64,000 nucleotides of DNA from Candidatus Kerfeldbacteria bacterium (GTDB lineage Bacteria > Patescibacteriota > Patescibacteriia > SBBC01 > CAIJZX01): the NCBI GenBank assembly GCA_016193315.1, contig JACPSJ010000001.1:406723-470722 (forward strand). The letters are read 5' to 3'. This document shows, one piece after another, positions 1-64,000 of this stretch. The number at the start of each line of letters is the position of its first letter. Positions within the stretch are counted from its first letter, which is position 1. A program made the position numbers and the translations under genes. The notes under the pieces are model-generated. The model worked only from the letters and a program-made list of their open reading frames with translations, searched no databases and was not told the origin of the DNA.

Positions 1-132
1 GTCACGTATTTCAAAGGCGAACCTGGCGACGAAGTCGTTATCCTGGTGCCTCAGGAAGGAGACAGCCGCTGGGGAGCCGTCGAAAACATCATCAAGAAAA
101 TAGTTCCATCCACCGAGGCCAGCCAACCGTAG
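1..132 (+). CDS. 3' end of an upstream gene (C-terminal ~43 codons; partial at window edge)
   Basis: Frame 1 is open from the window edge to TAG at 130-132 (…KGEPGDEVVILVPQEGDSRWGAVENIIKKIVPSTEASQP*). No identifiable domain. Confidence 0.3.
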   Translation, partial: VTYFKGEPGDEVVILVPQEGDSRWGAVENIIKKIVPSTEASQP

Positions 133-218
133 ACTTGCTGACTTCATCATTGGTACGGTACACTGCGAGCAGCGGTGTCGGTTTTTACCCTGCCCGCTGA
201 TACTCCCAGCCAGCGATC

Positions 219-1772
219 ATGCCCCCCACCCTCTATCGGAAATACCGTCCTCAAACCTTCGCTGAGCTGGTTAATCAGCAGCACATTCGGATTACCCTCC
301 AACAAGCACTGGTCCAGGGGCGAGTAGCACACGCCTACCTTTTTGCCGGACCGCGCGGCATCGGTAAGACGACGGTCGCTCGCCTCTTGGCCCGGGCGGT
401 CAACTGCCAGCGGCGCCAACCAGACGGCGAGCCATGCAATCGTTGCCCCACCTGCCAGGCCATGTTGAGCGGATCGGCTCTAGACATCATCGAGATTGAT
501 GCCGCCTCGCAAACCGGAGTCGATAATGTCCGCGAAAACATACTCCACAACGCGCGGGTCGGCCCGACGCTTGGACAGTTCAAGGTCTTCATCATTGATG
601 AAGTCCACATGCTATCGTTAGCCGCTTTCAACGCCCTGCTGAAAATGCTCGAGGAACCGCCGGCTCACGCCCTGTTCATTCTGGCTACCACTGAGGTTCA
701 TCGGGTGCCAGCCACCATCATTTCCCGGAGTCAACGTTTCGATTTTAAGCGTCTGGGCGTCCAAGACATGGCCGAACGTCTCAACCGCTTGGCGCAGCAG
801 GAAAAGCGTCAGTTGGCTGACGGCGTGGCCGAACGAATTGCTCGTTTCGCCCACGGCTCAATGCGCGACGCCGAAAGCATGCTCGGTCAACTCTTCTCCT
901 TCCAGGAGGCGGTCATCAACCGCGAGGTGGCTGATTTGGTGCTGCCGCGGTCGAACGAGGAAGTGGTAGCGGAAATCATGGCCGCCGTCGTTCATGGCCA
1001 AGCCGCCGCCGCCATGGTCGCTTTCCATCGCTACTGCGATGAGGGCGGCGACATTCCGGTCCTGGCCCACGAACTAGTCCTGGCCGGCCGCACGTTGATG
1101 TTGGCCTCGGTTGACCCGACCTTGTTAGATCAAGTGCTCGATGATCAACAGCCGGCGCACGTCCAAGAGCTACGATCGCTGGTTCGTCTCGGATCAACCG
1201 AACGATTTATCGATTTGGTCGAAGCGTTGACCACGGCCGAGCGGCAACTCCAACGCAGTACATTTTTGGAGTTACCGGTCGAGGTGGCCTTGATCAGGGG
1301 CGCGACATTCGGTCAGCCCGCGGATACGGACCGCGCTTCACCCGAGACGAAAACGTCCCCCGCCCGGCCGACCCCGCCCGAGCCGCCGGCCGGCCAGCCC
1401 AAACGGGCGAATGTCACAAAACCTCTGCCCCTGGCCATGGTCCAGCAAGCCTGGCAGACGGTTCAAAAAAAGTTGAATGGTAGCCAGCCAAGCCTGCGCT
1501 TGTCTTTACAGCAGGCCACCATCAAGGAGTCGAAACCCGGCCTGGTTGTCCTCGAAGTCCCCTTTGCGCTCCATCGCCAGCGGCTGACCGATCCAAAGCA
1601 CCGGCAGGTTCTGGAACAGGCGCTGTCCAAAGTCCTCAAGACGCCGTTCACCATTGAAGTAGTGACTTCAAATGGGGCACCACCTCGAGCAGTTCAGCCC
1701 GGCCCGGCGAAAAAAGGTGATCCCGAATCCGGCAGCGACCTGTGGGAAAAGATCGTGGCCTCGTTTAGTTAG
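219..1772 (+). CDS. dnaX: DNA polymerase III subunit tau/gamma (DnaX)
   Basis: ATG start. The N-terminus reads YRKYRPQTFAELVNQQHI, followed by a Walker A box GPRGIGKTT, a CxxC…CPTC zinc module and the SRSQRF motif, all typical of clamp-loader DnaX. Confidence 0.9.
   Translation: MPPTLYRKYRPQTFAELVNQQHIRITLQQALVQGRVAHAYLFAGPRGIGKTTVARLLARAVNCQRRQPDGEPCNRCPTCQAMLSGSALDIIEIDAASQTGVDNVRENILHNARVGPTLGQFKVFIIDEVHMLSLAAFNALLKMLEEPPAHALFILATTEVHRVPATIISRSQRFDFKRLGVQDMAERLNRLAQQEKRQLADGVAERIARFAHGSMRDAESMLGQLFSFQEAVINREVADLVLPRSNEEVVAEIMAAVVHGQAAAAMVAFHRYCDEGGDIPVLAHELVLAGRTLMLASVDPTLLDQVLDDQQPAHVQELRSLVRLGSTERFIDLVEALTTAERQLQRSTFLELPVEVALIRGATFGQPADTDRASPETKTSPARPTPPEPPAGQPKRANVTKPLPLAMVQQAWQTVQKKLNGSQPSLRLSLQQATIKESKPGLVVLEVPFALHRQRLTDPKHRQVLEQALSKVLKTPFTIEVVTSNGAPPRAVQPGPAKKGDPESGSDLWEKIVASFS
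1466..1472 (+). other. Slippery heptamer A_AAA_AAG inside dnaX, a putative programmed -1 frameshift site. The -1 frame stops 3 codons later (gtt gaa tgg TAG at 1481-1483).
   Basis: dnaX codons are caa(1464) aaa aag ttg. Shifting -1 at AAG gives K-K-V-E-W-stop. A stem, GCCTGC…GCAGGC, lies downstream at 1492-1516. Confidence 0.5.
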
Positions 1773-2431
1773 CCGCTTCGCGAATAGGCGCCTTTTGATT
1801 GCTGCCTGAGCCGGGCCAGGCCTCGGACAAACTCGGTCTTACCCCCGTGAGACGGATGACGAAGTTTTACCGTCTCCATGCCGACCGCGGCTAGAGTTTG
1901 ATGAGCGACGTTGCCGACGGCCACCACATTCTTAATTCGAAAGATATCCATCAACTCCTGAAAAAAGTCTTTCCCCAGCTCAACCTCGCGCTGATTCGGA
2001 GCCCGGTTTGATTGAACGCGACCCGGTTGGAACGGGTGGAAAGGAAAAGCAGACCACAACAGCGGCACAAAGCGAAACTGAGCCAAGGTCGACCATACAA
2101 TGGTAGCTGTCGGTTCTTTATGCACCCGGGTAAACTCTTTCGTTTTCCGATAGCCTTTCTTCTGGCCGAACATCGACAGTGGTTGTACCCCAGACAGCAA
2201 GATATCCTCGCTCATGAACGGCACGCCGGTCAGGCGGCTGCCTTGATACCCCGGTGCCTCGCCGAGCAGGAGTGTCTTCGGTGAAAAACGCTCGACTTCG
2301 CCGAAATACAACTGCAGATTGCGTCGGCGGATGACATTGTGTTTGTTGCCAGCGGCGTACTGATTAAAAAAGTTCCGTCCCGATGGCACTCGGGCGAGTC
2401 TATCGAGGAATCGACCAGTGGTGGACGGCAT
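1769..2431 (-). CDS. Uracil-DNA glycosylase superfamily protein (family 4/5-like)
   Basis: 220 aa. Motif A is LLLGEAPGYQGSRLTGVPF and motif B is HPSHGG, as expected for the UDG superfamily. Convergent 4-nt overlap with dnaX. Confidence 0.7.
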   Translation of the reverse strand: MPSTTGRFLDRLARVPSGRNFFNQYAAGNKHNVIRRRNLQLYFGEVERFSPKTLLLGEAPGYQGSRLTGVPFMSEDILLSGVQPLSMFGQKKGYRKTKEFTRVHKEPTATIVWSTLAQFRFVPLLWSAFPFHPFQPGRVQSNRAPNQREVELGKDFFQELMDIFRIKNVVAVGNVAHQTLAAVGMETVKLRHPSHGGKTEFVRGLARLRQQSKGAYSRSG

Positions 2432-2575
2432 AACGTGATTGTAGCAAACATCAACGCTGAAGGCATGTTTCGGCGACTGAGGGCATTGACGAAGACGTTT
2501 TCAATTCGTATACTGTTGGCGCTGCGAGGTGCTGGCATTGCCATGCGGAAGTTCTACACTATCCCGCCGCCCAGC

Positions 2576-2590
2576 TCCGGGATCGTCTAA
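2576..2590 (+). pseudogene. Displaced 5' fragment of tRNA-Gln (positions 1-15, tccgggatcgtctaa), identical to the intact copy
   Basis: A 15/15 match to the 5' end of the tRNA at 2860, with the same upstream 'gc'. It diverges immediately after the D-loop 'ctaa'. Confidence 0.6.
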
Positions 2591-2594
2591 CCTG

Positions 2595-2609
2595 CCCCGC
2601 CAAATTTCT
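2595..2609 (+). repeat. Left terminal inverted repeat ccccgccaaatttct
   Basis: Perfect reverse complement of 2945-2959. Confidence 0.7.
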
Positions 2610-2614
2610 GCAAC

Positions 2615-2962
2615 ATGAGGTGCTGGGTCTATATTCTCAAAAATCGACAAGGTAGTTATTATATGGGAATCACTACTTTACTGACGGAGCAAAGGCTGAG
2701 TCGTCATAATCGAGGCCATGTCTTGTCCACAAAATTCAAAAGCCCCTGGCACCTTGTATTCACCGAAGAGCATAATAACCGTCGTTCAGCACGTATGCGA
2801 GAAAAACAAATCAAGGGTTGGCATGGTGGAGAAACTTTACAAAGATTCTTGCGCACCGCTCCGGGATCGTCTAATGGTAGGACGCCAGGCTCTGAACCTG
2901 GTAATCTTGGTTCGAATCCAGGTCCCGGAGCGGTGCGCAAGAAAAGAAATTTGGCGGGGTGA
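2615..2962 (+). CDS. GIY-YIG nuclease domain protein (YhbQ/UPF0213-like). The ORF reads through the tRNA and right repeat to TGA at 2960-2962; the real C-terminus may be shorter.
   Basis: The start reads MRCWVYILKNRQGSYYMGITTLL…RLSRHN…REKQIKGW, a GIY…YxG…R…E core resembling UPF0213 small GIY-YIG proteins. ATG start. Confidence 0.65.
   Translation: MRCWVYILKNRQGSYYMGITTLLTEQRLSRHNRGHVLSTKFKSPWHLVFTEEHNNRRSARMREKQIKGWHGGETLQRFLRTAPGSSNGRTPGSEPGNLGSNPGPGAVRKKRNLAG
2860..2930 (+). tRNA. tRNA-Gln (anticodon CUG), intact copy
   Basis: Hand-folded cloverleaf. Acceptor TCCGGGA/TCCCGGA has U1:A72 with G73; U8 is present; D-stem GTCT/GGAC; anticodon stem CCAGG/CCTGG with loop CTCTGAA; 4-nt variable loop; T-stem CTTGG/CCAGG with loop TTCGAAT. 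U1:A72 plus G73 are Gln identity elements in E. coli. Confidence 0.8.
2945..2959 (+). repeat. Right terminal inverted repeat agaaatttggcgggg
   Basis: Perfect reverse complement of 2595-2609. Confidence 0.7.
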
Positions 2963-2963
2963 A

Positions 2964-3016
2964 TAGGACGCCAGGCTCTGAACCTGGTAATCTTGGCCTG
3001 AATCCAAGTCCTGGAG
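2964..3016 (+). pseudogene. Displaced, decaying 3' fragment of tRNA-Gln (positions 20-73)
   Basis: 49/53 identical to the intact copy. The substitutions are T-loop TTCGAAT to CCTGAAT (loses T54/Ψ55), T-stem CCAGG to CCAAG, and acceptor C to T. Confidence 0.6.
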
Positions 3017-3316
3017 CTCAACGTTGGAATCTTATTATACTGAGGGCGAAGGTAGGCGGGTCCCTATCCCGTGTGCCCAATGGCTTGGGTGGTCTTCGTT
3101 CCGAGTAAAAATTTACCCGCGCACCAGACCGGCGGATCCGGTCGGTGCGGGGTTCCGCTCCGCACCGTATCTTGTGATGCCGCCAGCTCCTGCTGACGGA
3201 GCTTCACTATAATCAATATAGATGTGGGAGGTTTTTCTTTGCATGACAATAATACGCGAATAGACTTTTTTGCAAACCATGCTATTGTGAATTTAGGCGA
3301 ACAGGAATAACAACTC

Positions 3317-5614
3317 ATGAAACCCATGCTCGTGGAAACAAAACAAAAAATTAGCGTCCGGACTATCGCGCCAATAGGGATTATTACCCTTGGCTTTAGT
3401 ATGTTGGCCGCTGGTGGGTTTTTCTTTTGGAAGGGTATTCAACCGCCGGTATCGGTTCCCAAAACCCCGACCATGCAATCGTTGACTACCGAACTTCTTA
3501 GCCTGAATACTCAGTACCAGCAGGCGTCAGCATCTGGTAAGGTCAAAAAACTACGAACGCTCCGTTCGATTGCCGAACAGCGCAAAACACTCGCTGCTTC
3601 ACTTCTGCAGAAAGATCCAGGGACCTTCTTAAAAACGTCTCTGGCACAGTCTGATCGAGACTCTCTTCCATCGGAGATCCAACCGCTGGTTGAGCAGGCG
3701 GTGACTTTGCAAGGTGAGATTGAGGTTGAGCACTCGGATGATTTTCAACATGCCGTGGCATATTATTCCTACTCCGTAAAAACGAAAGATCCTCCAGCCT
3801 CTTTCAGGCTTCATTTTTCTGGGGCCGGTCCAACCATCCTGTCCGGCGCGACGGTCAAGGTGAGCGGTGTCCAGCTGGACAATGATTTTGCCGTTCCGGG
3901 CGTGACGACTTCCGATGAAGCAGTCTTATCAGATCCGACTATTGACCCGCTGCCGGGCCTGACCGTGGTAGCAGTGCCATCGAGTCCAGCTGTCTCCGGC
4001 GCCAAGAAGATCATGGTCGTTGTGTATGACGTCGCCGACGCGCCAATGATCACTGATCCGAATTGGTGGCGGGGTAAGATTTTTACGGACCCTGATTCCG
4101 TCAATGCGTACTACCAGGAAAACTCGTTTGGCAACCTCAGTGTGGCAGGGAAATTGAGTACCCAGGGAGATATCTACGGCCCCTATCGGGTTAGCGGCTC
4201 GGCCACTCATTGCAGTTCCGAAGGGCTGGATGAAGCCAAGCAGCGGGCGCTCCAAGATGGCGCCGTGTTTTCCGGATACGACTACTACATATACATCGGT
4301 TGGGCTTCGGCGATTTATTGTGGGAAAAACGGCATACAAATTGGAAACGAAGTTTACAGCTACAGTGGTCAAGACTTTTTCACGATTGAACACGAACTTG
4401 GTCACGCCTTTGGCACCGGTCACGCCGGCGGTAATCATGCCGGTCCAGGCGGCGGCTCAGCCGAATACGCTGATCCTTTTGACGTCATGGGTAATTCCGG
4501 TTTCATGCGGCACATGAGCACCGCTCGAAAGGCCCAACTTGGATGGTACCAGCCTGGCGACCTCCAGGAGATTACGACCAGTGGGACGCACACCGCGACT
4601 ATCTATCCGATTGAAGAACCATCAGCCTCACCCAAAGGAGTAAAAATCAGTGCCGGCAGCACACAATTCTACTATCTCGAATACCGTCATCCCTTTGGGC
4701 AGTATTTTGACAATTTTTCCACGACCGAACCGGTGGTCAACGGAGTTTCCATCCGACTGGCAAACGATACGAATTTGCTCAGCTCAGCCTGGACAACAAC
4801 GCTCATCGATGCGGTACCGGCAACGAGTAGTTTTAGTGATGCACCTTTTCAAGTGGGCCAAACTTTTACTGATGTAGCCAGAGGCGTGCAGGTGACCACC
4901 ACCAGAGTGACACCCGATCGCTCGAGCGCCGAAGTCAGCATTACCCTGACCTGCGCCAGATCCAATCCTTTGGTAACGGCCAGCCCCTCAACAAACTACG
5001 CCCGTCCCGGCGACACGGAACAGTATCGACTGACCATCACCAATAAGGACACCGTGGCCTGCGGGTCAAGCACCTTTGCGGTCGATCCGATCAATCTGCC
5101 AGTCGGCTGGACGCAAGTACCGGCTTCGACCACAGTAACTCTCCTGCCCCAGCAGTCGGCGGCAGTCGATATCACAGTCACCTCGACGCCAAACGCGACC
5201 GGCGTAGTGCCCATCTCGGGGCGCGCCACGAATCAAGCCGCCACCTCTTTTCAGGGTAGTACAACCATTGTGTATAAAATTGATTCGACTGCTCCATCCG
5301 TGACGATTACTAGCCCTACTGATGGTGCGGTGTTCAGCAAGTCCAGCACCGTCAGCATCACCGCCACGACATCCGATAACTATGTCATCGATAGTCGGGA
5401 AATCTTCATTGATGGCGCATCGCTCAAACAGTGCGGATCAACGGGTTCCTGTACCTACGATTGGAGCCTCAGTAACGTTAGCGCTGGCACGCACCGTATT
5501 CGGTACACGGCCACGGACGGCGCCGGAAATGTTGGGGAAAACTCTATAACAGTCACCGTCGTCACCAGTGGCGGAGGCGGAAGCGGTGGTGGTCTCAGGC
5601 GATTGCCGGAATAA
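3317..5614 (+). CDS. Secreted or membrane-anchored zinc metallopeptidase (HEXXHXXGXXH zincin motif) with C-terminal Ig-like/CARDB-like repeats and a Gly-rich tail
   Basis: 765 aa with an N-terminal TM helix. HELGHAFGTGH lies at about residue 350. It has repeated beta-sandwich-like segments (…TVTLLPQQSAAVDITV…) and a C-terminal SGGGGSGGG. About 48% GC, lower than the surroundings. Confidence 0.6.
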   Translation: MKPMLVETKQKISVRTIAPIGIITLGFSMLAAGGFFFWKGIQPPVSVPKTPTMQSLTTELLSLNTQYQQASASGKVKKLRTLRSIAEQRKTLAASLLQKDPGTFLKTSLAQSDRDSLPSEIQPLVEQAVTLQGEIEVEHSDDFQHAVAYYSYSVKTKDPPASFRLHFSGAGPTILSGATVKVSGVQLDNDFAVPGVTTSDEAVLSDPTIDPLPGLTVVAVPSSPAVSGAKKIMVVVYDVADAPMITDPNWWRGKIFTDPDSVNAYYQENSFGNLSVAGKLSTQGDIYGPYRVSGSATHCSSEGLDEAKQRALQDGAVFSGYDYYIYIGWASAIYCGKNGIQIGNEVYSYSGQDFFTIEHELGHAFGTGHAGGNHAGPGGGSAEYADPFDVMGNSGFMRHMSTARKAQLGWYQPGDLQEITTSGTHTATIYPIEEPSASPKGVKISAGSTQFYYLEYRHPFGQYFDNFSTTEPVVNGVSIRLANDTNLLSSAWTTTLIDAVPATSSFSDAPFQVGQTFTDVARGVQVTTTRVTPDRSSAEVSITLTCARSNPLVTASPSTNYARPGDTEQYRLTITNKDTVACGSSTFAVDPINLPVGWTQVPASTTVTLLPQQSAAVDITVTSTPNATGVVPISGRATNQAATSFQGSTTIVYKIDSTAPSVTITSPTDGAVFSKSSTVSITATTSDNYVIDSREIFIDGASLKQCGSTGSCTYDWSLSNVSAGTHRIRYTATDGAGNVGENSITVTVVTSGGGGSGGGLRRLPE

Positions 5615-5619
5615 ACCAG

Positions 5620-6117
5620 CGTTCGGGTCGGTTCTAGACCGGAGTAGTGAGCGGTAAGCTGGTAACCCATCAAGTCTCCATGTCGGGATCCCGCTGCGGC
5701 GGGAGAATCCGACCTCCGGAGCCAGAAGTGATCGCGCCCCTTCTCTGCCTTCGTTGCGAATGCTCCAAGTCTTCGGAGAGTTGACGAGGCAAACAATTTC
5801 CAGTAATCTAAGTCCGCGCCGTTGGCGCTTTTTACCCGCCTCCGCAGAAAGCCAAGGGCGTAAGCCCGTGAATGAATGCGGCGGGTATCCCGACGAAGGA
5901 GGGATCTCCCTAGGTTGCTTCGGCGGGTTTCGCCGAAGAACTAAGCCGAAACCACGGCTGCAAAGCCGTGGAGCTTCACCGTTATGCAACGTCGACCCGA
6001 CATCCGAAATATCGCCTCCCTCCCCCTTCGGCCTTGCCTCGGCGTCGAGGGCTCGGCATCGAGGCGAGCTCAGGGACGAAAGGTCTGGCAGGAGGGGCCA
6101 ACCCTACTGAATGTACC
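5620..6117 (+). ncRNA. Candidate structured RNA or long 5' leader upstream of typA (family unassigned)
   Basis: About 500 nt without a convincing ORF. It has multiple perfect hairpins capped by GNRA/UUCG-type loops: GGGC-GUAA-GCCC (5866-5877), CCACGGCU-GCAA-AGCCGUGG (5952-5971), CUUCGGCG-GGUUU-CGCCGAAG (5918-5938), GAC-GAAA-GUC (6075-6086), and the tandem ctcggcRtcgagg repeats (6040-6066). Confidence 0.3.
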
Positions 6118-7956
6118 ATGATCAATCGGCGTAAAGACATTCGCAATGTTGCTATCATTGCCCACGTTGACCACGGCAAAACGACCCTGGTTGATGCGAT
6201 GCTGAAACAAACCCAAGCCGCTCGAAATCTTGAACAGATGGGCGAGCGGATTTTGGATTCAATGGACCAAGAACGGGAGCGCGGCATCACGATCAAAGCC
6301 AAGAACGCCTCGATTGTGTATCAAGGCGTGAAAATCAATATTATTGATACTCCCGGGCACGCCGATTTCGGCGGGGAAGTGGAGCGTACGCTGCGCATGG
6401 CCGATGGGGTTTTGATTTTGGTGGATGCCAAGGAGGGGCCGATGCCCCAGACCAAGTTTGTGACGCGCAAAGCACTGGAACTCGGTTTCCCGACCGTCGT
6501 GGTCGTTAACAAAATTGACAAACCCGACTCCGACCCTGACGAAACAGTCAATAAAACTTTCGACCTGTTCGGGCAGTTGAATGCCACGCACGCTCAACTT
6601 GATTTTCCGGTGGTCTACACGAACGCGGTGGCTGGCACAGCCACGCTCGACCACACGCAGCCGGGGACGGATTTGAAACCCTTACTGCAATTGATTCTCG
6701 ACAAAATCCCTGGGCCGGAAGTTCGGAAGAGCGACCCACTGCAAATGCTCGTTCTGGCCTTGCGGTATGACAACTACCAGGGCAAAATGGGAATCGGAAA
6801 AATCTACGCCGGCACGATCGCGAAAGGACAAGCCGTTGCCCAGATCAAGCACGCTGGTCAGGCGGTGACCGGCAAAGTGACGGAGATCATGATCTACGAA
6901 GGCTTGAGGCAAGTCGCTGTTGAATCAGCCGAAGCCGGTGAGATTGTGGCCGTCGCCGGTCTCGAGAACATTGCCATTGGCGAGACCATTGCTGATGCGA
7001 ACAATCCTCAGCAATTGCCACCCGTCGAAGTTGACCAGCCGACCGTCCAGATGACATTCGGCGTCAACGCTTCTCCATTCGCCGGGCAAGAAGGCAAACG
7101 AGTGACCTCGCGACAAATTCGGGAACGCCTGGATCAGGAGTTGGAAACGAACGTGGCACTCCGGGTGTTACCATCCGAAAACGAGAATAGCTGGCTGGTG
7201 GCTGGTCGGGGTGAGTTGCATTTAGCCGTCCTGATCGAACAGATGCGGCGAGAAGGGTATGAGCTTCAGGTTTCGCAACCGCAAGTCATCCTTCACGAAC
7301 GGGACGGCCGAAAACTCGAACCATTCGAACTCGTTACCATTGACGTCCCGGCCGAATTTCAAGGCGCCATTATCGAGGAGTGCGGACGTCGGAAAGGGAA
7401 TCTGCTGACGATTGACGTGACGCCGAACGGCGAACTCCATATCGAGTATGACATGCCGACTCGCGGCGTGATCGGTTTGAAATCAGCCTTGATGACGAAG
7501 TGCCGCGGCCAAGCGGTCGTCCACCATCTCTTCAACAAATACGAACCGTATCAGCCGGATCTGGTCGACGCGAACCACCATGGTTCTTTAATTGCATACG
7601 AAGACGGAACCAGCACCAGCCACGCCCTCGATAACGCCCAGCAGCGCGGCGTTTTGTTCATCGGCCCGGGACTGAAGGTCTATGCCGGCATGATCGTCGG
7701 GCAGAGTGCGCGGGACGAAGACATGGAAATTAACGTGGCCAAGGAAAAAAAACTCAGCAATATGCGGTCGAAGGCCTCAGACGATGCCATCCTCCTGGCC
7801 CCGCCGAAACTGATGTCACTCGAACTCGCGCTCGAGTATATTGGGCCCGATGAGTTAGTGGAGGTGACCCCCAAATCGATTCGCCTGCGGAAAAGCATTC
7901 TTGACCGGAACCAGCGAAAGCGAGCCGAGAAGAGACTGACCGAGCCGGACACGTAA
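6118..7956 (+). CDS. typA: Translational GTPase TypA/BipA
   Basis: [31 protein letters not shown] is a BipA-type N-terminus with G1-G5 motifs, 612 aa. ATG at 6118 was chosen over the GTG at 5968, whose extension has no homology. Confidence 0.88.
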
Positions 7957-8215
7957 CTCGTGATTTTGCCAGCGAGGTAACACAGCATTGGTTTTCGATC
8001 AAAGAAAGGTGCTTTGCATCCCGCAGTTTCCGCTTCGGGCGTGTGCTGCCTTTCCCCGCGATTCGGCGCTCCGCGGCGCTGAAGCCGAATCCTCGTGGAG
8101 TTTATCCCGTTGAATAACAATGCTCCCAGGAACGGAATCCCGCCCCGGAGCAAAATTTCCCGCCGAGGGTCTTAACATAATCCTGCATCGTCTGTTCGTT
8201 GATTTTTCAAAAAAG

Positions 8216-8250
8216 AAAAAAACCGCCAACCAGCACTGGTCAGCGGTGAC
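8216..8250 (-). terminator. Putative intrinsic terminator for the minus-strand gene ending at 8259
   Basis: On the minus strand: CCGCTGACCAG-gtgct-TGGTTGGCGG, a stem of about 10 bp with 2 G·U pairs, followed by TTTTTTTCTTTTTT. Confidence 0.45.
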
Positions 8251-8258
8251 TCATGCGG

Positions 8259-8942
8259 CTACTCGACCTTGGTCGCCAAAGCCGCTTCTAGGCTCGAACG
8301 AAAATGGTCGACGAAACCCTGGAACAGGCCCGGGCGTTGGCTCAGCGACGCCGAACCGAGCCCGGGGCGTTCGACGATATTGTGCACATAGTGCGGCCGG
8401 CGTTCGCCGATGTCGCAGTATATCCCCATCAGTCGCTCGTACAGAGCCAGATGGAGGCCGTGGACGGCTACCCGATCTTCGCGCCTGGTCACGCCGAGTT
8501 GGTCGAAGAACAAGGCCATCAGCCCGTCCCAGGCCGCGATCGGATCAGCCAACTCGTCGTTCGTCAGGTGGAAAGCCAGGGCCCAGAAGATGGTGAAGGC
8601 CGGATAGTAGAATGTCCAGCGCCATTCACTCTGCGGCTCGAGCCAGCGGTCGAAGCGGGGTGGCTGCCCGACCATGGCAATCTTGCTGATCGCTGGTTGG
8701 GCAAAGACTGGGATTGGTCGCAGGCCCGGGATCAACGCGACCAGGTCCCAATGGACAGGGGCTCCGCCCTGCTCCCAGCGGCGGAGACGGGAGTGGAAGA
8801 GGTTTATCAGGATGCCCGGCGGTTCCAGAGGTTCTGGTGCTGAAGCATCAAAAGCCCGATGTAGAACGGCCACTAGGTCGTCCGGCAGGCCACGGAAACC
8901 CCGGTTCGACCAGGTGACGCCGAGGGTCTGAACTTCAGGCAT
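8259..8942 (-). CDS. Hypothetical protein (227 aa), with a possible distant resemblance to the C-terminal region of ANT(6)-type adenylyltransferases
   Basis: Protein-like composition and a terminator downstream on the minus strand. Chosen over the antisense ORF 8304-8843. Confidence 0.4.
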   Translation of the reverse strand: MPEVQTLGVTWSNRGFRGLPDDLVAVLHRAFDASAPEPLEPPGILINLFHSRLRRWEQGGAPVHWDLVALIPGLRPIPVFAQPAISKIAMVGQPPRFDRWLEPQSEWRWTFYYPAFTIFWALAFHLTNDELADPIAAWDGLMALFFDQLGVTRREDRVAVHGLHLALYERLMGIYCDIGERRPHYVHNIVERPGLGSASLSQRPGLFQGFVDHFRSSLEAALATKVE

Positions 8943-9037
8943 GACAGCCTCCTGGTGAAGGGGACAATCAGGATCAAGACTGCGCCAAAGCTAAACACCT
9001 TTAGCCGGGCCAGTCAAGTTTGGTGTATACTATAAGT

Positions 9038-9718
9038 ATGCGGCTGTGGCAGTATCTGCTCCTGGCCTTGATCGCTGGCTTTGGCCTGGCCATCCTATGG
9101 GCCTTCTTTGGCCAGCGCCAAACCATCGCTCCGACCGTGAACAATCGGCCCCAATCCATCAACCAGTCGACCACGAGCATTGGCAATGACAACCAGCAGC
9201 CAAGTGTCACCACTCCCTTTTCCACCAACGACTTGCCTGATCGCGATCCGGCCTTTGATTTCTCCGCCGCGCTGCCGCTCGGTTGGGCGGCTCAGTATGT
9301 GGAGGTGAGCCGGGCCATCAACTTCTTCGATCCCCGAGCGACTGGCACGGGGCCCATCGAGCAGTCCAGAATTTTCGTCACCTCCGAAGAAGGAGTTGAT
9401 TTTCCGCGCGCCTCCGGCCCCGGCTCCAGCCAACGCCGACAACTTTCGGTTGGTGGCCGCCAGGCGGTTGAGTTCGAGCGTCAGGGCGAGACGGCGACCG
9501 CTGGTCAACCAACGTGGCTGGCGCCGGCCCACCCGGTCGTGGAAATTCGTATCACCCAAGGCCATCCAACCCGGTACTACATTTTTGCTCGAGCGCCTGA
9601 TCTGCCAACCGATACGTTTGAAGCTTTTCTTCGATCGCTCGACATTCCCGCTGAGACGGCCGCTGGGTCGCCCCTGATCGCCGGCCGGAAACCCGTCACG
9701 GATGATACCGGCGGCTGA
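9038..9718 (+). CDS. Hypothetical membrane-anchored protein
   Basis: MRLWQYLLLALIAGFGLAILWAFF is an N-terminal TM helix. ATG at 9038 lies 6 nt after a TATACT -10-like hexamer (9026-9031), so the mRNA may be leaderless. Confidence 0.45.
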   Translation: MRLWQYLLLALIAGFGLAILWAFFGQRQTIAPTVNNRPQSINQSTTSIGNDNQQPSVTTPFSTNDLPDRDPAFDFSAALPLGWAAQYVEVSRAINFFDPRATGTGPIEQSRIFVTSEEGVDFPRASGPGSSQRRQLSVGGRQAVEFERQGETATAGQPTWLAPAHPVVEIRITQGHPTRYYIFARAPDLPTDTFEAFLRSLDIPAETAAGSPLIAGRKPVTDDTGG

Positions 9719-9720
9719 CC

Positions 9721-10383
9721 ATGACTAACCCACTGATGCAATCCCGTTTTGTGCTGCTGGCGGCGGGCATCATCATCGCGGCCGCCGCCGTGCTAAACTT
9801 GACACAGTACCGCCTGCCAGCCCGATCAGTGGACCTTTCTTCAAACTCAGCCAACCGCATAACCAACAATCATACGAACGTCAACACTTCAACCCTCATC
9901 GCTCCCGGGATTCTACCGTCTGAGCAGATTCATAATCAGCAGGCGCGAATCGTGACAAACAAAGGAGAATTCATCATCGCCCTCGCGGACGAGCAAGCGC
10001 CGCTGGCCGTCAGCAGCTTCATCTACCTGGCCAAGCAAGGGTTTTACGACGGCCTGCGTTGGCATCGAGTTGAACCAGGTTTTGTCGTCCAGGGCGGTGA
10101 TCCGTTGACTCGTGACGATGACCGCCTAATGTGGGGTCGCGGCGGACCCGGCTACACCTTTGCCGATGAAACCGTCACCGGCGCCTACACCGCCGGCACG
10201 GTGGCCATGGCTAACCGCGGACCCGATACGAATGGCTCGCAGTTTTTCATCGTCCTGGCCGACCAACCAGGCTTGCCAAAAAACTACACCATCTTCGGTC
10301 GGGTCAGCCGCGGTTCTGAGGTGGTTCCGTCGCTGGCGGTGGGTGATGAAATTCGCCAAGTGGTTATTGAGCCCCGACGGTAG
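9721..10383 (+). CDS. Peptidyl-prolyl cis-trans isomerase, cyclophilin type, with an N-terminal TM helix or signal
   Basis: Cyclophilin core: FYDGLRWHRVEPGFVVQGGDP…GYTFADE…TVAMANRGPDTNGSQFFIVL…FGRV. Confidence 0.85.
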   Translation: MTNPLMQSRFVLLAAGIIIAAAAVLNLTQYRLPARSVDLSSNSANRITNNHTNVNTSTLIAPGILPSEQIHNQQARIVTNKGEFIIALADEQAPLAVSSFIYLAKQGFYDGLRWHRVEPGFVVQGGDPLTRDDDRLMWGRGGPGYTFADETVTGAYTAGTVAMANRGPDTNGSQFFIVLADQPGLPKNYTIFGRVSRGSEVVPSLAVGDEIRQVVIEPRR

Positions 10384-10384
10384 C

Positions 10385-10705
10385 ATGTATTGGTCTCCAG
10401 ACTTACAAGAAAAGCTTCAGACTTTGATGGCCGACACGCCGCCAACGTACCGCCGCTGGCTGAACCGCCAGGTCGTCCGCCAAGCGGCCGAATGGCAGGC
10501 ACAAAAGCTAGGTAAATCGGATGTCGATGAAGAAGCGCTCGTCCGTGGATACATCGTCGTGGTTCCGCGACACCTGCGGGATGGCATCGAAGAGGTTCTG
10601 ACCGACCACAACTACGACCTGCTGTATTTTCGGCCGGTCTTCGACGAGCCAACCTTTCGCGATCATCTTTCCTCACGGACGCCGCCGTCGACCAACCGAC
10701 CATGA
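10385..10705 (+). CDS. Small protein with a PCP_red-like domain
   Basis: MYWSPDLQEKLQTL…YRRWLNRQVVRQAAEWQAQKLG… resembles the W-x-EA…VP-F-R…AR fold of PF08369-type proteins. Confidence 0.35.
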   Translation: MYWSPDLQEKLQTLMADTPPTYRRWLNRQVVRQAAEWQAQKLGKSDVDEEALVRGYIVVVPRHLRDGIEEVLTDHNYDLLYFRPVFDEPTFRDHLSSRTPPSTNRP

Positions 10706-11220
10706 CCACGACATCACCCGCCCCCTCAGGGCGTTGGTTGCGAGCACTCTACATTCGTAACTTCATTTTTGGCGGTGAGGATAGTCTGGTTTCGACCGTC
10801 GGCCTATTGTCCGGCATTGCCGCCGCTGGCTTGACTCGCGGCGATATTGTCTTGACCGGCGTGGTCCTCATTTTCGTCGAAGCCCTGTCCATGGCGGTAG
10901 GCAGTTTCTTGGCCGAGAACTCGGCCGAGGAATACTTGACGCGCCGCGAAGTACCGGCCCAGACGGCGATCAAGGCCGGACTGATCATGTTCGTGTCGTA
11001 TTTTCTCTTGGGCTTTGTCCCCCTGGCGCCGTACCTGATGCTGTCAGTCACCGCCGCCTTTCCGGTGTCGATTGGAGCCTCGCTCCTGGCCCTGTGGTTA
11101 CTCGGTTATGGCAGCGGCGAGAAGTTTCATGTCCAAGCCAGACGGAGCGGACTCAAGATGCTGGTGCTCGGCGGGCTGGCGATTGCCATCGGCATTATCG
11201 TCGGGCGGGTGGTGCGGTGA
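10702..11220 (+). CDS. VIT1/CCC1-family (DUF125) membrane transporter
   Basis: FGGEDSLVSTVGLLSGIAAAG is the VIT-family signature. Five TM segments. ATGA overlap with the upstream gene. Confidence 0.6.
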   Translation: MTTTSPAPSGRWLRALYIRNFIFGGEDSLVSTVGLLSGIAAAGLTRGDIVLTGVVLIFVEALSMAVGSFLAENSAEEYLTRREVPAQTAIKAGLIMFVSYFLLGFVPLAPYLMLSVTAAFPVSIGASLLALWLLGYGSGEKFHVQARRSGLKMLVLGGLAIAIGIIVGRVVR

Positions 11221-11265
11221 CGAAGATGCCACCTCGACCATCCTGGACTGTGGTAGACTAGCGAT

Positions 11266-12045
11266 ATGGCCCGTCAGCGACGACCGGATGATATCCGACA
11301 GGGCGCACTGTTTACTGGCTCCCGGCCCAGGCGGCCGGTCGTACGTCCGGGTCGGAGGGCCGGAACGCGACGCACGCCGACGCCGATCCGGACGCCGGGG
11401 AAGAAAATTTGGCTATCGGCCACCGGCATTGAAACCCACCGGCGATGTCCGCGCTGTTTTTGGTTGCAGTACAACCTGCGCATCTACCAGCCAGAAGGGA
11501 TCGTCTCCCGCTTGGCTAACCGTTTCGACGGGGTGATCAAACGGTATTTTGATTTGTATCGCGGGACGAATGAGTTACCGCCCCTGGTGGCCGGCCAAGT
11601 AGTTGGTCGGCTCGAGTCACCCTTCCAAGAACTCTACTTCGCTACTCTCAATCAGCGGTACGGTTTCAAAGGCAAACTCGACGAGTGCCTGGTTCGCCCT
11701 GATGGACGGTACACCCCAGTTGATCACAAAACGGCCTCCTCAGACCCGAACACCAGAGAGATCATTCCGGCCTATCAGTTTCAGCTCGATAGTTACGCCT
11801 GGCTGCTGGGGCAGAACGAAAAGCCAACTAGCGGCCTCGGTCACCTGATCTACTTCTATCCGGCCGAGAGTCAACACCTGCATCAGGGGTTTCCCATGGA
11901 GGTGACCATCAAAACGCTGACCACGAAGCCGACGTCGGTCCGCCCAATATTAGAGCAGGCGATTAGCCTCCTCGAAGGGCCGCTTCCCGCGCCGGCTGAC
12001 GACTGCCCGTTTTGCCTTTATGTTGAACAGGTCAAACGGTTTTGA
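11266..12045 (+). CDS. RecB-family PD-(D/E)xK nuclease (Cas4-like/DUF83-type) with an Arg-rich low-complexity N-terminus; start uncertain
   Basis: N-terminal CPRC and C-terminal CPFC cysteines. Motifs: …DGRYTPVDHKT… (D/ExK) and QFQLDSYAW (RecB-family QhxxY). Residues 1-45 are R/P-rich and may be over-extension. Confidence 0.5.
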   Translation: MARQRRPDDIRQGALFTGSRPRRPVVRPGRRAGTRRTPTPIRTPGKKIWLSATGIETHRRCPRCFWLQYNLRIYQPEGIVSRLANRFDGVIKRYFDLYRGTNELPPLVAGQVVGRLESPFQELYFATLNQRYGFKGKLDECLVRPDGRYTPVDHKTASSDPNTREIIPAYQFQLDSYAWLLGQNEKPTSGLGHLIYFYPAESQHLHQGFPMEVTIKTLTTKPTSVRPILEQAISLLEGPLPAPADDCPFCLYVEQVKRF

Positions 12046-12048
12046 CGG

Positions 12049-13554
12049 ATGAAACGGCGGGCGAAACCAAGACTCAAGGGACGACCAGCCGGAATCTTTT
12101 GTCCGGTCAGCGCCTTACCCAGCCGTTTTGGCATCGGCGACTTCGGGCCGGGCGCCTACCGTTGGCTAGACTGGCTGGCAGCGGCCGGCCAACAGTACTG
12201 GCAAGTGCTGCCGCTGACTATCGTTGACGCCGCCGGTTCGCCGTATATGTCGTCCTCAAGTCGGGCTGGGAACTGGTTGCTGCTCAGTCCGGAACGGCTG
12301 GTCGATGCTGGGTGGCTTGAGCCAGCGGACGTCGGGGGGAGGCCAGAACCAGCGGCCACTATCGGCTACCGACGAGCGGCTAGAATCAAGAGACGGATTC
12401 TCGGCCGGGCCTATCGCCGCTTTCTCCGGACCGCTGACCGGCGGTCACTTCAACGGTGGCAAGCTTTTGTCGCGCGTCAGCAATCATGGCTGGAGCCGTT
12501 CGCACTCTATGCCGCCCTGAAGGACCATTGGCGTCACCAACCGTGGTGGCGCTGGCCAGCGGCCTACCAAACGTGGTCCTCGACGCGGCGCCAAGTACCC
12601 CCGAGTGTCGTTCGAGGGCAACGGTTCCACACCTTCCTCCAATGGCTTTTTGACGAGCAATGGACGGCCTTGCGTTCAGCCGCGCATGACCGCGGCATCC
12701 GGATCATCGGTGACCTGCCGTTCTTCACGCCGCTCGATAGCGTCGAAGTCTGGCAGGACCGGTCGCTTTTCCAACTAACGCGGACCGGTCGCCCACAGGC
12801 CGTGGCCGGCGTACCACCCGACCCGTTCAATCCCCAAGGCCAACGCTGGGGAATGCCGGTCTATCGTTGGTCGAAGCATCGTCGACATCGCTTCCAGTGG
12901 TGGCAAGAACGCTTACAAGCGGCTCTTGGTCGCTACGATCTAGTCCGATTTGATCATTTTCACGGTTATGTCTCGACCTGGCACATCCCCGCCCGACACC
13001 TTCGGGCCCGTCGCGGACATTGGGTCGCGACCCCCGGCCGGGAGATCTTGCAAACTCTCAGGCAATCGAGTTGGCGGAAACGGATACTGGTCGAAGACCT
13101 TGGGCACTACAGTCCCCGGGCCGAGCAGCTGCGCCGAGGTTTTCACTTGCCCGGTACCCGAGTGTTGATCTTTGGCTGGTCTGGATTGAGGGACAATATT
13201 CACTCGCTCCCGCACATCGGACCCGATGTCTTCTGCTACACCTCGACTCACGACACGAATACCGTCAATGGCTGGTGGCAGCAGGAAGCCAGGTGGTATG
13301 AGCGGCGGCAAGTGGCTAGGCTTTTCTTAGCCACCAGCCAGCTTCATTGGCGATTTATCACCGCCGTCTATCGCAGCGGGGCCCGAGTGGCCATGGTGCC
13401 GGTCCAAGACGTTCTCGGACTCGGGTCCGAAGGCCGTTTGAATAAGCCGGGTACAAAACGGCGGAATTGGCGCTGGCGATTGCGGCCCGGACTCCTGACT
13501 TCCCGCTTGGCCCGCCGTTTACGTCATTTAACTGAGGCCAACTATGACACGTGA
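12049..13554 (+). CDS. malQ: 4-alpha-glucanotransferase (amylomaltase, GH77)
   Basis: GIFCPVSALPSRFGIGDFGPGAYRWLDWLAAAGQQYWQVLPL is a canonical MalQ N-terminus. 501 aa. Confidence 0.85.
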   Translation: MKRRAKPRLKGRPAGIFCPVSALPSRFGIGDFGPGAYRWLDWLAAAGQQYWQVLPLTIVDAAGSPYMSSSSRAGNWLLLSPERLVDAGWLEPADVGGRPEPAATIGYRRAARIKRRILGRAYRRFLRTADRRSLQRWQAFVARQQSWLEPFALYAALKDHWRHQPWWRWPAAYQTWSSTRRQVPPSVVRGQRFHTFLQWLFDEQWTALRSAAHDRGIRIIGDLPFFTPLDSVEVWQDRSLFQLTRTGRPQAVAGVPPDPFNPQGQRWGMPVYRWSKHRRHRFQWWQERLQAALGRYDLVRFDHFHGYVSTWHIPARHLRARRGHWVATPGREILQTLRQSSWRKRILVEDLGHYSPRAEQLRRGFHLPGTRVLIFGWSGLRDNIHSLPHIGPDVFCYTSTHDTNTVNGWWQQEARWYERRQVARLFLATSQLHWRFITAVYRSGARVAMVPVQDVLGLGSEGRLNKPGTKRRNWRWRLRPGLLTSRLARRLRHLTEANYDT

Positions 13555-14065
13555 TCGAGGACCCCACCCGGCTCACCAATCGAGGTGGGCGGCCATCGCA
13601 ATCATCGCCTTGATCGGGCTGGTTGGGATGTGGTGGTTGGCGGGTCGCCGGGCCACGCCGACCGCGTCTCGACCAACGATGATTACCGCCTGCCATCCCT
13701 GGACTCCCGCCGAGGCCATCCGGCAGGCCGACTTGATCATGACCGGGCAGGTGTTTATTGTGCTCCCCAGCCGTCTTGGCGCTGAGATAGTTATCGAACC
13801 CGGACGAGTTTTTCACGGCCAGCTGCCTGAGGGCGCCGTTCGGGTGGTCGCCAAACCGGTCACCAAGATGGTCATGTCACCAGACGGTAGCGAACCAGAG
13901 CTGCATTTTACCAGCGACCAGCCACCGTATCTGTTGGTGCTGCGGCGGCGGACGGATGGTCTGTACGAAACCAGATCGTGCTGGGGTAGTCGGCTACTCG
14001 GTCCAGGACTACGGCCTGAGGAAGAGGCCGCCTGGGGAGTCAGACTGGATAACCCGGCCGACTGA
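13544..14065 (+). CDS. Hypothetical membrane-anchored protein
   Basis: N-terminal TM helix (AAIAIIALIGLVGMWWLAG). Overlaps the malQ stop. Confidence 0.4.
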   Translation: MTRDRGPHPAHQSRWAAIAIIALIGLVGMWWLAGRRATPTASRPTMITACHPWTPAEAIRQADLIMTGQVFIVLPSRLGAEIVIEPGRVFHGQLPEGAVRVVAKPVTKMVMSPDGSEPELHFTSDQPPYLLVLRRRTDGLYETRSCWGSRLLGPGLRPEEEAAWGVRLDNPAD

Positions 14066-14108
14066 TTGGACGATGGACGGTGCACTGGGGATGGGGTAGA
14101 CTGCAGGT

Positions 14109-14831
14109 ATGGGCCGATCGGCGCGATGGAGAGGGATGCTCGGTCTGGTGATGTTCGGGGCGCTAGTTATTCCAGCTGGGGCGGCTGAGGTTCGTCGTGA
14201 CACCAGTGGGCACACCCACTGGACTGAAGCCGTCAAGCTCGGCCGGTTGAACAAGGAATTTGTGCTCTTTGGCCGCCTCGGTCCTTCCGGCGATCACCGC
14301 TGGTACGTTTTTTCGGCCACCAGCGGTCAGCAAGTTCGCTTAATGCTGACCGTGCCGGTGGACAGCGAGCCGCGCTTTCGACCAAAGCTAGCCATCTACC
14401 AGCCGGATACGGTCACCGCCGGACCGCTGCTGCCGATGGAGCAACCGCCAGAAACGGTGGCGCTAGTCTACGATGCCCGCCAGAATCAGCGGCAGCATGA
14501 GTCACTGACGCAAACAGAATACTTGACTCGCCTCGGGGTAGTGGCTGATTTCCCGGTCGGCGGTCGGTACTACCTATCGGTGTTCAACGTGGCCACGGTC
14601 GGTGGTAGCTACCGCCTAACGCTTGGCCAAGACCGCGGCCTGACGTTAGCGACCATTATCTCGTATCCCCAGCGCTGGTGGTACAGCCAAGCCTGGGCCG
14701 GTTTCAACCCACAGTCAATCTTTCTGCCGGCCGTCAGCCTGGGCGTCCTCGGCTTAGCCATCTGGTTCAAGATCATGACGACCAGAACCCGTGTTCACGT
14801 GCCGCGCTCGAAGCGGCCGCCCGCCCGATGA
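14109..14831 (+). CDS. Hypothetical secreted protein with a PPC-like (pre-peptidase C-terminal-like) beta domain and a C-terminal TM helix
   Basis: Signal-like N-terminus. GDHRWYVFSATSGQQVRLMLTV is a PPC-like pattern. C-terminal hydrophobic helix. Confidence 0.4.
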   Translation: MGRSARWRGMLGLVMFGALVIPAGAAEVRRDTSGHTHWTEAVKLGRLNKEFVLFGRLGPSGDHRWYVFSATSGQQVRLMLTVPVDSEPRFRPKLAIYQPDTVTAGPLLPMEQPPETVALVYDARQNQRQHESLTQTEYLTRLGVVADFPVGGRYYLSVFNVATVGGSYRLTLGQDRGLTLATIISYPQRWWYSQAWAGFNPQSIFLPAVSLGVLGLAIWFKIMTTRTRVHVPRSKRPPAR

Positions 14832-15901
14832 ACATCGACCAATCTCCCATTCTCCGTCGTGATCCGGGTCACGTCGGAGCCGCCTTGACTCTGTTAGCCG
14901 ACCAGCTCGTTGATGGCTGGCGACAAGCCCAGGGTGTTTCGCTGCCTGAGTCATACCGACGGGTTCACCGGATGGCCGTGTGTGCCATGGGGGGGTCACA
15001 TTTGCCGGCCGACATCATCAAGGCCGTCCTATCCGAGGACATATCCCGGCCGATCATGGTGGTGTCCGATTACCAATTGCCGGCCTGGGTCGATCAAGAA
15101 ACCGCGGTGATTGCGATTAGCTACTCAGGAACCCCGGAAGAAACGATCGCCGCTCTGAAGGCGGCCATCAAACGTCGAGCCAAAGTGGCAGTCATTACCA
15201 GTGGCGGCGCCCTGGCCGACGCGGCTGGCTATTACCGTCTGCCGCTGTATCAGTTCACCCCGACCGCTAACCCTTCGGGCCAGCCTCGTCTCGGCATTGG
15301 TTACACCATAACCGCACTGTTAATGTGTTTGCGACAACTCGGTTGGCTTCGTCCGCGTGATGGTGACCTGGATCAAGCGGTCACCGCCGCCCGCCAAGCG
15401 ATTCGTCGCTATCATCCTAGTCTTCGGCGTCCGGCGAACCTAGCCAAGCAGCTGGCCGTCGAATGGAGAAACAAGATTCCGCTGCTGATGGGAACTGGGT
15501 GGACAGCTGGCAACCTCCAGGCGTTCCATAACCAAATCCACGAAAATGCTAAGACCTGGGCGGCTTGGTATCAGTTGCCGGATCTCAACCACCACCTGCT
15601 CGAGGGGCTTCGGCACCGGGCAATTACCCGCCAGTTGGCCGCCTGGTTTGTGGATGATCCCGACGATCCGCCGCGACTTCGACTTCGGCTTCGACTGACG
15701 GCCGAAACGCTCGGCCGGCTCGGCGCGACAGTCCGGCGGTGGCGGCCGCACGGCCACACCCGCTGGGAGAAAGCGATTGATATGCTCGCCTTCGGCGGTT
15801 TTGTCAGCTGGTATCTGGCCGCGGTTCGCCGTGTTCAGCCAGCCCCCATCCCAACCGTCGACGCATTGAAACAAGCCTTGGGCCGCGTGAGGAAGACCTA
15901 A
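14828..15901 (+). CDS. Bifunctional phosphoglucose/phosphomannose isomerase (SIS-domain, archaeal-type PGI/PMI)
   Basis: AVCAMGGSHLPADIIKAV is the GMGGS motif. Start set at the MNIDQ… ATG at 14828, which overlaps the upstream stop as ATGA. Confidence 0.7.
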   Translation: MNIDQSPILRRDPGHVGAALTLLADQLVDGWRQAQGVSLPESYRRVHRMAVCAMGGSHLPADIIKAVLSEDISRPIMVVSDYQLPAWVDQETAVIAISYSGTPEETIAALKAAIKRRAKVAVITSGGALADAAGYYRLPLYQFTPTANPSGQPRLGIGYTITALLMCLRQLGWLRPRDGDLDQAVTAARQAIRRYHPSLRRPANLAKQLAVEWRNKIPLLMGTGWTAGNLQAFHNQIHENAKTWAAWYQLPDLNHHLLEGLRHRAITRQLAAWFVDDPDDPPRLRLRLRLTAETLGRLGATVRRWRPHGHTRWEKAIDMLAFGGFVSWYLAAVRRVQPAPIPTVDALKQALGRVRKT

Positions 15902-16518
15902 CGTACGGGCAATGGCAGCGGCGTTTTCAGTCGTCGTTCAAGCTGCTGGACCACCTCGGAGACTGGTTGAAAATTGTTCCAGTCGAGCCGGAGCACTGTG
16001 GTTTCATTTTCTACCGCGGTCGTCCACTCGGCAAACAAGTCCGATAGCGACTGCAGGTAGTCAGCTGAAATGGCTTGCTCGCTGGCGCGGCCGCGCCGGC
16101 GAATGCGTTCCCGGGCCTGATCGACCGTCGTCTCCAGGTGGATGATGACGTCCGGTAGTTCGAGGAGCGGACGTAGTGTTTCGAAATGCGAACAGTAATT
16201 CCGGTAATCGCGATCATCCATAAAGCCAACCTGGTGCGTTAAGCGAGCGTAGAGGATATCTCCAAAGATGATTTGGTCTTGGACGATACCGACCTGTCGA
16301 CGGCGTAGTTCTTGAATCTCCCGATGTTGTTTGAAGCGCTGGGTCAACATGAAGATCTGCATCCCAAATGACCAGCGCTTGGCGTCGGCATAGAAATCAT
16401 CCAGGTACGGATTATCGCGAACCGGCTCGTACAAGGCCCGATACCCCAAACGGCTGGCCAAGGCCGCGGTCAGTCGTGATTTGCCGACCCCGATGCAGCC
16501 GACGATGCCGATATACAT
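15898..16518 (-). CDS. Deoxynucleoside kinase (dCK/dGK family)
   Basis: MYIGIVGCIGVGKSRL P-loop, then …YEPV…DRDY…, as in the dNK fold. 206 aa. Confidence 0.8.
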   Translation of the reverse strand: MYIGIVGCIGVGKSRLTAALASRLGYRALYEPVRDNPYLDDFYADAKRWSFGMQIFMLTQRFKQHREIQELRRRQVGIVQDQIIFGDILYARLTHQVGFMDDRDYRNYCSHFETLRPLLELPDVIIHLETTVDQARERIRRRGRASEQAISADYLQSLSDLFAEWTTAVENETTVLRLDWNNFQPVSEVVQQLERRLKTPLPLPVR

Positions 16519-16563
16519 ACTAGTCTACTCTAACGGCCGCCGCGCCAGACGTCAAAAGGACGA

Positions 16564-16592
16564 TTGACAACGGCGGGTGGTGGTGATAGAGT
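16564..16592 (+). promoter_or_regulatory. Sigma70-like promoter TTGACA-17-TAGAGT
   Basis: Exact TTGACA at 16564-16569, a 17-nt spacer, then TAGAGT at 16587-16592. Confidence 0.5.
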
Positions 16593-16735
16593 GTGCCCGA
16601 TGGGTAAAGGCTGAGTTCGATTTGCCCGTCCCTCCGGACGACAAAACGCCTCACTTTTCGGTCGATTCCCGTCCAGGCTCGGGAGACAGCCCAGACAAAG
16701 AGCTTGGGCTTGAAAACTAGTAAGTAGACACCTCC

Positions 16736-16930
16736 ATGGCGTTTCAGATGGGCGCTCCGCGCCCAATGGTGGATGTCCGTGCCCTCAACCTGACTTGCGC
16801 CACTTGTGGCCGGCCGATTGAGGAATTGCCGTTTCAACCGGCAATGAATGACGACGGCACCCCCCAGCGTCCGGTGTACTGCCGCGAACACAAACCGCAG
16901 CGCAAGAGCTTCGGTCCGCGGCGTTACTAA
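16736..16930 (+). CDS. Small zinc-ribbon protein (CxxC…CxxH, possibly YacG-like)
   Basis: 64 aa. LTCATCGRPIEELPFQP…RPVYCREH. Basic C-terminus. Lies downstream of the promoter at 16564. Confidence 0.45.
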   Translation: MAFQMGAPRPMVDVRALNLTCATCGRPIEELPFQPAMNDDGTPQRPVYCREHKPQRKSFGPRRY

Positions 16931-16966
16931 GGATTTATCACCACCAGCCCCGCTTAGCCGCGGGGT

Positions 16967-17869
16967 TTGTGGTATCCTGGTAGAGTGAGAGCTGAACGGC
17001 GCCGCAAAATTCACCTGGCTCTTCGCCAATGGTATCGACGTAACCAACGGCCCCTGCCTTGGCGGCGAACCCGCGATCCCTATCGGATTTTGATTTCGGA
17101 AGTGATGCTCCAGCAGACCCAAGTGGCGCGCGTTGAACCAAAGTACCAGGCCTGGCTGCGGACGTTTCCCTCGGTTCGAGCACTGGCCGGAGCTCGGTTG
17201 TCGACGATTCTTCGTCGGTGGTCCGGTCTCGGGTACAACCAGCGTGCCCGCCGCTTACGCCAAATCGCTCGAGTCATCGTCCAGCACTACGGCGGACGAT
17301 TTCCTCGGGCCGTCAAGGAATGGGAACAGTTGCCAGGGATTGGCCCGTACACGGCCCGGGCCGTTAGCGCCTTCGCGTTTCGACAACGACAGGTGGTCAT
17401 GGAGACGAACGTCCGGCGGGTGGTCGGTCGCATTGTTTTTGGTCGGCACGCGCCACCATCGCCGTCGAGCCTGGGACAGGCGACCGCCGACCTAGTTCCA
17501 CCGCGTAATTCCGACCGCTGGCATCACGCGCTGATGGATCTCGGCGCCATGGTGTGCACCAGTCAACGACCCCGCTGCCAAGTCTGCCCAATTCGATCAT
17601 ACTGTCGCGCCTATCCCAGCATCCTTCGGTCGCCAACTGGCCCAACACAATCAGGTCCTGGTCCTCAGCGATTCGATGGTTCGGACCGTTTTTGGCGGGG
17701 TCGCATAGTGGCCTCCCTATTAGTCCAGGGGTTCACCTTTCGTCAACTTCAAAAGAAATTGCGGTTACGTGGGCGGCTGAGTGGCCATCGGTTGGGCGAG
17801 CTGATAGTCGGGCTTCGGCGTGATGGCTTGGTCGTCTATCAAGATGGCAAACTCGGGATTGCCCCATAG
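16967..17869 (+). CDS. mutY: A/G-specific adenine DNA glycosylase (MutY family, HhH-GPD domain plus 4Fe-4S cluster)
   Basis: WYRRNQRPLPWRRTRDPYRILISEVMLQQTQV… then DLGAMVCTSQRPRCQVCPIRSYC. TTG start at 16967. Confidence 0.8.
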   Translation: MWYPGRVRAERRRKIHLALRQWYRRNQRPLPWRRTRDPYRILISEVMLQQTQVARVEPKYQAWLRTFPSVRALAGARLSTILRRWSGLGYNQRARRLRQIARVIVQHYGGRFPRAVKEWEQLPGIGPYTARAVSAFAFRQRQVVMETNVRRVVGRIVFGRHAPPSPSSLGQATADLVPPRNSDRWHHALMDLGAMVCTSQRPRCQVCPIRSYCRAYPSILRSPTGPTQSGPGPQRFDGSDRFWRGRIVASLLVQGFTFRQLQKKLRLRGRLSGHRLGELIVGLRRDGLVVYQDGKLGIAP

Positions 17870-17999
17870 TCCGTGCCAAAGCAACGATTTTGTATACAAC
17901 CTGTGGACAATTGCGATTGTCTTCGCCAGAGGCCTCTACCATTTTTCGCTGAACTTGGGCAAAAGATTGGTCATGGGTAGAGATTACGTTCTCGTGGGC

Positions 18000-18027
18000 T
18001 TGACAGGGTGAGGGAGTGGGTTAAACT
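18000..18027 (+). promoter_or_regulatory. Sigma70-like promoter TTGACA-16-TAAACT
   Basis: TTGACA at 18000-18005, TAAACT at 18022-18027. Confidence 0.4.
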
Positions 18028-18029
18028 GA

Positions 18030-18314
18030 AAGTACAACCAAATATTTCCATACGCCCACCGTCATTTTGGGGCCGGAGCTATACCCCAGCTCGTTCACAA
18101 GTGAGTGACGAGGATGATCAGCGGTGGTGTCTTCGTATAGGGGCAGTTCGGAGGCGATAACAAATCCCTTGAGGAGGTTACCTCGGTGGCAGTGAAAACG
18201 ACCTCACCAGGTATTCACTGCTAATGCCGAGCCGAACGTATCGCCCTCGCGAGCTGCTCCTGACGAACACATCACAAACAAGGGGCGGGAAGCAATTGTC
18301 GGGCGGCTGAGTTT
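18030..18314 (+). promoter_or_regulatory. Long AT-richer 5' leader or candidate cis-regulatory RNA upstream of the membrane protein gene
   Basis: About 285 nt with no ORF and about 50% GC. Hairpins include GAGCU-auacccc-AGCUC (18076-18092) and GCAGUG…CACUGC (18190-18221). Family not identifiable by eye. Confidence 0.25.
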
Positions 18315-19100
18315 ATGATACTATTCCGGCCGATGTCCGCGGCCCCGCCGACACGTCTGTCCTTCGGCACAGCTGGAAGTCTGGCCTGGCTAGGCCTGGT
18401 TTGGTTAGCTATTTTGTGGTGGACAGTGGCCAGTCCTCGACCGGGCCTGCTGGTCGCCGCCATAGTGTCTGTGCTCGGTCCGGGAATTTTATGGTGGCGG
18501 CAGCGTCAATACTCCCCGGCCTGGCTGTGGCCGGCGACGATCGCCTTCTTCATGACTACTTCTTTGGCTGCCTTGAGTGTCACCAGCAGCCTGGTGTGGC
18601 AATACGGCCTGATCACCGTGTCAGCCGCCTTTGTCGGGCTAGAGCTAGATCATCAGCCGCGGTTGGACCGCCTACCACAGAGTCGGCGGCTGACGATGCT
18701 GATCGTGGCGCTCGGGTTATTCTTCGGCTGGCTGACGTTGCTCAGCTTTGGGGTCGGAATCTTCCTGCCGCTGGCCTGGGGGTGGTTGGTTGTCGGCGGC
18801 GCAGTCGTGACAGTGGTGGCCGCCATCATCGCCTGGGTTGCGGCCGGCGTGCCGTGGACCACGTTCCGGAAGATCGTCCCGCTGGTGTCACTGCTAGGGG
18901 GGCTGTTCATGGTCGGAACATGGTGGCTACCAACCCCGGTCCACGTTGGCAGCATCGTGGCCGCGACGGCTTTGACGTTGTGGTTCCAAACCTGTCGTCA
19001 CGTTTGGCTGGGGACTTGGGAAAGTGGTCGTGGGCGACGGTATCTGCTGACCGCTGGATCCCTCATCGGCCTGGTATTGGGTACCGCCCGCTGGATCTGA
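18315..19100 (+). CDS. Polytopic membrane protein (hypothetical)
   Basis: 261 aa with 7-8 predicted TM helices. Confidence 0.5.
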   Translation: MILFRPMSAAPPTRLSFGTAGSLAWLGLVWLAILWWTVASPRPGLLVAAIVSVLGPGILWWRQRQYSPAWLWPATIAFFMTTSLAALSVTSSLVWQYGLITVSAAFVGLELDHQPRLDRLPQSRRLTMLIVALGLFFGWLTLLSFGVGIFLPLAWGWLVVGGAVVTVVAAIIAWVAAGVPWTTFRKIVPLVSLLGGLFMVGTWWLPTPVHVGSIVAATALTLWFQTCRHVWLGTWESGRGRRYLLTAGSLIGLVLGTARWI

Positions 19101-19105
19101 GGACT

Positions 19106-20266
19106 ATGGTTGTCCATCCCGCTCCGACCGCACCGAAACAGCGACTCCAGGAAGAATCGGATGCACTCAAGCGTGTCTGGCCAGCCGCGACGCTGGTCCA
19201 GCCACCGCGAATTCCGTGGGGCACACTGATCTTCCTGATCATCGGCCTGGCGACGCTCATGGCCAGCGGCGTGATTGTTGGTTTTAGCCTCCTGGTTCAA
19301 CGTTATCCCCAGTCGTGGCTCGCTACCTGGTGGCCGACGGTACCGACCACGACCGTGGTCCGTTCCGTCCGCGGGCCAGCCGAAGATCTCCCAGCCCCGG
19401 TCGAGAACTTTGCGGACTCTCTCTTCGGCCTGGCCATTGATCAAGGGCCGAATGGACGCTACACCGACGACCACGTCTTGACGGCCGCCATACCGCTCAG
19501 CAGTAATGGTTGGTTGCTGGCCTTGACCCCGGCGGTCCCGAGTGCCACCGCGGTCGTGGCTCTGCCTAATTCTGGTCAGCCACTGGCAGTCAGCAGTCCA
19601 GTCACGGACTCAGCCGGTCCTTTTAGTTACCTCAAGACAACCGATCTGACCGCCGAGCTGGCCGTCATTCTCGAATCGAGCAGCGCGGTGGAGAACCAGC
19701 CGGTCTGGATCGTCCGCCCCCGCGTTCATCGGGCGGAGATTGTCCGGCGGACGGTACTGGGAATCGGCGGATCGCCGTGGCAGTCCAGTGATCGTCTGGA
19801 GCGGTGGCTGAAGCTTGACCAACCACTGCCCGAAGCGGTTGGTGCGGCCGTGGTGGATCGTCAGGGCCGGTTGGTAGGCCTGCTGGGGGACGAACAGCGG
19901 GTTTGGCCGACGGCCATCGTCCAAGCTATCCTGAAGCCACTGCTGCAGCAGGGGACTTTTGAACGGCCAGCCCTGGGGCTAACGACGATCAATCAGCAAC
20001 AGACCGTGCTCGCTGGCGGGAATGCCACCAGCGGACTACTCATCAGCAGTTCCAGCAATTCGCCGGCCATTCATCCGGATGGCCCGGCCAGCCGGGCCGG
20101 ATTGGAGGTTGAAGATAGTATCACCGCCATCGACGGCCAGGCCGTGCCGGCTGACTTGTTGACGTTCCTGCAACGTTACCAACCGGGCGAGAGTTTGGCG
20201 CTGACGTTTGTCCGCCAGGGGGTGAAGAAAGAAGTGACCCTAGAACTGGCCACCGTGCGGCGATGA
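19106..20266 (+). CDS. Membrane-anchored protein with a C-terminal PDZ domain (HtrA/DegP-like; catalytic motifs not evident)
   Basis: N-terminal TM helix. C-terminal GLEVEDSITAIDGQAV…YQPGESLALTFVRQGVKKEVTL is PDZ-like. No GNSGGP seen. ATG at 19106 was chosen over the long GTG-extended ORF. Confidence 0.5.
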   Translation: MVVHPAPTAPKQRLQEESDALKRVWPAATLVQPPRIPWGTLIFLIIGLATLMASGVIVGFSLLVQRYPQSWLATWWPTVPTTTVVRSVRGPAEDLPAPVENFADSLFGLAIDQGPNGRYTDDHVLTAAIPLSSNGWLLALTPAVPSATAVVALPNSGQPLAVSSPVTDSAGPFSYLKTTDLTAELAVILESSSAVENQPVWIVRPRVHRAEIVRRTVLGIGGSPWQSSDRLERWLKLDQPLPEAVGAAVVDRQGRLVGLLGDEQRVWPTAIVQAILKPLLQQGTFERPALGLTTINQQQTVLAGGNATSGLLISSSSNSPAIHPDGPASRAGLEVEDSITAIDGQAVPADLLTFLQRYQPGESLALTFVRQGVKKEVTLELATVRR

Positions 20267-22710
20267 TCAGTGTTCGCTCGACGGTGGCGGTGGTCCTCGT
20301 CGGGCTGAGCCTGTTGCTGCTCGAACCCAACCAGACACGACGGCCAGCTGATGGCGAGTTATGGCGGTGGCGGCCGGCCGGCTCAACCACGTCGGCGGCC
20401 TTACGAACCATCCCTGGACTGCCAGGCGTGACGATTGACCAGACGTCCGATCAGCTCGTCTGGACCGATGAACGTGGACAGCCACACGCACAGCCCGACC
20501 ATCGTTACCGCGCTCTGTTTATCCCGAATGACCCGCAGTTCAATTTGCAATGGAACTTTCTCGACCTGAAGATCCCGGCCGCCTGGGATGCTGATCAAGT
20601 GAGCCCCCGCTCCGGTGGCGACCCGCGGGTGGTGGTGGCTGTGCTCGACACCGGCCTGGCCTACGAAGACTACCAAACGTTTCGTCGGGCCCCCGACCTG
20701 GCCGGAGTGAAGGTCTGGCGTAACCCCGCTGAGGTGGCGGGGGACGGTCGAGATAACGATGGTAACGGATTCGTCGATGACGTACACGGTTGGGATTTCG
20801 TCCACCGCGACGCACATCCCAATGACGACCACGGTCACGGGACGCACATCGTTGGCACCATTGCCGGCTCCACCAACAACGGTTTGGCCGTGGCTGGTAT
20901 CGCCTTTGCCACGACCATTATGCCGCTCAAGGTCCTTGACCGGCAGGGTGAGGGGACAACTTCGACCATTGCCGCCGCCGTGGCTTACGCGGCCGCCGCC
21001 GGGGCCGACATCATCAACCTCAGTCTCGGTAGCAACGAGGACGATCCGTTACTCCACCGCACCATTCAGTCGGCCGCGGCCAAGGGGGTAATTCTTATTG
21101 CGGCCGCTGGCAATGATGGCCAACGAGGGATCAATTACCCAGCTCGATACGAGGAAGTGATGTCCGTGGGGGCGACGCAGCTGAATCGGCGGCGGGCCCC
21201 CTATTCTAATCATGGCCCACAACTTGACGTGGTGGCGCCGGGCGGGAACCTCAGCCTGGACCAAAACAATGATGGTCAACCCGACGGCATCCCCCAGCAG
21301 ACATGCACCAGCCGAGCGTGTGCTAGCTTCGGAACGTATTACTACAGCGGCACCTCCCAGGCCGCCGCCCAGGTCACGGCGGTGGCGGCTTTGCTTGGCG
21401 CCTGCGGGGCGACCAGCGGGACCATCGTCACGACCCTGAAGAATACCGCTCTCGACCTCAGTCCGGCCGGACGTGACGATCAGTACGGCTCCGGACTGGT
21501 CAACGCCCAGGCCGCTCTTCAGTCGGCGGGGTGTCGGAGTACCAGCCCACCGGCTCCATCGACCATGAGTGGGCGATCATCCGCCACTACCAATCGACAG
21601 CTCTTCTCGCACCAGCCATACCCATACACCCGACCGTCATTCCGCTGGCGTGGGCCGACTGGGGCAACCTACCAAGTACGCTGGGCCCGCCGAGGTCAGA
21701 CGGCCAGCCTGGTCACTCAATTGGCCACCGTCTACGAACCGACCATCAGCCGGCCTGGTGTCTACGATCTCGAGGTTCGAACGGTTGATCAGCGTGGCCG
21801 AACTTCTGACCGTCGGACATTTACGTACCGTTACCGTCCGTCAGTCCTGGTGGTTGGCCAAACGAGCGACCGGCCCGGGGTCCGGCTTTATCAACCCACC
21901 CCGACGTTCATACGTGGGTGGCCTGCCGGCCTAGGGTCAGCCCAAGTTCAGGTCGTTGGGGGAGCGTTGGAACGCGATGGTACGAATCGGGTAGCCGTCA
22001 CCGGGCAGGCTTGGGGGCGGACCATCAAAGTGCTCAATACGCAAGGTCGGCGCCTAGTCACACTCAAGCCGTTTGGGGATGGTTACCGTGGCAGTATTGA
22101 CTTAGCCATCGTCCGTACTATCAGCCAGGGGAATTGGCTGGTGGCCGCCAGCCGTTCCGAGGGGTCGAGCCTCGTTTGGTACCGCGCCGACGGACAGTTA
22201 GTTCGACGTCAGCAGATTTACGAACGATATCGCGGCGGTCTCGAACTAGCCAGCGGTGATATTGATGGCGACGGGAATGAGGAACTGGTGACGGTCATGA
22301 GTCGGGGGGCCGAGGTCCGCGTCTATGACTGGCGCGGTCGACGCCTATCAGGCTTTGTGCCGCTCGGTCAGGGGTGGTCCGGTGGCCTGGCGGTCACGAC
22401 TGGAGATCGAGATGGCGACGGACACCAGGAAATCATCGTCACGCCGCGAACTGGCGGTGGGGCAGCGCCGATCGTTTTGACCACGCTCCGCGGCGTGGTT
22501 AAGGCCAGTTGGCGCTTGCGCACCGGCAGCTACCGCGGGGAAATGGATATTGAGGGCGTCGACGTCGATGGCGATGGCTTTGATGAGTTGGTGGCCGTCC
22601 CGAAATCAGGCCACCTATTTCTGCAGCAGTGGTCGTTGGATGGGGTCTTACAGCGGCAGTCAAATCTGCGGTCGAACGATCGCGGTGGGAGTATTAGTTC
22701 ACTCGACTAA
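20263..22710 (+). CDS. Subtilisin-like serine protease (S8) with C-terminal FG-GAP/VCBS-type repeats
   Basis: Asp-His-Ser triad in context: VAVLDTGL, HGHGTHIVGTIAG, GTSQAAAQVTAVAALL. Three DxDGDG repeats follow (GDIDGDGNEELV, GDRDGDGHQEIIV, VDVDGDGFDELVA). Confidence 0.8.
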   Translation: MISVRSTVAVVLVGLSLLLLEPNQTRRPADGELWRWRPAGSTTSAALRTIPGLPGVTIDQTSDQLVWTDERGQPHAQPDHRYRALFIPNDPQFNLQWNFLDLKIPAAWDADQVSPRSGGDPRVVVAVLDTGLAYEDYQTFRRAPDLAGVKVWRNPAEVAGDGRDNDGNGFVDDVHGWDFVHRDAHPNDDHGHGTHIVGTIAGSTNNGLAVAGIAFATTIMPLKVLDRQGEGTTSTIAAAVAYAAAAGADIINLSLGSNEDDPLLHRTIQSAAAKGVILIAAAGNDGQRGINYPARYEEVMSVGATQLNRRRAPYSNHGPQLDVVAPGGNLSLDQNNDGQPDGIPQQTCTSRACASFGTYYYSGTSQAAAQVTAVAALLGACGATSGTIVTTLKNTALDLSPAGRDDQYGSGLVNAQAALQSAGCRSTSPPAPSTMSGRSSATTNRQLFSHQPYPYTRPSFRWRGPTGATYQVRWARRGQTASLVTQLATVYEPTISRPGVYDLEVRTVDQRGRTSDRRTFTYRYRPSVLVVGQTSDRPGVRLYQPTPTFIRGWPAGLGSAQVQVVGGALERDGTNRVAVTGQAWGRTIKVLNTQGRRLVTLKPFGDGYRGSIDLAIVRTISQGNWLVAASRSEGSSLVWYRADGQLVRRQQIYERYRGGLELASGDIDGDGNEELVTVMSRGAEVRVYDWRGRRLSGFVPLGQGWSGGLAVTTGDRDGDGHQEIIVTPRTGGGAAPIVLTTLRGVVKASWRLRTGSYRGEMDIEGVDVDGDGFDELVAVPKSGHLFLQQWSLDGVLQRQSNLRSNDRGGSISSLD

Positions 22711-22720
22711 TAACATCACC

Positions 22721-23173
22721 ATGATCAATCGTCTGAGTGATCAAATCCGAGACCACCCGTTCGTTCGACGCCGTCCGGTGGTTAAACAGTTCATCAAGTT
22801 CTCCCTGGTCGGGGTGATCAATACGGCCACCAGCACGGCGCTGTACCTGTTCTTCACGCGTCTCGCCAACCTTGATCCGCTCGTCGCCAACGCCTTGGCC
22901 TTCGGGGCGGCGGTATCAGTTAGTTTTATCCTGAACAAACGCTGGACGTTTCGGGATCAGCAGCGCCGCTACGCCAGGCAGTACGCCCAATTCTTTTTGG
23001 TCAGCATCATTGGTTTGGGCTTGTCGGAAGCTATTATCTTCTGGCTGCATAAAGTACGGGGGGCCCATGATCTCCTGGCCTTTGCCGTGGCCGTGGTGAC
23101 GGTCGTTTTTTGGAACTTTTCAGCCAACAAATGGTGGACGTTTCGGTCGCCGGGGCTCACCTTGCCAAGTTAG
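22721..23173 (+). CDS. GtrA-family membrane protein
   Basis: VKQFIKFSLVGVINTATSTALYLFF…KRWTFR…ANKWWTFR is the GtrA signature. ATG at 22721. Confidence 0.7.
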   Translation: MINRLSDQIRDHPFVRRRPVVKQFIKFSLVGVINTATSTALYLFFTRLANLDPLVANALAFGAAVSVSFILNKRWTFRDQQRRYARQYAQFFLVSIIGLGLSEAIIFWLHKVRGAHDLLAFAVAVVTVVFWNFSANKWWTFRSPGLTLPS

Positions 23174-23244
23174 CGTTTTTTCAGTATAGTCGGAATCTGG
23201 GTAACAGTCGGTAGAGACCAGGCCGACGCCGAAAATACCTGGCT

Positions 23245-23949
23245 ATGGATCTCACGATCGTCATCCCTGCTTACAACGAAGCTCGTCGACTGCCAGGCAC
23301 CCTGGCGCACATGACCTCCTGGCTAGCGACGAAACCCTGGGCCAGCGAAATCATTGTGGTCGACGATGGATCGACTGATGACACAGTCCAGGCGGTGACG
23401 GCGGCCAAACGGCCAGTTCGTCTCCTCAGCCATCAGCAGAATCTCGGCAAAGGGGCAGCCGTCCGCCGCGGCATGTTGGCCGGTACCGGGACCTGGCGAT
23501 TGCTCTGCGATGCCGACCTCTCGACACCGATTGAGGAACTCGATCGCCTCAACGAGTACCGCGCCGCCGCCGACATCATTATCGGCTCGCGGCGGGTGAG
23601 CGGCGCGACCATCGGTCGCCGCCAGGCGTGGTGGAAAGTCAGATTCGGCCAGCTCGGTAACCTGTTGGTTCAGATCCTGCTGCTGCCGGGACTCAAAGAC
23701 ACACAATGCGGTTTCAAACTATTTCACCAACGAACCATGCCCATCTTCCGCCAGCAGCGGGTCAATCGCTGGGGGTATGATTTCGAACTCCTGTATCTGG
23801 CGCGCTTGTCTGGCTGGCGCATTCGCGAAGTGCCGGTGCGGTGGGATAATGATGCCGACAGCAAAGTCACCATCAGTGCTTACCTGACGACGCTGGGAGA
23901 AATCGGTCGGATTCTGTGGTATCGCTGGCGCGGATACTATCGACGCTGA
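23245..23949 (+). CDS. GT2 glycosyltransferase, polyprenol-phosphate sugar transferase type (DPM1/GtrB-like)
   Basis: IVIPAYNEARRL…VVDDGSTDDT…DADLSTP. Confidence 0.8.
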   Translation: MDLTIVIPAYNEARRLPGTLAHMTSWLATKPWASEIIVVDDGSTDDTVQAVTAAKRPVRLLSHQQNLGKGAAVRRGMLAGTGTWRLLCDADLSTPIEELDRLNEYRAAADIIIGSRRVSGATIGRRQAWWKVRFGQLGNLLVQILLLPGLKDTQCGFKLFHQRTMPIFRQQRVNRWGYDFELLYLARLSGWRIREVPVRWDNDADSKVTISAYLTTLGEIGRILWYRWRGYYRR

Positions 23950-24030
23950 TGACCCCGTTAGATTGCCCTCGACCAAACATCATTATCTCGATGATTGTGA
24001 AAAGTGCTTACTTGAGTTCGCTTTAACGGG

Positions 24031-25062
24031 ATGACCACTCGTCAAGCCCCGTTTCATAAGAAAAACATTATCATCACCGGCGGTGCGGGTTTTCTCGGCT
24101 CGCACCTATGCGACTTACTCGTGCAACACCACAAAGTCATCTGTCTCGACGACTTCAGCACTGGCCTGGAAGACAACATCCATCATCTCCTGCCGAACCC
24201 AAATTTTGAGTTTGTCCGGCACGACATGACCGAACCGATCGATCTAACCCAGTTGAAAGAACTGAAGGCCTTCCAGGTCCCGTTCCAAGGTATTCAAGAA
24301 ATTTATCATCTGGCCACCCCCGCTTCGCCGAAAGATTACACCCGTTTAAACATCGAAACTCTGACGGCCAACAGCCTGGGTACGAAGTACACGCTGGAGA
24401 TGGCTCACCGATTTGGCGCCAAGTTCATGTTGGTCTCCAGCGGCTCGATCTACGGCGAGCCGGTCCAGCAGACGCCCTTTCCGGAAAACTACTGGGGTTA
24501 CGTCGACCCGGTCGGGGTCCGTTCGCCGTATCAAGAAGGCAAGCGCTTTGCCGAAGCGTTAACCGTCGCCTATCGGAAGCGCCACGAGCTGGACACCAAA
24601 ATTGTTCGTCTCTTCAATACCTATGGGCCGCGGATGCGCTTGACCGATGGCCGAATGATTCCGGAATTTGTGGGGGCGGCCTTGCGCAACCAACCGATCA
24701 TCATCCACGGCAATCGTGATGACAGTAGTTCTTTTTGTTACGTCTCTGATGCGCTCGAAGGAATGGTCCGTCTGATGCAATCGCACGAAGCCGGTCCATT
24801 GAACATCGGTCACCCGGAAGAGCACACCGTCTACGAGGTGGCTCAAAAAGTTATCGCCTGGTCTGGGTCGCGCCCCGATATTCGCTTTGAACCACCGCTC
24901 GAATACTCGAGCAAGCAGGGTATTCCTAGCATTCGCCAAGCCCGCGAGGTGTTGGGCTGGTTCCCGGTCGTGCCGCTCGACGAAGGGTTGCAACGGACGA
25001 TTGATTTCATGCGCGGCACCAGGCAGGTGGGGCTGGAGACGTTGGGGTACGGAGCCGCCTAG
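24031..25062 (+). CDS. UDP-glucuronate decarboxylase (UDP-xylose synthase-like, SDR)
   Basis: ITGGAGFLGSHL…YHLATPASP…YQEGKRFAE…RLFNTYGPRM…DGRMIPEF closely matches UXS-type enzymes. Confidence 0.75.
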   Translation: MTTRQAPFHKKNIIITGGAGFLGSHLCDLLVQHHKVICLDDFSTGLEDNIHHLLPNPNFEFVRHDMTEPIDLTQLKELKAFQVPFQGIQEIYHLATPASPKDYTRLNIETLTANSLGTKYTLEMAHRFGAKFMLVSSGSIYGEPVQQTPFPENYWGYVDPVGVRSPYQEGKRFAEALTVAYRKRHELDTKIVRLFNTYGPRMRLTDGRMIPEFVGAALRNQPIIIHGNRDDSSSFCYVSDALEGMVRLMQSHEAGPLNIGHPEEHTVYEVAQKVIAWSGSRPDIRFEPPLEYSSKQGIPSIRQAREVLGWFPVVPLDEGLQRTIDFMRGTRQVGLETLGYGAA

Positions 25063-25063
25063 G

Positions 25064-25987
25064 ATGGCGCGGATACTCGTCACCGGCGGTTGCGGATTCA
25101 TTGGTTCTCACCTGGTTGAGGCCCTAATGAAATTGCGACAATTAGTGGTCGTGGTCGATAACCTTTCGACTGGACGGCGGTCAAATCTTCCATCGAGGTG
25201 CCGGCTCATTAAGGCCGATATTCGATCTGAACGCCTGATGGACATATTTCGTCAGGTGCGGCCGGAGTACGTTTTTCACTTGGCCGCCCAAAAAAGCGTG
25301 TTTCGTTCGATCGTCGAACCCGTCGTCGACGCAGACACGAACATCCTTGGGTCTCTCCAGGTGTTGGAAGCGGCGCGTCGTTTTCGGATCAAAAGAATTA
25401 TCTTTGCTTCAACCGGCGGGGCCATCTATGGACCGACGAGTCGGCTGCGAACACCGGAGTCCACATCGCCCCAACCGACATCACCCTATGGTTTGGCCAA
25501 GTGGACAATCGAGCAGTACCTGACTTTGTTCACCGAGCTGTATCGCCTCCCGTCCGTGGCCTTACGGCTGGCGAACGTCTATGGCCCACGGCAGGATCCA
25601 ATCGGGGAGGCCGGCGTGATCGCCATTTTTCTTCGTCGTCTGAAACTGCGTCAACCTTTGATCATTCACGGCACCGGTCGCCAGACCTGTGACTTCCTTT
25701 TTGTCGGCGATGCGGTTCGCGCCTTCCTGACGGCTTGGCGCCGACACGCGAGCGGCGTCTTGAACGTCGGCACCGGACGGCAAACTTCAATCCTTCGTCT
25801 CGTCAGGCAGCTGCAGCGGCTCTCCGGCTGGCGGCTGTCGCCGCGGCATCGGGCGGCCATACCTGGGGAAGTGGTTCGGAGCGCTCTTCATATCGGACGA
25901 CTCCAACGAACGTTGGGCTGGTCGCCACGGGTACTATTGAGTGAGGGCTTACGACAAACCTGGCAGTGGGAGATGGCCAATGCCTAA
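25064..25987 (+). CDS. NAD-dependent epimerase/dehydratase (UDP-glucose 4-epimerase-like)
   Basis: MARILVTGGCGFIGSHLVEAL…YGLAKW…YGPRQDP. ATG at 25064 lies directly after the upstream stop. Confidence 0.7.
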   Translation: MARILVTGGCGFIGSHLVEALMKLRQLVVVVDNLSTGRRSNLPSRCRLIKADIRSERLMDIFRQVRPEYVFHLAAQKSVFRSIVEPVVDADTNILGSLQVLEAARRFRIKRIIFASTGGAIYGPTSRLRTPESTSPQPTSPYGLAKWTIEQYLTLFTELYRLPSVALRLANVYGPRQDPIGEAGVIAIFLRRLKLRQPLIIHGTGRQTCDFLFVGDAVRAFLTAWRRHASGVLNVGTGRQTSILRLVRQLQRLSGWRLSPRHRAAIPGEVVRSALHIGRLQRTLGWSPRVLLSEGLRQTWQWEMANA

Positions 25988-26663
25988 GCCCATGAACATC
26001 TGGGTGGTCATCCCGGCTTTCAACGAAGCCCGCGTTATTCGCCAGGTGGTCGAGACGGTCTTGGCCCGCTACCCGCAGGTAGTCGTGGTTGACGATGCGT
26101 CAATGGATGACACAATTGGCGAGGCTCGACGAACTCGGGCCCATGTCCTACAGCACATCATCAATCGCGGTCAGGGCGCAGCGCTCAAGACTGGTATTTC
26201 CTATTCCCTGGGCCAGGGGGCGGGAGTGGTCGTGACCTTCGATGCTGATGGGCAACACTCGATTGACGATATCCCAACACTGCTGGCTCCGATTACCGCC
26301 GGCACCCACGACATCGTTCTCGGCTCGCGCTTTCTCCGATCGGCTGATGCCATCCCGCCGCTACGGCGGCTGGTGCTCCGCCTGGCCGTGCTCTTCACTC
26401 GTTGGGTCTCAGGCATCAAAGTGACTGATACGCACAATGGGCTGCGGGCGATGACCGCCGAGGCGGCCGGGAAAATCAGAATCGTTCAGGACCGGATGGC
26501 TCATGCCTCGGAGATTCTCGACGAAATCGTCCGGCATCGTCTGCGCTACGTCGAAGTTCCGGTGACCATCACCTACAGCTATTACGCTCGCGGCAAAGGC
26601 CAAAGCAGCCTGGCCATGTTTAAGATCGCTTTTAAATTCCTGGTCCATAAAATCTGGTCATGA
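25980..26663 (+). CDS. GT2 glycosyltransferase (DPM1-like); start at 25980 or 25992
   Basis: IWVVIPAFNEARVI…VVVDDASMDDT…FDADGQH. Confidence 0.7.
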   Translation: MPKPMNIWVVIPAFNEARVIRQVVETVLARYPQVVVVDDASMDDTIGEARRTRAHVLQHIINRGQGAALKTGISYSLGQGAGVVVTFDADGQHSIDDIPTLLAPITAGTHDIVLGSRFLRSADAIPPLRRLVLRLAVLFTRWVSGIKVTDTHNGLRAMTAEAAGKIRIVQDRMAHASEILDEIVRHRLRYVEVPVTITYSYYARGKGQSSLAMFKIAFKFLVHKIWS

Positions 26664-26819
26664 CCCCGTAAGAAATCTTGCTTCAAGATTACGTACAATC
26701 CAGACTGGCGAGCTGTCTACTAAAGGGAATTTCTAACGGGTGATCACGAGAGAAGCTTCACCGCCCATGTTTCCTGATAGGCCAATACCAATGACTCTCC
26801 AAAGAAAACTTCTAATGGG

Positions 26820-27161
26820 ATGATGCTTCAGATCCTGATTACCCTTTTTGTCTTCTTCGCCATCTCGCGGGTTTGGCTTCGTTACCGTGATGGCAGCATC
26901 GGCGTTCTCGGCACAGCCATGTGGACCCTTCTCTGGCTCCTTATCGCTGGCGTGGCTTGGTGGCCGGCCGTGACGACGCAACTGGCTCATCTCGTCGGCG
27001 TCAAACGCGGCGTCGATGCGGTCGTCTACTTATCGATTGTCGTCCTCTTGTATGGACTTTTTCGACTGTACGTCAAACTGGAGTTCATTGAGCACGAACT
27101 AACCTCGTTGGTTAGAAACCTGGCGTTGCGGGAAGGGGACCGAGGTCGGGCACAAAAATGA
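26820..27161 (+). CDS. DUF2304-like small membrane protein, the usual partner of DPM1-like GT2 genes
   Basis: 113 aa with 3 TM helices and a charged C-terminal tail. It follows the GT2 gene. Confidence 0.45.
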   Translation: MMLQILITLFVFFAISRVWLRYRDGSIGVLGTAMWTLLWLLIAGVAWWPAVTTQLAHLVGVKRGVDAVVYLSIVVLLYGLFRLYVKLEFIEHELTSLVRNLALREGDRGRAQK

Positions 27162-28294
27162 AAATCCTATTCTTAACAGAATTCTACCCTACCACCACCG
27201 AGGGCGACGTTCGGGGTGGGGTTGAGTTACGGACCTACATGGTCAGCCAGGGGCTGGCCGAGAGACACCAAGTCACTGTCGTGGCCGAACGGGAACCCGA
27301 AACAGAGTTCGATTCTCAGATCCGGAAAGTCCATGTCGTTCGGCCTGGACCAGTCAGTCGGTACCGACAAAGCGGGGGGCTGATGAATCGCCTGCGGTAC
27401 TTACTGGCGGCCCGAAAATACGTTCTGGCACAAACGCCAGACATCCTGTTTGCCGAAAACTTCGGGGGTTACACGATCGCCCTCACCCTCCCGAAATCGT
27501 GGCGTGTAAAAACAATACTGACGTATCATGACGTTTGGATCGGAGAATGGGTCAAGAATGTCGGACTGGTCATGGGGTTGATTGGGGAGGTAGTGGAAAG
27601 GATGGTGTTGCGACGTGAGTGGAAACACTACGTGGCAAATAGTGAGATCACGAAAAAAGAGTTGATCAGTCACAATATCGCCGAGAAAAATATTTCAGTG
27701 GTTCATAATGGCATTGATATCGAAGCCTGCGCTCAAATCGTCCCGGAGAAGTTTGATCACCCGACGATTGTCTCAGTGGGGCGATTAGTCAAGTACAAAC
27801 GCCTTGAGAACCTCTTGCGGGCGCTGGTCGAAGTCCGCCAGTCGGTTCCCGAAGTCAGGCTGGTCGTCATTGGATCAGGTCCGGAGGAAAAACGACTGAA
27901 AGCGCTGGCTGATCAGCTTGGGGTGGCGAGGCAGGTTGAATGGCGGGGTTTTGTAACTGATTACCAAAGTGTACTGGCCGCGATCAAGGGCGCGACGGTT
28001 TTTTCCTTGCCGTCAGCAGTCGAGGGGTTTGGGATCGTGACCCTCGAGGCTATGGCTTGCGGGACGCCGTATGTTAGTAGCGACATTCCGCCGACTCGGG
28101 AAGTGTCCCAGGGGCAGGGTGGAATCCTATTCCCAGTCGGCCAGGTGACAGCCTTGGCTGACGGTTTGACCGAGCTGCTGAAAAATCCGGCCAAGCGACA
28201 GCAAATGGGTCAGTCTGGAAAGCAGCGGGCTCAAGCATATGATTGGCGCGCTCTAAGCCGACAGCTCACTTCCCTCGTTGATTCTTTGGCATGA
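27158..28294 (+). CDS. GT4 glycosyltransferase
   Basis: PSAVEGFGIVTLEAMACGTPYVSSD is the GT4 E-x7-E region. Confidence 0.8.
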   Translation: MKILFLTEFYPTTTEGDVRGGVELRTYMVSQGLAERHQVTVVAEREPETEFDSQIRKVHVVRPGPVSRYRQSGGLMNRLRYLLAARKYVLAQTPDILFAENFGGYTIALTLPKSWRVKTILTYHDVWIGEWVKNVGLVMGLIGEVVERMVLRREWKHYVANSEITKKELISHNIAEKNISVVHNGIDIEACAQIVPEKFDHPTIVSVGRLVKYKRLENLLRALVEVRQSVPEVRLVVIGSGPEEKRLKALADQLGVARQVEWRGFVTDYQSVLAAIKGATVFSLPSAVEGFGIVTLEAMACGTPYVSSDIPPTREVSQGQGGILFPVGQVTALADGLTELLKNPAKRQQMGQSGKQRAQAYDWRALSRQLTSLVDSLA

Positions 28295-29415
28295 AACGCG
28301 TGGCCTTCATTGTCGATGCCTGGTTTCCTGTCTACGGCGGCGGTCAAGTCTATGTCTGGGAAATCGCCCGGCGCTTAGTCAAACGAGGGTGGGCGGTCGA
28401 CATTCATACCCGGGCGCTGATTGATGAGGGGGGCAAAGGCTGGGCCCAATCTGAAATGCATGCCGACGGTCACCTGCGTGTTTTCCGCTATCGTCCAACT
28501 AGCCAATTCGGTCAGCCGCTGGTCCGCCTGTGGTTTTTATTTCGGGTCCTGGTGGCTTTGCTCGTTCGTCGAGCCGATGTACTCAACCCGCAATCGATTT
28601 TGCCAGGCCTGCCTAGCTGGTTGGCCGGGAAGCTGATCCGTCGGCCGGTCGTGATGACGGTCCACGGCACCGCGCTCTTTTTACCAACCAGTGGACTTTC
28701 GCTCCGGCAACGGTTTGAACGACGACTGGAGCGTTTTGTCCTAACTGGTCTGCGGTACAGTCGCGAAATTTCGGTCGCCAGCAATTTTGTCAAACTCCCG
28801 AATGTCAATCAGCCGGTGGTTATTATTCCTAATGGAGTTGATGTCTCCCGATTCGACCGGCTTCAGGTGCCAAAGTCCGACCATCCAGCCGTCTTATTTG
28901 TTGGCCGCTTCGACTGGATTAAGGGGATCGACGTGCTGCTCGAGGCGTGGCCGAACGTGCGGTCCGTAATCCCGGCGGCTGAACTGCACTTGGTTGGGTA
29001 TGGGTACGAGCAAGACAAGCTGCGTGACCTTGCTGGCCGGCTGAAGATCGAAGATTCCGTTCACTTTCTTGGTAAACGGTTGGGCGATGACTTGGTCAGG
29101 CTGTTCAAATCCTCGCACCTTTTTGTCCTGCCCTCCCGATCGGAAGGACAACCACTCACCTTGCTGGAAGCCTGGGCGGCAAAATTGCCGGTGGTCGCAA
29201 CGGACGTCGGGGACAATCGGGCTCTGGTCGAGCGGAGTGAGGGTGGGCAAGTAGTCAGCCCGGAAAATAGAGAAGAACTTTCCGCGGCTATCGTTCAAGC
29301 ATTGCAGCACCCGACCGAAGCTAACCAGGCCTATCAGTTGGTGAAGCGGGAGTACTCGTGGGACGTGGCGACGGAACGAATACTTCAACAGTATCAAGCA
29401 GTTTCGCCGTCATGA
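28291..29415 (+). CDS. GT4 glycosyltransferase
   Basis: PSRSEGQPLTLLEAWAAKLPVVATDVG. ATGA overlap. Confidence 0.8.
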   Translation: MKRVAFIVDAWFPVYGGGQVYVWEIARRLVKRGWAVDIHTRALIDEGGKGWAQSEMHADGHLRVFRYRPTSQFGQPLVRLWFLFRVLVALLVRRADVLNPQSILPGLPSWLAGKLIRRPVVMTVHGTALFLPTSGLSLRQRFERRLERFVLTGLRYSREISVASNFVKLPNVNQPVVIIPNGVDVSRFDRLQVPKSDHPAVLFVGRFDWIKGIDVLLEAWPNVRSVIPAAELHLVGYGYEQDKLRDLAGRLKIEDSVHFLGKRLGDDLVRLFKSSHLFVLPSRSEGQPLTLLEAWAAKLPVVATDVGDNRALVERSEGGQVVSPENREELSAAIVQALQHPTEANQAYQLVKREYSWDVATERILQQYQAVSPS

Positions 29416-30581
29416 ATATCGCCTTGCTTGGTCCGGCCTTCCGATCCGACCAGAAAGAAGCGAACGTCATAACGCTCACCAGCTTAGCTCGGTTTTTCCA
29501 ATCGCGCGGGCACCGGGCGATCATCATCAGTAACCGGGAAGGCAGCCTCCCAGTTCATGAAGCACTGGACGGCGGCGTTCATATCTACCGGCCGCACCGT
29601 TGGCTTGATATCCCAATCGGACAAGGCATCAACCCGTTGTTGGTGGTTAACCAGATACTTTCTCCAGCCATGGCCGTGCGCACGGTCCAGCGCCAAGCGC
29701 GGTTGCGGTTTGATATTCTCCACGGATTTAGTGCTGCTCCAATCTTAGCTTGGCGCGAGATTATTGGGCATCACCTCGCCCCGCAGGCAAAACTGGTGCA
29801 TACCATTAAATCCCAGTCGCAGTATGCGGTTGGGTCGTATCGCTGGTCAAAAGCCTTGAATCGAGTTGATCGAGTCCTAGTCCAAAACATGGTCACCAAG
29901 GATCACCTGATGCGGGGCGGGGTGAGGCCGGAAAAAGTCCAGCTCATGCGATCGCATATTAATACTGAGAAATTTGTTACTCATCCGGACAAGGCGAGCC
30001 TGAAAAAACGGTATGGATACGACCGTGGCCCGGTGATTGTCTATTATGGACACTTACTGGCCGTTAAGGGCGTTGACCGCCTAGTCTCGATATTTGCCTT
30101 GGTGCGTTCGAAATACCCGACTGCCAGATTGTTGGTCGGCTGGAGCGGATTGGGTTCACGGTCAGACTTCGACACGCTCGTGGGCAAGCAGGGTTTGTCG
30201 GACGCCGTTGATATTATCACCGACGAAATTCCTATTGTTGATCTCGTGAACCTGGCTGATGTTGCGGTTTTTCCCTATCCGCACCTCCGGTCAACCGAGG
30301 CAAATCCTTCGTGCATTCTCGAATGTATTGCTTGCCGCGTGCCGGTAGTCACCTCCCGCCTCCCCGAACTGCGAGAACTTCTCCAAGAAAGCCGCCAGGT
30401 GCTGATGGCTGATTCGGGCAATGTCCAGGAATATGCCGACCAGGTCGTGCGCCTGCTGGCCGATCAATCGCTGCGCCAATCCATCACCGACGCGGCCCAT
30501 GGTATACTTGGTGATTACCGACTGGACACCATCGGTGACGCTCATCTCGAGCTTTACCGGAATCTCATGAATCGATCATGA
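29412..30581 (+). CDS. GT4-family glycosyltransferase
   Basis: MNIALLGP… start overlaps the upstream stop as ATGA. GT-B-like C-terminal domain. Confidence 0.6.
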   Translation: MNIALLGPAFRSDQKEANVITLTSLARFFQSRGHRAIIISNREGSLPVHEALDGGVHIYRPHRWLDIPIGQGINPLLVVNQILSPAMAVRTVQRQARLRFDILHGFSAAPILAWREIIGHHLAPQAKLVHTIKSQSQYAVGSYRWSKALNRVDRVLVQNMVTKDHLMRGGVRPEKVQLMRSHINTEKFVTHPDKASLKKRYGYDRGPVIVYYGHLLAVKGVDRLVSIFALVRSKYPTARLLVGWSGLGSRSDFDTLVGKQGLSDAVDIITDEIPIVDLVNLADVAVFPYPHLRSTEANPSCILECIACRVPVVTSRLPELRELLQESRQVLMADSGNVQEYADQVVRLLADQSLRQSITDAAHGILGDYRLDTIGDAHLELYRNLMNRS

Positions 30582-31309
30582 ACGATCAAAAAATCCAACA
30601 ATTGTACCGGGACGATGCGCCCAAGTACGACCGCGAGCGTTTCGCTGGTCGGCAAGGTCAGTTGCTCAACCAGCACCAATCCGCAGCCTTACTGAAGGCC
30701 CTGTCGGGTATTCAAAAAAACGCCCCAATTCTCGAAGTCGGCTGCGGCACCGGCCGGTTTCTTGAATTTCTTGAACATCAGGGATTCACAGATTTGACTG
30801 GCGTCGATCAATCTCCGGAAATGCTCGTCGAAGCTGCCAAAAAAACTCGGGCCCAACTGGTCCCAGGCGATGTCTACCGCTTGCCATTTGGCGCCGGATC
30901 GTTTAGTGCGGTTTTTTCCATTCACGTCATCATGCACCTCCAGCGACCGGCCACGGCACTCAGGGAAATGAGCCGGGTTAGCCGGAAACGCATTATTGTT
31001 GACATGAATAACCTTCTCAGCCTGTCGGCCGCCTCATCGATCGTTCGCCACGGGCAGAACGCTTGGCGCCGTTTGCGGGGCCGCCCAGCGGTGGCTACCG
31101 CGCCAAACCAATTTAGATTCAGGCAATTTGTGTCGATGGTGCCCGAGGCTGAGCTGCAACAAAAAATCATGTCCTACCCGTTGCCGCTGACCGGTCCAAT
31201 GCCAGGCATCTACCTGAAACACTACCAGCGACTAGCCAACCGCCTTGGTCCACTCGTGGCACCAAACTGGGCCTCGCAATATTTGCTGGTTTTTCAAAAA
31301 AGCAAATGA
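30578..31309 (+). CDS. Class I SAM-dependent methyltransferase
   Basis: ILEVGCGTGRFLEFL is motif I, and LVPGDVYRLPF is the post-I acidic motif. Confidence 0.75.
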   Translation: MNDQKIQQLYRDDAPKYDRERFAGRQGQLLNQHQSAALLKALSGIQKNAPILEVGCGTGRFLEFLEHQGFTDLTGVDQSPEMLVEAAKKTRAQLVPGDVYRLPFGAGSFSAVFSIHVIMHLQRPATALREMSRVSRKRIIVDMNNLLSLSAASSIVRHGQNAWRRLRGRPAVATAPNQFRFRQFVSMVPEAELQQKIMSYPLPLTGPMPGIYLKHYQRLANRLGPLVAPNWASQYLLVFQKSK

Positions 31310-32985
31310 ACGCTCATTCCAAAACAACTAGCACCCGCTTCTGGCTCGTTGGCGGCAGCTTGTTGATTACCGTGCTGTTAGCTATAACCATGTACTATCG
31401 GCCGGTATTTCGTTCACCGCTCTTGGCCCGCAGCTACGACGGCTTGTACCATCTGTCCATGCTCAAAAGGGGAATAGCCGAAGGCCAGTGGCAGGCAACC
31501 ACCGGCCTGTTCTGGGGTAGGCTCAATGCGACGTACCCACCCGGGTTTCGATATTATGCGCTCGGCCTGAAAGCCATGCTGCACCTCAATCAGCTAACCA
31601 CCCTTTCACGAATATCGATCGGTTTGATCATGGCGGGGGTACTGATCAGCTACTTCTTCGTGGCTCGTTTTGTATTACAGTCTAGCGTCCTCGGCTGGCT
31701 GGCGACACTGCTGGTGGTCTTCAGCTATTATCCGATGCGACGGCTATCATTTTTTTTGCCGGAAAACTTGGCGCTGCTGTGGCTGCTATTATTCTTAGCC
31801 GCCATCCACTCCCGTTGGCGGCCGTGGCTCAAATATAGTTTGGGTGGTGTCTTGTTAGCCGCCATCGCCCTGACGAATGTCCTGACGACCACCATCATCC
31901 TGGCGGCCTTAACCCTATGGTTGTCTATTCTCATTTGGCACGGCCGGGTCCGTGATGGTATTCACACAGCCATCATGGCCGCCGCCGCTTTGGTGGTCAC
32001 GTTACCGTTGCTTCGGACGGATAAATTCTGGCTTCACTACCTCCGACTATCGGTGCTGGCCGGCGCGGCTTTACTGTTGCTCGTCGCGGTGGCCAAGACC
32101 ATAACCCGCAATTTGCAGTCCTCAACTAAATCGTGGCTCGGATCGGCACTGGTGCTCCTGGCTATCGGTGGCCTCGTCGTACCATTGTTTTTTTTCAACG
32201 GCGGGTGGTTGAAACCATGGCTGACCAGTCGTTACTGGCCGGTAGTTGATTTGTCGTCGACCGTAGCCAATGTCTTTACTCATAACTTTTTAGTGAACGC
32301 CGAACGGCAAGTCAGCTTGCAACCCCTGATGACGTACCTGACTATCGGGGGGTTAGCCGTCTTAACCTGGCGCCGGCAGCTGTTCGATCAGCGTTTCGGG
32401 CTGGTGACCATTATCGTCGTACTCAACGCAGCCATCTATTTGCTCGGGCCATTTTTTGGGATTAACCCTTCGATCAATGCCCCGCGAGCGATGTTGTACC
32501 TGGCCTTGTTTGCGCCGATGCTGGCCGTTTTTTTTCTCCACCAACTCCAGCGAGCCTGGCGCTGGTCGTGGGTAACGCCGATGATCGTCGCGGTGATGGC
32601 GATCACTAGCGTGCCGCACATCATCCGCTTTGTCAGCCAAGCCGAAGTTCGCCCCCTTCCGCCGTCCGTTACTGACTACGTCGACACACACCTGAAGACC
32701 GGCCAATACCTGTTGACCGACGGTCGATCATTCCTGTGGTTGTATTACCGCAGCCCGCGACCGTTAGCATATCTTTTTTCCACCCCGCCTGTCGCGCCGG
32801 ATCAGCTCTTGGCCGATCAGACCGGACAGACCTTGACGACGAATCATGTCCAGTTCGTTCTCAGTACTCCGAACTACCAGCCGCTCACAGATCCCGCCGA
32901 CCCTAACCGGCCGATTCCCGTCAACCTTCGGCTGGTGGTTGATGATCAAGGATTCAGTCTTTACGAGCGTACGTCGGAACCGTGA
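31306..32985 (+). CDS. Large polytopic membrane protein with a C-terminal extracytoplasmic domain (candidate glycan polymerase or GT-C-type transferase)
   Basis: 559 aa with about 13 TM helices, embedded in the glycosyltransferase locus. Contains three T8 homopolymer tracts. Confidence 0.4.
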   Translation: MNAHSKTTSTRFWLVGGSLLITVLLAITMYYRPVFRSPLLARSYDGLYHLSMLKRGIAEGQWQATTGLFWGRLNATYPPGFRYYALGLKAMLHLNQLTTLSRISIGLIMAGVLISYFFVARFVLQSSVLGWLATLLVVFSYYPMRRLSFFLPENLALLWLLLFLAAIHSRWRPWLKYSLGGVLLAAIALTNVLTTTIILAALTLWLSILIWHGRVRDGIHTAIMAAAALVVTLPLLRTDKFWLHYLRLSVLAGAALLLLVAVAKTITRNLQSSTKSWLGSALVLLAIGGLVVPLFFFNGGWLKPWLTSRYWPVVDLSSTVANVFTHNFLVNAERQVSLQPLMTYLTIGGLAVLTWRRQLFDQRFGLVTIIVVLNAAIYLLGPFFGINPSINAPRAMLYLALFAPMLAVFFLHQLQRAWRWSWVTPMIVAVMAITSVPHIIRFVSQAEVRPLPPSVTDYVDTHLKTGQYLLTDGRSFLWLYYRSPRPLAYLFSTPPVAPDQLLADQTGQTLTTNHVQFVLSTPNYQPLTDPADPNRPIPVNLRLVVDDQGFSLYERTSEP

Positions 32986-34175
32986 AGATCCTAGTGACGG
33001 CGTTTGTCTACCTCGGCGAAGATGCCGGGTCGACGCACGTCTTCGAAATATGGAGACACCTGGCGAAACAACATCAAGTCACAATTCTCCTACCGCAGGC
33101 TTCCGAAATTCAAGTTCAAACATTCAATCAGATCATTAGCCCCCGGGTCATTCGCTTTGTCCCTGGCACGAGGCGCTGGCCGGGAGGCGGATTGGTTCGT
33201 CGGTTCGGTTACGTTTTGACCGCGGCCTGGTATGAGTTCTATGTTTTTGGCTACCTCGTTGGCCATGCCGTTGACGCGATTTATGTCCGCTTGATGTATT
33301 CAAGTATCTCGCCGTTGTTTTTTCGGTGGTTTCACCGGCCGTATGTAGTGGAAGTCAATGGCTTAGCTCACTTGGGGTCGGTGGTTCTTCGTCGGAACCT
33401 CTTGATACGATTGACCATGTCCTGGCAAGCCTTGATCGAGCGACGCATCCTCCGTGGCGCACGGCAGGTGGTCACCGTGACCGAAAAATTATCACAGGTC
33501 TTGAGCCGTATCTACGGGCTTGAGCGTCAGTCTATCACCGTCGTGCCAAATGGGGCCGACCCCGATCTCTTTCAGCCCATTGACTCGGCTCGACAAACAG
33601 TTAGCCTTGAGCCCCAAACGATCTATCTTGGCTTCGCTGGGCACCTCGCTCCGTGGCAGGGGATAGAGTACGTGGTCCGAGCGTTAGCCCTGCTGCCTAA
33701 GGATGTTCAGGCGCTCGTCATCGGCCAAGGACCGATGAAACAAGCCTGGGAATCGCTCGCCGCCGAGCTAGGAGTCGCCGATCGATGCCGTTTTACCGGG
33801 CTGGTTCCATACCCCCAAGTGCCGATCTACCTCAACGCCTGCGATATTATGGTGGCCCCGTTTACCGCCCGTCGCAATGCCGATCTCGGCATTTCGCCGC
33901 TGAAGTTGTATGAATACATGGCTTGTGCCAAACCCGTGCTAACGACCGATGTCCCGGGCGTGGCCGAGGTGGTGCGGAAGTATGATTGCGGGCTGGTCGT
34001 GCCGGCCGAAGACGCGCAAGAGTTGGCCAAGGGCGTCACGCAGTTACTCCAGCGTCGGGCTGAGTGGGCGGCGATGGGCCAGCGCGGTCGGCAGGCGGTG
34101 ATCGATGGGTTTTCCTGGGCCGCTCAAGCCGCGAAAGTTGAGCGAGTGGTGCTGGCCGCGGCTAAGCGGTCGTAG
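32982..34175 (+). CDS. GT4 glycosyltransferase
   Basis: …FTARRNADLGISPLKLYEYMACAKPVLTTDVPG… is a GT4 C-terminal domain. Confidence 0.75.
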   Translation: MKILVTAFVYLGEDAGSTHVFEIWRHLAKQHQVTILLPQASEIQVQTFNQIISPRVIRFVPGTRRWPGGGLVRRFGYVLTAAWYEFYVFGYLVGHAVDAIYVRLMYSSISPLFFRWFHRPYVVEVNGLAHLGSVVLRRNLLIRLTMSWQALIERRILRGARQVVTVTEKLSQVLSRIYGLERQSITVVPNGADPDLFQPIDSARQTVSLEPQTIYLGFAGHLAPWQGIEYVVRALALLPKDVQALVIGQGPMKQAWESLAAELGVADRCRFTGLVPYPQVPIYLNACDIMVAPFTARRNADLGISPLKLYEYMACAKPVLTTDVPGVAEVVRKYDCGLVVPAEDAQELAKGVTQLLQRRAEWAAMGQRGRQAVIDGFSWAAQAAKVERVVLAAAKRS

Positions 34176-35386
34176 AGCGCCAGAAGTTTTTTTGCTTCGA
34201 TTGCCCAGTTGAATCGCTGCTCGGCCGCTTGCCGGGCATTCCGCCGCATTTCCCTGTAAGCAGGTGATTCACAAACTTTACGTATTGCTGCAGCCATTGT
34301 TTTAGGCTTCGTGTCGGCAAAAAGTTCCCCCAATCGATTCTCCCGAATAAGTCTCCCCATCACCGGTAGATTTGTGGCGGCGATCGGCAGACCAGACATC
34401 ATAAACTCAAACAGTTTGTTTGGAGAAGCAAGTCGGTTGTTTTCGTTTGTTCCTTTGAACGGTATGACCCCAACTGCAGACGCCATGTTGTATTTGATTA
34501 AATCATCAAACGGGACAGGATCATGAAAGAAGACCCGCGGGGTTAGATGATGTGCTCTGGCCAACGATTGCAATTCGCTCATCTGTTTTTGGGGGGCTGT
34601 TAAAAACAACACCAACGCATAGTCAGAAGGGAGAAATTCTATGCACACAATGAGTTCCGGGACTGCGCGAGAATCATTCCAGCTACCCTGGTAGACGACT
34701 ATTTTTACTTTAGGGGCCAGGTCGAGTTGTTTATGGAGGTCAACGGGAACGGTATTTTTTTGCAGTTCTGGCACGTTATAAATCACTAGCGGATCAGGGA
34801 TCGAATATTTGGTTGCAAGACGATTTGCGATTACCGGATTAACGGTGATAACAGCATCAGCGTGGCGGATGTACTTTTGTTCCACGCGTCCGTAATACCA
34901 ACGAAGCCAAACTAAGTAGAAGAGGCCAACAATGGGGAATATGATGCTGAGACGTATCATGGCCAAGAATAGTTCATGGCTGTCATATACTACACGTACA
35001 CCCCGCTCTTGTGCGACTTTGGAACACGCCGACAAAGTATCGAGATCGTGCGCGTGGTAGATATCAGCGTCGATCCGGCGAAGTTCGATATAAACACGCC
35101 TTTGTGTTTCGTTACCAACTAAAAAAATAGGCCTGTAGTAACGAATAACCTCCCAGATTATTTTCAGATGGTTCGACGAAAATCGGAACGGTTTAATACG
35201 TCTGATGGCTATTCCGTCACGATTTTCTTTAGCGGTTGTTCGATCGCTCAACAACCCGACCACGGTTACGTCGTACCCGGCCTTGGCCAACGTTCGGGCT
35301 TCCTTTATCACCCGCTGGTCATGAACGACATCATTCATAACGGCCATTGCCACGCGTTTCCCTGGCATACTTGTTAGCGGAGACAC
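34124..35386 (-). CDS. GT4-like glycosyltransferase (AT-rich, about 46% GC); start uncertain (35386 or 35368)
   Basis: …VIPFKGTNENNRLASPNKLFEFMMSGLPIAATNLPVMGRLI… is a GT4 C-terminal region. Confidence 0.6.
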   Translation of the reverse strand: MSPLTSMPGKRVAMAVMNDVVHDQRVIKEARTLAKAGYDVTVVGLLSDRTTAKENRDGIAIRRIKPFRFSSNHLKIIWEVIRYYRPIFLVGNETQRRVYIELRRIDADIYHAHDLDTLSACSKVAQERGVRVVYDSHELFLAMIRLSIIFPIVGLFYLVWLRWYYGRVEQKYIRHADAVITVNPVIANRLATKYSIPDPLVIYNVPELQKNTVPVDLHKQLDLAPKVKIVVYQGSWNDSRAVPELIVCIEFLPSDYALVLFLTAPQKQMSELQSLARAHHLTPRVFFHDPVPFDDLIKYNMASAVGVIPFKGTNENNRLASPNKLFEFMMSGLPIAATNLPVMGRLIRENRLGELFADTKPKTMAAAIRKVCESPAYREMRRNARQAAEQRFNWAIEAKKLLALYDRLAAASTTRSTFAA

Positions 35387-36462
35387 TTGATTATAACCCG
35401 AACTATTTTTTCAGCAGCTCTGCCATCGCCATAGCTATTGCGGTGGACGATGGGACGGCGGATGTTTTTGAGGGCTTTAGAAATTGTTCGAGGGTCAGTG
35501 CCGACCAAGGTATTCCATCCTTCTTGAACAGTCTCGGTCCACTCGGTTTCCTCGCGCAAGGTGATACATGGTACAAACAGGAAATAGGCTTCTTTCTGAA
35601 GGCCGCCCGAGTCAGTCAGTATCACTTTTGCTTCACGAACAAGATCGACCATCGACTTGTAATCGAGCGGCTCGATGAGATGTAATTGATTTGACCGGAT
35701 CTTGTTCATAAGGCCAAATTTCCGAAGCATTTTTCTTGTTCTTGGATGAACGGGGAAAATAATCGGGAAATCAGCCTTCCTGAGAGCAAGAACAAGGTTA
35801 GTTAGCTTATCGCGATCATCAGTATTCCCCGCACGGTGTATCGTCAGTACCCCATATGATCGCTTGTGAATCCCGAACCCCTTTTGCATTTTCGGGAAGA
35901 CAGATGGGCTCTGAGCAGTATCTCGCAAAGCGTCTATCATAATGTCGCCAACGATGTGGACGCCTGCGTTTATTCCCTCTCGGCGAAGATTACGAGCGGC
36001 GGCAAGAGTCGGACAAAAATGTATAGCCGCGACGTGATCAGTCGTAACCCGATTGACTTCTTCGGGCATTTCCCAATTAAAGCTACGCATCCCACCTTCG
36101 ACATGAGCCAAAGGAATCCGAAGTTTTGCTGCCGCTAGTGCTCCGGCCAAAGTGGAATTCGTGTCGCCGTACACAATGATGAGATCTGGTTCCTCTTTTT
36201 TTAAAACCGTTTCTAGCCTGATGAGCATTTTGCCTGTTTGTTCACCATGGTCCCCGGAACCGATTCCTAAATCGTACTTTGGTTTCGGTAAGCCCAGATC
36301 TTTAAAAAAGACGCGAGACATTAAGAAATCATAATGCTGACCAGTGTGAACAATTACATGTCGATAACGTTTCTTCAGCGCCCGATCGAGCGGCCCTAGC
36401 TTGATAAATTGGGGCCGAGCGCCGACGATTGACAAAATTTTCTTCAAACGCTTTTTTTGCAT
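35374..36462 (-). CDS. wecB: UDP-N-acetylglucosamine 2-epimerase (non-hydrolysing)
   Basis: ILSIVGARPQFIKLGPL…HTGQHYD…YGDTNSTLAGALAAAKLRIPLAHVEGGMRSFN. About 43% GC. Confidence 0.85.
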   Translation of the reverse strand: MQKKRLKKILSIVGARPQFIKLGPLDRALKKRYRHVIVHTGQHYDFLMSRVFFKDLGLPKPKYDLGIGSGDHGEQTGKMLIRLETVLKKEEPDLIIVYGDTNSTLAGALAAAKLRIPLAHVEGGMRSFNWEMPEEVNRVTTDHVAAIHFCPTLAAARNLRREGINAGVHIVGDIMIDALRDTAQSPSVFPKMQKGFGIHKRSYGVLTIHRAGNTDDRDKLTNLVLALRKADFPIIFPVHPRTRKMLRKFGLMNKIRSNQLHLIEPLDYKSMVDLVREAKVILTDSGGLQKEAYFLFVPCITLREETEWTETVQEGWNTLVGTDPRTISKALKNIRRPIVHRNSYGDGRAAEKIVRVIIKCLR

Positions 36463-37517
36463 TGTTGATATAAGGTTATCATAAATTCTACACTATCGTC
36501 CCATCTGTATCGTTCAAACACAAATTCCCGTCCAGCTCGACCCATGTTTCGTCGGAGCGCTTCATCGCCTACTAGCCGGAGAATGTTTTTAGCTAGCGCC
36601 TCAGCATCACCAGGTGGAATAAGAAAGCCGGTTACTCCGTCTTTGACTACCTCTGGCAGGCCGCCAACGCGACTGGCCACCACCGGCAAACCGCAAGCCG
36701 CCGCTTCCAACGCGGCCACGCCGAACGATTCGCTCCGCGACGGCATGACCATCAAATCAGATCGACGCAACAGCTCGACGACTTCTCCCGATGTCAAACG
36801 TCCAACAAAAGTGACGTTTTGCTGTACGCCACTAGATCTAACCAGCCCATTGATCTGAGCATCGGCCTGATCAGTGATGAGGACGTGGACATCGGGATAG
36901 TCGCGAACGACGATGGCCAGGGCGCGCAGCAGTACATCGAACCCATAGATTGGTCGCAGTTTTTTTATAAAAGCAATCGCCAACCCATGTGGTTGTGGCA
37001 GCGTTCCGGGAGAGAAGACGGAGGTGTCAACTCCAAATGGAACGACTTCAACCGGACGTCGGCTGAGCTCCTGTGTCCGGTCGGCCAGGTAGCGCGAACT
37101 AGCGGTAATGATGGTCGCCCGGCGGAGCATCAGCCGCCTGACCCACTGAAACGTCGGGTGCGATTGTGATAATAGAATATCCGATCCCCAAACGGTGATG
37201 ATCACGTGGCGAAGGTTGGTGGTCGCGATAAGGTACCGAAGGCTCGGGCGGAGGTAATGGAGATGGATAATGTCCGGGTTGGTTTGTAGGATCGCTCGTC
37301 GCAGTCGATACCCGTCAACGACAGCCCTGATGTATCGTATGGCCGGCGGTCCGGTGCTCGGCCGAATAACGACCACGTTCACCGGCGCTTGCGTCCAGTC
37401 TGACTCACTCATCACCGTAATGTCATGACCGCGTTCTGCCAGACTGGTAGCCCAACGTTGAAGATGGATGCTGGCCGCGTCGCCGACGAGCACAACCCGA
37501 TAGAGTCCGGTGTTCAT
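36444..37517 (-). CDS. GT4 glycosyltransferase
   Basis: PSRSESFGVAALEAAACGLPVVASRVGGLPEVV. Confidence 0.8.
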   Translation of the reverse strand: MNTGLYRVVLVGDAASIHLQRWATSLAERGHDITVMSESDWTQAPVNVVVIRPSTGPPAIRYIRAVVDGYRLRRAILQTNPDIIHLHYLRPSLRYLIATTNLRHVIITVWGSDILLSQSHPTFQWVRRLMLRRATIITASSRYLADRTQELSRRPVEVVPFGVDTSVFSPGTLPQPHGLAIAFIKKLRPIYGFDVLLRALAIVVRDYPDVHVLITDQADAQINGLVRSSGVQQNVTFVGRLTSGEVVELLRRSDLMVMPSRSESFGVAALEAAACGLPVVASRVGGLPEVVKDGVTGFLIPPGDAEALAKNILRLVGDEALRRNMGRAGREFVFERYRWDDSVEFMITLYQQCKKSV

Positions 37518-38938
37518 TCTGGCATTGACTGAACTGGCAGCAATCGATTTTTCATTTGCCGAAATAACTGGCGATATAGGTGGAAATCGCTCGAGCGGAT
37601 GACTAACAAATCTCGCAGGCGATTCCCGGACAGACGGGCGTACGCCCGAGCCCGGAATAGGAACAGCAACGAGTAGGAAATAGTCGAGGCCGCAGCCGCG
37701 CCAGCCATGCCGTAGAAGGGAATAAAAATCAGATTGAGCACGATATTCATCACTACCGAAATGCTGTTTACCCTAGTATTAACCATCGGCAAGCCGCGAG
37801 CCGTGATGTCGTTGGCCAAGATTCTCGCCCCACTAACGAAAATTGTACCGAGCAGTAAAATATTGAATGGCAGAAGCACCGGCAAAAATCGGCTCGAGTA
37901 AAACCAGGTAATGAACCACTTTGAGAGCAGAGCCAAAATCCCGGCTCCGACGATGGTCAACCACATGATGTTGCGGGTCAATACCGGCGTCAGCCGGCGT
38001 CGTTGTGCTTCATCAACTTCGGCCGACATCCGGCTGTAGTGAATGACGCTGACCGATTCCGATAGTAACCACAACCGTTCGGTCAGGCCCGTGGCCACGG
38101 CGTAAAACCCGACCGTGGCCGGATTGGTCATGACGGCCAGGATCAACTGGTCAATTCGGAGGTGGAGAAAGGCGACGACGTTACTCAGCTGCGCCCGAAC
38201 CCCGAAGCTCAGTGATTCTTTGACATAGCCGCGGTCGAGTAGAAAAGAATACTGTCCCACAATTTTTTTTGTCGCCACACTCAAGATGACGCTGTTGATA
38301 AACGTCGAGCCAAAAAAACTAACCATCGCGGCCGGCAGCGTTAACGACCGGGTAAGAAATAACCCGCCCAGGATGGTGAATTGTACGAACACCTGGACGG
38401 AGGTCAGACCGTTGTAGAGACTAAATCGTTGGAGGCCCTGAGCAATGGCCACTTCATTGCTGTTGTAGAGCATGAACGGCAAGGCGGCAACCACGGCTAC
38501 AAAGGAGTAGATCGGCACATCCAAAAAAAACCGCTGGCGGAAAGCCAAGAACATCAGCATCGTCATGATTATGCCGATGGCCCCGAGGCCGAGGTTAAGC
38601 ATAATATTATTACCGGCGATCAGGCCGGGGGCGTATTTTTTTTTACCGAGGAGGTAGACAGTGGCCGAACTGAGGCCCGCCCCGACGAACAAAATAGCCA
38701 GCGACGGTACCAAGGTGGCTAAGGCGTAGATGCCCCGATCGTTCGGCCCCAATTCTCGAGCCAGGAGGATGGAGATGACCAGGCCGAAGAGGATATTGCC
38801 GACTCGAGTCATCAGAGTCAACGCGGTGTTCCGAACAAACGAGTGCGACATGTTCAGGAGCTCAATGGTACATTCTTTTTTACTGACTGACAAGTCTTTA
38901 GGAATCCAACGAAACCTGGTACTATGATATCCAGACAT
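37514..38938 (-). CDS. Polysaccharide biosynthesis flippase (Wzx-like, MOP superfamily)
   Basis: 474 aa with about 12 TM helices. The N-terminal FVRNTALTLMTRVGNILFGLVISILLAR pattern is typical of Wzx. Confidence 0.7.
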   Translation of the reverse strand: MSGYHSTRFRWIPKDLSVSKKECTIELLNMSHSFVRNTALTLMTRVGNILFGLVISILLARELGPNDRGIYALATLVPSLAILFVGAGLSSATVYLLGKKKYAPGLIAGNNIMLNLGLGAIGIIMTMLMFLAFRQRFFLDVPIYSFVAVVAALPFMLYNSNEVAIAQGLQRFSLYNGLTSVQVFVQFTILGGLFLTRSLTLPAAMVSFFGSTFINSVILSVATKKIVGQYSFLLDRGYVKESLSFGVRAQLSNVVAFLHLRIDQLILAVMTNPATVGFYAVATGLTERLWLLSESVSVIHYSRMSAEVDEAQRRRLTPVLTRNIMWLTIVGAGILALLSKWFITWFYSSRFLPVLLPFNILLLGTIFVSGARILANDITARGLPMVNTRVNSISVVMNIVLNLIFIPFYGMAGAAAASTISYSLLFLFRARAYARLSGNRLRDLLVIRSSDFHLYRQLFRQMKNRLLPVQSMPE

Positions 38939-39011
38939 GATTATCCGCCAGAAGTAAACTTCTCCTTATGATCTCGACGCTCAAACGCGACCTGCATATT
39001 CAAGATGTTTC

Positions 39012-40964
39012 TTGCCTAGGGCTATGGTTGGTGGTTCAGGGCCAGTGACCGCGGAGTTCGGTTGGGAGCAGCTGCTTCGTTGTCCCACGTGCGGTCAGGA
39101 GATCAGCCTTGGGGCGGACGATTGGCACTGTCCGAAAGGACACCGCGGCCGGATTGACCAGGCCGGCATCGTTCATTTTTCTGAACGCGATTATTATTAC
39201 CGCGAAGTTCCACGATCATTTTTTTCTGGCCTGCGGGTAACTGACTCACCTGAAGTTGGTCGACAAGCAGGACGTGAGGCAATCGCCGCCCTAGAACCGG
39301 CTGCGCGCGACAAACTTATTTCCTACGCCTTCGATCCTCGGCGCGGTGGCGTAGCCATTCTCGGCCGGACGGGCCCGGGTACGACGGTCTTGGATTTCGG
39401 CAGCGGTTGGGGCAATCTGACCGCCGTGGCCGCGCGTTTCGGAGCTCGTGTGGTCAGCGCAGACATGACCTATGAAAGTTTGTTGTATGACAGTCTGCAC
39501 AACAACACTAAAAACGTTTTGCGGATTCGAGCTGGTCAGCACCAAACGTTGCCGTTCGGCGACGCAGTCTTCGACACGATTTTTTTGAATGGCGTGCTAG
39601 AATGGTTGCCAGAAGGCTATCGGCTCAACCAAGATCCGAAAACCGTGCAAATTACCTATCTGCAGGAGTTCCGGCGCCTGTTGGCTCCCGGCGGGATCCT
39701 GGTCGTAGCGATCGAAAACCGTCACTCCTTCGCTTACTGGTTGGGTCGCCGGGAGGATCACACTGGCTTACGCTATGGCGCACTGCTGCCACGGTGGTCA
39801 GCGAATCTATACTCTCGGCTCGTTCGCCGACGTCCATACCGAACATATACGTATACTCAATCAGGGTATCGATTATTGTTTCAAGCCGGCGGCTTTGCTG
39901 ATCCTGTATTTCATATACCGCTGCCCCGGTACCGGTACTGGAATCGAATCATTCCAGAAAAAAAACTTTCAACCGCGAGGCTTTTTCAAAGCGGAGGGCA
40001 ACCGGGAGCGAAGAACTGGGTTGCCAGAACGATGATTCGCCAGCTGCAAGGCCGTGGCTGGCTCAAGCATTTCGTTCAAGACTATATTATCGCTACTTCC
40101 AAGCTCGAAGCTCCTCAATCGTCCCTACTCGACAGTACGTTAGCATCAATCATGAAATCAGCAGGCGAGCGCTTGGACGACGTTGATGAGCTGAGAGTTT
40201 CTTCAACTCAGACGCTCCATTTCTCCGGCCATCGGTGGTTTTACAAAGTCCCCCTCACAGACGCAGCCGCTGAACGCTTGCGGCGAGAGATCGATGCGCT
40301 AGTGACACTACGTGACTCAGATTTACAAAACCTGATCGTGCCCGAAGCGCAATGGGAAACGGGTCCGGACCGGGCGGTCTATACGAAACTGGTGGGGCGG
40401 TCTCCGCAGCGGCAAGCGGCGGTTGATGAGCAGTTAGTGGCGGATGTTTTACGACGACTCAGTCGCAGTGACCGTCTCGTACCACTGGGCGAGACCGATG
40501 CTTATCGCCGTTGGGTGACAGCCTTGCAGCAGAACCAGATGCCCGATTGGATCAATGCTCAAAGAGTTTTGAAACAACTTGAAACTTGGCAGGGCCAGGA
40601 AGTACGGGCCGGAATCGTGCACGGTGATTTTGTGTGGCAAAACATTATTATTCAACCTGGCGGCCAGGTGACGGTTGTGGATTGGGATCGTTATGAACCG
40701 CAATCTCCTCGCTTTCTTGATAGCCGAGCGTCCAGTATCGAAAAGCATGACGTCGGCGCCGACAGAATGTCAGCGCCAAAATTTTCTTCTTTGCCGACGA
40801 AAGTCGAGTATCTATTTTTTCTCTTCGACCGCATCGTGAAGGACGTTTCTGCCTATGCCCATCCGATATACATGGCACATGTCTGGCATAAAAAAAGAAA
40901 AACCGAATGGGATAGGGCCTGGAATGAAGTCCAAAAAAACCAGCGACCGAAGCCGCTGGGTTAA
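39012..40964 (+). CDS. Tri-domain fusion: N-terminal zinc ribbon, class I SAM methyltransferase, and a C-terminal APH/ChoK-like kinase domain
   Basis: CPTCGQEI…CPKGH zinc ribbon; VLDFGSGWGNLTAVAARFGARVVSADMT is MTase motif I; HGDFVWQNIII…VVDWDRYE is the Brenner motif (HGDxxxxN…D) of aminoglycoside/choline-kinase-like phosphotransferases. Confidence 0.6.
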   Translation: MPRAMVGGSGPVTAEFGWEQLLRCPTCGQEISLGADDWHCPKGHRGRIDQAGIVHFSERDYYYREVPRSFFSGLRVTDSPEVGRQAGREAIAALEPAARDKLISYAFDPRRGGVAILGRTGPGTTVLDFGSGWGNLTAVAARFGARVVSADMTYESLLYDSLHNNTKNVLRIRAGQHQTLPFGDAVFDTIFLNGVLEWLPEGYRLNQDPKTVQITYLQEFRRLLAPGGILVVAIENRHSFAYWLGRREDHTGLRYGALLPRWSANLYSRLVRRRPYRTYTYTQSGYRLLFQAGGFADPVFHIPLPRYRYWNRIIPEKKLSTARLFQSGGQPGAKNWVARTMIRQLQGRGWLKHFVQDYIIATSKLEAPQSSLLDSTLASIMKSAGERLDDVDELRVSSTQTLHFSGHRWFYKVPLTDAAAERLRREIDALVTLRDSDLQNLIVPEAQWETGPDRAVYTKLVGRSPQRQAAVDEQLVADVLRRLSRSDRLVPLGETDAYRRWVTALQQNQMPDWINAQRVLKQLETWQGQEVRAGIVHGDFVWQNIIIQPGGQVTVVDWDRYEPQSPRFLDSRASSIEKHDVGADRMSAPKFSSLPTKVEYLFFLFDRIVKDVSAYAHPIYMAHVWHKKRKTEWDRAWNEVQKNQRPKPLG

Positions 40965-41848
40965 GGGTGCAGGGAGGCGATTTTGTTCGCCAGTCGGATG
41001 GAGGCCCGACACTCCTCGAGTCCGAATCCTTGTCCGGCCAGAATCCGCCGGTAGACCTCGGCGTGGAGATCTTCGAATCCGTCGGTGAATTCGACGGACT
41101 GGTCGTCAACCAGCATGGTTCGCTGGCGATCACCAAGCGCGATCGACAGGTGCCAATCGACGGATGCCCGCTCCAGTATGAGAGTTCCCTCCACGGTCTC
41201 CCGGTTGGATTCCCTGACTTCGACGTGCTGTGCCGGACCGAAGACCCAGGTCAGCATGTCGAAAAAGTGGACGCCGATGTTCATGGCCAGGCCGCCGGAC
41301 TTCTCCGAATCGCCTTTCCACGAGTAGTGGTACCATGTTCCGCGAGGCGTGTGGTACGTCAGCTGAACATGGTGGTGTCCCAACCCGACATTGGTCTTGA
41401 GCTTCTGGACGGCCGGATGCAACCGCAGCTGCAAGACTGCCCACACCCGGTGGTTGAACTCCGCTTCGAACTCCTGGAGAGCGTCGAGGTTATGCGGCTT
41501 GATGACCACCGGCTTTTCGCAGATGGCGTCGGCATGAAGGCGCAGGGCCAACCGGATATGGGCATCGTGTAGGTAATTCGGACTGCAGATGACCACGTAG
41601 TCGACGCCCTCGCCCTTGCGGCGGAGCCTTTCGAGGTGTCGGTCGAACCGCTCAACCTCAGTGAAAAAGCTCGCTTTCGGGAAGTACCGGTCGATCTTGC
41701 CGACCGAATCGTTCGGGTCCGCGGCCGCGACGAGCTCGCCGCCGACGGATTGGATGGCCCGTAAGTGCCGTTCGGCGATGTAACCGGCCAGGCCGAGCAA
41801 GGCGAAGCGGCGGGGTGTGTTCGTGGGTCGGATCCGTTGCTCGCCCAT
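40961..41848 (-). CDS. Gfo/Idh/MocA-family NAD(P)-dependent oxidoreductase
   Basis: FALLGLAGYIAERHLRAI is the Rossmann N-terminus. ATG at 41848 is preceded by a perfect AAAGGAGG Shine-Dalgarno sequence 6 nt upstream. Confidence 0.75.
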   Translation of the reverse strand: MGEQRIRPTNTPRRFALLGLAGYIAERHLRAIQSVGGELVAAADPNDSVGKIDRYFPKASFFTEVERFDRHLERLRRKGEGVDYVVICSPNYLHDAHIRLALRLHADAICEKPVVIKPHNLDALQEFEAEFNHRVWAVLQLRLHPAVQKLKTNVGLGHHHVQLTYHTPRGTWYHYSWKGDSEKSGGLAMNIGVHFFDMLTWVFGPAQHVEVRESNRETVEGTLILERASVDWHLSIALGDRQRTMLVDDQSVEFTDGFEDLHAEVYRRILAGQGFGLEECRASIRLANKIASLHP

Positions 41849-41994
41849 CGTTCCTCCTTTCAGGTGCAACGTGTGCGTGGCTGGTTCGAAACTCGAAAGA
41901 ACTCCCTAATTTATTACCATGGACCGGCCGAATAGTCCAGTAGGGTCAGTTGGCGAACGGTCCGTTTTTTGCTACCCTAAAGCCCAGAAACGTC

Positions 41995-43542
41995 ATGGCT
42001 CATCTGCACCTCCCATCCCGTCGCGTCGTCCGGGCGATTAAGATTCTTATCGTTCTGGCGCCGGTTGTCCTCCTAGCCTGGCTGGTGAATCAGCGGTTTG
42101 TCTTGACTCCGACCGTCACGTTTAGTTACCGGCCCGGTACGAAGCCAGGCGCAGTCCAACCAGAGACGGGCAAGATTATCCGCAGCTACCGTTCAGCCTG
42201 GCGGGTTGACGACGATGTGGTGAAGGTCAAGGTTCGGATTCCGCGCGTCGTCGAAAGCGTCCGCTTCAAAGCTACGCTCTTGAACCGCAACCAGCCTGTT
42301 ATCCGGTTAGTCGCTGCGGGCCTGCCCGAATTTGGCGATCAGGTCCGGTTGATCCGCCATCGGACGCTCGACGAACTGGATTGGCCGCGCTTGCAAAACG
42401 ACCATCTGAATCTTTGGCAGCGTCCGAGCCGGCTGGTCACGCAGCCGGCGGTCGGACCGGACGGTCTGGCTACCACGACCTCCTTTGAGCAACCGGTCAG
42501 GCAGTACGCCGGCTTGGATGAGTTCTTTTCAAATTTACCACCGGTCGAAAGTTTCGCCACCGTGGATTTGGATCCGTTGCTGTTCGTCAGCGTCGCGAAC
42601 TACCAACCGTCCGCACAGCCGACGACGATTGCCCATGCTTTCCGGGGCAAACACACGCTGTACGTGTATGCGGCGGACGAAGATATTCGGTTGTCCTTCG
42701 AGAAAATCGATCTCAATCGCGACCGCCAACCCGATCCCTTAACGGTGACCGTTCGTAAACTGAGCCTGAATCCGATGGAGACGACGCTGTTGTTCCGGGC
42801 CGTTGTTCCAGACGACGGTAGTCAGTTAGACCAGAATCTCCATGGTCCGCCTCAGCCGGTCGACGTGATGGTCCCAAACGTCGTGGCCGGGCTCTACAGG
42901 ATCGACGTGGGGACGAGCGAAGACGTGATCTTCCGGAACCTGGTGAGTTACCAGCGGTACCTGGCTTTTCAAGACGCCATCTTCCTGGCGGACGGTCCGA
43001 CCTACACCGGTTCGGCGCCACCCTTTCGTCCACTCCAGATTCGGACGCACAGTCCGCGGGTATCCTTCCGCACGAAACATGACGAAGGCCGACAGCGGAT
43101 CTATTCCGGTCAGCAGACAGTCTTCCTCGATCAGGCCGGGTCACAGGTCCAGCTGAACAGTCTGCCCTCGGGAGCCACCATTGATTTGGAGAAGGGAGAC
43201 GTATTGATTGCCGGCCAGGGATTCATCACCATCGCCCCGGCCGTGTTACCGAGTCAGCCCCCGCGGGGACCGATCAGCGTTGGCAGCAAGAGTCTGGAGT
43301 CGATCGATTATCTGGTCGGCCGCTACAAACCACAATCGACCTTTGGTCGCGTAGTGATTGACGAATCCTATCGATTGTCACGTTTGCTATTGACGACCAA
43401 CGACCTACATTTTCAGCTTGAATTCCCAGGATTACGCGACAAACGGCGGGTGGTCGAACCGAGGCGCGTCTCTGCCCAGCTCGTTCGCGGGTCGTTTCCG
43501 TGGGGTAAGATCGTGAGGAGGATCGAAGGTCTCTTACCGTAG
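41995..43542 (+). CDS. Hypothetical large extracytoplasmic protein with an N-terminal TM anchor
   Basis: About 515 aa. ATG at 41995 was chosen over the TTG at 41950. Confidence 0.4.
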   Translation: MAHLHLPSRRVVRAIKILIVLAPVVLLAWLVNQRFVLTPTVTFSYRPGTKPGAVQPETGKIIRSYRSAWRVDDDVVKVKVRIPRVVESVRFKATLLNRNQPVIRLVAAGLPEFGDQVRLIRHRTLDELDWPRLQNDHLNLWQRPSRLVTQPAVGPDGLATTTSFEQPVRQYAGLDEFFSNLPPVESFATVDLDPLLFVSVANYQPSAQPTTIAHAFRGKHTLYVYAADEDIRLSFEKIDLNRDRQPDPLTVTVRKLSLNPMETTLLFRAVVPDDGSQLDQNLHGPPQPVDVMVPNVVAGLYRIDVGTSEDVIFRNLVSYQRYLAFQDAIFLADGPTYTGSAPPFRPLQIRTHSPRVSFRTKHDEGRQRIYSGQQTVFLDQAGSQVQLNSLPSGATIDLEKGDVLIAGQGFITIAPAVLPSQPPRGPISVGSKSLESIDYLVGRYKPQSTFGRVVIDESYRLSRLLLTTNDLHFQLEFPGLRDKRRVVEPRRVSAQLVRGSFPWGKIVRRIEGLLP

Positions 43543-43549
43543 ACAAACT

Positions 43550-43966
43550 ATGTTTTTGCGATGGCATAACGTTTGGGGGCCGACGCTGCGTGAATTAAAT
43601 CGCTGGATTTATGTGGTCTCAGTCACACTCTATCTCGGTCTGTTCTTGGTCGAAGACTTGGAGCCGGGGTTCGTCAGCTTGCACTTTAAGCTCAATCTCC
43701 CGCTGTGGATCGCGATGCTGAGCGGAGCGGTGTTGATTTTCGCCGCCGAGCAACACCGACCGCAGGAACGGACCCGATCGAAGTGGAGATGGGTCTGGTC
43801 GGCTGTCGTCGCCATCGGCAGCGGGCTGCTGGTGTGGTTTCGGATTCGACACCTGGGCGGCCTGGCCATCATAATCTCGATCCTCGCGACGTTGGTGGTG
43901 ATCGCGCTGGCCGCGGCGCTCGACGCGGACCGTGACCAACATGAACCAACCAGGTCGAGCGGCTGA
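43550..43966 (+). CDS. Small membrane protein (4 TM helices)
   Basis: 138 aa, hydrophobic. Co-directional operon context. Confidence 0.4.
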   Translation: MFLRWHNVWGPTLRELNRWIYVVSVTLYLGLFLVEDLEPGFVSLHFKLNLPLWIAMLSGAVLIFAAEQHRPQERTRSKWRWVWSAVVAIGSGLLVWFRIRHLGGLAIIISILATLVVIALAAALDADRDQHEPTRSSG

Positions 43967-45530
43967 CAAGATATTTGGACTAGCGGCCATTGGGTTAGCG
44001 GTCTTGTGGATGGCTGCTGCGGCCTGGGTCGTGTTTGGTACGAAGACGTACGGATCACCGGACGAAGCGGCGAACGCTTTTTTTATCCGACAGCTTGCGA
44101 CCGCGGGCACATTATCGGCAGACAGCAGCCAGCTGCCGGCCGGGAGCGGAGAGCAGTCGACATCCGCTCAGCTGGCCTATTGGCATCCGCGGAGCATGCA
44201 GGTTGACGGCCAGAAGCTCAAGCCGGGAAGCTTCTTGGGACTAGTGCTAGTCGGCGGCACGCTTGATTTTTTGACCTTTAACGGTGCCCACCGGCTTTTA
44301 ACGCCGTCATTGGCCTTGGTTGGGCTGTGGGCGCTCTACCTCATTCTCCGGCGGTTTTGGAACCAATGGTGGGCTCTGCTCGGCAGTAGCCTGGTGGCGC
44401 TCCATCCAGTGTGGTGGCAATTCCAAACCCGGCCATGGTTCCACAACGGTGCCTTTGCCTCGCTCCTGGTTATGGCCGGCTGGCGTCTCCTCCGGCTGTG
44501 GGAGGAGGGGACGGCCAGGAATGCAGCGTGGTTTGGGCTGGCTTTTGGTGCGGCTCTGTTTTTTCGCCCGGTTGAAGTGATTTGGGCTGGTCCACTGGTA
44601 GCCATTGTGTTGCTGGCCCAGCGACAATGGCGGAATCTAGTCATCGCCGCGACCATCACGCTGTTCGTTCAACTGCCGTGGCTGATATCCGGCTGGCAAC
44701 TCTACGGTCCGTCGCTCGGAGCGGGTTACTCAGCCGCCCAGCTGGATACTGAACCGGTCAGTGTTGGCGACGCTTTCTCGCCGCTGCCTGGGGTCTTCGT
44801 CCCGCCTGGTGGCTGGTCATGGAACTGGATGCAGAGTGCCTGGTGGTATTTGGTGATGATGGTTCCAGTCTGGTCGGCGGCCACCGCCGTGGCCCTGATG
44901 TTCTACTTTCTCCGGCTGCGAACGCAGCGGCTGAAGATGCTGAAAATCATCCTGGTTGGGATCATCCTGGCTTACTTCCTGAGCTATTACGGCAGCTGGG
45001 ACTTGTATCCGTTGGAACCGCCAACGCGCGTCGGTTCGCTTGCGTCGTATGCCCGCTACTGGCTGCCACTGTACGTGGCCATGGTCGTCGGGGTGTTATG
45101 GGTTTTGAAACGTCTCCGCCGCTTTCGTCTCATCTTGGCCGCGTCTATCATCGCCTTGCTGACCAGTCAGACTGTCGCCATTCTCTTCCATCCAACGTCA
45201 GGGTTGGTACGGCGACTCAAGAGCGAGGCCCTGGCCACCACCAAGCGTCAGACGATATTGGATCACACCCCGGCCGACGCCGCCATCGTGGCCGGTCATT
45301 TTGACAAACTGCTGTGGCCGGAGCGAATCGTTTCGTTCCGGCTGCCCCGGACGCCCGATGAATGGGATGCTTTCCGTCAACTGGCCACCACCAGACCGAT
45401 CTTTCTTTACGTCACTCCGCGCCAGTATCGTCTGTCCGACCTGCAGCGCCAACTTGCGCCGCGGCAGATGTCGATCACCCGCGATCGAGTTATTGGGGGT
45501 GATGAACTGTGGCGGGTATCGATCCGATGA
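43941..45530 (+). CDS. Polytopic membrane protein, GT-C-like (ArnT/PMT-like) candidate
   Basis: About 530 aa with 12 or more TM helices, large loops, and a C-terminal soluble region. Confidence 0.35.
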   Translation: MNQPGRAADKIFGLAAIGLAVLWMAAAAWVVFGTKTYGSPDEAANAFFIRQLATAGTLSADSSQLPAGSGEQSTSAQLAYWHPRSMQVDGQKLKPGSFLGLVLVGGTLDFLTFNGAHRLLTPSLALVGLWALYLILRRFWNQWWALLGSSLVALHPVWWQFQTRPWFHNGAFASLLVMAGWRLLRLWEEGTARNAAWFGLAFGAALFFRPVEVIWAGPLVAIVLLAQRQWRNLVIAATITLFVQLPWLISGWQLYGPSLGAGYSAAQLDTEPVSVGDAFSPLPGVFVPPGGWSWNWMQSAWWYLVMMVPVWSAATAVALMFYFLRLRTQRLKMLKIILVGIILAYFLSYYGSWDLYPLEPPTRVGSLASYARYWLPLYVAMVVGVLWVLKRLRRFRLILAASIIALLTSQTVAILFHPTSGLVRRLKSEALATTKRQTILDHTPADAAIVAGHFDKLLWPERIVSFRLPRTPDEWDAFRQLATTRPIFLYVTPRQYRLSDLQRQLAPRQMSITRDRVIGGDELWRVSIR

Positions 45531-46006
45531 TGACGAAGTTGCCACGGATACTGTTGTGGCTGTCGTTGGCCTGGTGGGTGGGGATCGGCGCGGTGGTGGT
45601 TGATCACAATGCTGCCGTGCGCGGTTCCACCACCTTGCGCTGGAAGAATCCAACCCGACCCACGCCGCACTTTGCCTGGCACTCCCGGCCGACGGTCAAG
45701 CACGGGCTGGTCCAAATTCCACCCGCCACGCAACGCTCGTTTTCAGTTACTCTGCCACGCGGATTCAAAACCGGCCGGCTGGTCATTAGCGACTTCACGG
45801 CCGGCACGCCGCGGCAGGCTCGCCTCAATGGTCAGAGCCGCCGCGTGAACAACGTCATGGCCGAAGTCGATAATTCCTCGGGCGTCCTTGATTTTTCCTG
45901 GGCCCAGCTGGTCGCGCGCGGGCATTCATTCGAATTTACGATCACCAATCTCAATCAACAAGATTCGTTGCCGATTCGTTCAATCACCGTCTCCGCTCAA
46001 CGCTAA
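45527..46006 (+). CDS. Hypothetical membrane-anchored protein
   Basis: MMTKLPRILLWLSLAWWVGIGAVVV. ATGA overlap with the upstream stop. Confidence 0.35.
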   Translation: MMTKLPRILLWLSLAWWVGIGAVVVDHNAAVRGSTTLRWKNPTRPTPHFAWHSRPTVKHGLVQIPPATQRSFSVTLPRGFKTGRLVISDFTAGTPRQARLNGQSRRVNNVMAEVDNSSGVLDFSWAQLVARGHSFEFTITNLNQQDSLPIRSITVSAQR

Positions 46007-46010
46007 AGTC

Positions 46011-46193
46011 ATGTCCCGATTGGCCACCGCCATGATCATCGCCGTCCACTTGCTCGGCCTCGCGGCGGTGATGGTCTTAGAGACGATCCGCCCCGGGTTC
46101 GTGACCGGGGCAGTATCTTTGACCTGGGTTTGGCTTGGCAGCATAGTTGTGATGTCAGTCACCATTTGGCAACTCCACCGACGCGATCAATGA
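46011..46193 (+). CDS. Small 2-TM membrane protein (60 aa)
   Basis: MSRLATAMIIAVHLLGLAAVMVL…AVSLTWVWLGSIVVMSVTIW. Confidence 0.3.
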   Translation: MSRLATAMIIAVHLLGLAAVMVLETIRPGFVTGAVSLTWVWLGSIVVMSVTIWQLHRRDQ

Positions 46194-47555
46194 CGACCGT
46201 GCATGACCGGACTGATTCAACGTTCCCGGCGGTAACGGTTCGGTGGCCGAGTCGGCCGGGGCAGTCCACGACCAGAACTCGACTGAAGCTTGGTCCGTCC
46301 TAACTGCTAGGCGGCTTTGCTCAGTGTTGACCAGGAGGACTGACTGATTCGCCGCCAGCGAGGCGTGCCACAGAACCCCGCGCCCTTGTCGCTGACTGAC
46401 ACTCTTGATCATCACGGCTTGGTCGTCGACGGTCAGCAGGATGTGACCGGGGACAATCCACGACACCGAATGGTAGTCAGATGGGCCACGCTCGAGCAAA
46501 ATATTTTGCCCATCTTGACGGGTGTAAAGCTCAACGCCGGTCTGCCACAAGATTGACTCCTGCGCTAGCGTGGGGAAAATCTCATCAACTGGCCCCAACC
46601 CTTGTCGGTTGATAGTCCTGGTCAAGATACTGTACTGCAGTAATTCCGTTTGGCGCGTGGCAACTTCCTGAATGGTGAGACGTTCAGTGCTCGTCGGTTG
46701 CAGTTGCCATTGACCAGTCATGACTTCGATTAGCTCAGCTTGGCTAAGGGCCGCGGTCGGTCGACGGAAAAGTCGCGTCTGAGCATCAGCCGGTTGGGTA
46801 TACCACAGCTCATTGCCGACGGTGGCCAAACTATCAGCGGCATCGAGTTCAGTTTCCGTCTGAGTAAATGTGTCAAAGCGAATAATCCGATCAGCCCGTC
46901 GACCAAAAAAAATGTTTTCGCTCTCGGTAGTCCAGGCCAGATCATCAGCGGCTGGAGTGGTCCAGGGTGGGAGGTTTCGGTTAGTATTGATGATTATTTG
47001 TTGACCTTCTGACTGCACGATCAGGAGCTGCTGTCGCGGGCTGACGCTGATGGACGTCGGCTGGCCAGGGACGACCGCCGTCCAAGTCGGTGATTTTGGC
47101 CACAGCTGGGACAATCGCCAGCCCGGGGGCTCATCGCGAAGTCCAAAAATTACCCGCTGATCGCGATCGGTCACGATCTCACTCCATTCGCTGGCCGCCA
47201 GCGGCACCACCGCTGGATTGACCGGAAAGAGCACCACTGGGCCGATCACCTGGGCAATATTGGCATGAATCTCAATCTCTTGACGCCACTGTGAGAACCC
47301 GGCTCGCCGGAGTTCAATCAGGTATCGATCCGGCGGCAGTGACGACAATCGTCGCGGGGTAAAACCACGCTCCTGGCCATTGATCAAGACGTGGGCTCGC
47401 GGCTGGCTCTTGATGACGAGCACCCCCGTTTTTGCCAAGCCGTGTCGCCAGCCAGTCCAATGGTAGCCGGCGGTTGTAGCGACGACCCAGGGTGCGACAA
47501 TAACAAACACTAATGTGGCGACCGTGTACATCACCCGTCGCGCCCAGAGTGTCAT
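46155..47555 (-). CDS. Membrane-anchored protein with an N-proximal PEGA-like domain and a beta-rich C-terminal region
   Basis: …GVLVIKSQPRAHVLINGQERGFTPRRL…PDRYLIELRRAGFSQWRQEIEI is a PEGA-like pattern. Confidence 0.45.
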   Translation of the reverse strand: MTLWARRVMYTVATLVFVIVAPWVVATTAGYHWTGWRHGLAKTGVLVIKSQPRAHVLINGQERGFTPRRLSSLPPDRYLIELRRAGFSQWRQEIEIHANIAQVIGPVVLFPVNPAVVPLAASEWSEIVTDRDQRVIFGLRDEPPGWRLSQLWPKSPTWTAVVPGQPTSISVSPRQQLLIVQSEGQQIIINTNRNLPPWTTPAADDLAWTTESENIFFGRRADRIIRFDTFTQTETELDAADSLATVGNELWYTQPADAQTRLFRRPTAALSQAELIEVMTGQWQLQPTSTERLTIQEVATRQTELLQYSILTRTINRQGLGPVDEIFPTLAQESILWQTGVELYTRQDGQNILLERGPSDYHSVSWIVPGHILLTVDDQAVMIKSVSQRQGRGVLWHASLAANQSVLLVNTEQSRLAVRTDQASVEFWSWTAPADSATEPLPPGTLNQSGHARSSLIASVELPNGD

Positions 47556-47638
47556 AGCCGGTTGACGATCATGCTGCGGGTCGATAGAATATGGCGGCTT
47601 TGCACCACCATCCCAGCCAGTCTACCACCGTCATAACG

Positions 47639-48952
47639 ATGTCCGCAAACGACATGCTTGAGGTCGAGGGTGGTCGACCATTGGTGGGTGAGGTTCGATT
47701 GGCCGGCGCAAAAAACGCCGCCACCAAGTTGATGGTGGCGAGCTTGCTCACGGCTGAACCGGTCACGATAGATAATATTCCGGATCTGGGAGATACCAGC
47801 GTCACGGCTGAACTGCTGGCTCATGTTGGCACCACCATCAATCGTCTCGGTCAGCAGTGGACGCTGACCACGGCGGACGTCCGCCAGGCCCAGGTCCCGC
47901 CGCTCAGCCGACGAAATCGGATCCCAATTCTCGCGCTCGGGCCACTCCTTCACCGGGCCGGCGAGGCTGAAGTGCCGCTGCTCGGTGGTGATCGAATAGG
48001 GGCCCGGCCAGTCAATTGGCATCTGGCCGCCTTACAACTGCTGGGGGCGGACATCGAGGTCACCCCTGATCGGGTCCGGGCCCGCGCCCAACGACTCCGC
48101 GGCGCCTCGATTACCTTACCGTATCCAAGTGTTGGCGCCACCGAGAATATCATCTTGACCGCGGTTTTGGCCACGGGCCGGACGGTCATTCGCGGCGCCG
48201 CCGTCGAGCCAGAAGTCGCTGATCTGGTGCAGATGCTCAGGGGCATGGGGGCCCGGATCGACTGCCCGGACAGCCGGGAGGTGGTTATAGACGGTGTCGG
48301 CACACTTCACGGCACGAATTACCGGGTGATGCCTGATCGAAATGAGGCGGTTTCGTTCAGCTGCCTGGCCTATGCCACTGGTGGTGATATTACCGTTCGC
48401 GAGGCGCGGCCGAAGGATCTGGCCGCTTGGCTAGCGGCAGTTCGGCGTTTTGGCGGGCAATACGAAATTGGGGCCGGCGGCATTCGCTTCTTTGGTCGCC
48501 GCCCCTGGCGGGGGATCAAGGTTGAGACTGAGCCTCATCCTGGCTTTATGACCGATTGGCAGCAGCCACTGGCGGTGGTCCTGACCCAGGCGGCCGGACC
48601 GTCGACCATCCACGAAACGGTCTATGAGGATCGATTCGGCTACCTTCAATCGGTCGCCGCCATGGGCGCCGAGGTAGCCACGAGTAGTGATTGCTGGGGG
48701 CGCCAGCCCTGTCGCTGGGTTAACCGGGGGTTTATTCATAGCTGCCGTTTGCACGGTCCGCGACGCCTCCATGGTGGGGTGCTGACCATGCCGGATATTC
48801 GAGCCGGCATGGCTCATCTCATCGCCGCCCTGGCGGCCGAAGGCCAGTCCGAGTTGACCGGGCTCGAGCACTTAGCGCGCGGCTACCAGGCGTTGCCGGA
48901 TCGGCTGCGGTCTGTTGGCGCTCGCCTGGCCGTGATCAGGCGTGTATACTAG
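47639..48952 (+). CDS. murA: UDP-N-acetylglucosamine 1-carboxyvinyltransferase
   Basis: MLEVEGGRPLVGEVRLAGAKNAATKLMVASLLTAEPVTIDNIP. The start is 47639 or 47654. Confidence 0.8.
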   Translation: MSANDMLEVEGGRPLVGEVRLAGAKNAATKLMVASLLTAEPVTIDNIPDLGDTSVTAELLAHVGTTINRLGQQWTLTTADVRQAQVPPLSRRNRIPILALGPLLHRAGEAEVPLLGGDRIGARPVNWHLAALQLLGADIEVTPDRVRARAQRLRGASITLPYPSVGATENIILTAVLATGRTVIRGAAVEPEVADLVQMLRGMGARIDCPDSREVVIDGVGTLHGTNYRVMPDRNEAVSFSCLAYATGGDITVREARPKDLAAWLAAVRRFGGQYEIGAGGIRFFGRRPWRGIKVETEPHPGFMTDWQQPLAVVLTQAAGPSTIHETVYEDRFGYLQSVAAMGAEVATSSDCWGRQPCRWVNRGFIHSCRLHGPRRLHGGVLTMPDIRAGMAHLIAALAAEGQSELTGLEHLARGYQALPDRLRSVGARLAVIRRVY

Positions 48953-48956
48953 GGTC

Positions 48957-50165
48957 ATGGCTTTACGCGCTCGTTTTGTCCTTCTCAGTGTGGCCGTTCT
49001 CCTCGTGGCCCTTGGTTTTGGGCTGGGCGTGTTGGTTACCTCGGTCAGTCTCAACACCACCTCAGTTTCCTTCGACGCCGTCATCAATCATCTCCAAAAC
49101 AGCCGGCGGCCGGCGGATTGGCGGACTTTTAGCTCGGTCTGGCAATCAATCCACCAGTCGTATCTCAACAGTAACCTCGACGACCGTCGCCTCCTGTACG
49201 GGGCAACCGCCGGGCTGGTTGAAGCTCTCGGCGACCCATATTCCGTTTTCCTCAACCCGACCGAAGCCGCCGCCTTCCAACAGGAAATCGAGGGAACCTT
49301 CGATGGGGTAGGCATGGAAATCGGCCTCAAGAATGATCGTTTGACTATCATTGCTCCCTTGCCAAACAGTCCGGCTGAGCGAGCTGGTCTCCGGGCCGGC
49401 GACATGATCGTCACCATCGACGATGCTGATACAGCCGCCATCCGCCTGTTCGACGCCGTCCAGGCCATTCGCGGGCCGGCCGGCTCGACCGTCAGGATTG
49501 AGGTCGAACGGCGTCAGGAACGCCACACCTATGATCTCGTTCGCGAGCGGATCAAGGTCCAGTCGGTGACCAGCCGGGCGGAAAAGGTCGGCGACCAGCG
49601 ACTTGGCTATATCAAGATTAGCAATTTCTCCAGCGACACCGACCGCCTCTTCCGGCAAGCGGCGCAAGAGATGCTTCGTCAGTCGGTGATCGGCCTGGTG
49701 CTCGATCTGCGCAATAACCCCGGCGGGCTCCTCGACCAGTCTTTGACCGTGGCGAGCGCCTTCATCCCAGCGGGAGTCATCGTCAAAGAGGTGACCCGTC
49801 AGGGCGAGAGCAAGGACCTGACGACCACAGACTCAGCCCTCCTGGCGGGCCAGCCGCTAGCCGTCTTGGTCAATGGCGGCACTGCCTCCGCGGCCGAGAT
49901 CGTGGCCGGGGCACTGCAGGATACTCGGCGGGCGACTATCGTCGGCGAGCCGACCTTCGGCAAAGGCACCGTTCAGGATCTGGAAACGCTGCCAGACGGA
50001 TCGAGTCTCAAACTCACGATTGCTACCTGGCAGACGCCGCAGGGCCGGTCAATCAACGAAGCGGGGATCACGCCCGATGTCCGAATCGAAATCACGCCCG
50101 AGCAAGCCAGTCAAGGACTCGATCCACAGCTGGAGAAAGCAAAATCTATTATTTTGAGTCGATGA
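48957..50165 (+). CDS. ctpA: Carboxy-terminal processing protease (S41), with a PDZ domain
   Basis: …GVGMEIG…PAERAGLRAGDMIVTIDD…LDLRNNPGGLL…VNGGTASAAEIVAGALQD…GEPTFGKGTVQ. Confidence 0.85.
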   Translation: MALRARFVLLSVAVLLVALGFGLGVLVTSVSLNTTSVSFDAVINHLQNSRRPADWRTFSSVWQSIHQSYLNSNLDDRRLLYGATAGLVEALGDPYSVFLNPTEAAAFQQEIEGTFDGVGMEIGLKNDRLTIIAPLPNSPAERAGLRAGDMIVTIDDADTAAIRLFDAVQAIRGPAGSTVRIEVERRQERHTYDLVRERIKVQSVTSRAEKVGDQRLGYIKISNFSSDTDRLFRQAAQEMLRQSVIGLVLDLRNNPGGLLDQSLTVASAFIPAGVIVKEVTRQGESKDLTTTDSALLAGQPLAVLVNGGTASAAEIVAGALQDTRRATIVGEPTFGKGTVQDLETLPDGSSLKLTIATWQTPQGRSINEAGITPDVRIEITPEQASQGLDPQLEKAKSIILSR

Positions 50166-50659
50166 AAGTTGTATTACACGCCACCATCCCCGGTCTCGGC
50201 CGGCCAGGGGAAATGGTCGAGGTATCTGATGCCCAGGCCAGAAACCATTTATTGCCGCATCGCTTAGCGGCGGTGGCGACCCCTAGCCTGGTGGCCGCGC
50301 TAAAAGCCAAAGCCACGCGCGCCGCTTCGCAGCAAGGTAAGGCCGAGGCAGCTTTATTGGCGACTCGCCAACGGCTGGAGCGAGTGACGGTGAGAGTCAT
50401 CGCCCCCGCGAACAATCAGGGGCGGCTGTTTGCGGCGCTGAAAGCGGCCTGGGTCGTCCGACAGCTTGAACAGGATTACCGGATGGTCTTCAACGGGGTC
50501 CGCTGGTCACCGGATCACTGGAAGACCCTTGGTCAGCACCAAGTGGAGCTCGGTTGGGCCGACGGGGTAGTCAGCTCGCTGAAGCTGGTGATTGATGGAC
50601 GGTCGGTGGGGGACGGAGCGAAAAACCCCACCCCTCGACTGGAAGTGAAGGAGAAGTGA
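50162..50659 (+). CDS. rplI: 50S ribosomal protein L9
   Basis: MKVVLHATIPGLGRPGEMVEVSDAQARNHLLP matches the L9 N-domain. Confidence 0.8.
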   Translation: MKVVLHATIPGLGRPGEMVEVSDAQARNHLLPHRLAAVATPSLVAALKAKATRAASQQGKAEAALLATRQRLERVTVRVIAPANNQGRLFAALKAAWVVRQLEQDYRMVFNGVRWSPDHWKTLGQHQVELGWADGVVSSLKLVIDGRSVGDGAKNPTPRLEVKEK

Positions 50660-50740
50660 CGTCCCCCTGGAGTGAGCGTATCATGTCCGGCCGCTCGGCT
50701 ACATCGTTTAGCCGGGTTCTGTCTCACCCGGGGTGATCAC

Positions 50741-51013
50741 CTAACGCACGTGGACGAAACGGCGGATTACGCGCCGGCCATCGAAGCGCACTTTCTTCCG
50801 GCGTTCAAAGACGACCGTCCCGGTGGTGGTGGCGAACAATGTGTCGTCGCCGCCTCGGCGCACGCCAACGCCGGGCATGAACGAAGTGCCACGTTGTCGG
50901 ACGATAATACTACCTGGCCACGCACGCTCGCCAGCGGCTAGTTTTACACCCAGGCGTTTACTTTGCGAATCACGACCGAGACTCGTTGAGCCGCCAGATT
51001 TTGTGTGGGCCAC
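50741..51013 (-). CDS. rpmA: 50S ribosomal protein L27
   Basis: [29 protein letters not shown]…[12 protein letters not shown]. Confidence 0.9.
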
Positions 51014-51083
51014 GGAGCGGAGAGAGGGTTAGAAATGAATATCGGTAGTTGGCACCTCATCGTAAGCTACCGACTGGTAATTG

Positions 51084-51371
51084 TCAACGGTCGGCGGCTG
51101 GCGTTTCGACTGGAAGAAACAACTGCCCCGCCACAATTTCCGGTGCCGCCGGTTCGTGGTAGGCCGGTAGCCTGGTCTCCAATTGTGTCAGCTGGCGACG
51201 ATGGATCGTTACCTGGGCAGCCGAAACCTCGGCCGCCGACAACGGGCGGTTGGGTATGAGCTGCCATGTTTGCCAGGCGATCCAGCCCAGCACAACCGCC
51301 ATCGTCAAAAAGATGAGCGACTGCGGTCGGCGAAGCCTAGCTGGCCACGATGACGGCAAACGGATGATCAT
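51084..51371 (-). CDS. Small TM protein in the pilus operon (PilP-like position)
   Basis: TM helix plus a coiled region. Its start overlaps the pilO stop. Confidence 0.35.
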   Translation of the reverse strand: MIIRLPSSWPARLRRPQSLIFLTMAVVLGWIAWQTWQLIPNRPLSAAEVSAAQVTIHRRQLTQLETRLPAYHEPAAPEIVAGQLFLPVETPAADR

Positions 51372-51898
51372 TCTTTCCACACCGTTTCCACCTGGACGGC
51401 GGCGATGACGGTATTGATCGCGGCGCCAGGAGTTAAGCGGATTTCCGTGATCGCCACCAGCGGCTTGATCGTTTGTAGGTCGGTGAGAGCCTTCAGGACA
51501 TCGTTGAGTTGTCCACGAATTGACAGTTCAACCGATCGCGTCACCGGTTCGGAGGTTGGTACAATCTCAGCCACATTTGGAATTTCCAACGTCACGCCGT
51601 GTTGACGACCAAAGGCATCCCAACTGGCAAAGAAGGATTCCTCAGCGCTTAATAACCAGATATCCTGGTCGAAAGTCATCTGCCACCGCTGAAGCTGGCT
51701 TTGTTCCTGCCGACGTCGGTTCAGGTCCGCCTGCTGGGCGGCGACGGTCGATCGGCTCACTCGAGCGCTGTCAATTGCGTGCCGGGTGGCCTGCAACCGC
51801 GGCAGTTGGCCGGCCACCAAAATCACCAAGCTGATCATCGTCCCGGCTGCTAGCGCAATCAAGGTGATGAGCGATGAAGGGCGCCGCTTCAACTTCAT
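51368..51898 (-). CDS. pilO: Type IV pilus assembly protein PilO-like
   Basis: N-terminal TM helix plus coiled coil. ATGA overlap with pilN. Confidence 0.5.
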   Translation of the reverse strand: MKLKRRPSSLITLIALAAGTMISLVILVAGQLPRLQATRHAIDSARVSRSTVAAQQADLNRRRQEQSQLQRWQMTFDQDIWLLSAEESFFASWDAFGRQHGVTLEIPNVAEIVPTSEPVTRSVELSIRGQLNDVLKALTDLQTIKPLVAITEIRLTPGAAINTVIAAVQVETVWKE

Positions 51899-52434
51899 GA
51901 TTCTGGCCTCCATTCAGCTTGGTAGAGAAATGGGAGATCTTCGCGTTTATTGGCAATCGAATCGGTGGATACATTGGTCAAGGCGGGTGAGTTCTTGAGG
52001 GCGTCGTCGAGGGCAATGAAATCCGTTCTCGTGCGGGCCAGGCCGGCGATTTCGATTTGACCAGCGACGTTTTGACGGAGTTCGGTGACCACCACGTTCC
52101 GCGGTAAGGCGTTGAGCAGACGACTGAGATCAAGCCCCCACGAACGGCTGGCCGGCAAGGTGGTCTGGAGAGATTGGACGGTTAGGTTCAGATGGCGCGT
52201 TTGTTCGTTGATGGCATTCAAGCCTGAACCGGAGGCTTGTTGTCGGACGTGGGCGAGCTGTTGTTCAACCGAGCGTTGCTCTTGCTGCAGCCACCACAGA
52301 TCGAGGGCGAAGACTAGATTTCCAAACAGAGCTGTCAGCAGCAACAGGGTCATCCCCGCTCGCCAGCGGTGGAGGGTCGCTCGCCGGTTGAGTTGTTGCT
52401 TCCGTTCCGGCGGCAGGAGGTTGAGACTGATCAT
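51895..52434 (-). CDS. pilN: Type IV pilus assembly protein PilN-like
   Basis: MISLNLLPPERK… is the INLLP motif, followed by a TM helix. Confidence 0.55.
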   Translation of the reverse strand: MISLNLLPPERKQQLNRRATLHRWRAGMTLLLLTALFGNLVFALDLWWLQQEQRSVEQQLAHVRQQASGSGLNAINEQTRHLNLTVQSLQTTLPASRSWGLDLSRLLNALPRNVVVTELRQNVAGQIEIAGLARTRTDFIALDDALKNSPALTNVSTDSIANKREDLPFLYQAEWRPES

Positions 52435-53465
52435 AAGCGGGCGGGGAAATTCATTAGGGCCAGTCCAAAAGCGGTGGTGTAGATGAAGCCGATTTCTGGT
52501 CGATATGACGGGTCGAACGATTTCAACTCCTCGTATACCCACGATGGTTGGAGTATGACCGGCCGCTGGAGCCGGCTGGCCAACTCGCGATCAATGAATC
52601 GCAGCAGTGCACCGCTGCCAGTGAGGGCGATTTCCTTGACCGGCTGGGAGTCGGGGAAGTGTTCGGCGGCGAAGGCTTCGACCTCGTGAATCTTCGCCAC
52701 GACGACGTCGAGTTGTGGAGCCAAGACTTTGCGCAGTAAACCCCGGCCGCGGTGTGGGTCGAGACCAAAAATCTTCTTGGCTCGTTCGGCCTGGGCCTCG
52801 CTGATCTTCATTTCATCGGCAATGTACCGGTTCAGTTCCTTGCCGGCGTAGCGTACGGTGGCGGAAAACAATACCAACCCGTCGTGTAAGAGCATGAGCG
52901 TCGATCGGGTGCGTCCGAGGTCGAGTAGTATGGTCGTGCCGGGGGGCTGCCCCGGGCGATAGGTCGCGCGGGTCACCGCCAGAGACTCAATGTCCAGCCC
53001 GATGGGCTCCACGTCGCAGGCTTCGAGAACGGTCACGTAGGTGTCGACCAGTGACCGGGGGGCGGCACCGATAATCACCTCTAGTTGTCCATGAGCGTTT
53101 CGTTTTGGCTGAGTTGACCAATCAAAATAGACCTCGTCCCAGGTATACGGCAGATGGTGGAGAGCCTCATCCTTGACGGCTGTCTCCAGATCATTCGCCT
53201 GGTCGGCGGCGATGGTGATGAACTTGATGAAGGTGTGCCGTTCTGGCAACGATACGAAAGCCTGTCGGCGTCGAATACCCGCCGCCTTCGTTAGTTCGCG
53301 GATCAGCGTGCTGACCCGTTGCGGATTCTGAATTTCACCGTCGACAATCAATCCCGGCGCGACCGGAATCTCCGCCCGGGTGGGCAAGCGGAGACGCTGG
53401 CGCGATTTCTCCAGCACGGCCAGTCGAATCCAGGCGTCGCTGATATCCAGACCAAAGGCAGTCAT
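52431..53465 (-). CDS. pilM: Type IV pilus assembly protein PilM (actin-like ATPase fold)
   Basis: MTAFGLDISDAWIRLAVLEK…. Confidence 0.7.
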   Translation of the reverse strand: MTAFGLDISDAWIRLAVLEKSRQRLRLPTRAEIPVAPGLIVDGEIQNPQRVSTLIRELTKAAGIRRRQAFVSLPERHTFIKFITIAADQANDLETAVKDEALHHLPYTWDEVYFDWSTQPKRNAHGQLEVIIGAAPRSLVDTYVTVLEACDVEPIGLDIESLAVTRATYRPGQPPGTTILLDLGRTRSTLMLLHDGLVLFSATVRYAGKELNRYIADEMKISEAQAERAKKIFGLDPHRGRGLLRKVLAPQLDVVVAKIHEVEAFAAEHFPDSQPVKEIALTGSGALLRFIDRELASRLQRPVILQPSWVYEELKSFDPSYRPEIGFIYTTAFGLALMNFPARL

Positions 53466-53467
53466 GA

Positions 53468-54685
53468 TTAGGTGATTTGCTCGGACAAAGAGTAAATTGG
53501 CAGCAAGATGGCGACCGCCATGGCCGCCACGCCGGCGCCGAGGATGAGGAGGAGTACCGGTTCAATGATGGTTGAAAGGTTCGACATCGTTTGGTCGACT
53601 TCTTCCTCGAAGAAACTTGCTAACTCTTTCGACACCTCGTCGAGCGTCCCGCTCTCCTCGCCAACCGCGACCATCTGCTCGACCAGCGGCGGGTAGAGCT
53701 TAGGGTACCGCCCGAGAACTTTGTTGATGGCGGCCCCGGTACGCAGCGCCTGCGAGGCTTCCTCCATCGACTGGCGGTAGTGAATGCTGCTCAGCGTTCG
53801 GCTGATGATTTGGAATGACTGGATGATGGGGATATCGGTGGACAACATGGAGCTGAGGCTGCGAGCGAAACGAACCAGATTGACTTTCCGAATGATTGAT
53901 CCAGCCACCGGCAAAGCCAGAAACAAACTATCAAACCGCAGCCGTCCAAACCGTGTTCGTCCAACCGCCACCAACAGCCCCACCAAGGTCAGGATGCCCA
54001 AGGCCAGCCACAGGCCATAGTGCTGAAAAGCATTACTGACCGCAATCAGTATCCGGGTTGGCAGTGGTAACTGCGCTTGGTTCTGCTCGAAAATTTCAAG
54101 CAATTTGGGGATGACATACGTCATCATGGTGATGGCCGCGCCAATCATCGCCACCACGACAATGATCGGGTAGGTCAACGAGCCCCTGACTTTACTGATC
54201 AGCTGATGGTCCTTCTTCATTTGCACCGTCAGATTCTTTAGCACCTCGTCGAGTTTGCCGCTGACTTCACCGGCGGCGATCATGTTGACGAACAGCTCAT
54301 TGAAGATGCGGGGGTGTTGACGAAGGGCCTGAGAGAAACTTTGGCCCGCCTCGGCGTCGCTTTCAATGGACAGAATGACATGCTGGAAATAGCGATGGTT
54401 TGTTTGTAAAGCTAAAACACCCAACGCCCGACTGATCGAGAAACCGCCCCGCAGCATGACCCCCAGGTTCTGGGTAAAAAAGATCTTGTCGACCACCGGC
54501 ACACCCTGGAGCCGCTGCAGCCAACGATCAAGCAGAGGAACCTGTTCGTTGGCTGGCCGAGCGCTGGTCAGTGTTAGTCCCTGCTGGCGGAGGCGTTCGG
54601 CCAGTTCGCGCTCCGTAGCCGCCACCACCTGACCCCGGCTAACAGCACCATCCGATCCCCTGGCGGTGTAACGAAAGATGGCCAT
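53468..54685 (-). CDS. pilC: Type IV pilus inner-membrane platform protein PilC (GspF family)
   Basis: Two GspF repeats, 405 aa. Confidence 0.8.
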   Translation of the reverse strand: MAIFRYTARGSDGAVSRGQVVAATERELAERLRQQGLTLTSARPANEQVPLLDRWLQRLQGVPVVDKIFFTQNLGVMLRGGFSISRALGVLALQTNHRYFQHVILSIESDAEAGQSFSQALRQHPRIFNELFVNMIAAGEVSGKLDEVLKNLTVQMKKDHQLISKVRGSLTYPIIVVVAMIGAAITMMTYVIPKLLEIFEQNQAQLPLPTRILIAVSNAFQHYGLWLALGILTLVGLLVAVGRTRFGRLRFDSLFLALPVAGSIIRKVNLVRFARSLSSMLSTDIPIIQSFQIISRTLSSIHYRQSMEEASQALRTGAAINKVLGRYPKLYPPLVEQMVAVGEESGTLDEVSKELASFFEEEVDQTMSNLSTIIEPVLLLILGAGVAAMAVAILLPIYSLSEQIT

Positions 54686-54687
54686 GA

Positions 54688-56412
54688 TTATTCCTTCGTG
54701 ACCCGAATGATTTCTTCGATGGTGGTCACACCGGCTTTGGCTTTCAGAAACCCATCTTGGATCATGGTGATCATACCACTCTTGATGGCCACCTGGTGGA
54801 GATCGGCCGCCGTGCCGCGCTCAAGAATCACCCGGGCCAGGGCATCATTCATCTCCAACACTTCGTAGATGCCAATCCGGCCGCGGTAGCCTTCGCTGTT
54901 ACACTGGCGACAACCACGACCGCGATAGAAAAGCAACTCCTCCACTTTCTGACCCTTGACGATTGATCCTCCCTGGACCAGCGTGTCTAGAAGATACTGG
55001 ACGTTGATCTGTTCGGCTAAACTTTCGATCGCTTGCCGGCTGAGAGTGAAGCTTTCAATGCAGTGGGTACAGATTTTTCGGACCAGACGCTGGGCGATAA
55101 TCATGTTCGTGGTGCTGGCGATGAGGAAGGCGGGGACCTTCATTTCCGTTAGCCGGGGCAGGACGGTGACGGCATCATTGGTGTGGATCGTCGACAGCAC
55201 CAGGTGACCGGTCAGCGCCGCGTGGGTGGCGATTTCCGCCGTTTCTTCATCCCGAATCTCGCCGACCATGATGATATTGGGGTCCTGCCGCAACAGAGCC
55301 CGTAGCCCGGCCGCGAAGGTCATGCCAATTCTCGGATTGACCTGCGTTTGGTTAACGCGCGGAATACGGTATTCGATCGGGTCCTCAATGGTAGACAGGT
55401 TAACTTTGGGCGTATTGAGAAGAGTCAGGATCGTGTACAGGGTGGTCGTTTTCCCCGAACCGGTCGGCCCGCTGACGTAAATCATGCCGTGCGGTTTGGT
55501 GACATTGCGCTTGACCAGGCCCAGGTTCTTCTCGGATAGTCCGAGCTGTTCGAGACTGAGGACTTGAGCCGATTCATTAAGCAGGCGGAGCACGATCTTC
55601 TCCCCGTCGTAGACCGGTAGGATGCTGACCCGAAAGGCGACCGCGTATTCTTCGCTGCGAATTTTGAAGCGGCCATCTTGGGGCAGACGGTGTTCATCAA
55701 TTTTGAGGTTAGAAAGAATCTTGATTCTCGCGACCACGCCTGGTTGCACTTTCTTCGGCAAGGTCATCACCTCGCGCAGCACGCCGTCAATGCGGTAACG
55801 GACGATTGTATCTGCCTCGGTTGGTTCGATGTGGATGTCCGAAGCGCCTTCAAAAATGGCGTACTCCAGGAGGGTGTCAACCACCCGCACCACCGGCACA
55901 TCGTGGGCCAGTTGCTTCAGCTCCTGCTCGCTGCCGCCGGCTTGGTCAACCGCGCTGGTGATGCTTTCGAACTCGGCCCGCAGGCCTTTGCGGTACTGCT
56001 TGAGGGCGGCCTTGATCCCGCTGGGGGTGGTAAAAAAGATCAGCGGCTTGAGACGCGTCTTCTTGTCGATAAAATCGATAATTTGCAGGTCATCGGGGTC
56101 AACCATGGCCACTTTGACTTCTCGATCCGTCTTGTCAAAGGCCACTACATTGTGCGTCTGGATGATGGGCTCCGGCAGCAGATTCAAAATATCCCGCCGA
56201 ATAGTTTGGGCGGTCAGGTCGATAAAGGGAAGCTTGAGCGCTCCGGCCAGCGTTTCGTAGAGCAGCTGCTCGCTGATCAGATTGGTGGCCACCAGCTCAT
56301 CACTAAGGGAAGTGTGTTTCTCGGCTGCTTGCCGGCTGGCCCCGTCTATCTGTGCCCGGGTCAGCAGCTTATTCTCAAGGAGGACTTTCCGAATAGTTTG
56401 CTGGTGAGGCAT
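54688..56412 (-). CDS. pilB: Type IV pilus assembly ATPase PilB (GspE family)
   Basis: VSGPTGSGKTTTL Walker A box, plus a tetracysteine motif (CTHC…CRQC). Confidence 0.85.
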   Translation of the reverse strand: MPHQQTIRKVLLENKLLTRAQIDGASRQAAEKHTSLSDELVATNLISEQLLYETLAGALKLPFIDLTAQTIRRDILNLLPEPIIQTHNVVAFDKTDREVKVAMVDPDDLQIIDFIDKKTRLKPLIFFTTPSGIKAALKQYRKGLRAEFESITSAVDQAGGSEQELKQLAHDVPVVRVVDTLLEYAIFEGASDIHIEPTEADTIVRYRIDGVLREVMTLPKKVQPGVVARIKILSNLKIDEHRLPQDGRFKIRSEEYAVAFRVSILPVYDGEKIVLRLLNESAQVLSLEQLGLSEKNLGLVKRNVTKPHGMIYVSGPTGSGKTTTLYTILTLLNTPKVNLSTIEDPIEYRIPRVNQTQVNPRIGMTFAAGLRALLRQDPNIIMVGEIRDEETAEIATHAALTGHLVLSTIHTNDAVTVLPRLTEMKVPAFLIASTTNMIIAQRLVRKICTHCIESFTLSRQAIESLAEQINVQYLLDTLVQGGSIVKGQKVEELLFYRGRGCRQCNSEGYRGRIGIYEVLEMNDALARVILERGTAADLHQVAIKSGMITMIQDGFLKAKAGVTTIEEIIRVTKE

Positions 56413-56452
56413 GGGCTATCTGTTTGTTTGAGCGCGTTTCAAGAACTAATTT

Positions 56453-56481
56453 ATTATAGCAAAACTTGGCCTTCGTGTCAA
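56453..56481 (-). promoter_or_regulatory. Consensus sigma70 promoter TTGACA-17-TATAAT (minus strand) for the pilus operon
   Basis: On the minus strand: TTGACA (56481-56476), 17 nt, TATAAT (56458-56453), lying 41 nt upstream of the pilB ATG. Confidence 0.6.
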
Positions 56482-58232
56482 CGAAAATCGTAAACAAGAA
56501 TCGACGAGCCAATCCGCCATTGAGGCGACTTAGACCGCAGCCACTTGAACGGACCATTAACGTTATATAACTGGCCGGCGGAGATCGTCACCACGCCTGA
56601 TGGTCGCCGGCCGCGGCCCACATCATCATCGGTCAAAACCGGTTTGGCCCCCGGAAAGATTTTTTCCAAGGGCACAGAGCCGAAGAGGACGATGTGGACT
56701 TCGGGGAAGCGTTGGCGATTAAGGAATGACCGCAGACGCCACAGGTCCTGATTCCAATCAAGGTTGGAATCAAGCAAGACACGATGCCCACCAGCGGTGC
56801 CGCCGACCAGGGCGTTGAAGTACCCGATGGTATTTGAGCCCGCCCGAAACGCCGTCATCACGCTCAGGCTCAAGCCTAACCCGATCACCCAGTGGCGAAG
56901 GCCCGGCCAGCGCGGCCAGGGCTGAGCGGCTAGGCTGCCGAGCCAGAGCCACAGGAACGGATAGACCGGAAAGATGTGACGGAGGCCAATGTTGATGTGA
57001 CTGGTCAGGCTCCAAAGAAAATAGAGTAACGGTGGTAGGCCGAGGAGCCAGACATCGTCCGGCCAGCGGCGATGTCGGCGCCACCTTTCCCAGCCGAGCC
57101 ACCCGGCTACCAGCAGGAGCACCACCGTCACCAGCGGCGTTTTCACTGCCAAAGCAACCGGGAAATAGTACCACCAACCAAGGAGCGAGAATTGTCCAAA
57201 CAAATATGCTGCATGGCCGGCATAGTTATGGGTCATCGTCGAGAAGACGCCCCGCCAGTAGCTGTACGCCGGGATAGAATGTTGGAGGACGGACGTCACC
57301 CATTGACCGCTGGCGGAGTTCGGATCAGTCCAACGCACCAGCTGTTGGACGATACTGCGTTGCTCGGCGATCTGACCCGACTCAAGCAGCCATTGCCGTT
57401 CTTGCCACAGCTGATTAATCCGGGGGTCCTGATCGATCCGTTCTATTTCGAAGCCGTAGGTCGTCCAAATTAGGACCGGCGTGATCAGCGCCAAGCTAAC
57501 CATCATCCGCCACCACCAGCGCCAGCGGAAAAGGGAATGACCTCGGCTGGCGATGACAGCGCCTACAAGTGGGATAATAATCCAGAGTATGAGGTTGGAG
57601 AATTTTGACAGCTGGGCGGCCGCGAAGAGGACGGTGAGGATGAGCACCCGTGACCAGGTGGGAGTTCGAGCCAGACGATCGAGCGCCCAGACCGAGGCGA
57701 AGAAAAAGCCGGCCGCGGCCACATCATTGGTGACCAGATGACCGTGCCCGAGCCAATTCGGGTCGAAGGCGAAAAAAGTCAAGCTCACGAGGCCGCCGGT
57801 CGGACCCCAGCGCTGGCGCGACCACGAATAGATGAGCAGGCCAATGGCTCCCCACAGGACGATCATCGGCCATCGCCCCAGCCACATAATCAGCCGCGGG
57901 CCAAATGGGCCAGCGATACTGCCATAGACCATCGCCGCGCCAAACAGCCATTGATTTCGTTCTGACCAAGCCGGGCGGTCAAGCGGCAGGTGGAGTTGAC
58001 GTAGTGCCAGCAGCGGGATGGCCGCCAGGAGTTTCGTCAGCGGTGGGTGCTCGGGATTGAGCCGCCAGTCACCCGTTCGCCAATAGCTGACGCCGGCGGC
58101 CAGGTGGACCGCCTCGTCAGTCGTTTGACTATCCTGCCAAGCCCCGATAAACTGCCAAAGCATCGTGCCACCGACAATCATGACCACCAGTAACTGATTC
58201 CAGTGATGGCGATTGGGCGGCGTCTTCAGCAT
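56478..58232 (-). CDS. GT39/ArnT-like (PMT_2) membrane glycosyltransferase
   Basis: 584 aa, polytopic. DEAVHLAAGVSYW in the first loop. Confidence 0.6.
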   Translation of the reverse strand: MLKTPPNRHHWNQLLVVMIVGGTMLWQFIGAWQDSQTTDEAVHLAAGVSYWRTGDWRLNPEHPPLTKLLAAIPLLALRQLHLPLDRPAWSERNQWLFGAAMVYGSIAGPFGPRLIMWLGRWPMIVLWGAIGLLIYSWSRQRWGPTGGLVSLTFFAFDPNWLGHGHLVTNDVAAAGFFFASVWALDRLARTPTWSRVLILTVLFAAAQLSKFSNLILWIIIPLVGAVIASRGHSLFRWRWWWRMMVSLALITPVLIWTTYGFEIERIDQDPRINQLWQERQWLLESGQIAEQRSIVQQLVRWTDPNSASGQWVTSVLQHSIPAYSYWRGVFSTMTHNYAGHAAYLFGQFSLLGWWYYFPVALAVKTPLVTVVLLLVAGWLGWERWRRHRRWPDDVWLLGLPPLLYFLWSLTSHINIGLRHIFPVYPFLWLWLGSLAAQPWPRWPGLRHWVIGLGLSLSVMTAFRAGSNTIGYFNALVGGTAGGHRVLLDSNLDWNQDLWRLRSFLNRQRFPEVHIVLFGSVPLEKIFPGAKPVLTDDDVGRGRRPSGVVTISAGQLYNVNGPFKWLRSKSPQWRIGSSILVYDFR

Positions 58233-58247
58233 CTCCGTTCCGCGCTC

Positions 58248-58580
58248 ATGGCCGACCAGCCCAGTCGGTGGTTATTCGTCATCAACCTGGGGCTCAACCT
58301 CAGCACCTGGTTTGGTGTCTGGTTTGGCATTCCGCATCGAGCACAGCTGGTGCCGATCCACTATACCATATACTTCGGCATCGACTTAACCGGCGCCTGG
58401 ACGAAATATTTTTGGTTGCCGGGCGCCGGTCTGTTGGCGTTGATCCTGCCATTGTTCGCCATCGCAGTTTCGTCGCACCCGTATTGGCTGCGATCATGGT
58501 GGCTGATGATATTATTAATTCAGATCTTGCTGGTCCTGTCGTTGCTGACGGCGGGCCTTCATCTCAGTCAGACATCATGA
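58248..58580 (+). CDS. Small membrane protein, translationally coupled to mraY (ATGA overlap)
   Basis: 3 TM helices. Its stop overlaps the mraY ATG. Confidence 0.4.
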   Translation: MADQPSRWLFVINLGLNLSTWFGVWFGIPHRAQLVPIHYTIYFGIDLTGAWTKYFWLPGAGLLALILPLFAIAVSSHPYWLRSWWLMILLIQILLVLSLLTAGLHLSQTS

Positions 58581-59617
58581 CCACCGAGATACAGATAATA
58601 TTTATTCTCCTCCTGGCCGGATCAACACTGACCGTCGCCGCCACGCCGGCCCTGACGAACTTCCTCTACCGTCACCGCCTAGGCAAACAAATCCGTGATG
58701 CTCACGAGACGCCGGTCTACAGCGCGCTCCACGCCAAGAAAGCGGGTACCCCGACGATGGGCGGGGTATTGATCTGGGGGACGACGGTCGTCGTCCTCGG
58801 TCTGAGTTGGCTGGTCAGTCGACTAGTCCCGTCCGGTTGGCTCGGCGATCTTAATTTCTGGTCGCGGAGTGAAACGTATTTGCCGGTTGGTGTTCTACTC
58901 CTAGCGGCGATCGTGGGCCTGATTGATGATTTCTACAATGTTCGTCAGCGCGGCGCCCATGGCGGTGGACTGCGCGCCCGGCATCGCCTGCTCATCTACA
59001 CCATTATCGCCGTTCTGGGAGCATGGTGGTTCTATTTCAAGCTTGACTGGACCACGCTCCAGCTGCCGTTCCTGGGGCCAGTTGATATTGGTGCTTGGTA
59101 CATCCCGCTCTTCATTCTTACCATTGTCGCCACTTCATTTTCGGTCAATAATGCCGATGGGCTGGACGGTCTGGCCGGCGGCTTACTGCTGACCGCTTTC
59201 GCCGCCTACGCGGCGATTGCTTTTAGCCAAGGGAAAGCTGAGCTGGCCAGTTTCTTGTCAGTTATCATTGGCTCGCTGGCCGCGTTCCTGTGGTTCAACA
59301 TCCCACCCGCCCGTTTTTTCATGGGCGACACAGGGTCAATGAGCCTCGGCGTCACCCTCGGGGTGATCGCCATGCTGACGAATACCGTCTGGCTCCTGCC
59401 AGTGATTGGCCTGATGTTCGTCGTCGAATCAGCCTCGATCCTGATTCAGCTGGCCTCGAAACGCTGGCGCGGCAAGAAAGTTTTTCTATCCGCGCCGATC
59501 CACCATCACTTCGAGGCTAAGGGGTGGAGTGAGCCAAAAATCGTCATGCGTTTCTGGTTGATTGGGGCCCTGACCGCCGTGGCCGGTCTGATTCTCTTCT
59601 GGCTCGAACGTCGTTAA
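58577..59617 (+). CDS. mraY: Phospho-N-acetylmuramoyl-pentapeptide transferase
   Basis: …DDFYNV…NNADGLDGLAGG…MGDTGSMSLG. Confidence 0.9.
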   Translation: MTTEIQIIFILLLAGSTLTVAATPALTNFLYRHRLGKQIRDAHETPVYSALHAKKAGTPTMGGVLIWGTTVVVLGLSWLVSRLVPSGWLGDLNFWSRSETYLPVGVLLLAAIVGLIDDFYNVRQRGAHGGGLRARHRLLIYTIIAVLGAWWFYFKLDWTTLQLPFLGPVDIGAWYIPLFILTIVATSFSVNNADGLDGLAGGLLLTAFAAYAAIAFSQGKAELASFLSVIIGSLAAFLWFNIPPARFFMGDTGSMSLGVTLGVIAMLTNTVWLLPVIGLMFVVESASILIQLASKRWRGKKVFLSAPIHHHFEAKGWSEPKIVMRFWLIGALTAVAGLILFWLERR

Positions 59618-59632
59618 GAAAGCGTGATCATG

Positions 59633-59661
59633 TTGCGTGGTAGTTGATTTTGTGTTATAAT
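59633..59661 (+). promoter_or_regulatory. Promoter TTGCGT-17-TGtTATAAT (extended -10) ending 7 nt before the murD ATG, which would give a leaderless mRNA
   Basis: TTGCGT at 59633-59638; TG at 59653-59654; TATAAT at 59656-59661; ATG at 59669. Confidence 0.5.
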
Positions 59662-59668
59662 GTAGCCG

Positions 59669-61084
59669 ATGAAATCAAGGCCGCGCCGAGATCAGGAGTT
59701 TAGAGAGAAACGAGTGCTCATCGTCGGTCTCGGATTACATGGCGGAGCGGCCAGTGCCGCGCGGTGGTTCGCTCGACAAGGTGCTCAGGTCCGTGTGACC
59801 GACCTCAAATCGGCACAGGATCTGGCCCCATCCATTCGCCGGCTCCAAGGTTGGCCCATTGATTATCATCTCGGCCAACATCGGCCAGCCGACTTTCGTT
59901 GGGCCGAAGTCATTTATCAAAATCAGGGTGTCCTCAGTACCATGCCCTTGCTGGCCGCCGCTCGACGCCGTGGTGTCGAGATCGTCAATGAGGCCTCAAT
60001 TTTTTTTCGTTTCTGCCCAGCCACCATTGTCGGCGTCACCGGCACACGCGGAAAATCGACTACCACCGCCCTGCTGACGATGATGCTCCAACGGCAGCAC
60101 CGACGGACAGTGGTGTCCGGAAATATCCGCCAGGTGCCGATGCTTGACCTCCTTGATCGGCTGTCGGCCGACCACTGGGTGGTGCTCGAGTTGTCGTCGT
60201 TTCAGCTGGAGTTTCTGCCCGCCGTCGGCCTCAACCCGCACGTGGCGATTATGACCAACCTCCAGGTCGACCACCTTAACCGCTATCGGACGCTGAGCGC
60301 CTACGCCCAAGCCAAGTACCAACTCTTTCGTTTCCAACGCCCAGCCGACGTGGCGGTCCTGAATTACAATTCCAGCTGGGCGCGTCGAGTTCGAGACATC
60401 ACTGCCGGCCAGGTGCTTTGGTTTTCGCAACTTCACCGCCCGCCAGGTTGGAGCGTTTCTCTGCGTGGGCTGGAAGTGATTGAGCGACGAGGTCGGAACG
60501 AGGAACGACTATTGTCCTTGAACGACTGGTCATTGCCGGGGCGCCACCAACGAGATAATCTTTTGGCCGCCGTCGCCGGTGCCAGAGCAATGGCGGTGTC
60601 GGCGGCTAACATCCGACGGGCGGTCAGGCAGTTCCGCGGCCTGCCACATCGTCAAGAACTGGTCCGCCGCTGGGGGGGCCACCAGTTCATTAACGACACC
60701 GCCGCCACGACGCCAGACGGAACGTTAGCGGCGATCGAGGTTTTTCCCGCCGGCCTTTTTATTGTCGGTGGGGTAGATAAAGCCTTGCGCTTTCGACCTC
60801 TAGCGGAAGCCTGCCAGCGCCGCTCGCTGCGGCTGGTATTTTTACCTGGTTCAGCCACCGCCAAATTATGGCGAGTCTTACTTCGCATCGGTTACCATGG
60901 GCGTCACGCCTTTGCCGACTCGATGGCCGAAGCCGTTCAACAGGCCGTCCGTCTGGCCCGGCCTGGACAGCCGATTGTCCTCAGCCCAGGCGCCGCTAGC
61001 TTCGGCCTATTTCAGCACGAATTCGACCGCGGCCAGCAATTCGTTCGGATCGTCAACCGTCTACCCAATGCCCTCCGTGCGTGA
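59669..61084 (+). CDS. murD: UDP-N-acetylmuramoylalanine--D-glutamate ligase
   Basis: VLIVGLGLHGGAASA…GVTGTRGKSTTTALL. Confidence 0.85.
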   Translation: MKSRPRRDQEFREKRVLIVGLGLHGGAASAARWFARQGAQVRVTDLKSAQDLAPSIRRLQGWPIDYHLGQHRPADFRWAEVIYQNQGVLSTMPLLAAARRRGVEIVNEASIFFRFCPATIVGVTGTRGKSTTTALLTMMLQRQHRRTVVSGNIRQVPMLDLLDRLSADHWVVLELSSFQLEFLPAVGLNPHVAIMTNLQVDHLNRYRTLSAYAQAKYQLFRFQRPADVAVLNYNSSWARRVRDITAGQVLWFSQLHRPPGWSVSLRGLEVIERRGRNEERLLSLNDWSLPGRHQRDNLLAAVAGARAMAVSAANIRRAVRQFRGLPHRQELVRRWGGHQFINDTAATTPDGTLAAIEVFPAGLFIVGGVDKALRFRPLAEACQRRSLRLVFLPGSATAKLWRVLLRIGYHGRHAFADSMAEAVQQAVRLARPGQPIVLSPGAASFGLFQHEFDRGQQFVRIVNRLPNALRA

Positions 61085-62183
61085 ACACCAGCCCGACTAC
61101 ATTCTCGGCCTGACGATTATCGCCTTGCTTCTGTTCGGCTTGGTAATGCTGGCTAGCGCTGGCTCGGTCCTCGGTTACCAGCGATTTGGTGACAGTAATT
61201 TCTTCGCCAAACGGCAGATGGTCAGCATTCTCGTTGGGTTGGTATTTTTTTTCATCGCCTACCGACTCGACTACCACCGCTGGCAGCAATGGTCGGTGCC
61301 GATCCTGGTGGTGACCGTGGCACTGCTGTTGGCTGTTTTCCTGCCCGGTCTCGGTTCATACTTCCTGGGGGCCCGCCGCTGGATTAATTTCGGCTGGTTT
61401 CTTGTTCAACCCAGCGAGTTGGCGAAGTTGACGATGGTTATCTATTTGGCGGCCTGGTTTGAGCGGCGGCCACACCAACTGAATGAGGTCCAGGCCACCC
61501 TGGTGCCATTTCTTACGACCGTCGGACTAGTGGCGGGGTTAATTCTGGCCGAGCCCGATCTGGGGACTACCACCATCGTGCTGGTCACTTCGATGGTGCT
61601 CTACTTTGTGGCCGGCGGCCCCTGGCGGTATTTGTTCGCGTTTGGCACCGCCGGGCTAGCGTTGTTCCTGATGATTATCAAGCTGGCTCCGTACCGGGCC
61701 CAGCGTTTCACAGTTTTTCTCAATCCCAACCTCGATCCGCTGGGCATCGGTTATCATATTAACCAGGCCCTACTGGCCATCGGTTCCGGCGGCCTGTTTG
61801 GACTCGGACTCGGTCACTCGCGCCAAAAGTTTAACTACCTGCCCGAGCCAGCCGGCGATTCAATTTTCGCGGTGGTGGCCGAAGAGCTGGGGTGGATTTT
61901 TGTCACCATCTTCGTGTTGGCTTGGATGATATTTCTACACCGTGGTTTAAGTATTGCCCGGCAAGCGCCAGACCGTTTTGGTCAGTTAGTGGCGACCGGT
62001 ATTACCAGCTGGTTGGGATTCCAAGCCTTCCTCAATATTGGCGCCTTGTCCGGCGTGGTACCGTTGACTGGCGTACCACTCCCGTTCCTCAGTCACGGCG
62101 GTTCGGCGATCATCACCGGTTTAACGGCCATCGGCATACTAATGAATATTTCACGGCAGACCGTCCAGGGGGGGCGTCTATGA
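61068..62183 (+). CDS. ftsW: SEDS-family peptidoglycan glycosyltransferase (FtsW/RodA)
   Basis: ATG at 61068. …FVQPSELAKLTMVIYLAAWF…. Confidence 0.8.
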   Translation: MPSVREHQPDYILGLTIIALLLFGLVMLASAGSVLGYQRFGDSNFFAKRQMVSILVGLVFFFIAYRLDYHRWQQWSVPILVVTVALLLAVFLPGLGSYFLGARRWINFGWFLVQPSELAKLTMVIYLAAWFERRPHQLNEVQATLVPFLTTVGLVAGLILAEPDLGTTTIVLVTSMVLYFVAGGPWRYLFAFGTAGLALFLMIIKLAPYRAQRFTVFLNPNLDPLGIGYHINQALLAIGSGGLFGLGLGHSRQKFNYLPEPAGDSIFAVVAEELGWIFVTIFVLAWMIFLHRGLSIARQAPDRFGQLVATGITSWLGFQAFLNIGALSGVVPLTGVPLPFLSHGGSAIITGLTAIGILMNISRQTVQGGRL

Positions 62184-63250
62184 GCCGACGGATCATCATC
62201 AGCGGCGGCGGAACAGCCGGCTCAATCAGCCCGCTGCTGGGTGTGGTCGACGAACTCCGGCGGCGAGACCCAACAATTAACTGGTTGCTGGTTGGGACCG
62301 CCGCTGGGCCGGAACGCGACTTAGCTGAGATCGCCGGCCTACCCTTTCATTCCATCCCGGCCGGCAAGTGGCGACGCTACTGGTCGTGGAAGAATTTCTC
62401 TGACTTGGGTAGTTTGTGGCAGGGTTTCCGGGCGGCCCGCCAGATCGTGGCTAGCTGGCGACCAGACACCATTGTTACTGCCGGTTCGTACGTGTCGGTG
62501 CCACTAGTGTGGGCCGGGAAGTTAGCCGGCAGTAAAATATTGATTCACCAGCAGGATGTCCGACCCGGGTTGGCCAATCGATTGATGGCCCCAGCGGCCG
62601 ACGTCATCACCGTCACGTTCGAACAGTCATTGCGCCATTTCCCGGCCGCGAAAGTTCGGTACACCGGCAATCCAGTTCGAGCGGACATCCTCCGCGGTGA
62701 TCCGGTTGAGGGTCGACGACTGTTCCAACTCCAATCTGGTCTACCCACGCTGCTCGTGCTTGGCGGCAGTACCGGTTCGAGTTTCCTCAATCACCTGGTC
62801 AGCGCCGTGGCCTATCGGCTAGTGAACGACTGGCAAATCGTGCATTTGACCGGTCGCGACCGAGACTTCGTTGAGCTCCAGGACGAACGCTACCACCGCT
62901 ACGATTTCCTAACCTGGGAAATGCCTCATGCGATGGCGGTCGCCAACGTGGTCGTCTCCCGTGTCGGTCTGGGGACACTGACGGAGTTGGCCGCTCTTGG
63001 CAAGCCGTGCCTCTTTGTCCCCATGCCCGGCACACATCAAGAAGACAACGCCCAGTTGTTAGCCCAGCTGAAGGCCGGTCTAGTGGTCGATCAAGACCAA
63101 CTCAATCCCGCTACCTTTCATGAACAGCTTGAGCGGCTAAGGAAAAATGCCGTTGAGCGCCGTGTCTTTGGCGATAACCTCCACCAGCTCTACCGACCCG
63201 ATGCGGTGGAGCAAATTGGTCAGGTTATTCTTCAGCTTCGGCCCCAGTGA
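62180..63250 (+). CDS. murG: Undecaprenyldiphospho-muramoylpentapeptide beta-N-acetylglucosaminyltransferase
   Basis: MSRRIIISGGGTAGSISPLL…; ATGA overlap with ftsW. Confidence 0.85.
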   Translation: MSRRIIISGGGTAGSISPLLGVVDELRRRDPTINWLLVGTAAGPERDLAEIAGLPFHSIPAGKWRRYWSWKNFSDLGSLWQGFRAARQIVASWRPDTIVTAGSYVSVPLVWAGKLAGSKILIHQQDVRPGLANRLMAPAADVITVTFEQSLRHFPAAKVRYTGNPVRADILRGDPVEGRRLFQLQSGLPTLLVLGGSTGSSFLNHLVSAVAYRLVNDWQIVHLTGRDRDFVELQDERYHRYDFLTWEMPHAMAVANVVVSRVGLGTLTELAALGKPCLFVPMPGTHQEDNAQLLAQLKAGLVVDQDQLNPATFHEQLERLRKNAVERRVFGDNLHQLYRPDAVEQIGQVILQLRPQ

Positions 63251-64000
63251 ACTTGCCATCACTACGTCGGGTGTACTGCCTCGGCCTCGGTGGTGTTGGC
63301 GTTTCGGCCGTGGCCAAGTATCTGCTCCGTCATGGTATATCGGTGGCCGGTTCAGACCCGGTTCGGTCGCCGTTGACCGCCGATGTCGAAGCGCTTGGTG
63401 GTCGACATTTCGTTGACGTTGATCCGCAGCGCCTCAGTCCGGACGTCGACCTAGTCATCTACAGCGACGCTTGTCCGCCCGATCACCCCGAATTAGTGGC
63501 GGCCCGACGTTTGGGCCGGCCAGTGATGACCTTTGCGGAGAGTCTGGGGGCTATCATGCATAGCTTCCCGCGGCGGGTGATCATCGCCGGGACCAACGGC
63601 AAGAGCACGACCACGGCCCTGACCGGCCTCCTGCTCGAATCAGCCGGACTCAACCCCACCGTTTTTGTCGGCAGCCGGCTCAGTAGTTTTAACGGCAACC
63701 TCCGCTTTGGTGGTCAGCAGGTATTCGTCGCTGAGGGCGATGAGTACCGTCAACATTTTCATCAGCTTGAACCAACCATCCTGACCCTGACCAATCTCGA
63801 ACCAGACCATCTTGATTTTTTCCATAACCTACCAACTCTGATTGCCAGTTTTGACACCATGGTTGGTCGTCTCGATCGGTCCGGACGGCTGGTGTTGAAT
63901 ATTGATGATCCGATCATTCGGCGGCAGTGGGGACGTCATCCCGCTAGGCTGACTTTTGGCTTCAACCGCTCGGCCGACGTGGTGGTTGAGGATTATCGGA
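63247..64000 (+). CDS. murC: UDP-N-acetylmuramate--L-alanine ligase (N-terminal part; runs off the window)
   Basis: GTG at 63247 overlaps the murG stop. …GLGGVGVSAVAKYLLRHGISVAGSD…IAGTNGKSTTTAL. The frame stays open to the window end. Confidence 0.75.
   Translation, partial: MNLPSLRRVYCLGLGGVGVSAVAKYLLRHGISVAGSDPVRSPLTADVEALGGRHFVDVDPQRLSPDVDLVIYSDACPPDHPELVAARRLGRPVMTFAESLGAIMHSFPRRVIIAGTNGKSTTTALTGLLLESAGLNPTVFVGSRLSSFNGNLRFGGQQVFVAEGDEYRQHFHQLEPTILTLTNLEPDHLDFFHNLPTLIASFDTMVGRLDRSGRLVLNIDDPIIRRQWGRHPARLTFGFNRSADVVVEDYR

Follow-up and report, generated by a model that had tools for sequence, protein, structure and literature searches.

Kinase–methyltransferase fusions with known or probable roles in surface-glycan assembly

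WbdD and Klebsiella pneumoniae O7 ORF6-N both make methyl phosphate (PMC3482155, PMC11231755). In ORF6-N, a methyltransferase-kinase terminator, the kinase is unrecognisable by sequence; ORF6 further contains a CBM and a coiled coil, ends in GT2 polymerase modules and works with an ABC transporter (PMC11231755). A further group, the Legionella Lcin_0519 kinase-methyltransferase family, is a conserved fusion for which modification of surface polysaccharide is predicted only; it is mainly proteobacterial, has no alpha-C helix, often has a coiled coil and has Wzm/Wzt neighbours (PMC9758233). Our literature search for methyl phosphate in a Wzx pathway found nothing. To our knowledge, the characterised methyl-phosphate installers all belong to ABC-transporter pathways and all carry coiled coils, and methyl-phosphate capping by a methyltransferase-kinase is known only from a few proteobacterial O-antigens of those pathways. 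In these O-antigens the cap controls chain length and licenses export.

A methyltransferase–kinase fusion gene in a glycan locus

The gene described here lies at 39012..40964 on the plus strand of the window, by which we mean the whole stretch of 64,000 nucleotides that was analysed. Its 650-aa product comprises a zinc ribbon, a class I SAM methyltransferase and an APH-fold kinase. This ORF starts with TTG; the NCBI model, 100% identical, takes an ATG start at 39024, four codons downstream, and has 646 aa. Neither TM segments nor an amphipathic tail are predicted in the protein, and a search of NCBIfam returned no specific model for it. Every motif quoted in an earlier note on this DNA was found, namely CPTC (aa 24-27), CPKGH (aa 40-44), VLDFGSGWG (aa 126-134), the post-I acidic residue D151 (SADMT), HGDFVWQN (aa 537-544) and VVDWDR (aa 555-560), and the HMM check of the catalytic domain boundaries placed both Pfam Methyltransf_11 and APH above their gathering scores.

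An assembly or frameshift artefact, or a fusion with one half reduced to an inactive pseudo-enzyme, would be in keeping with the source, a metagenome-assembled genome, and with the zinc ribbon of this copy, which lacks one Cys ligand. We regard this explanation as having next to no chance of being right, because the ORF is uninterrupted across both domains, the AF2 model of the protein stays confident from one domain into the next (pLDDT 86.4, pTM 0.89), and the catalytic residues of both domains are intact by motif check and in alignments. The same fusion occurs in half of the related loci that we classified (43 of 86) and in many phyla, and most of the 150 best of the 1,319 clusters matching at E<=1e-30 match over the full length. 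These recurrent fusion loci and full-length matches effectively refute an artefact, and the frameshift joining two separate genes, which the earlier note had named as the event that would overturn its reading, is contradicted by the continuous ORF, the recurrence of the fusion and the confident model of the junction.

Divergent from the fusion gene, and 73 bp upstream of it, is a Wzx-type (MOP, Polysacc_synt) flippase (37514..38938, minus strand), with a GT4, a UDP-GlcNAc 2-epimerase and a second GT4 in the same orientation as the flippase (34124..37517, minus strand). The plus-strand genes at 27158..34175 encode three GT4 proteins, a 243-aa class I methyltransferase, a 559-aa protein and a fourth GT4; the 559-aa protein has 11 TM-like segments without a family match and is possibly a polymerase or GT-C-like. 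On the other side, a Gfo/Idh/MocA sugar oxidoreductase (40961..41869, minus strand) is convergent with the fusion gene, the stop regions overlapping by 4 nt, and is followed by a 530-aa single-pass protein without a family match and a PMT_2-type GT-C glycosyltransferase (41950..45530, plus strand). The glycan context proposed earlier is therefore present on both flanks, with Wzx and a GT cluster on the upstream side and an oxidoreductase and GT-C downstream.

The methyltransferase half and its zinc ribbon

The Rossmann core of the methyltransferase (aa 119-234; 39366..39713, plus strand) holds motif I, D151 and the invariant segment N193-G-V-L-E197-W198. Pfam Methyltransf_11 matches aa 127-232 with 52.7 bits (GA 21.2), and the domain combines a GxGxG motif I, an acidic residue after beta2 and a Rossmann fold, as class I SAM methyltransferases do; HMM and fold matches alike bear out the proposed SAM methyltransferase. 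Its structural neighbours are generic, spanning rRNA, small-molecule, N-, O- and C-methyltransferases, and so do not single out an acceptor atom.

Strand beta5 is followed by a family-specific insert (aa 235-296; 39714..39899, plus strand; ENR...EDHTGLR.GALLPR...RPYRTYTY), the best-conserved segment of the protein at 60% mean pairwise identity, which we infer to be an acceptor-binding lid. In the AF2 secondary structure, a beta6-beta7 hairpin then ends the methyltransferase fold and leads into a helical linker (aa 297-365; 39900..40106, plus strand). Invariant Arg and His residues in the alignment of the putative pocket region are R237, H250, R261 and R277. Such a putative pocket, rich in invariant Arg, His, Tyr and Glu, suggests that the methyltransferase sees one chemical group in every organism. 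Because this pocket is near-invariant while the glycan loci and the kinase domains are highly variable, the acceptor would be a constant group such as phosphate rather than a range of diverse sugars.

N-terminal to this core is a Trm112p/RlmA-type zinc ribbon (aa 20-48; 39069..39155, plus strand) that retains the conserved C24, C27 and C40. The window protein lacks the fourth Cys through a deletion (C40-P-K-gap-G-H44), and the CxxC...CxxC pattern is kept by all 12 aligned relatives; H44 is a possible substitute zinc ligand. Zn_ribbon_RlmA matches the window protein with 16.5-21.2 bits, below its GA of 27, and 6 of 13 relatives, but not the window protein, have a match to the Trm112p profile (best E 7e-6). 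The zinc ribbon claimed in the earlier note is consequently upheld as to its motifs, but in this copy it is degenerate and falls short of the profile threshold. RlmA(I), the 23S rRNA m1G745 methyltransferase, is the top fold match in structure searches, and together with Trm112-methyltransferase complexes it provides a comparison for the pairing of ribbon and methyltransferase; RlmA, however, has neither the kinase nor the conserved insert of the fusion family. Nothing in the context of the fusion gene points to an RNA substrate. In the fusion protein the ribbon probably caps the methyltransferase structurally, in the manner of Trm112 and RlmA.

The kinase half

The C-terminal domain (aa 366-650; 40107..40961, plus strand) has an APH/ChoK/FN3K-type fold. 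Pfam APH (PF01636) matches aa 408-562 with 40.6 bits (GA 23.2), and the catalytic residues comprise the beta3 Lys (K412), a Brenner motif HxDxxxxN (H537-G-D539...N544), the Mg-binding D557 of VVDWD and, further downstream, D570. Catalytic-loop residues and the Mg-binding Asp are conserved in 69-73 of 73, and position 412 is Lys in 15 of 18. The modelled domain is a bilobal ELK fold to which small-molecule kinases are closest, with an alpha-C helix at aa 417-434 and a C-terminus formed by a C-lobe helix at aa 623-642. Profile score, fold and motifs thus agree with the APH/ChoK-like kinase proposed earlier, and in HMM matches, model and alignments both halves of the protein resemble active enzymes, in fold as in their near-invariant catalytic residues. 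The likeness to aminoglycoside phosphotransferases, choline kinases and fructosamine-3-kinases (PF01636) extends to the fold, the HGDxxxxN and DWD motifs and the downstream Asp. Unlike those free-standing enzymes, whose substrates are antibiotics, choline or glycated amines, the fusion kinase occurs in glycan loci and is obligately coupled to one particular methyltransferase.

A widespread module beside Wzx flippases

At least 1,319 clusters at 50% identity match the protein at E<=1e-30, from many bacterial phyla, CPR and some archaea, and the 150 best of these 1,319 clusters are mostly 620-720 aa long. The 86 classified loci that contain the 43 fusions include three that are duplicates of earlier loci. 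Among the 43 loci with an unfused methyltransferase, 32 have a kinase gene immediately next to it in the same orientation; Thermotalea metallivorans, a cultured organism, carries a split pair (9962-11044 and 11037-12335). Methyltransferase and kinase make up an obligate module whose two parts are either one gene or neighbouring genes. The setting of this module is a glycan locus, and its immediate neighbour is very often a Wzx flippase: 44 of 83 loci contain a Wzx-type flippase, which in 24 lies <=300 bp from the module, and homologues of the window Wzx adjoin the module in other loci. Wzm-like ABC permeases were found in 3 of the 83. Conservation of genome context across phyla, the fused or split module included, thus accords with the glycan setting, and the claim of a bifunctional enzyme gains strong support from halves that are either fused or adjacent on one strand and that both retain near-invariant catalytic residues. 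One distant member of the family is located in a PKS cluster. A literature search for a characterised member of this methyltransferase–kinase family found nothing.

Comparison with WbdD

WbdD of E. coli O9a and K. pneumoniae O3 (PDB 4AZS, 4AX8, 4UW0), a bifunctional kinase-methyltransferase that terminates O-antigen chains, shares with the fusion protein a single polypeptide with a class I SAM methyltransferase on the N-terminal side of a kinase of protein-kinase-like fold, a cytoplasmic location and a gene in a glycan locus. At the Pfam level the two architectures are alike, E. coli HS WbdD having Methyltransf_11/25/31 and APH. In a Foldseek search of the PDB, WbdD is aligned over both halves (593-616 columns, E 7e-8), as among the matches is only Rickettsia PKMT2. 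Sequence comparison did not reach beyond superfamily motifs: hhalign of the family profile against E. coli HS WbdD gave 77 columns of SAM motif at 74% probability, the kinase profile gave 29 columns at 3.7% against the WbdD kinase, and PDB sequence and profile searches returned generic motifs only, with WbdD not among the 60 matches listed. We therefore rejected membership of the WbdD family and retained the analogy.

The two proteins also differ where the methyl acceptor is expected. His132-His133 of WbdD, the phosphate-contacting pair needed for phosphate methylation, aligns with the invariant Glu197-Trp198 of the fusion family, and an acidic residue by the methyl acceptor would suit direct phosphate binding no better, and perhaps less well, than a role as general base or metal site. 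The phosphate acceptor site of WbdD also includes an Arg; in the fusion family, invariant Arg and His residues are found at other positions of the putative pocket region. WbdD ends in a coiled coil that serves as molecular ruler and has a membrane/polymerase-binding region, and it works with a Wzm/Wzt ABC transporter, whereas the model of the fusion protein has no extended helix and its gene adjoins Wzx. ORF6-N and Lcin_0519 share the architecture of methyltransferase and kinase; as far as they are known from their descriptions, the fusion family is otherwise set apart from both. Its kinase passes Pfam APH, unlike that of ORF6-N, and the window protein lacks the CBM, coiled coil and GT2 modules; compared with Lcin_0519 it has a modelled alpha-C helix, Wzx neighbours and another taxonomic spread, and no coiled coil.

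Proposed function and alternatives

That the protein is a real bifunctional kinase and methyltransferase module in glycan assembly is very likely. Our working proposal, whose chances as a whole we put a little short of even, is a soluble cytoplasmic glycan-tailoring enzyme of a Wzx-dependent surface-glycan pathway that carries out phosphorylation and then methylation, the product possibly being a methyl phosphate. The APH-type kinase would use ATP to phosphorylate a sugar hydroxyl of a polyprenyl-diphosphate-linked repeat unit at the cytoplasmic face; since the kinase domain is poorly conserved (19% identity across the family), it is presumably tuned to the sugar of each organism. The methyltransferase would then methylate the phosphorylated product with SAM, most likely on the new phosphate, to give a methyl-phosphate group, and the neighbouring Wzx would flip the modified unit. 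Action of both activities in sequence on one substrate is slightly favoured. A methyl-phosphate-type decoration is plausible by likeness to WbdD and K. pneumoniae O7 ORF6-N, and on that analogy a product that is specifically methyl phosphate is possible, if somewhat doubtful.

Two independent decorations, in which the kinase phosphorylates one position of the repeat unit, or ends at a phosphomonoester, while the methyltransferase O- or N-methylates another atom (a sugar hydroxyl or a DegT-made amino group), the two being fused through a common lipid-linked intermediate, are rather unlikely in our judgement, but several observations speak for them. The invariant Glu197 stands where WbdD has its catalytic or acceptor-contacting His and could serve as a general base in O/N-methylation; it presumably also corresponds to the catalytic His of phosphoethanolamine N-methyltransferases. 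Genes for DegT aminotransferases are common near the module (26 of 83 loci) and leave room for amino-sugar methylation, although none was found in the window locus, and the closest methyltransferase folds include the sugar O-methyltransferases RebM and AtmM and the N-methyltransferases CypM, CgnL and PMT. On the other hand, tight coupling of these two activities by fusion and fission is more typical of consecutive steps, the near-invariant methyltransferase pocket set against variable loci and kinases argues for a constant acceptor group, and most loci have other, small class I methyltransferases that would serve ordinary O/N-methylation.

Two further schemes would place the enzyme away from the lipid-linked unit. 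NahK, maltokinase, glucosamine kinase and MTR kinase are sugar kinases of APH-type fold, and an anomeric or other sugar kinase could feed nucleotide activation, with the methyltransferase acting on a sugar phosphate or NDP-sugar before glycosyl transfer. This precursor-level role appears improbable: the most position-specific neighbour is Wzx rather than a nucleotidyltransferase, nucleotidyltransferase clusters occur in 6-7 of 83 loci each and none was found in the glycan locus of the window, and anomeric kinases rank below FN3K, ChoK and APH in the kinase comparison. Choline/ethanolamine kinases and phosphoethanolamine methyltransferases are both among the fold matches, as expected if an ethanolamine/choline-type kinase and a phosphoethanolamine-N-methyltransferase-like domain made phosphocholine or a related phospho-base for attachment to the glycan. 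We consider this very improbable, because dozens of unrelated class I enzymes match at least as well as such methyltransferases do, the kinase is too variable for a constant small substrate, Wzx adjacency points to a lipid-linked one, and neither a LicC cytidylyltransferase nor a LicD phosphocholine transferase was found among the 18-56 kb ORFs or the large window ORFs scanned. With its partners missing, its methyltransferase matches non-specific and the kinase hypervariable, the phosphocholine pathway was set aside.

Implications for Wzx-dependent glycans

A large, phylogenetically broad, Wzx-coupled methyltransferase and kinase family would extend the enzyme type that carries out methyl-phosphate capping. 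More speculatively, and with a low probability in our own estimate, the family may be the Wzx-pathway counterpart of ABC-pathway cap-and-export, widespread in uncultured phyla, CPR and some archaea: a phospho-methyl tag on the lipid-linked unit or oligosaccharide would act as a recognition or completion signal for the adjacent Wzx, and could also block elongation, fixing length without a coiled-coil ruler. If the chemistry is similar to that of the known systems, phospho-methyl tailoring of glycans would enter the Wzx/Wzy world and lineages whose surface glycans are barely known, and would offer a testable handle on how Wzx flippases recognise their substrates. Even if the chemistry differs, the fused or split module together with Wzx is a clean neighbourhood signature by which thousands of 'methyltransferase domain-containing proteins' could be annotated.

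Domain architecture and conservation of the fusion protein

The ORF at 39012..40964 (+) encodes a 650-aa protein from a TTG start; the identical NCBI model, which comes from a MAG of Candidatus Kerfeldbacteria, has 646 aa and begins at an ATG four codons downstream. The position, size and every motif quoted in the earlier note were recovered, namely CPTC (aa 24-27) and CPKGH (aa 40-44) of the zinc ribbon, VLDFGSGWG (aa 126-134) with D151 as the post-I acidic residue of the methyltransferase, and HGDFVWQN (aa 537-544) and VVDWDR (aa 555-560) of the kinase. Both catalytic domains scored above their Pfam gathering cutoffs, Methyltransf_11 at aa 127-232 (52.7 bits against 21.2) and APH at aa 408-562 (40.6 bits against 23.2). 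An AlphaFold2 model built with an 18-sequence family alignment was confident (pLDDT 86.4, pTM 0.89) and displayed, in sequence order, a small beta-ribbon, a helical stretch, the Rossmann core of the methyltransferase (aa 119-234), an insert (aa 235-296), a beta6-beta7 hairpin with a helical linker, and a bilobal kinase (aa 366-650), so the reading of the C-terminal region as APH/ChoK-like was right. No hydrophobic segments were found in the protein, and we therefore regard it as cytoplasmic. The zinc ribbon held up in part: both Cys-containing motifs are present, but the best match, Zn_ribbon_RlmA at 16.5-21.2 bits, falls below the cutoff of 27, and the fourth Cys is gone through a one-codon deletion (C40-P-K-gap-G-H44, aa 40-44, window 39129-39143). 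CxxC...CxxC is kept in 12/12 relatives in the ribbon alignment, and Trm112p matches the ribbons of 6/13 family members (best E 7e-6). The ribbon of the window protein may have lost zinc binding or may use His44 instead.

Catalytic residues are retained in fused and split forms alike. Kinase residues H537, D539, N544, D557 and D570 are kept in 69-73 of 73 sequences; on the methyltransferase side G130, G194, E197 and W198 are kept in 84/84, N193, Q213, E235, H250 and R261 in 83/84, N236 in 82/84, R237 in 81/84 and R277 in 78/84. Pairwise identities were calculated by segment for 18 full-length members, giving means of 40% for the methyltransferase half and 19% for the kinase half (34% around the catalytic loop); the methyltransferase insert ENR...EDHTGLRFGALLPR...RPYRTYTY was the most conserved of all segments at 60%. 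From this asymmetry we infer that the methyltransferase sees one unvarying chemical group and that the kinase is tuned to acceptors that vary.

Glycan locus in the window

The fusion gene lies within a glycan locus. Upstream, the + strand carries a group of three GT4 genes, a small methyltransferase of class I, a protein of 559 aa with 11 TM-like segments (31306-32985) and a fourth GT4, and the - strand carries a GT4, a UDP-GlcNAc 2-epimerase, a further GT4 and a Wzx-type flippase, the last divergent from the fusion gene with 73 bp between the two starts. Downstream lie a Gfo/Idh/MocA oxidoreductase gene in convergent orientation, a single-pass protein of 530 aa (41950-43542, +) and a PMT_2-type GT-C (43932-45530), in line with the gene context described from the sequence alone. 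Neither the 559-aa nor the 530-aa protein has a Pfam or NCBIfam match. Further upstream of the GT4 genes lie GtrA, two GT2 genes and two SDR epimerase/dehydratases. The SDR ORFs (24031-25062 and 24887-25987) overlap by 176 nt as listed, and the second probably starts at a codon later than the mechanical ORF call. The GtrA-like protein and a small GT2 sit side by side (22550-23949), with GT-C-type membrane proteins (PMT_2, 11-TM) in the same region, a layout resembling the extracytoplasmic glycan-modification systems termed 'three-component' in the title of PMC11127046. The genes immediately upstream of the locus (18401-22710) encode a protein with a PDZ domain and an S8 subtilase of 815 aa that has FG-GAP repeats. 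G+C drops to 0.50-0.54 at 34001-40000, against 0.56-0.63 elsewhere, spanning the GT4, epimerase, Wzx and methyltransferase-kinase block, a pattern typical of glycan cassettes that vary or are exchanged horizontally. Elsewhere the window carries ordinary chromosomal genes (dnaX, bipA, malQ, pgi, murA, ctp, type IV pilus genes and mraY-murD-ftsW-murG).

Fusion, fission and spread of the family

A word-indexed search returned 18 homologues of 577-675 aa (28-39% identity, most with >70% query coverage) and one further homologue without the kinase, and an exhaustive profile search gave 1,319 clusters (50% identity, E<=1e-30), of which the top 150 all scored below 1e-101, most of them 620-720 aa and spanning both domains. 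Scanning species-representative genomes yielded 80 loci, almost all from uncultured sources, in Patescibacteria, Chloroflexota, Verrucomicrobiota, Planctomycetota, Omnitrophota, Gemmatimonadota, Acidobacteriota, Desulfobacterota-type lineages and Pseudomonadota, and in the archaea Bathyarchaeia, Methanoperedens and Methanoregula. Separate HMMs for the two enzyme parts were run against the ORFs of all related loci. A fused protein was found in 43 loci, and in 32 a methyltransferase of ~350 aa directly adjoins a same-strand kinase ORF (26 with the kinase downstream, 6 with it upstream), and in many of these pairs the stop of one gene and the start of the next overlap or lie apart by just a few bases; the methyltransferase stood alone in 11 loci at the thresholds used. 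That the two enzymes come either fused or as neighbours strongly indicates that their activities work together. The pattern also rules out the frameshift artefact of assembly that the earlier note had raised as a possible origin of the fusion, and we consider the chance of an artefact negligible.

Several members depart from the common architecture. Two Verrucomicrobiia loci (L014, 9899-12850; L019, 9866-12871) encode proteins of ~983-1001 aa with ~330 extra C-terminal residues past the kinase, and the homologues P0084 (1007 aa) and P0095 (1061 aa) carry long N-terminal extensions. Some split loci have two kinase-like ORFs per methyltransferase, in tandem downstream of it (L064, 2990-6155) or one on each side (L040, 2703-6538). 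Archaeal MAGs hold the methyltransferase in loci L048, L057 and L083, with an adjoining kinase in Bathyarchaeia and Methanoregula and none detected in Methanoperedens nitroreducens; the archaeal members imply either that glycan pathways of archaea use the enzyme or that it was transferred between domains. The distant member P0015 (25% identity; loci L004 / L005) is flanked by large PKS genes of type I and by a thioesterase, not placed in a glycan locus, which suggests recruitment of the module to natural-product tailoring.

Association with Wzx-type flippases

Neighbouring genes were clustered over 83 non-redundant related loci, and these families recurred: GT4 in 40, GT2 in 29, DegT aminotransferases in 26, SDR dehydratases in 12-19, and GT9 and hexapeptide acyltransferases in 11 each, along with extra methyltransferases, rSAM-SPASM, B12-rSAM, UDP-GlcNAc 2-epimerase, cytidylyltransferases and NeuB. 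Of all neighbours, a Wzx-type MOP flippase was the most specific in position, present in 44/83 loci and within 300 bp of the module in 24, of which 22 share the module's strand; Wzm-like ABC-2 permeases were found in only 3/83. Clear homologues of the window Wzx adjoin the module in locus L001 (E 8e-45) and lie one gene away in L006.

Comparison with known methyltransferase-kinases and proposed function

WbdD of E. coli O9a, ordered methyltransferase, kinase, coiled coil, adds a phosphate to the O-antigen's terminal mannose, which it subsequently methylates on that phosphate (PMC3482155). A second, independent enzyme, K. pneumoniae O7 ORF6-N, with a divergent APH-like (AmiN-like) kinase domain, was shown in 2024 to place a 3-O-methyl phosphate on terminal rhamnose (PMC11231755), and Legionella Lcin_0519 represents a third family, predicted only (PMC9758233). 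The E. coli HS WbdD (L089:17966-20092(-), 708 aa, between wbdA and wzt) shares the Pfam-level architecture of the window protein (Methyltransf_11/25/31 + APH + Pkinase), but in hhalign only 77 columns around the SAM motif aligned with the family profile at 74% probability, and the kinase profiles aligned over no more than 29 columns at 3.7%. The SAM-motif alignment places H132-H133 of WbdD, which are required for phosphate methylation, opposite the family's invariant E197-W198. All three are tied to Wzm/Wzt ABC transporters, whereas the present family is tied to Wzx; it lacks the coiled coil found in WbdD and ORF6-N and described as common in Lcin_0519, and it adds a zinc ribbon and an insert specific to the family. 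In our literature search no paper placed methyl phosphate in a Wzx pathway.

The two enzyme halves are intact and form an obligate module, within glycan loci and coupled to Wzx. The family is very probably one of bifunctional glycan kinases and methyltransferases. The kinase would first add a phosphate to a sugar hydroxyl on the lipid-linked repeat unit, still in the cytoplasm; its product would next be methylated by the methyltransferase, and Wzx would flip the modified unit. We tentatively favor methyl phosphate as the final group, because both characterized methyltransferase-kinase fusions make exactly this group and because the Arg/His/Tyr-rich methyltransferase pocket is conserved where the kinase is variable. 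Against it count the Glu-Trp pair where WbdD has His-His, the generic nature of the closest methyltransferase folds, and the frequent DegT aminotransferases, with which methylation could fall on a different atom. Independent decoration, with a phosphate and a separate O- or N-methyl group, is the strongest competitor, although we consider it rather unlikely. A sugar kinase with methylation at the precursor level appears improbable, and synthesis of a phosphocholine-type head group more improbable still. The observation of the earlier note is confirmed and its interpretation supported in part: the domains, their pairing and the glycan context stand, while a methyl-phosphate-type group is plausible by analogy with WbdD and ORF6-N.

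Methyltransferase-kinase glycan modifiers are already known, and in principle the family is unsurprising; what deserves attention is that it is large, uncharacterized and tightly linked to Wzx. We conclude that it is a distinct, very widespread, Wzx-linked lineage of methyltransferase-kinase glycan modifiers and has no molecular ruler.
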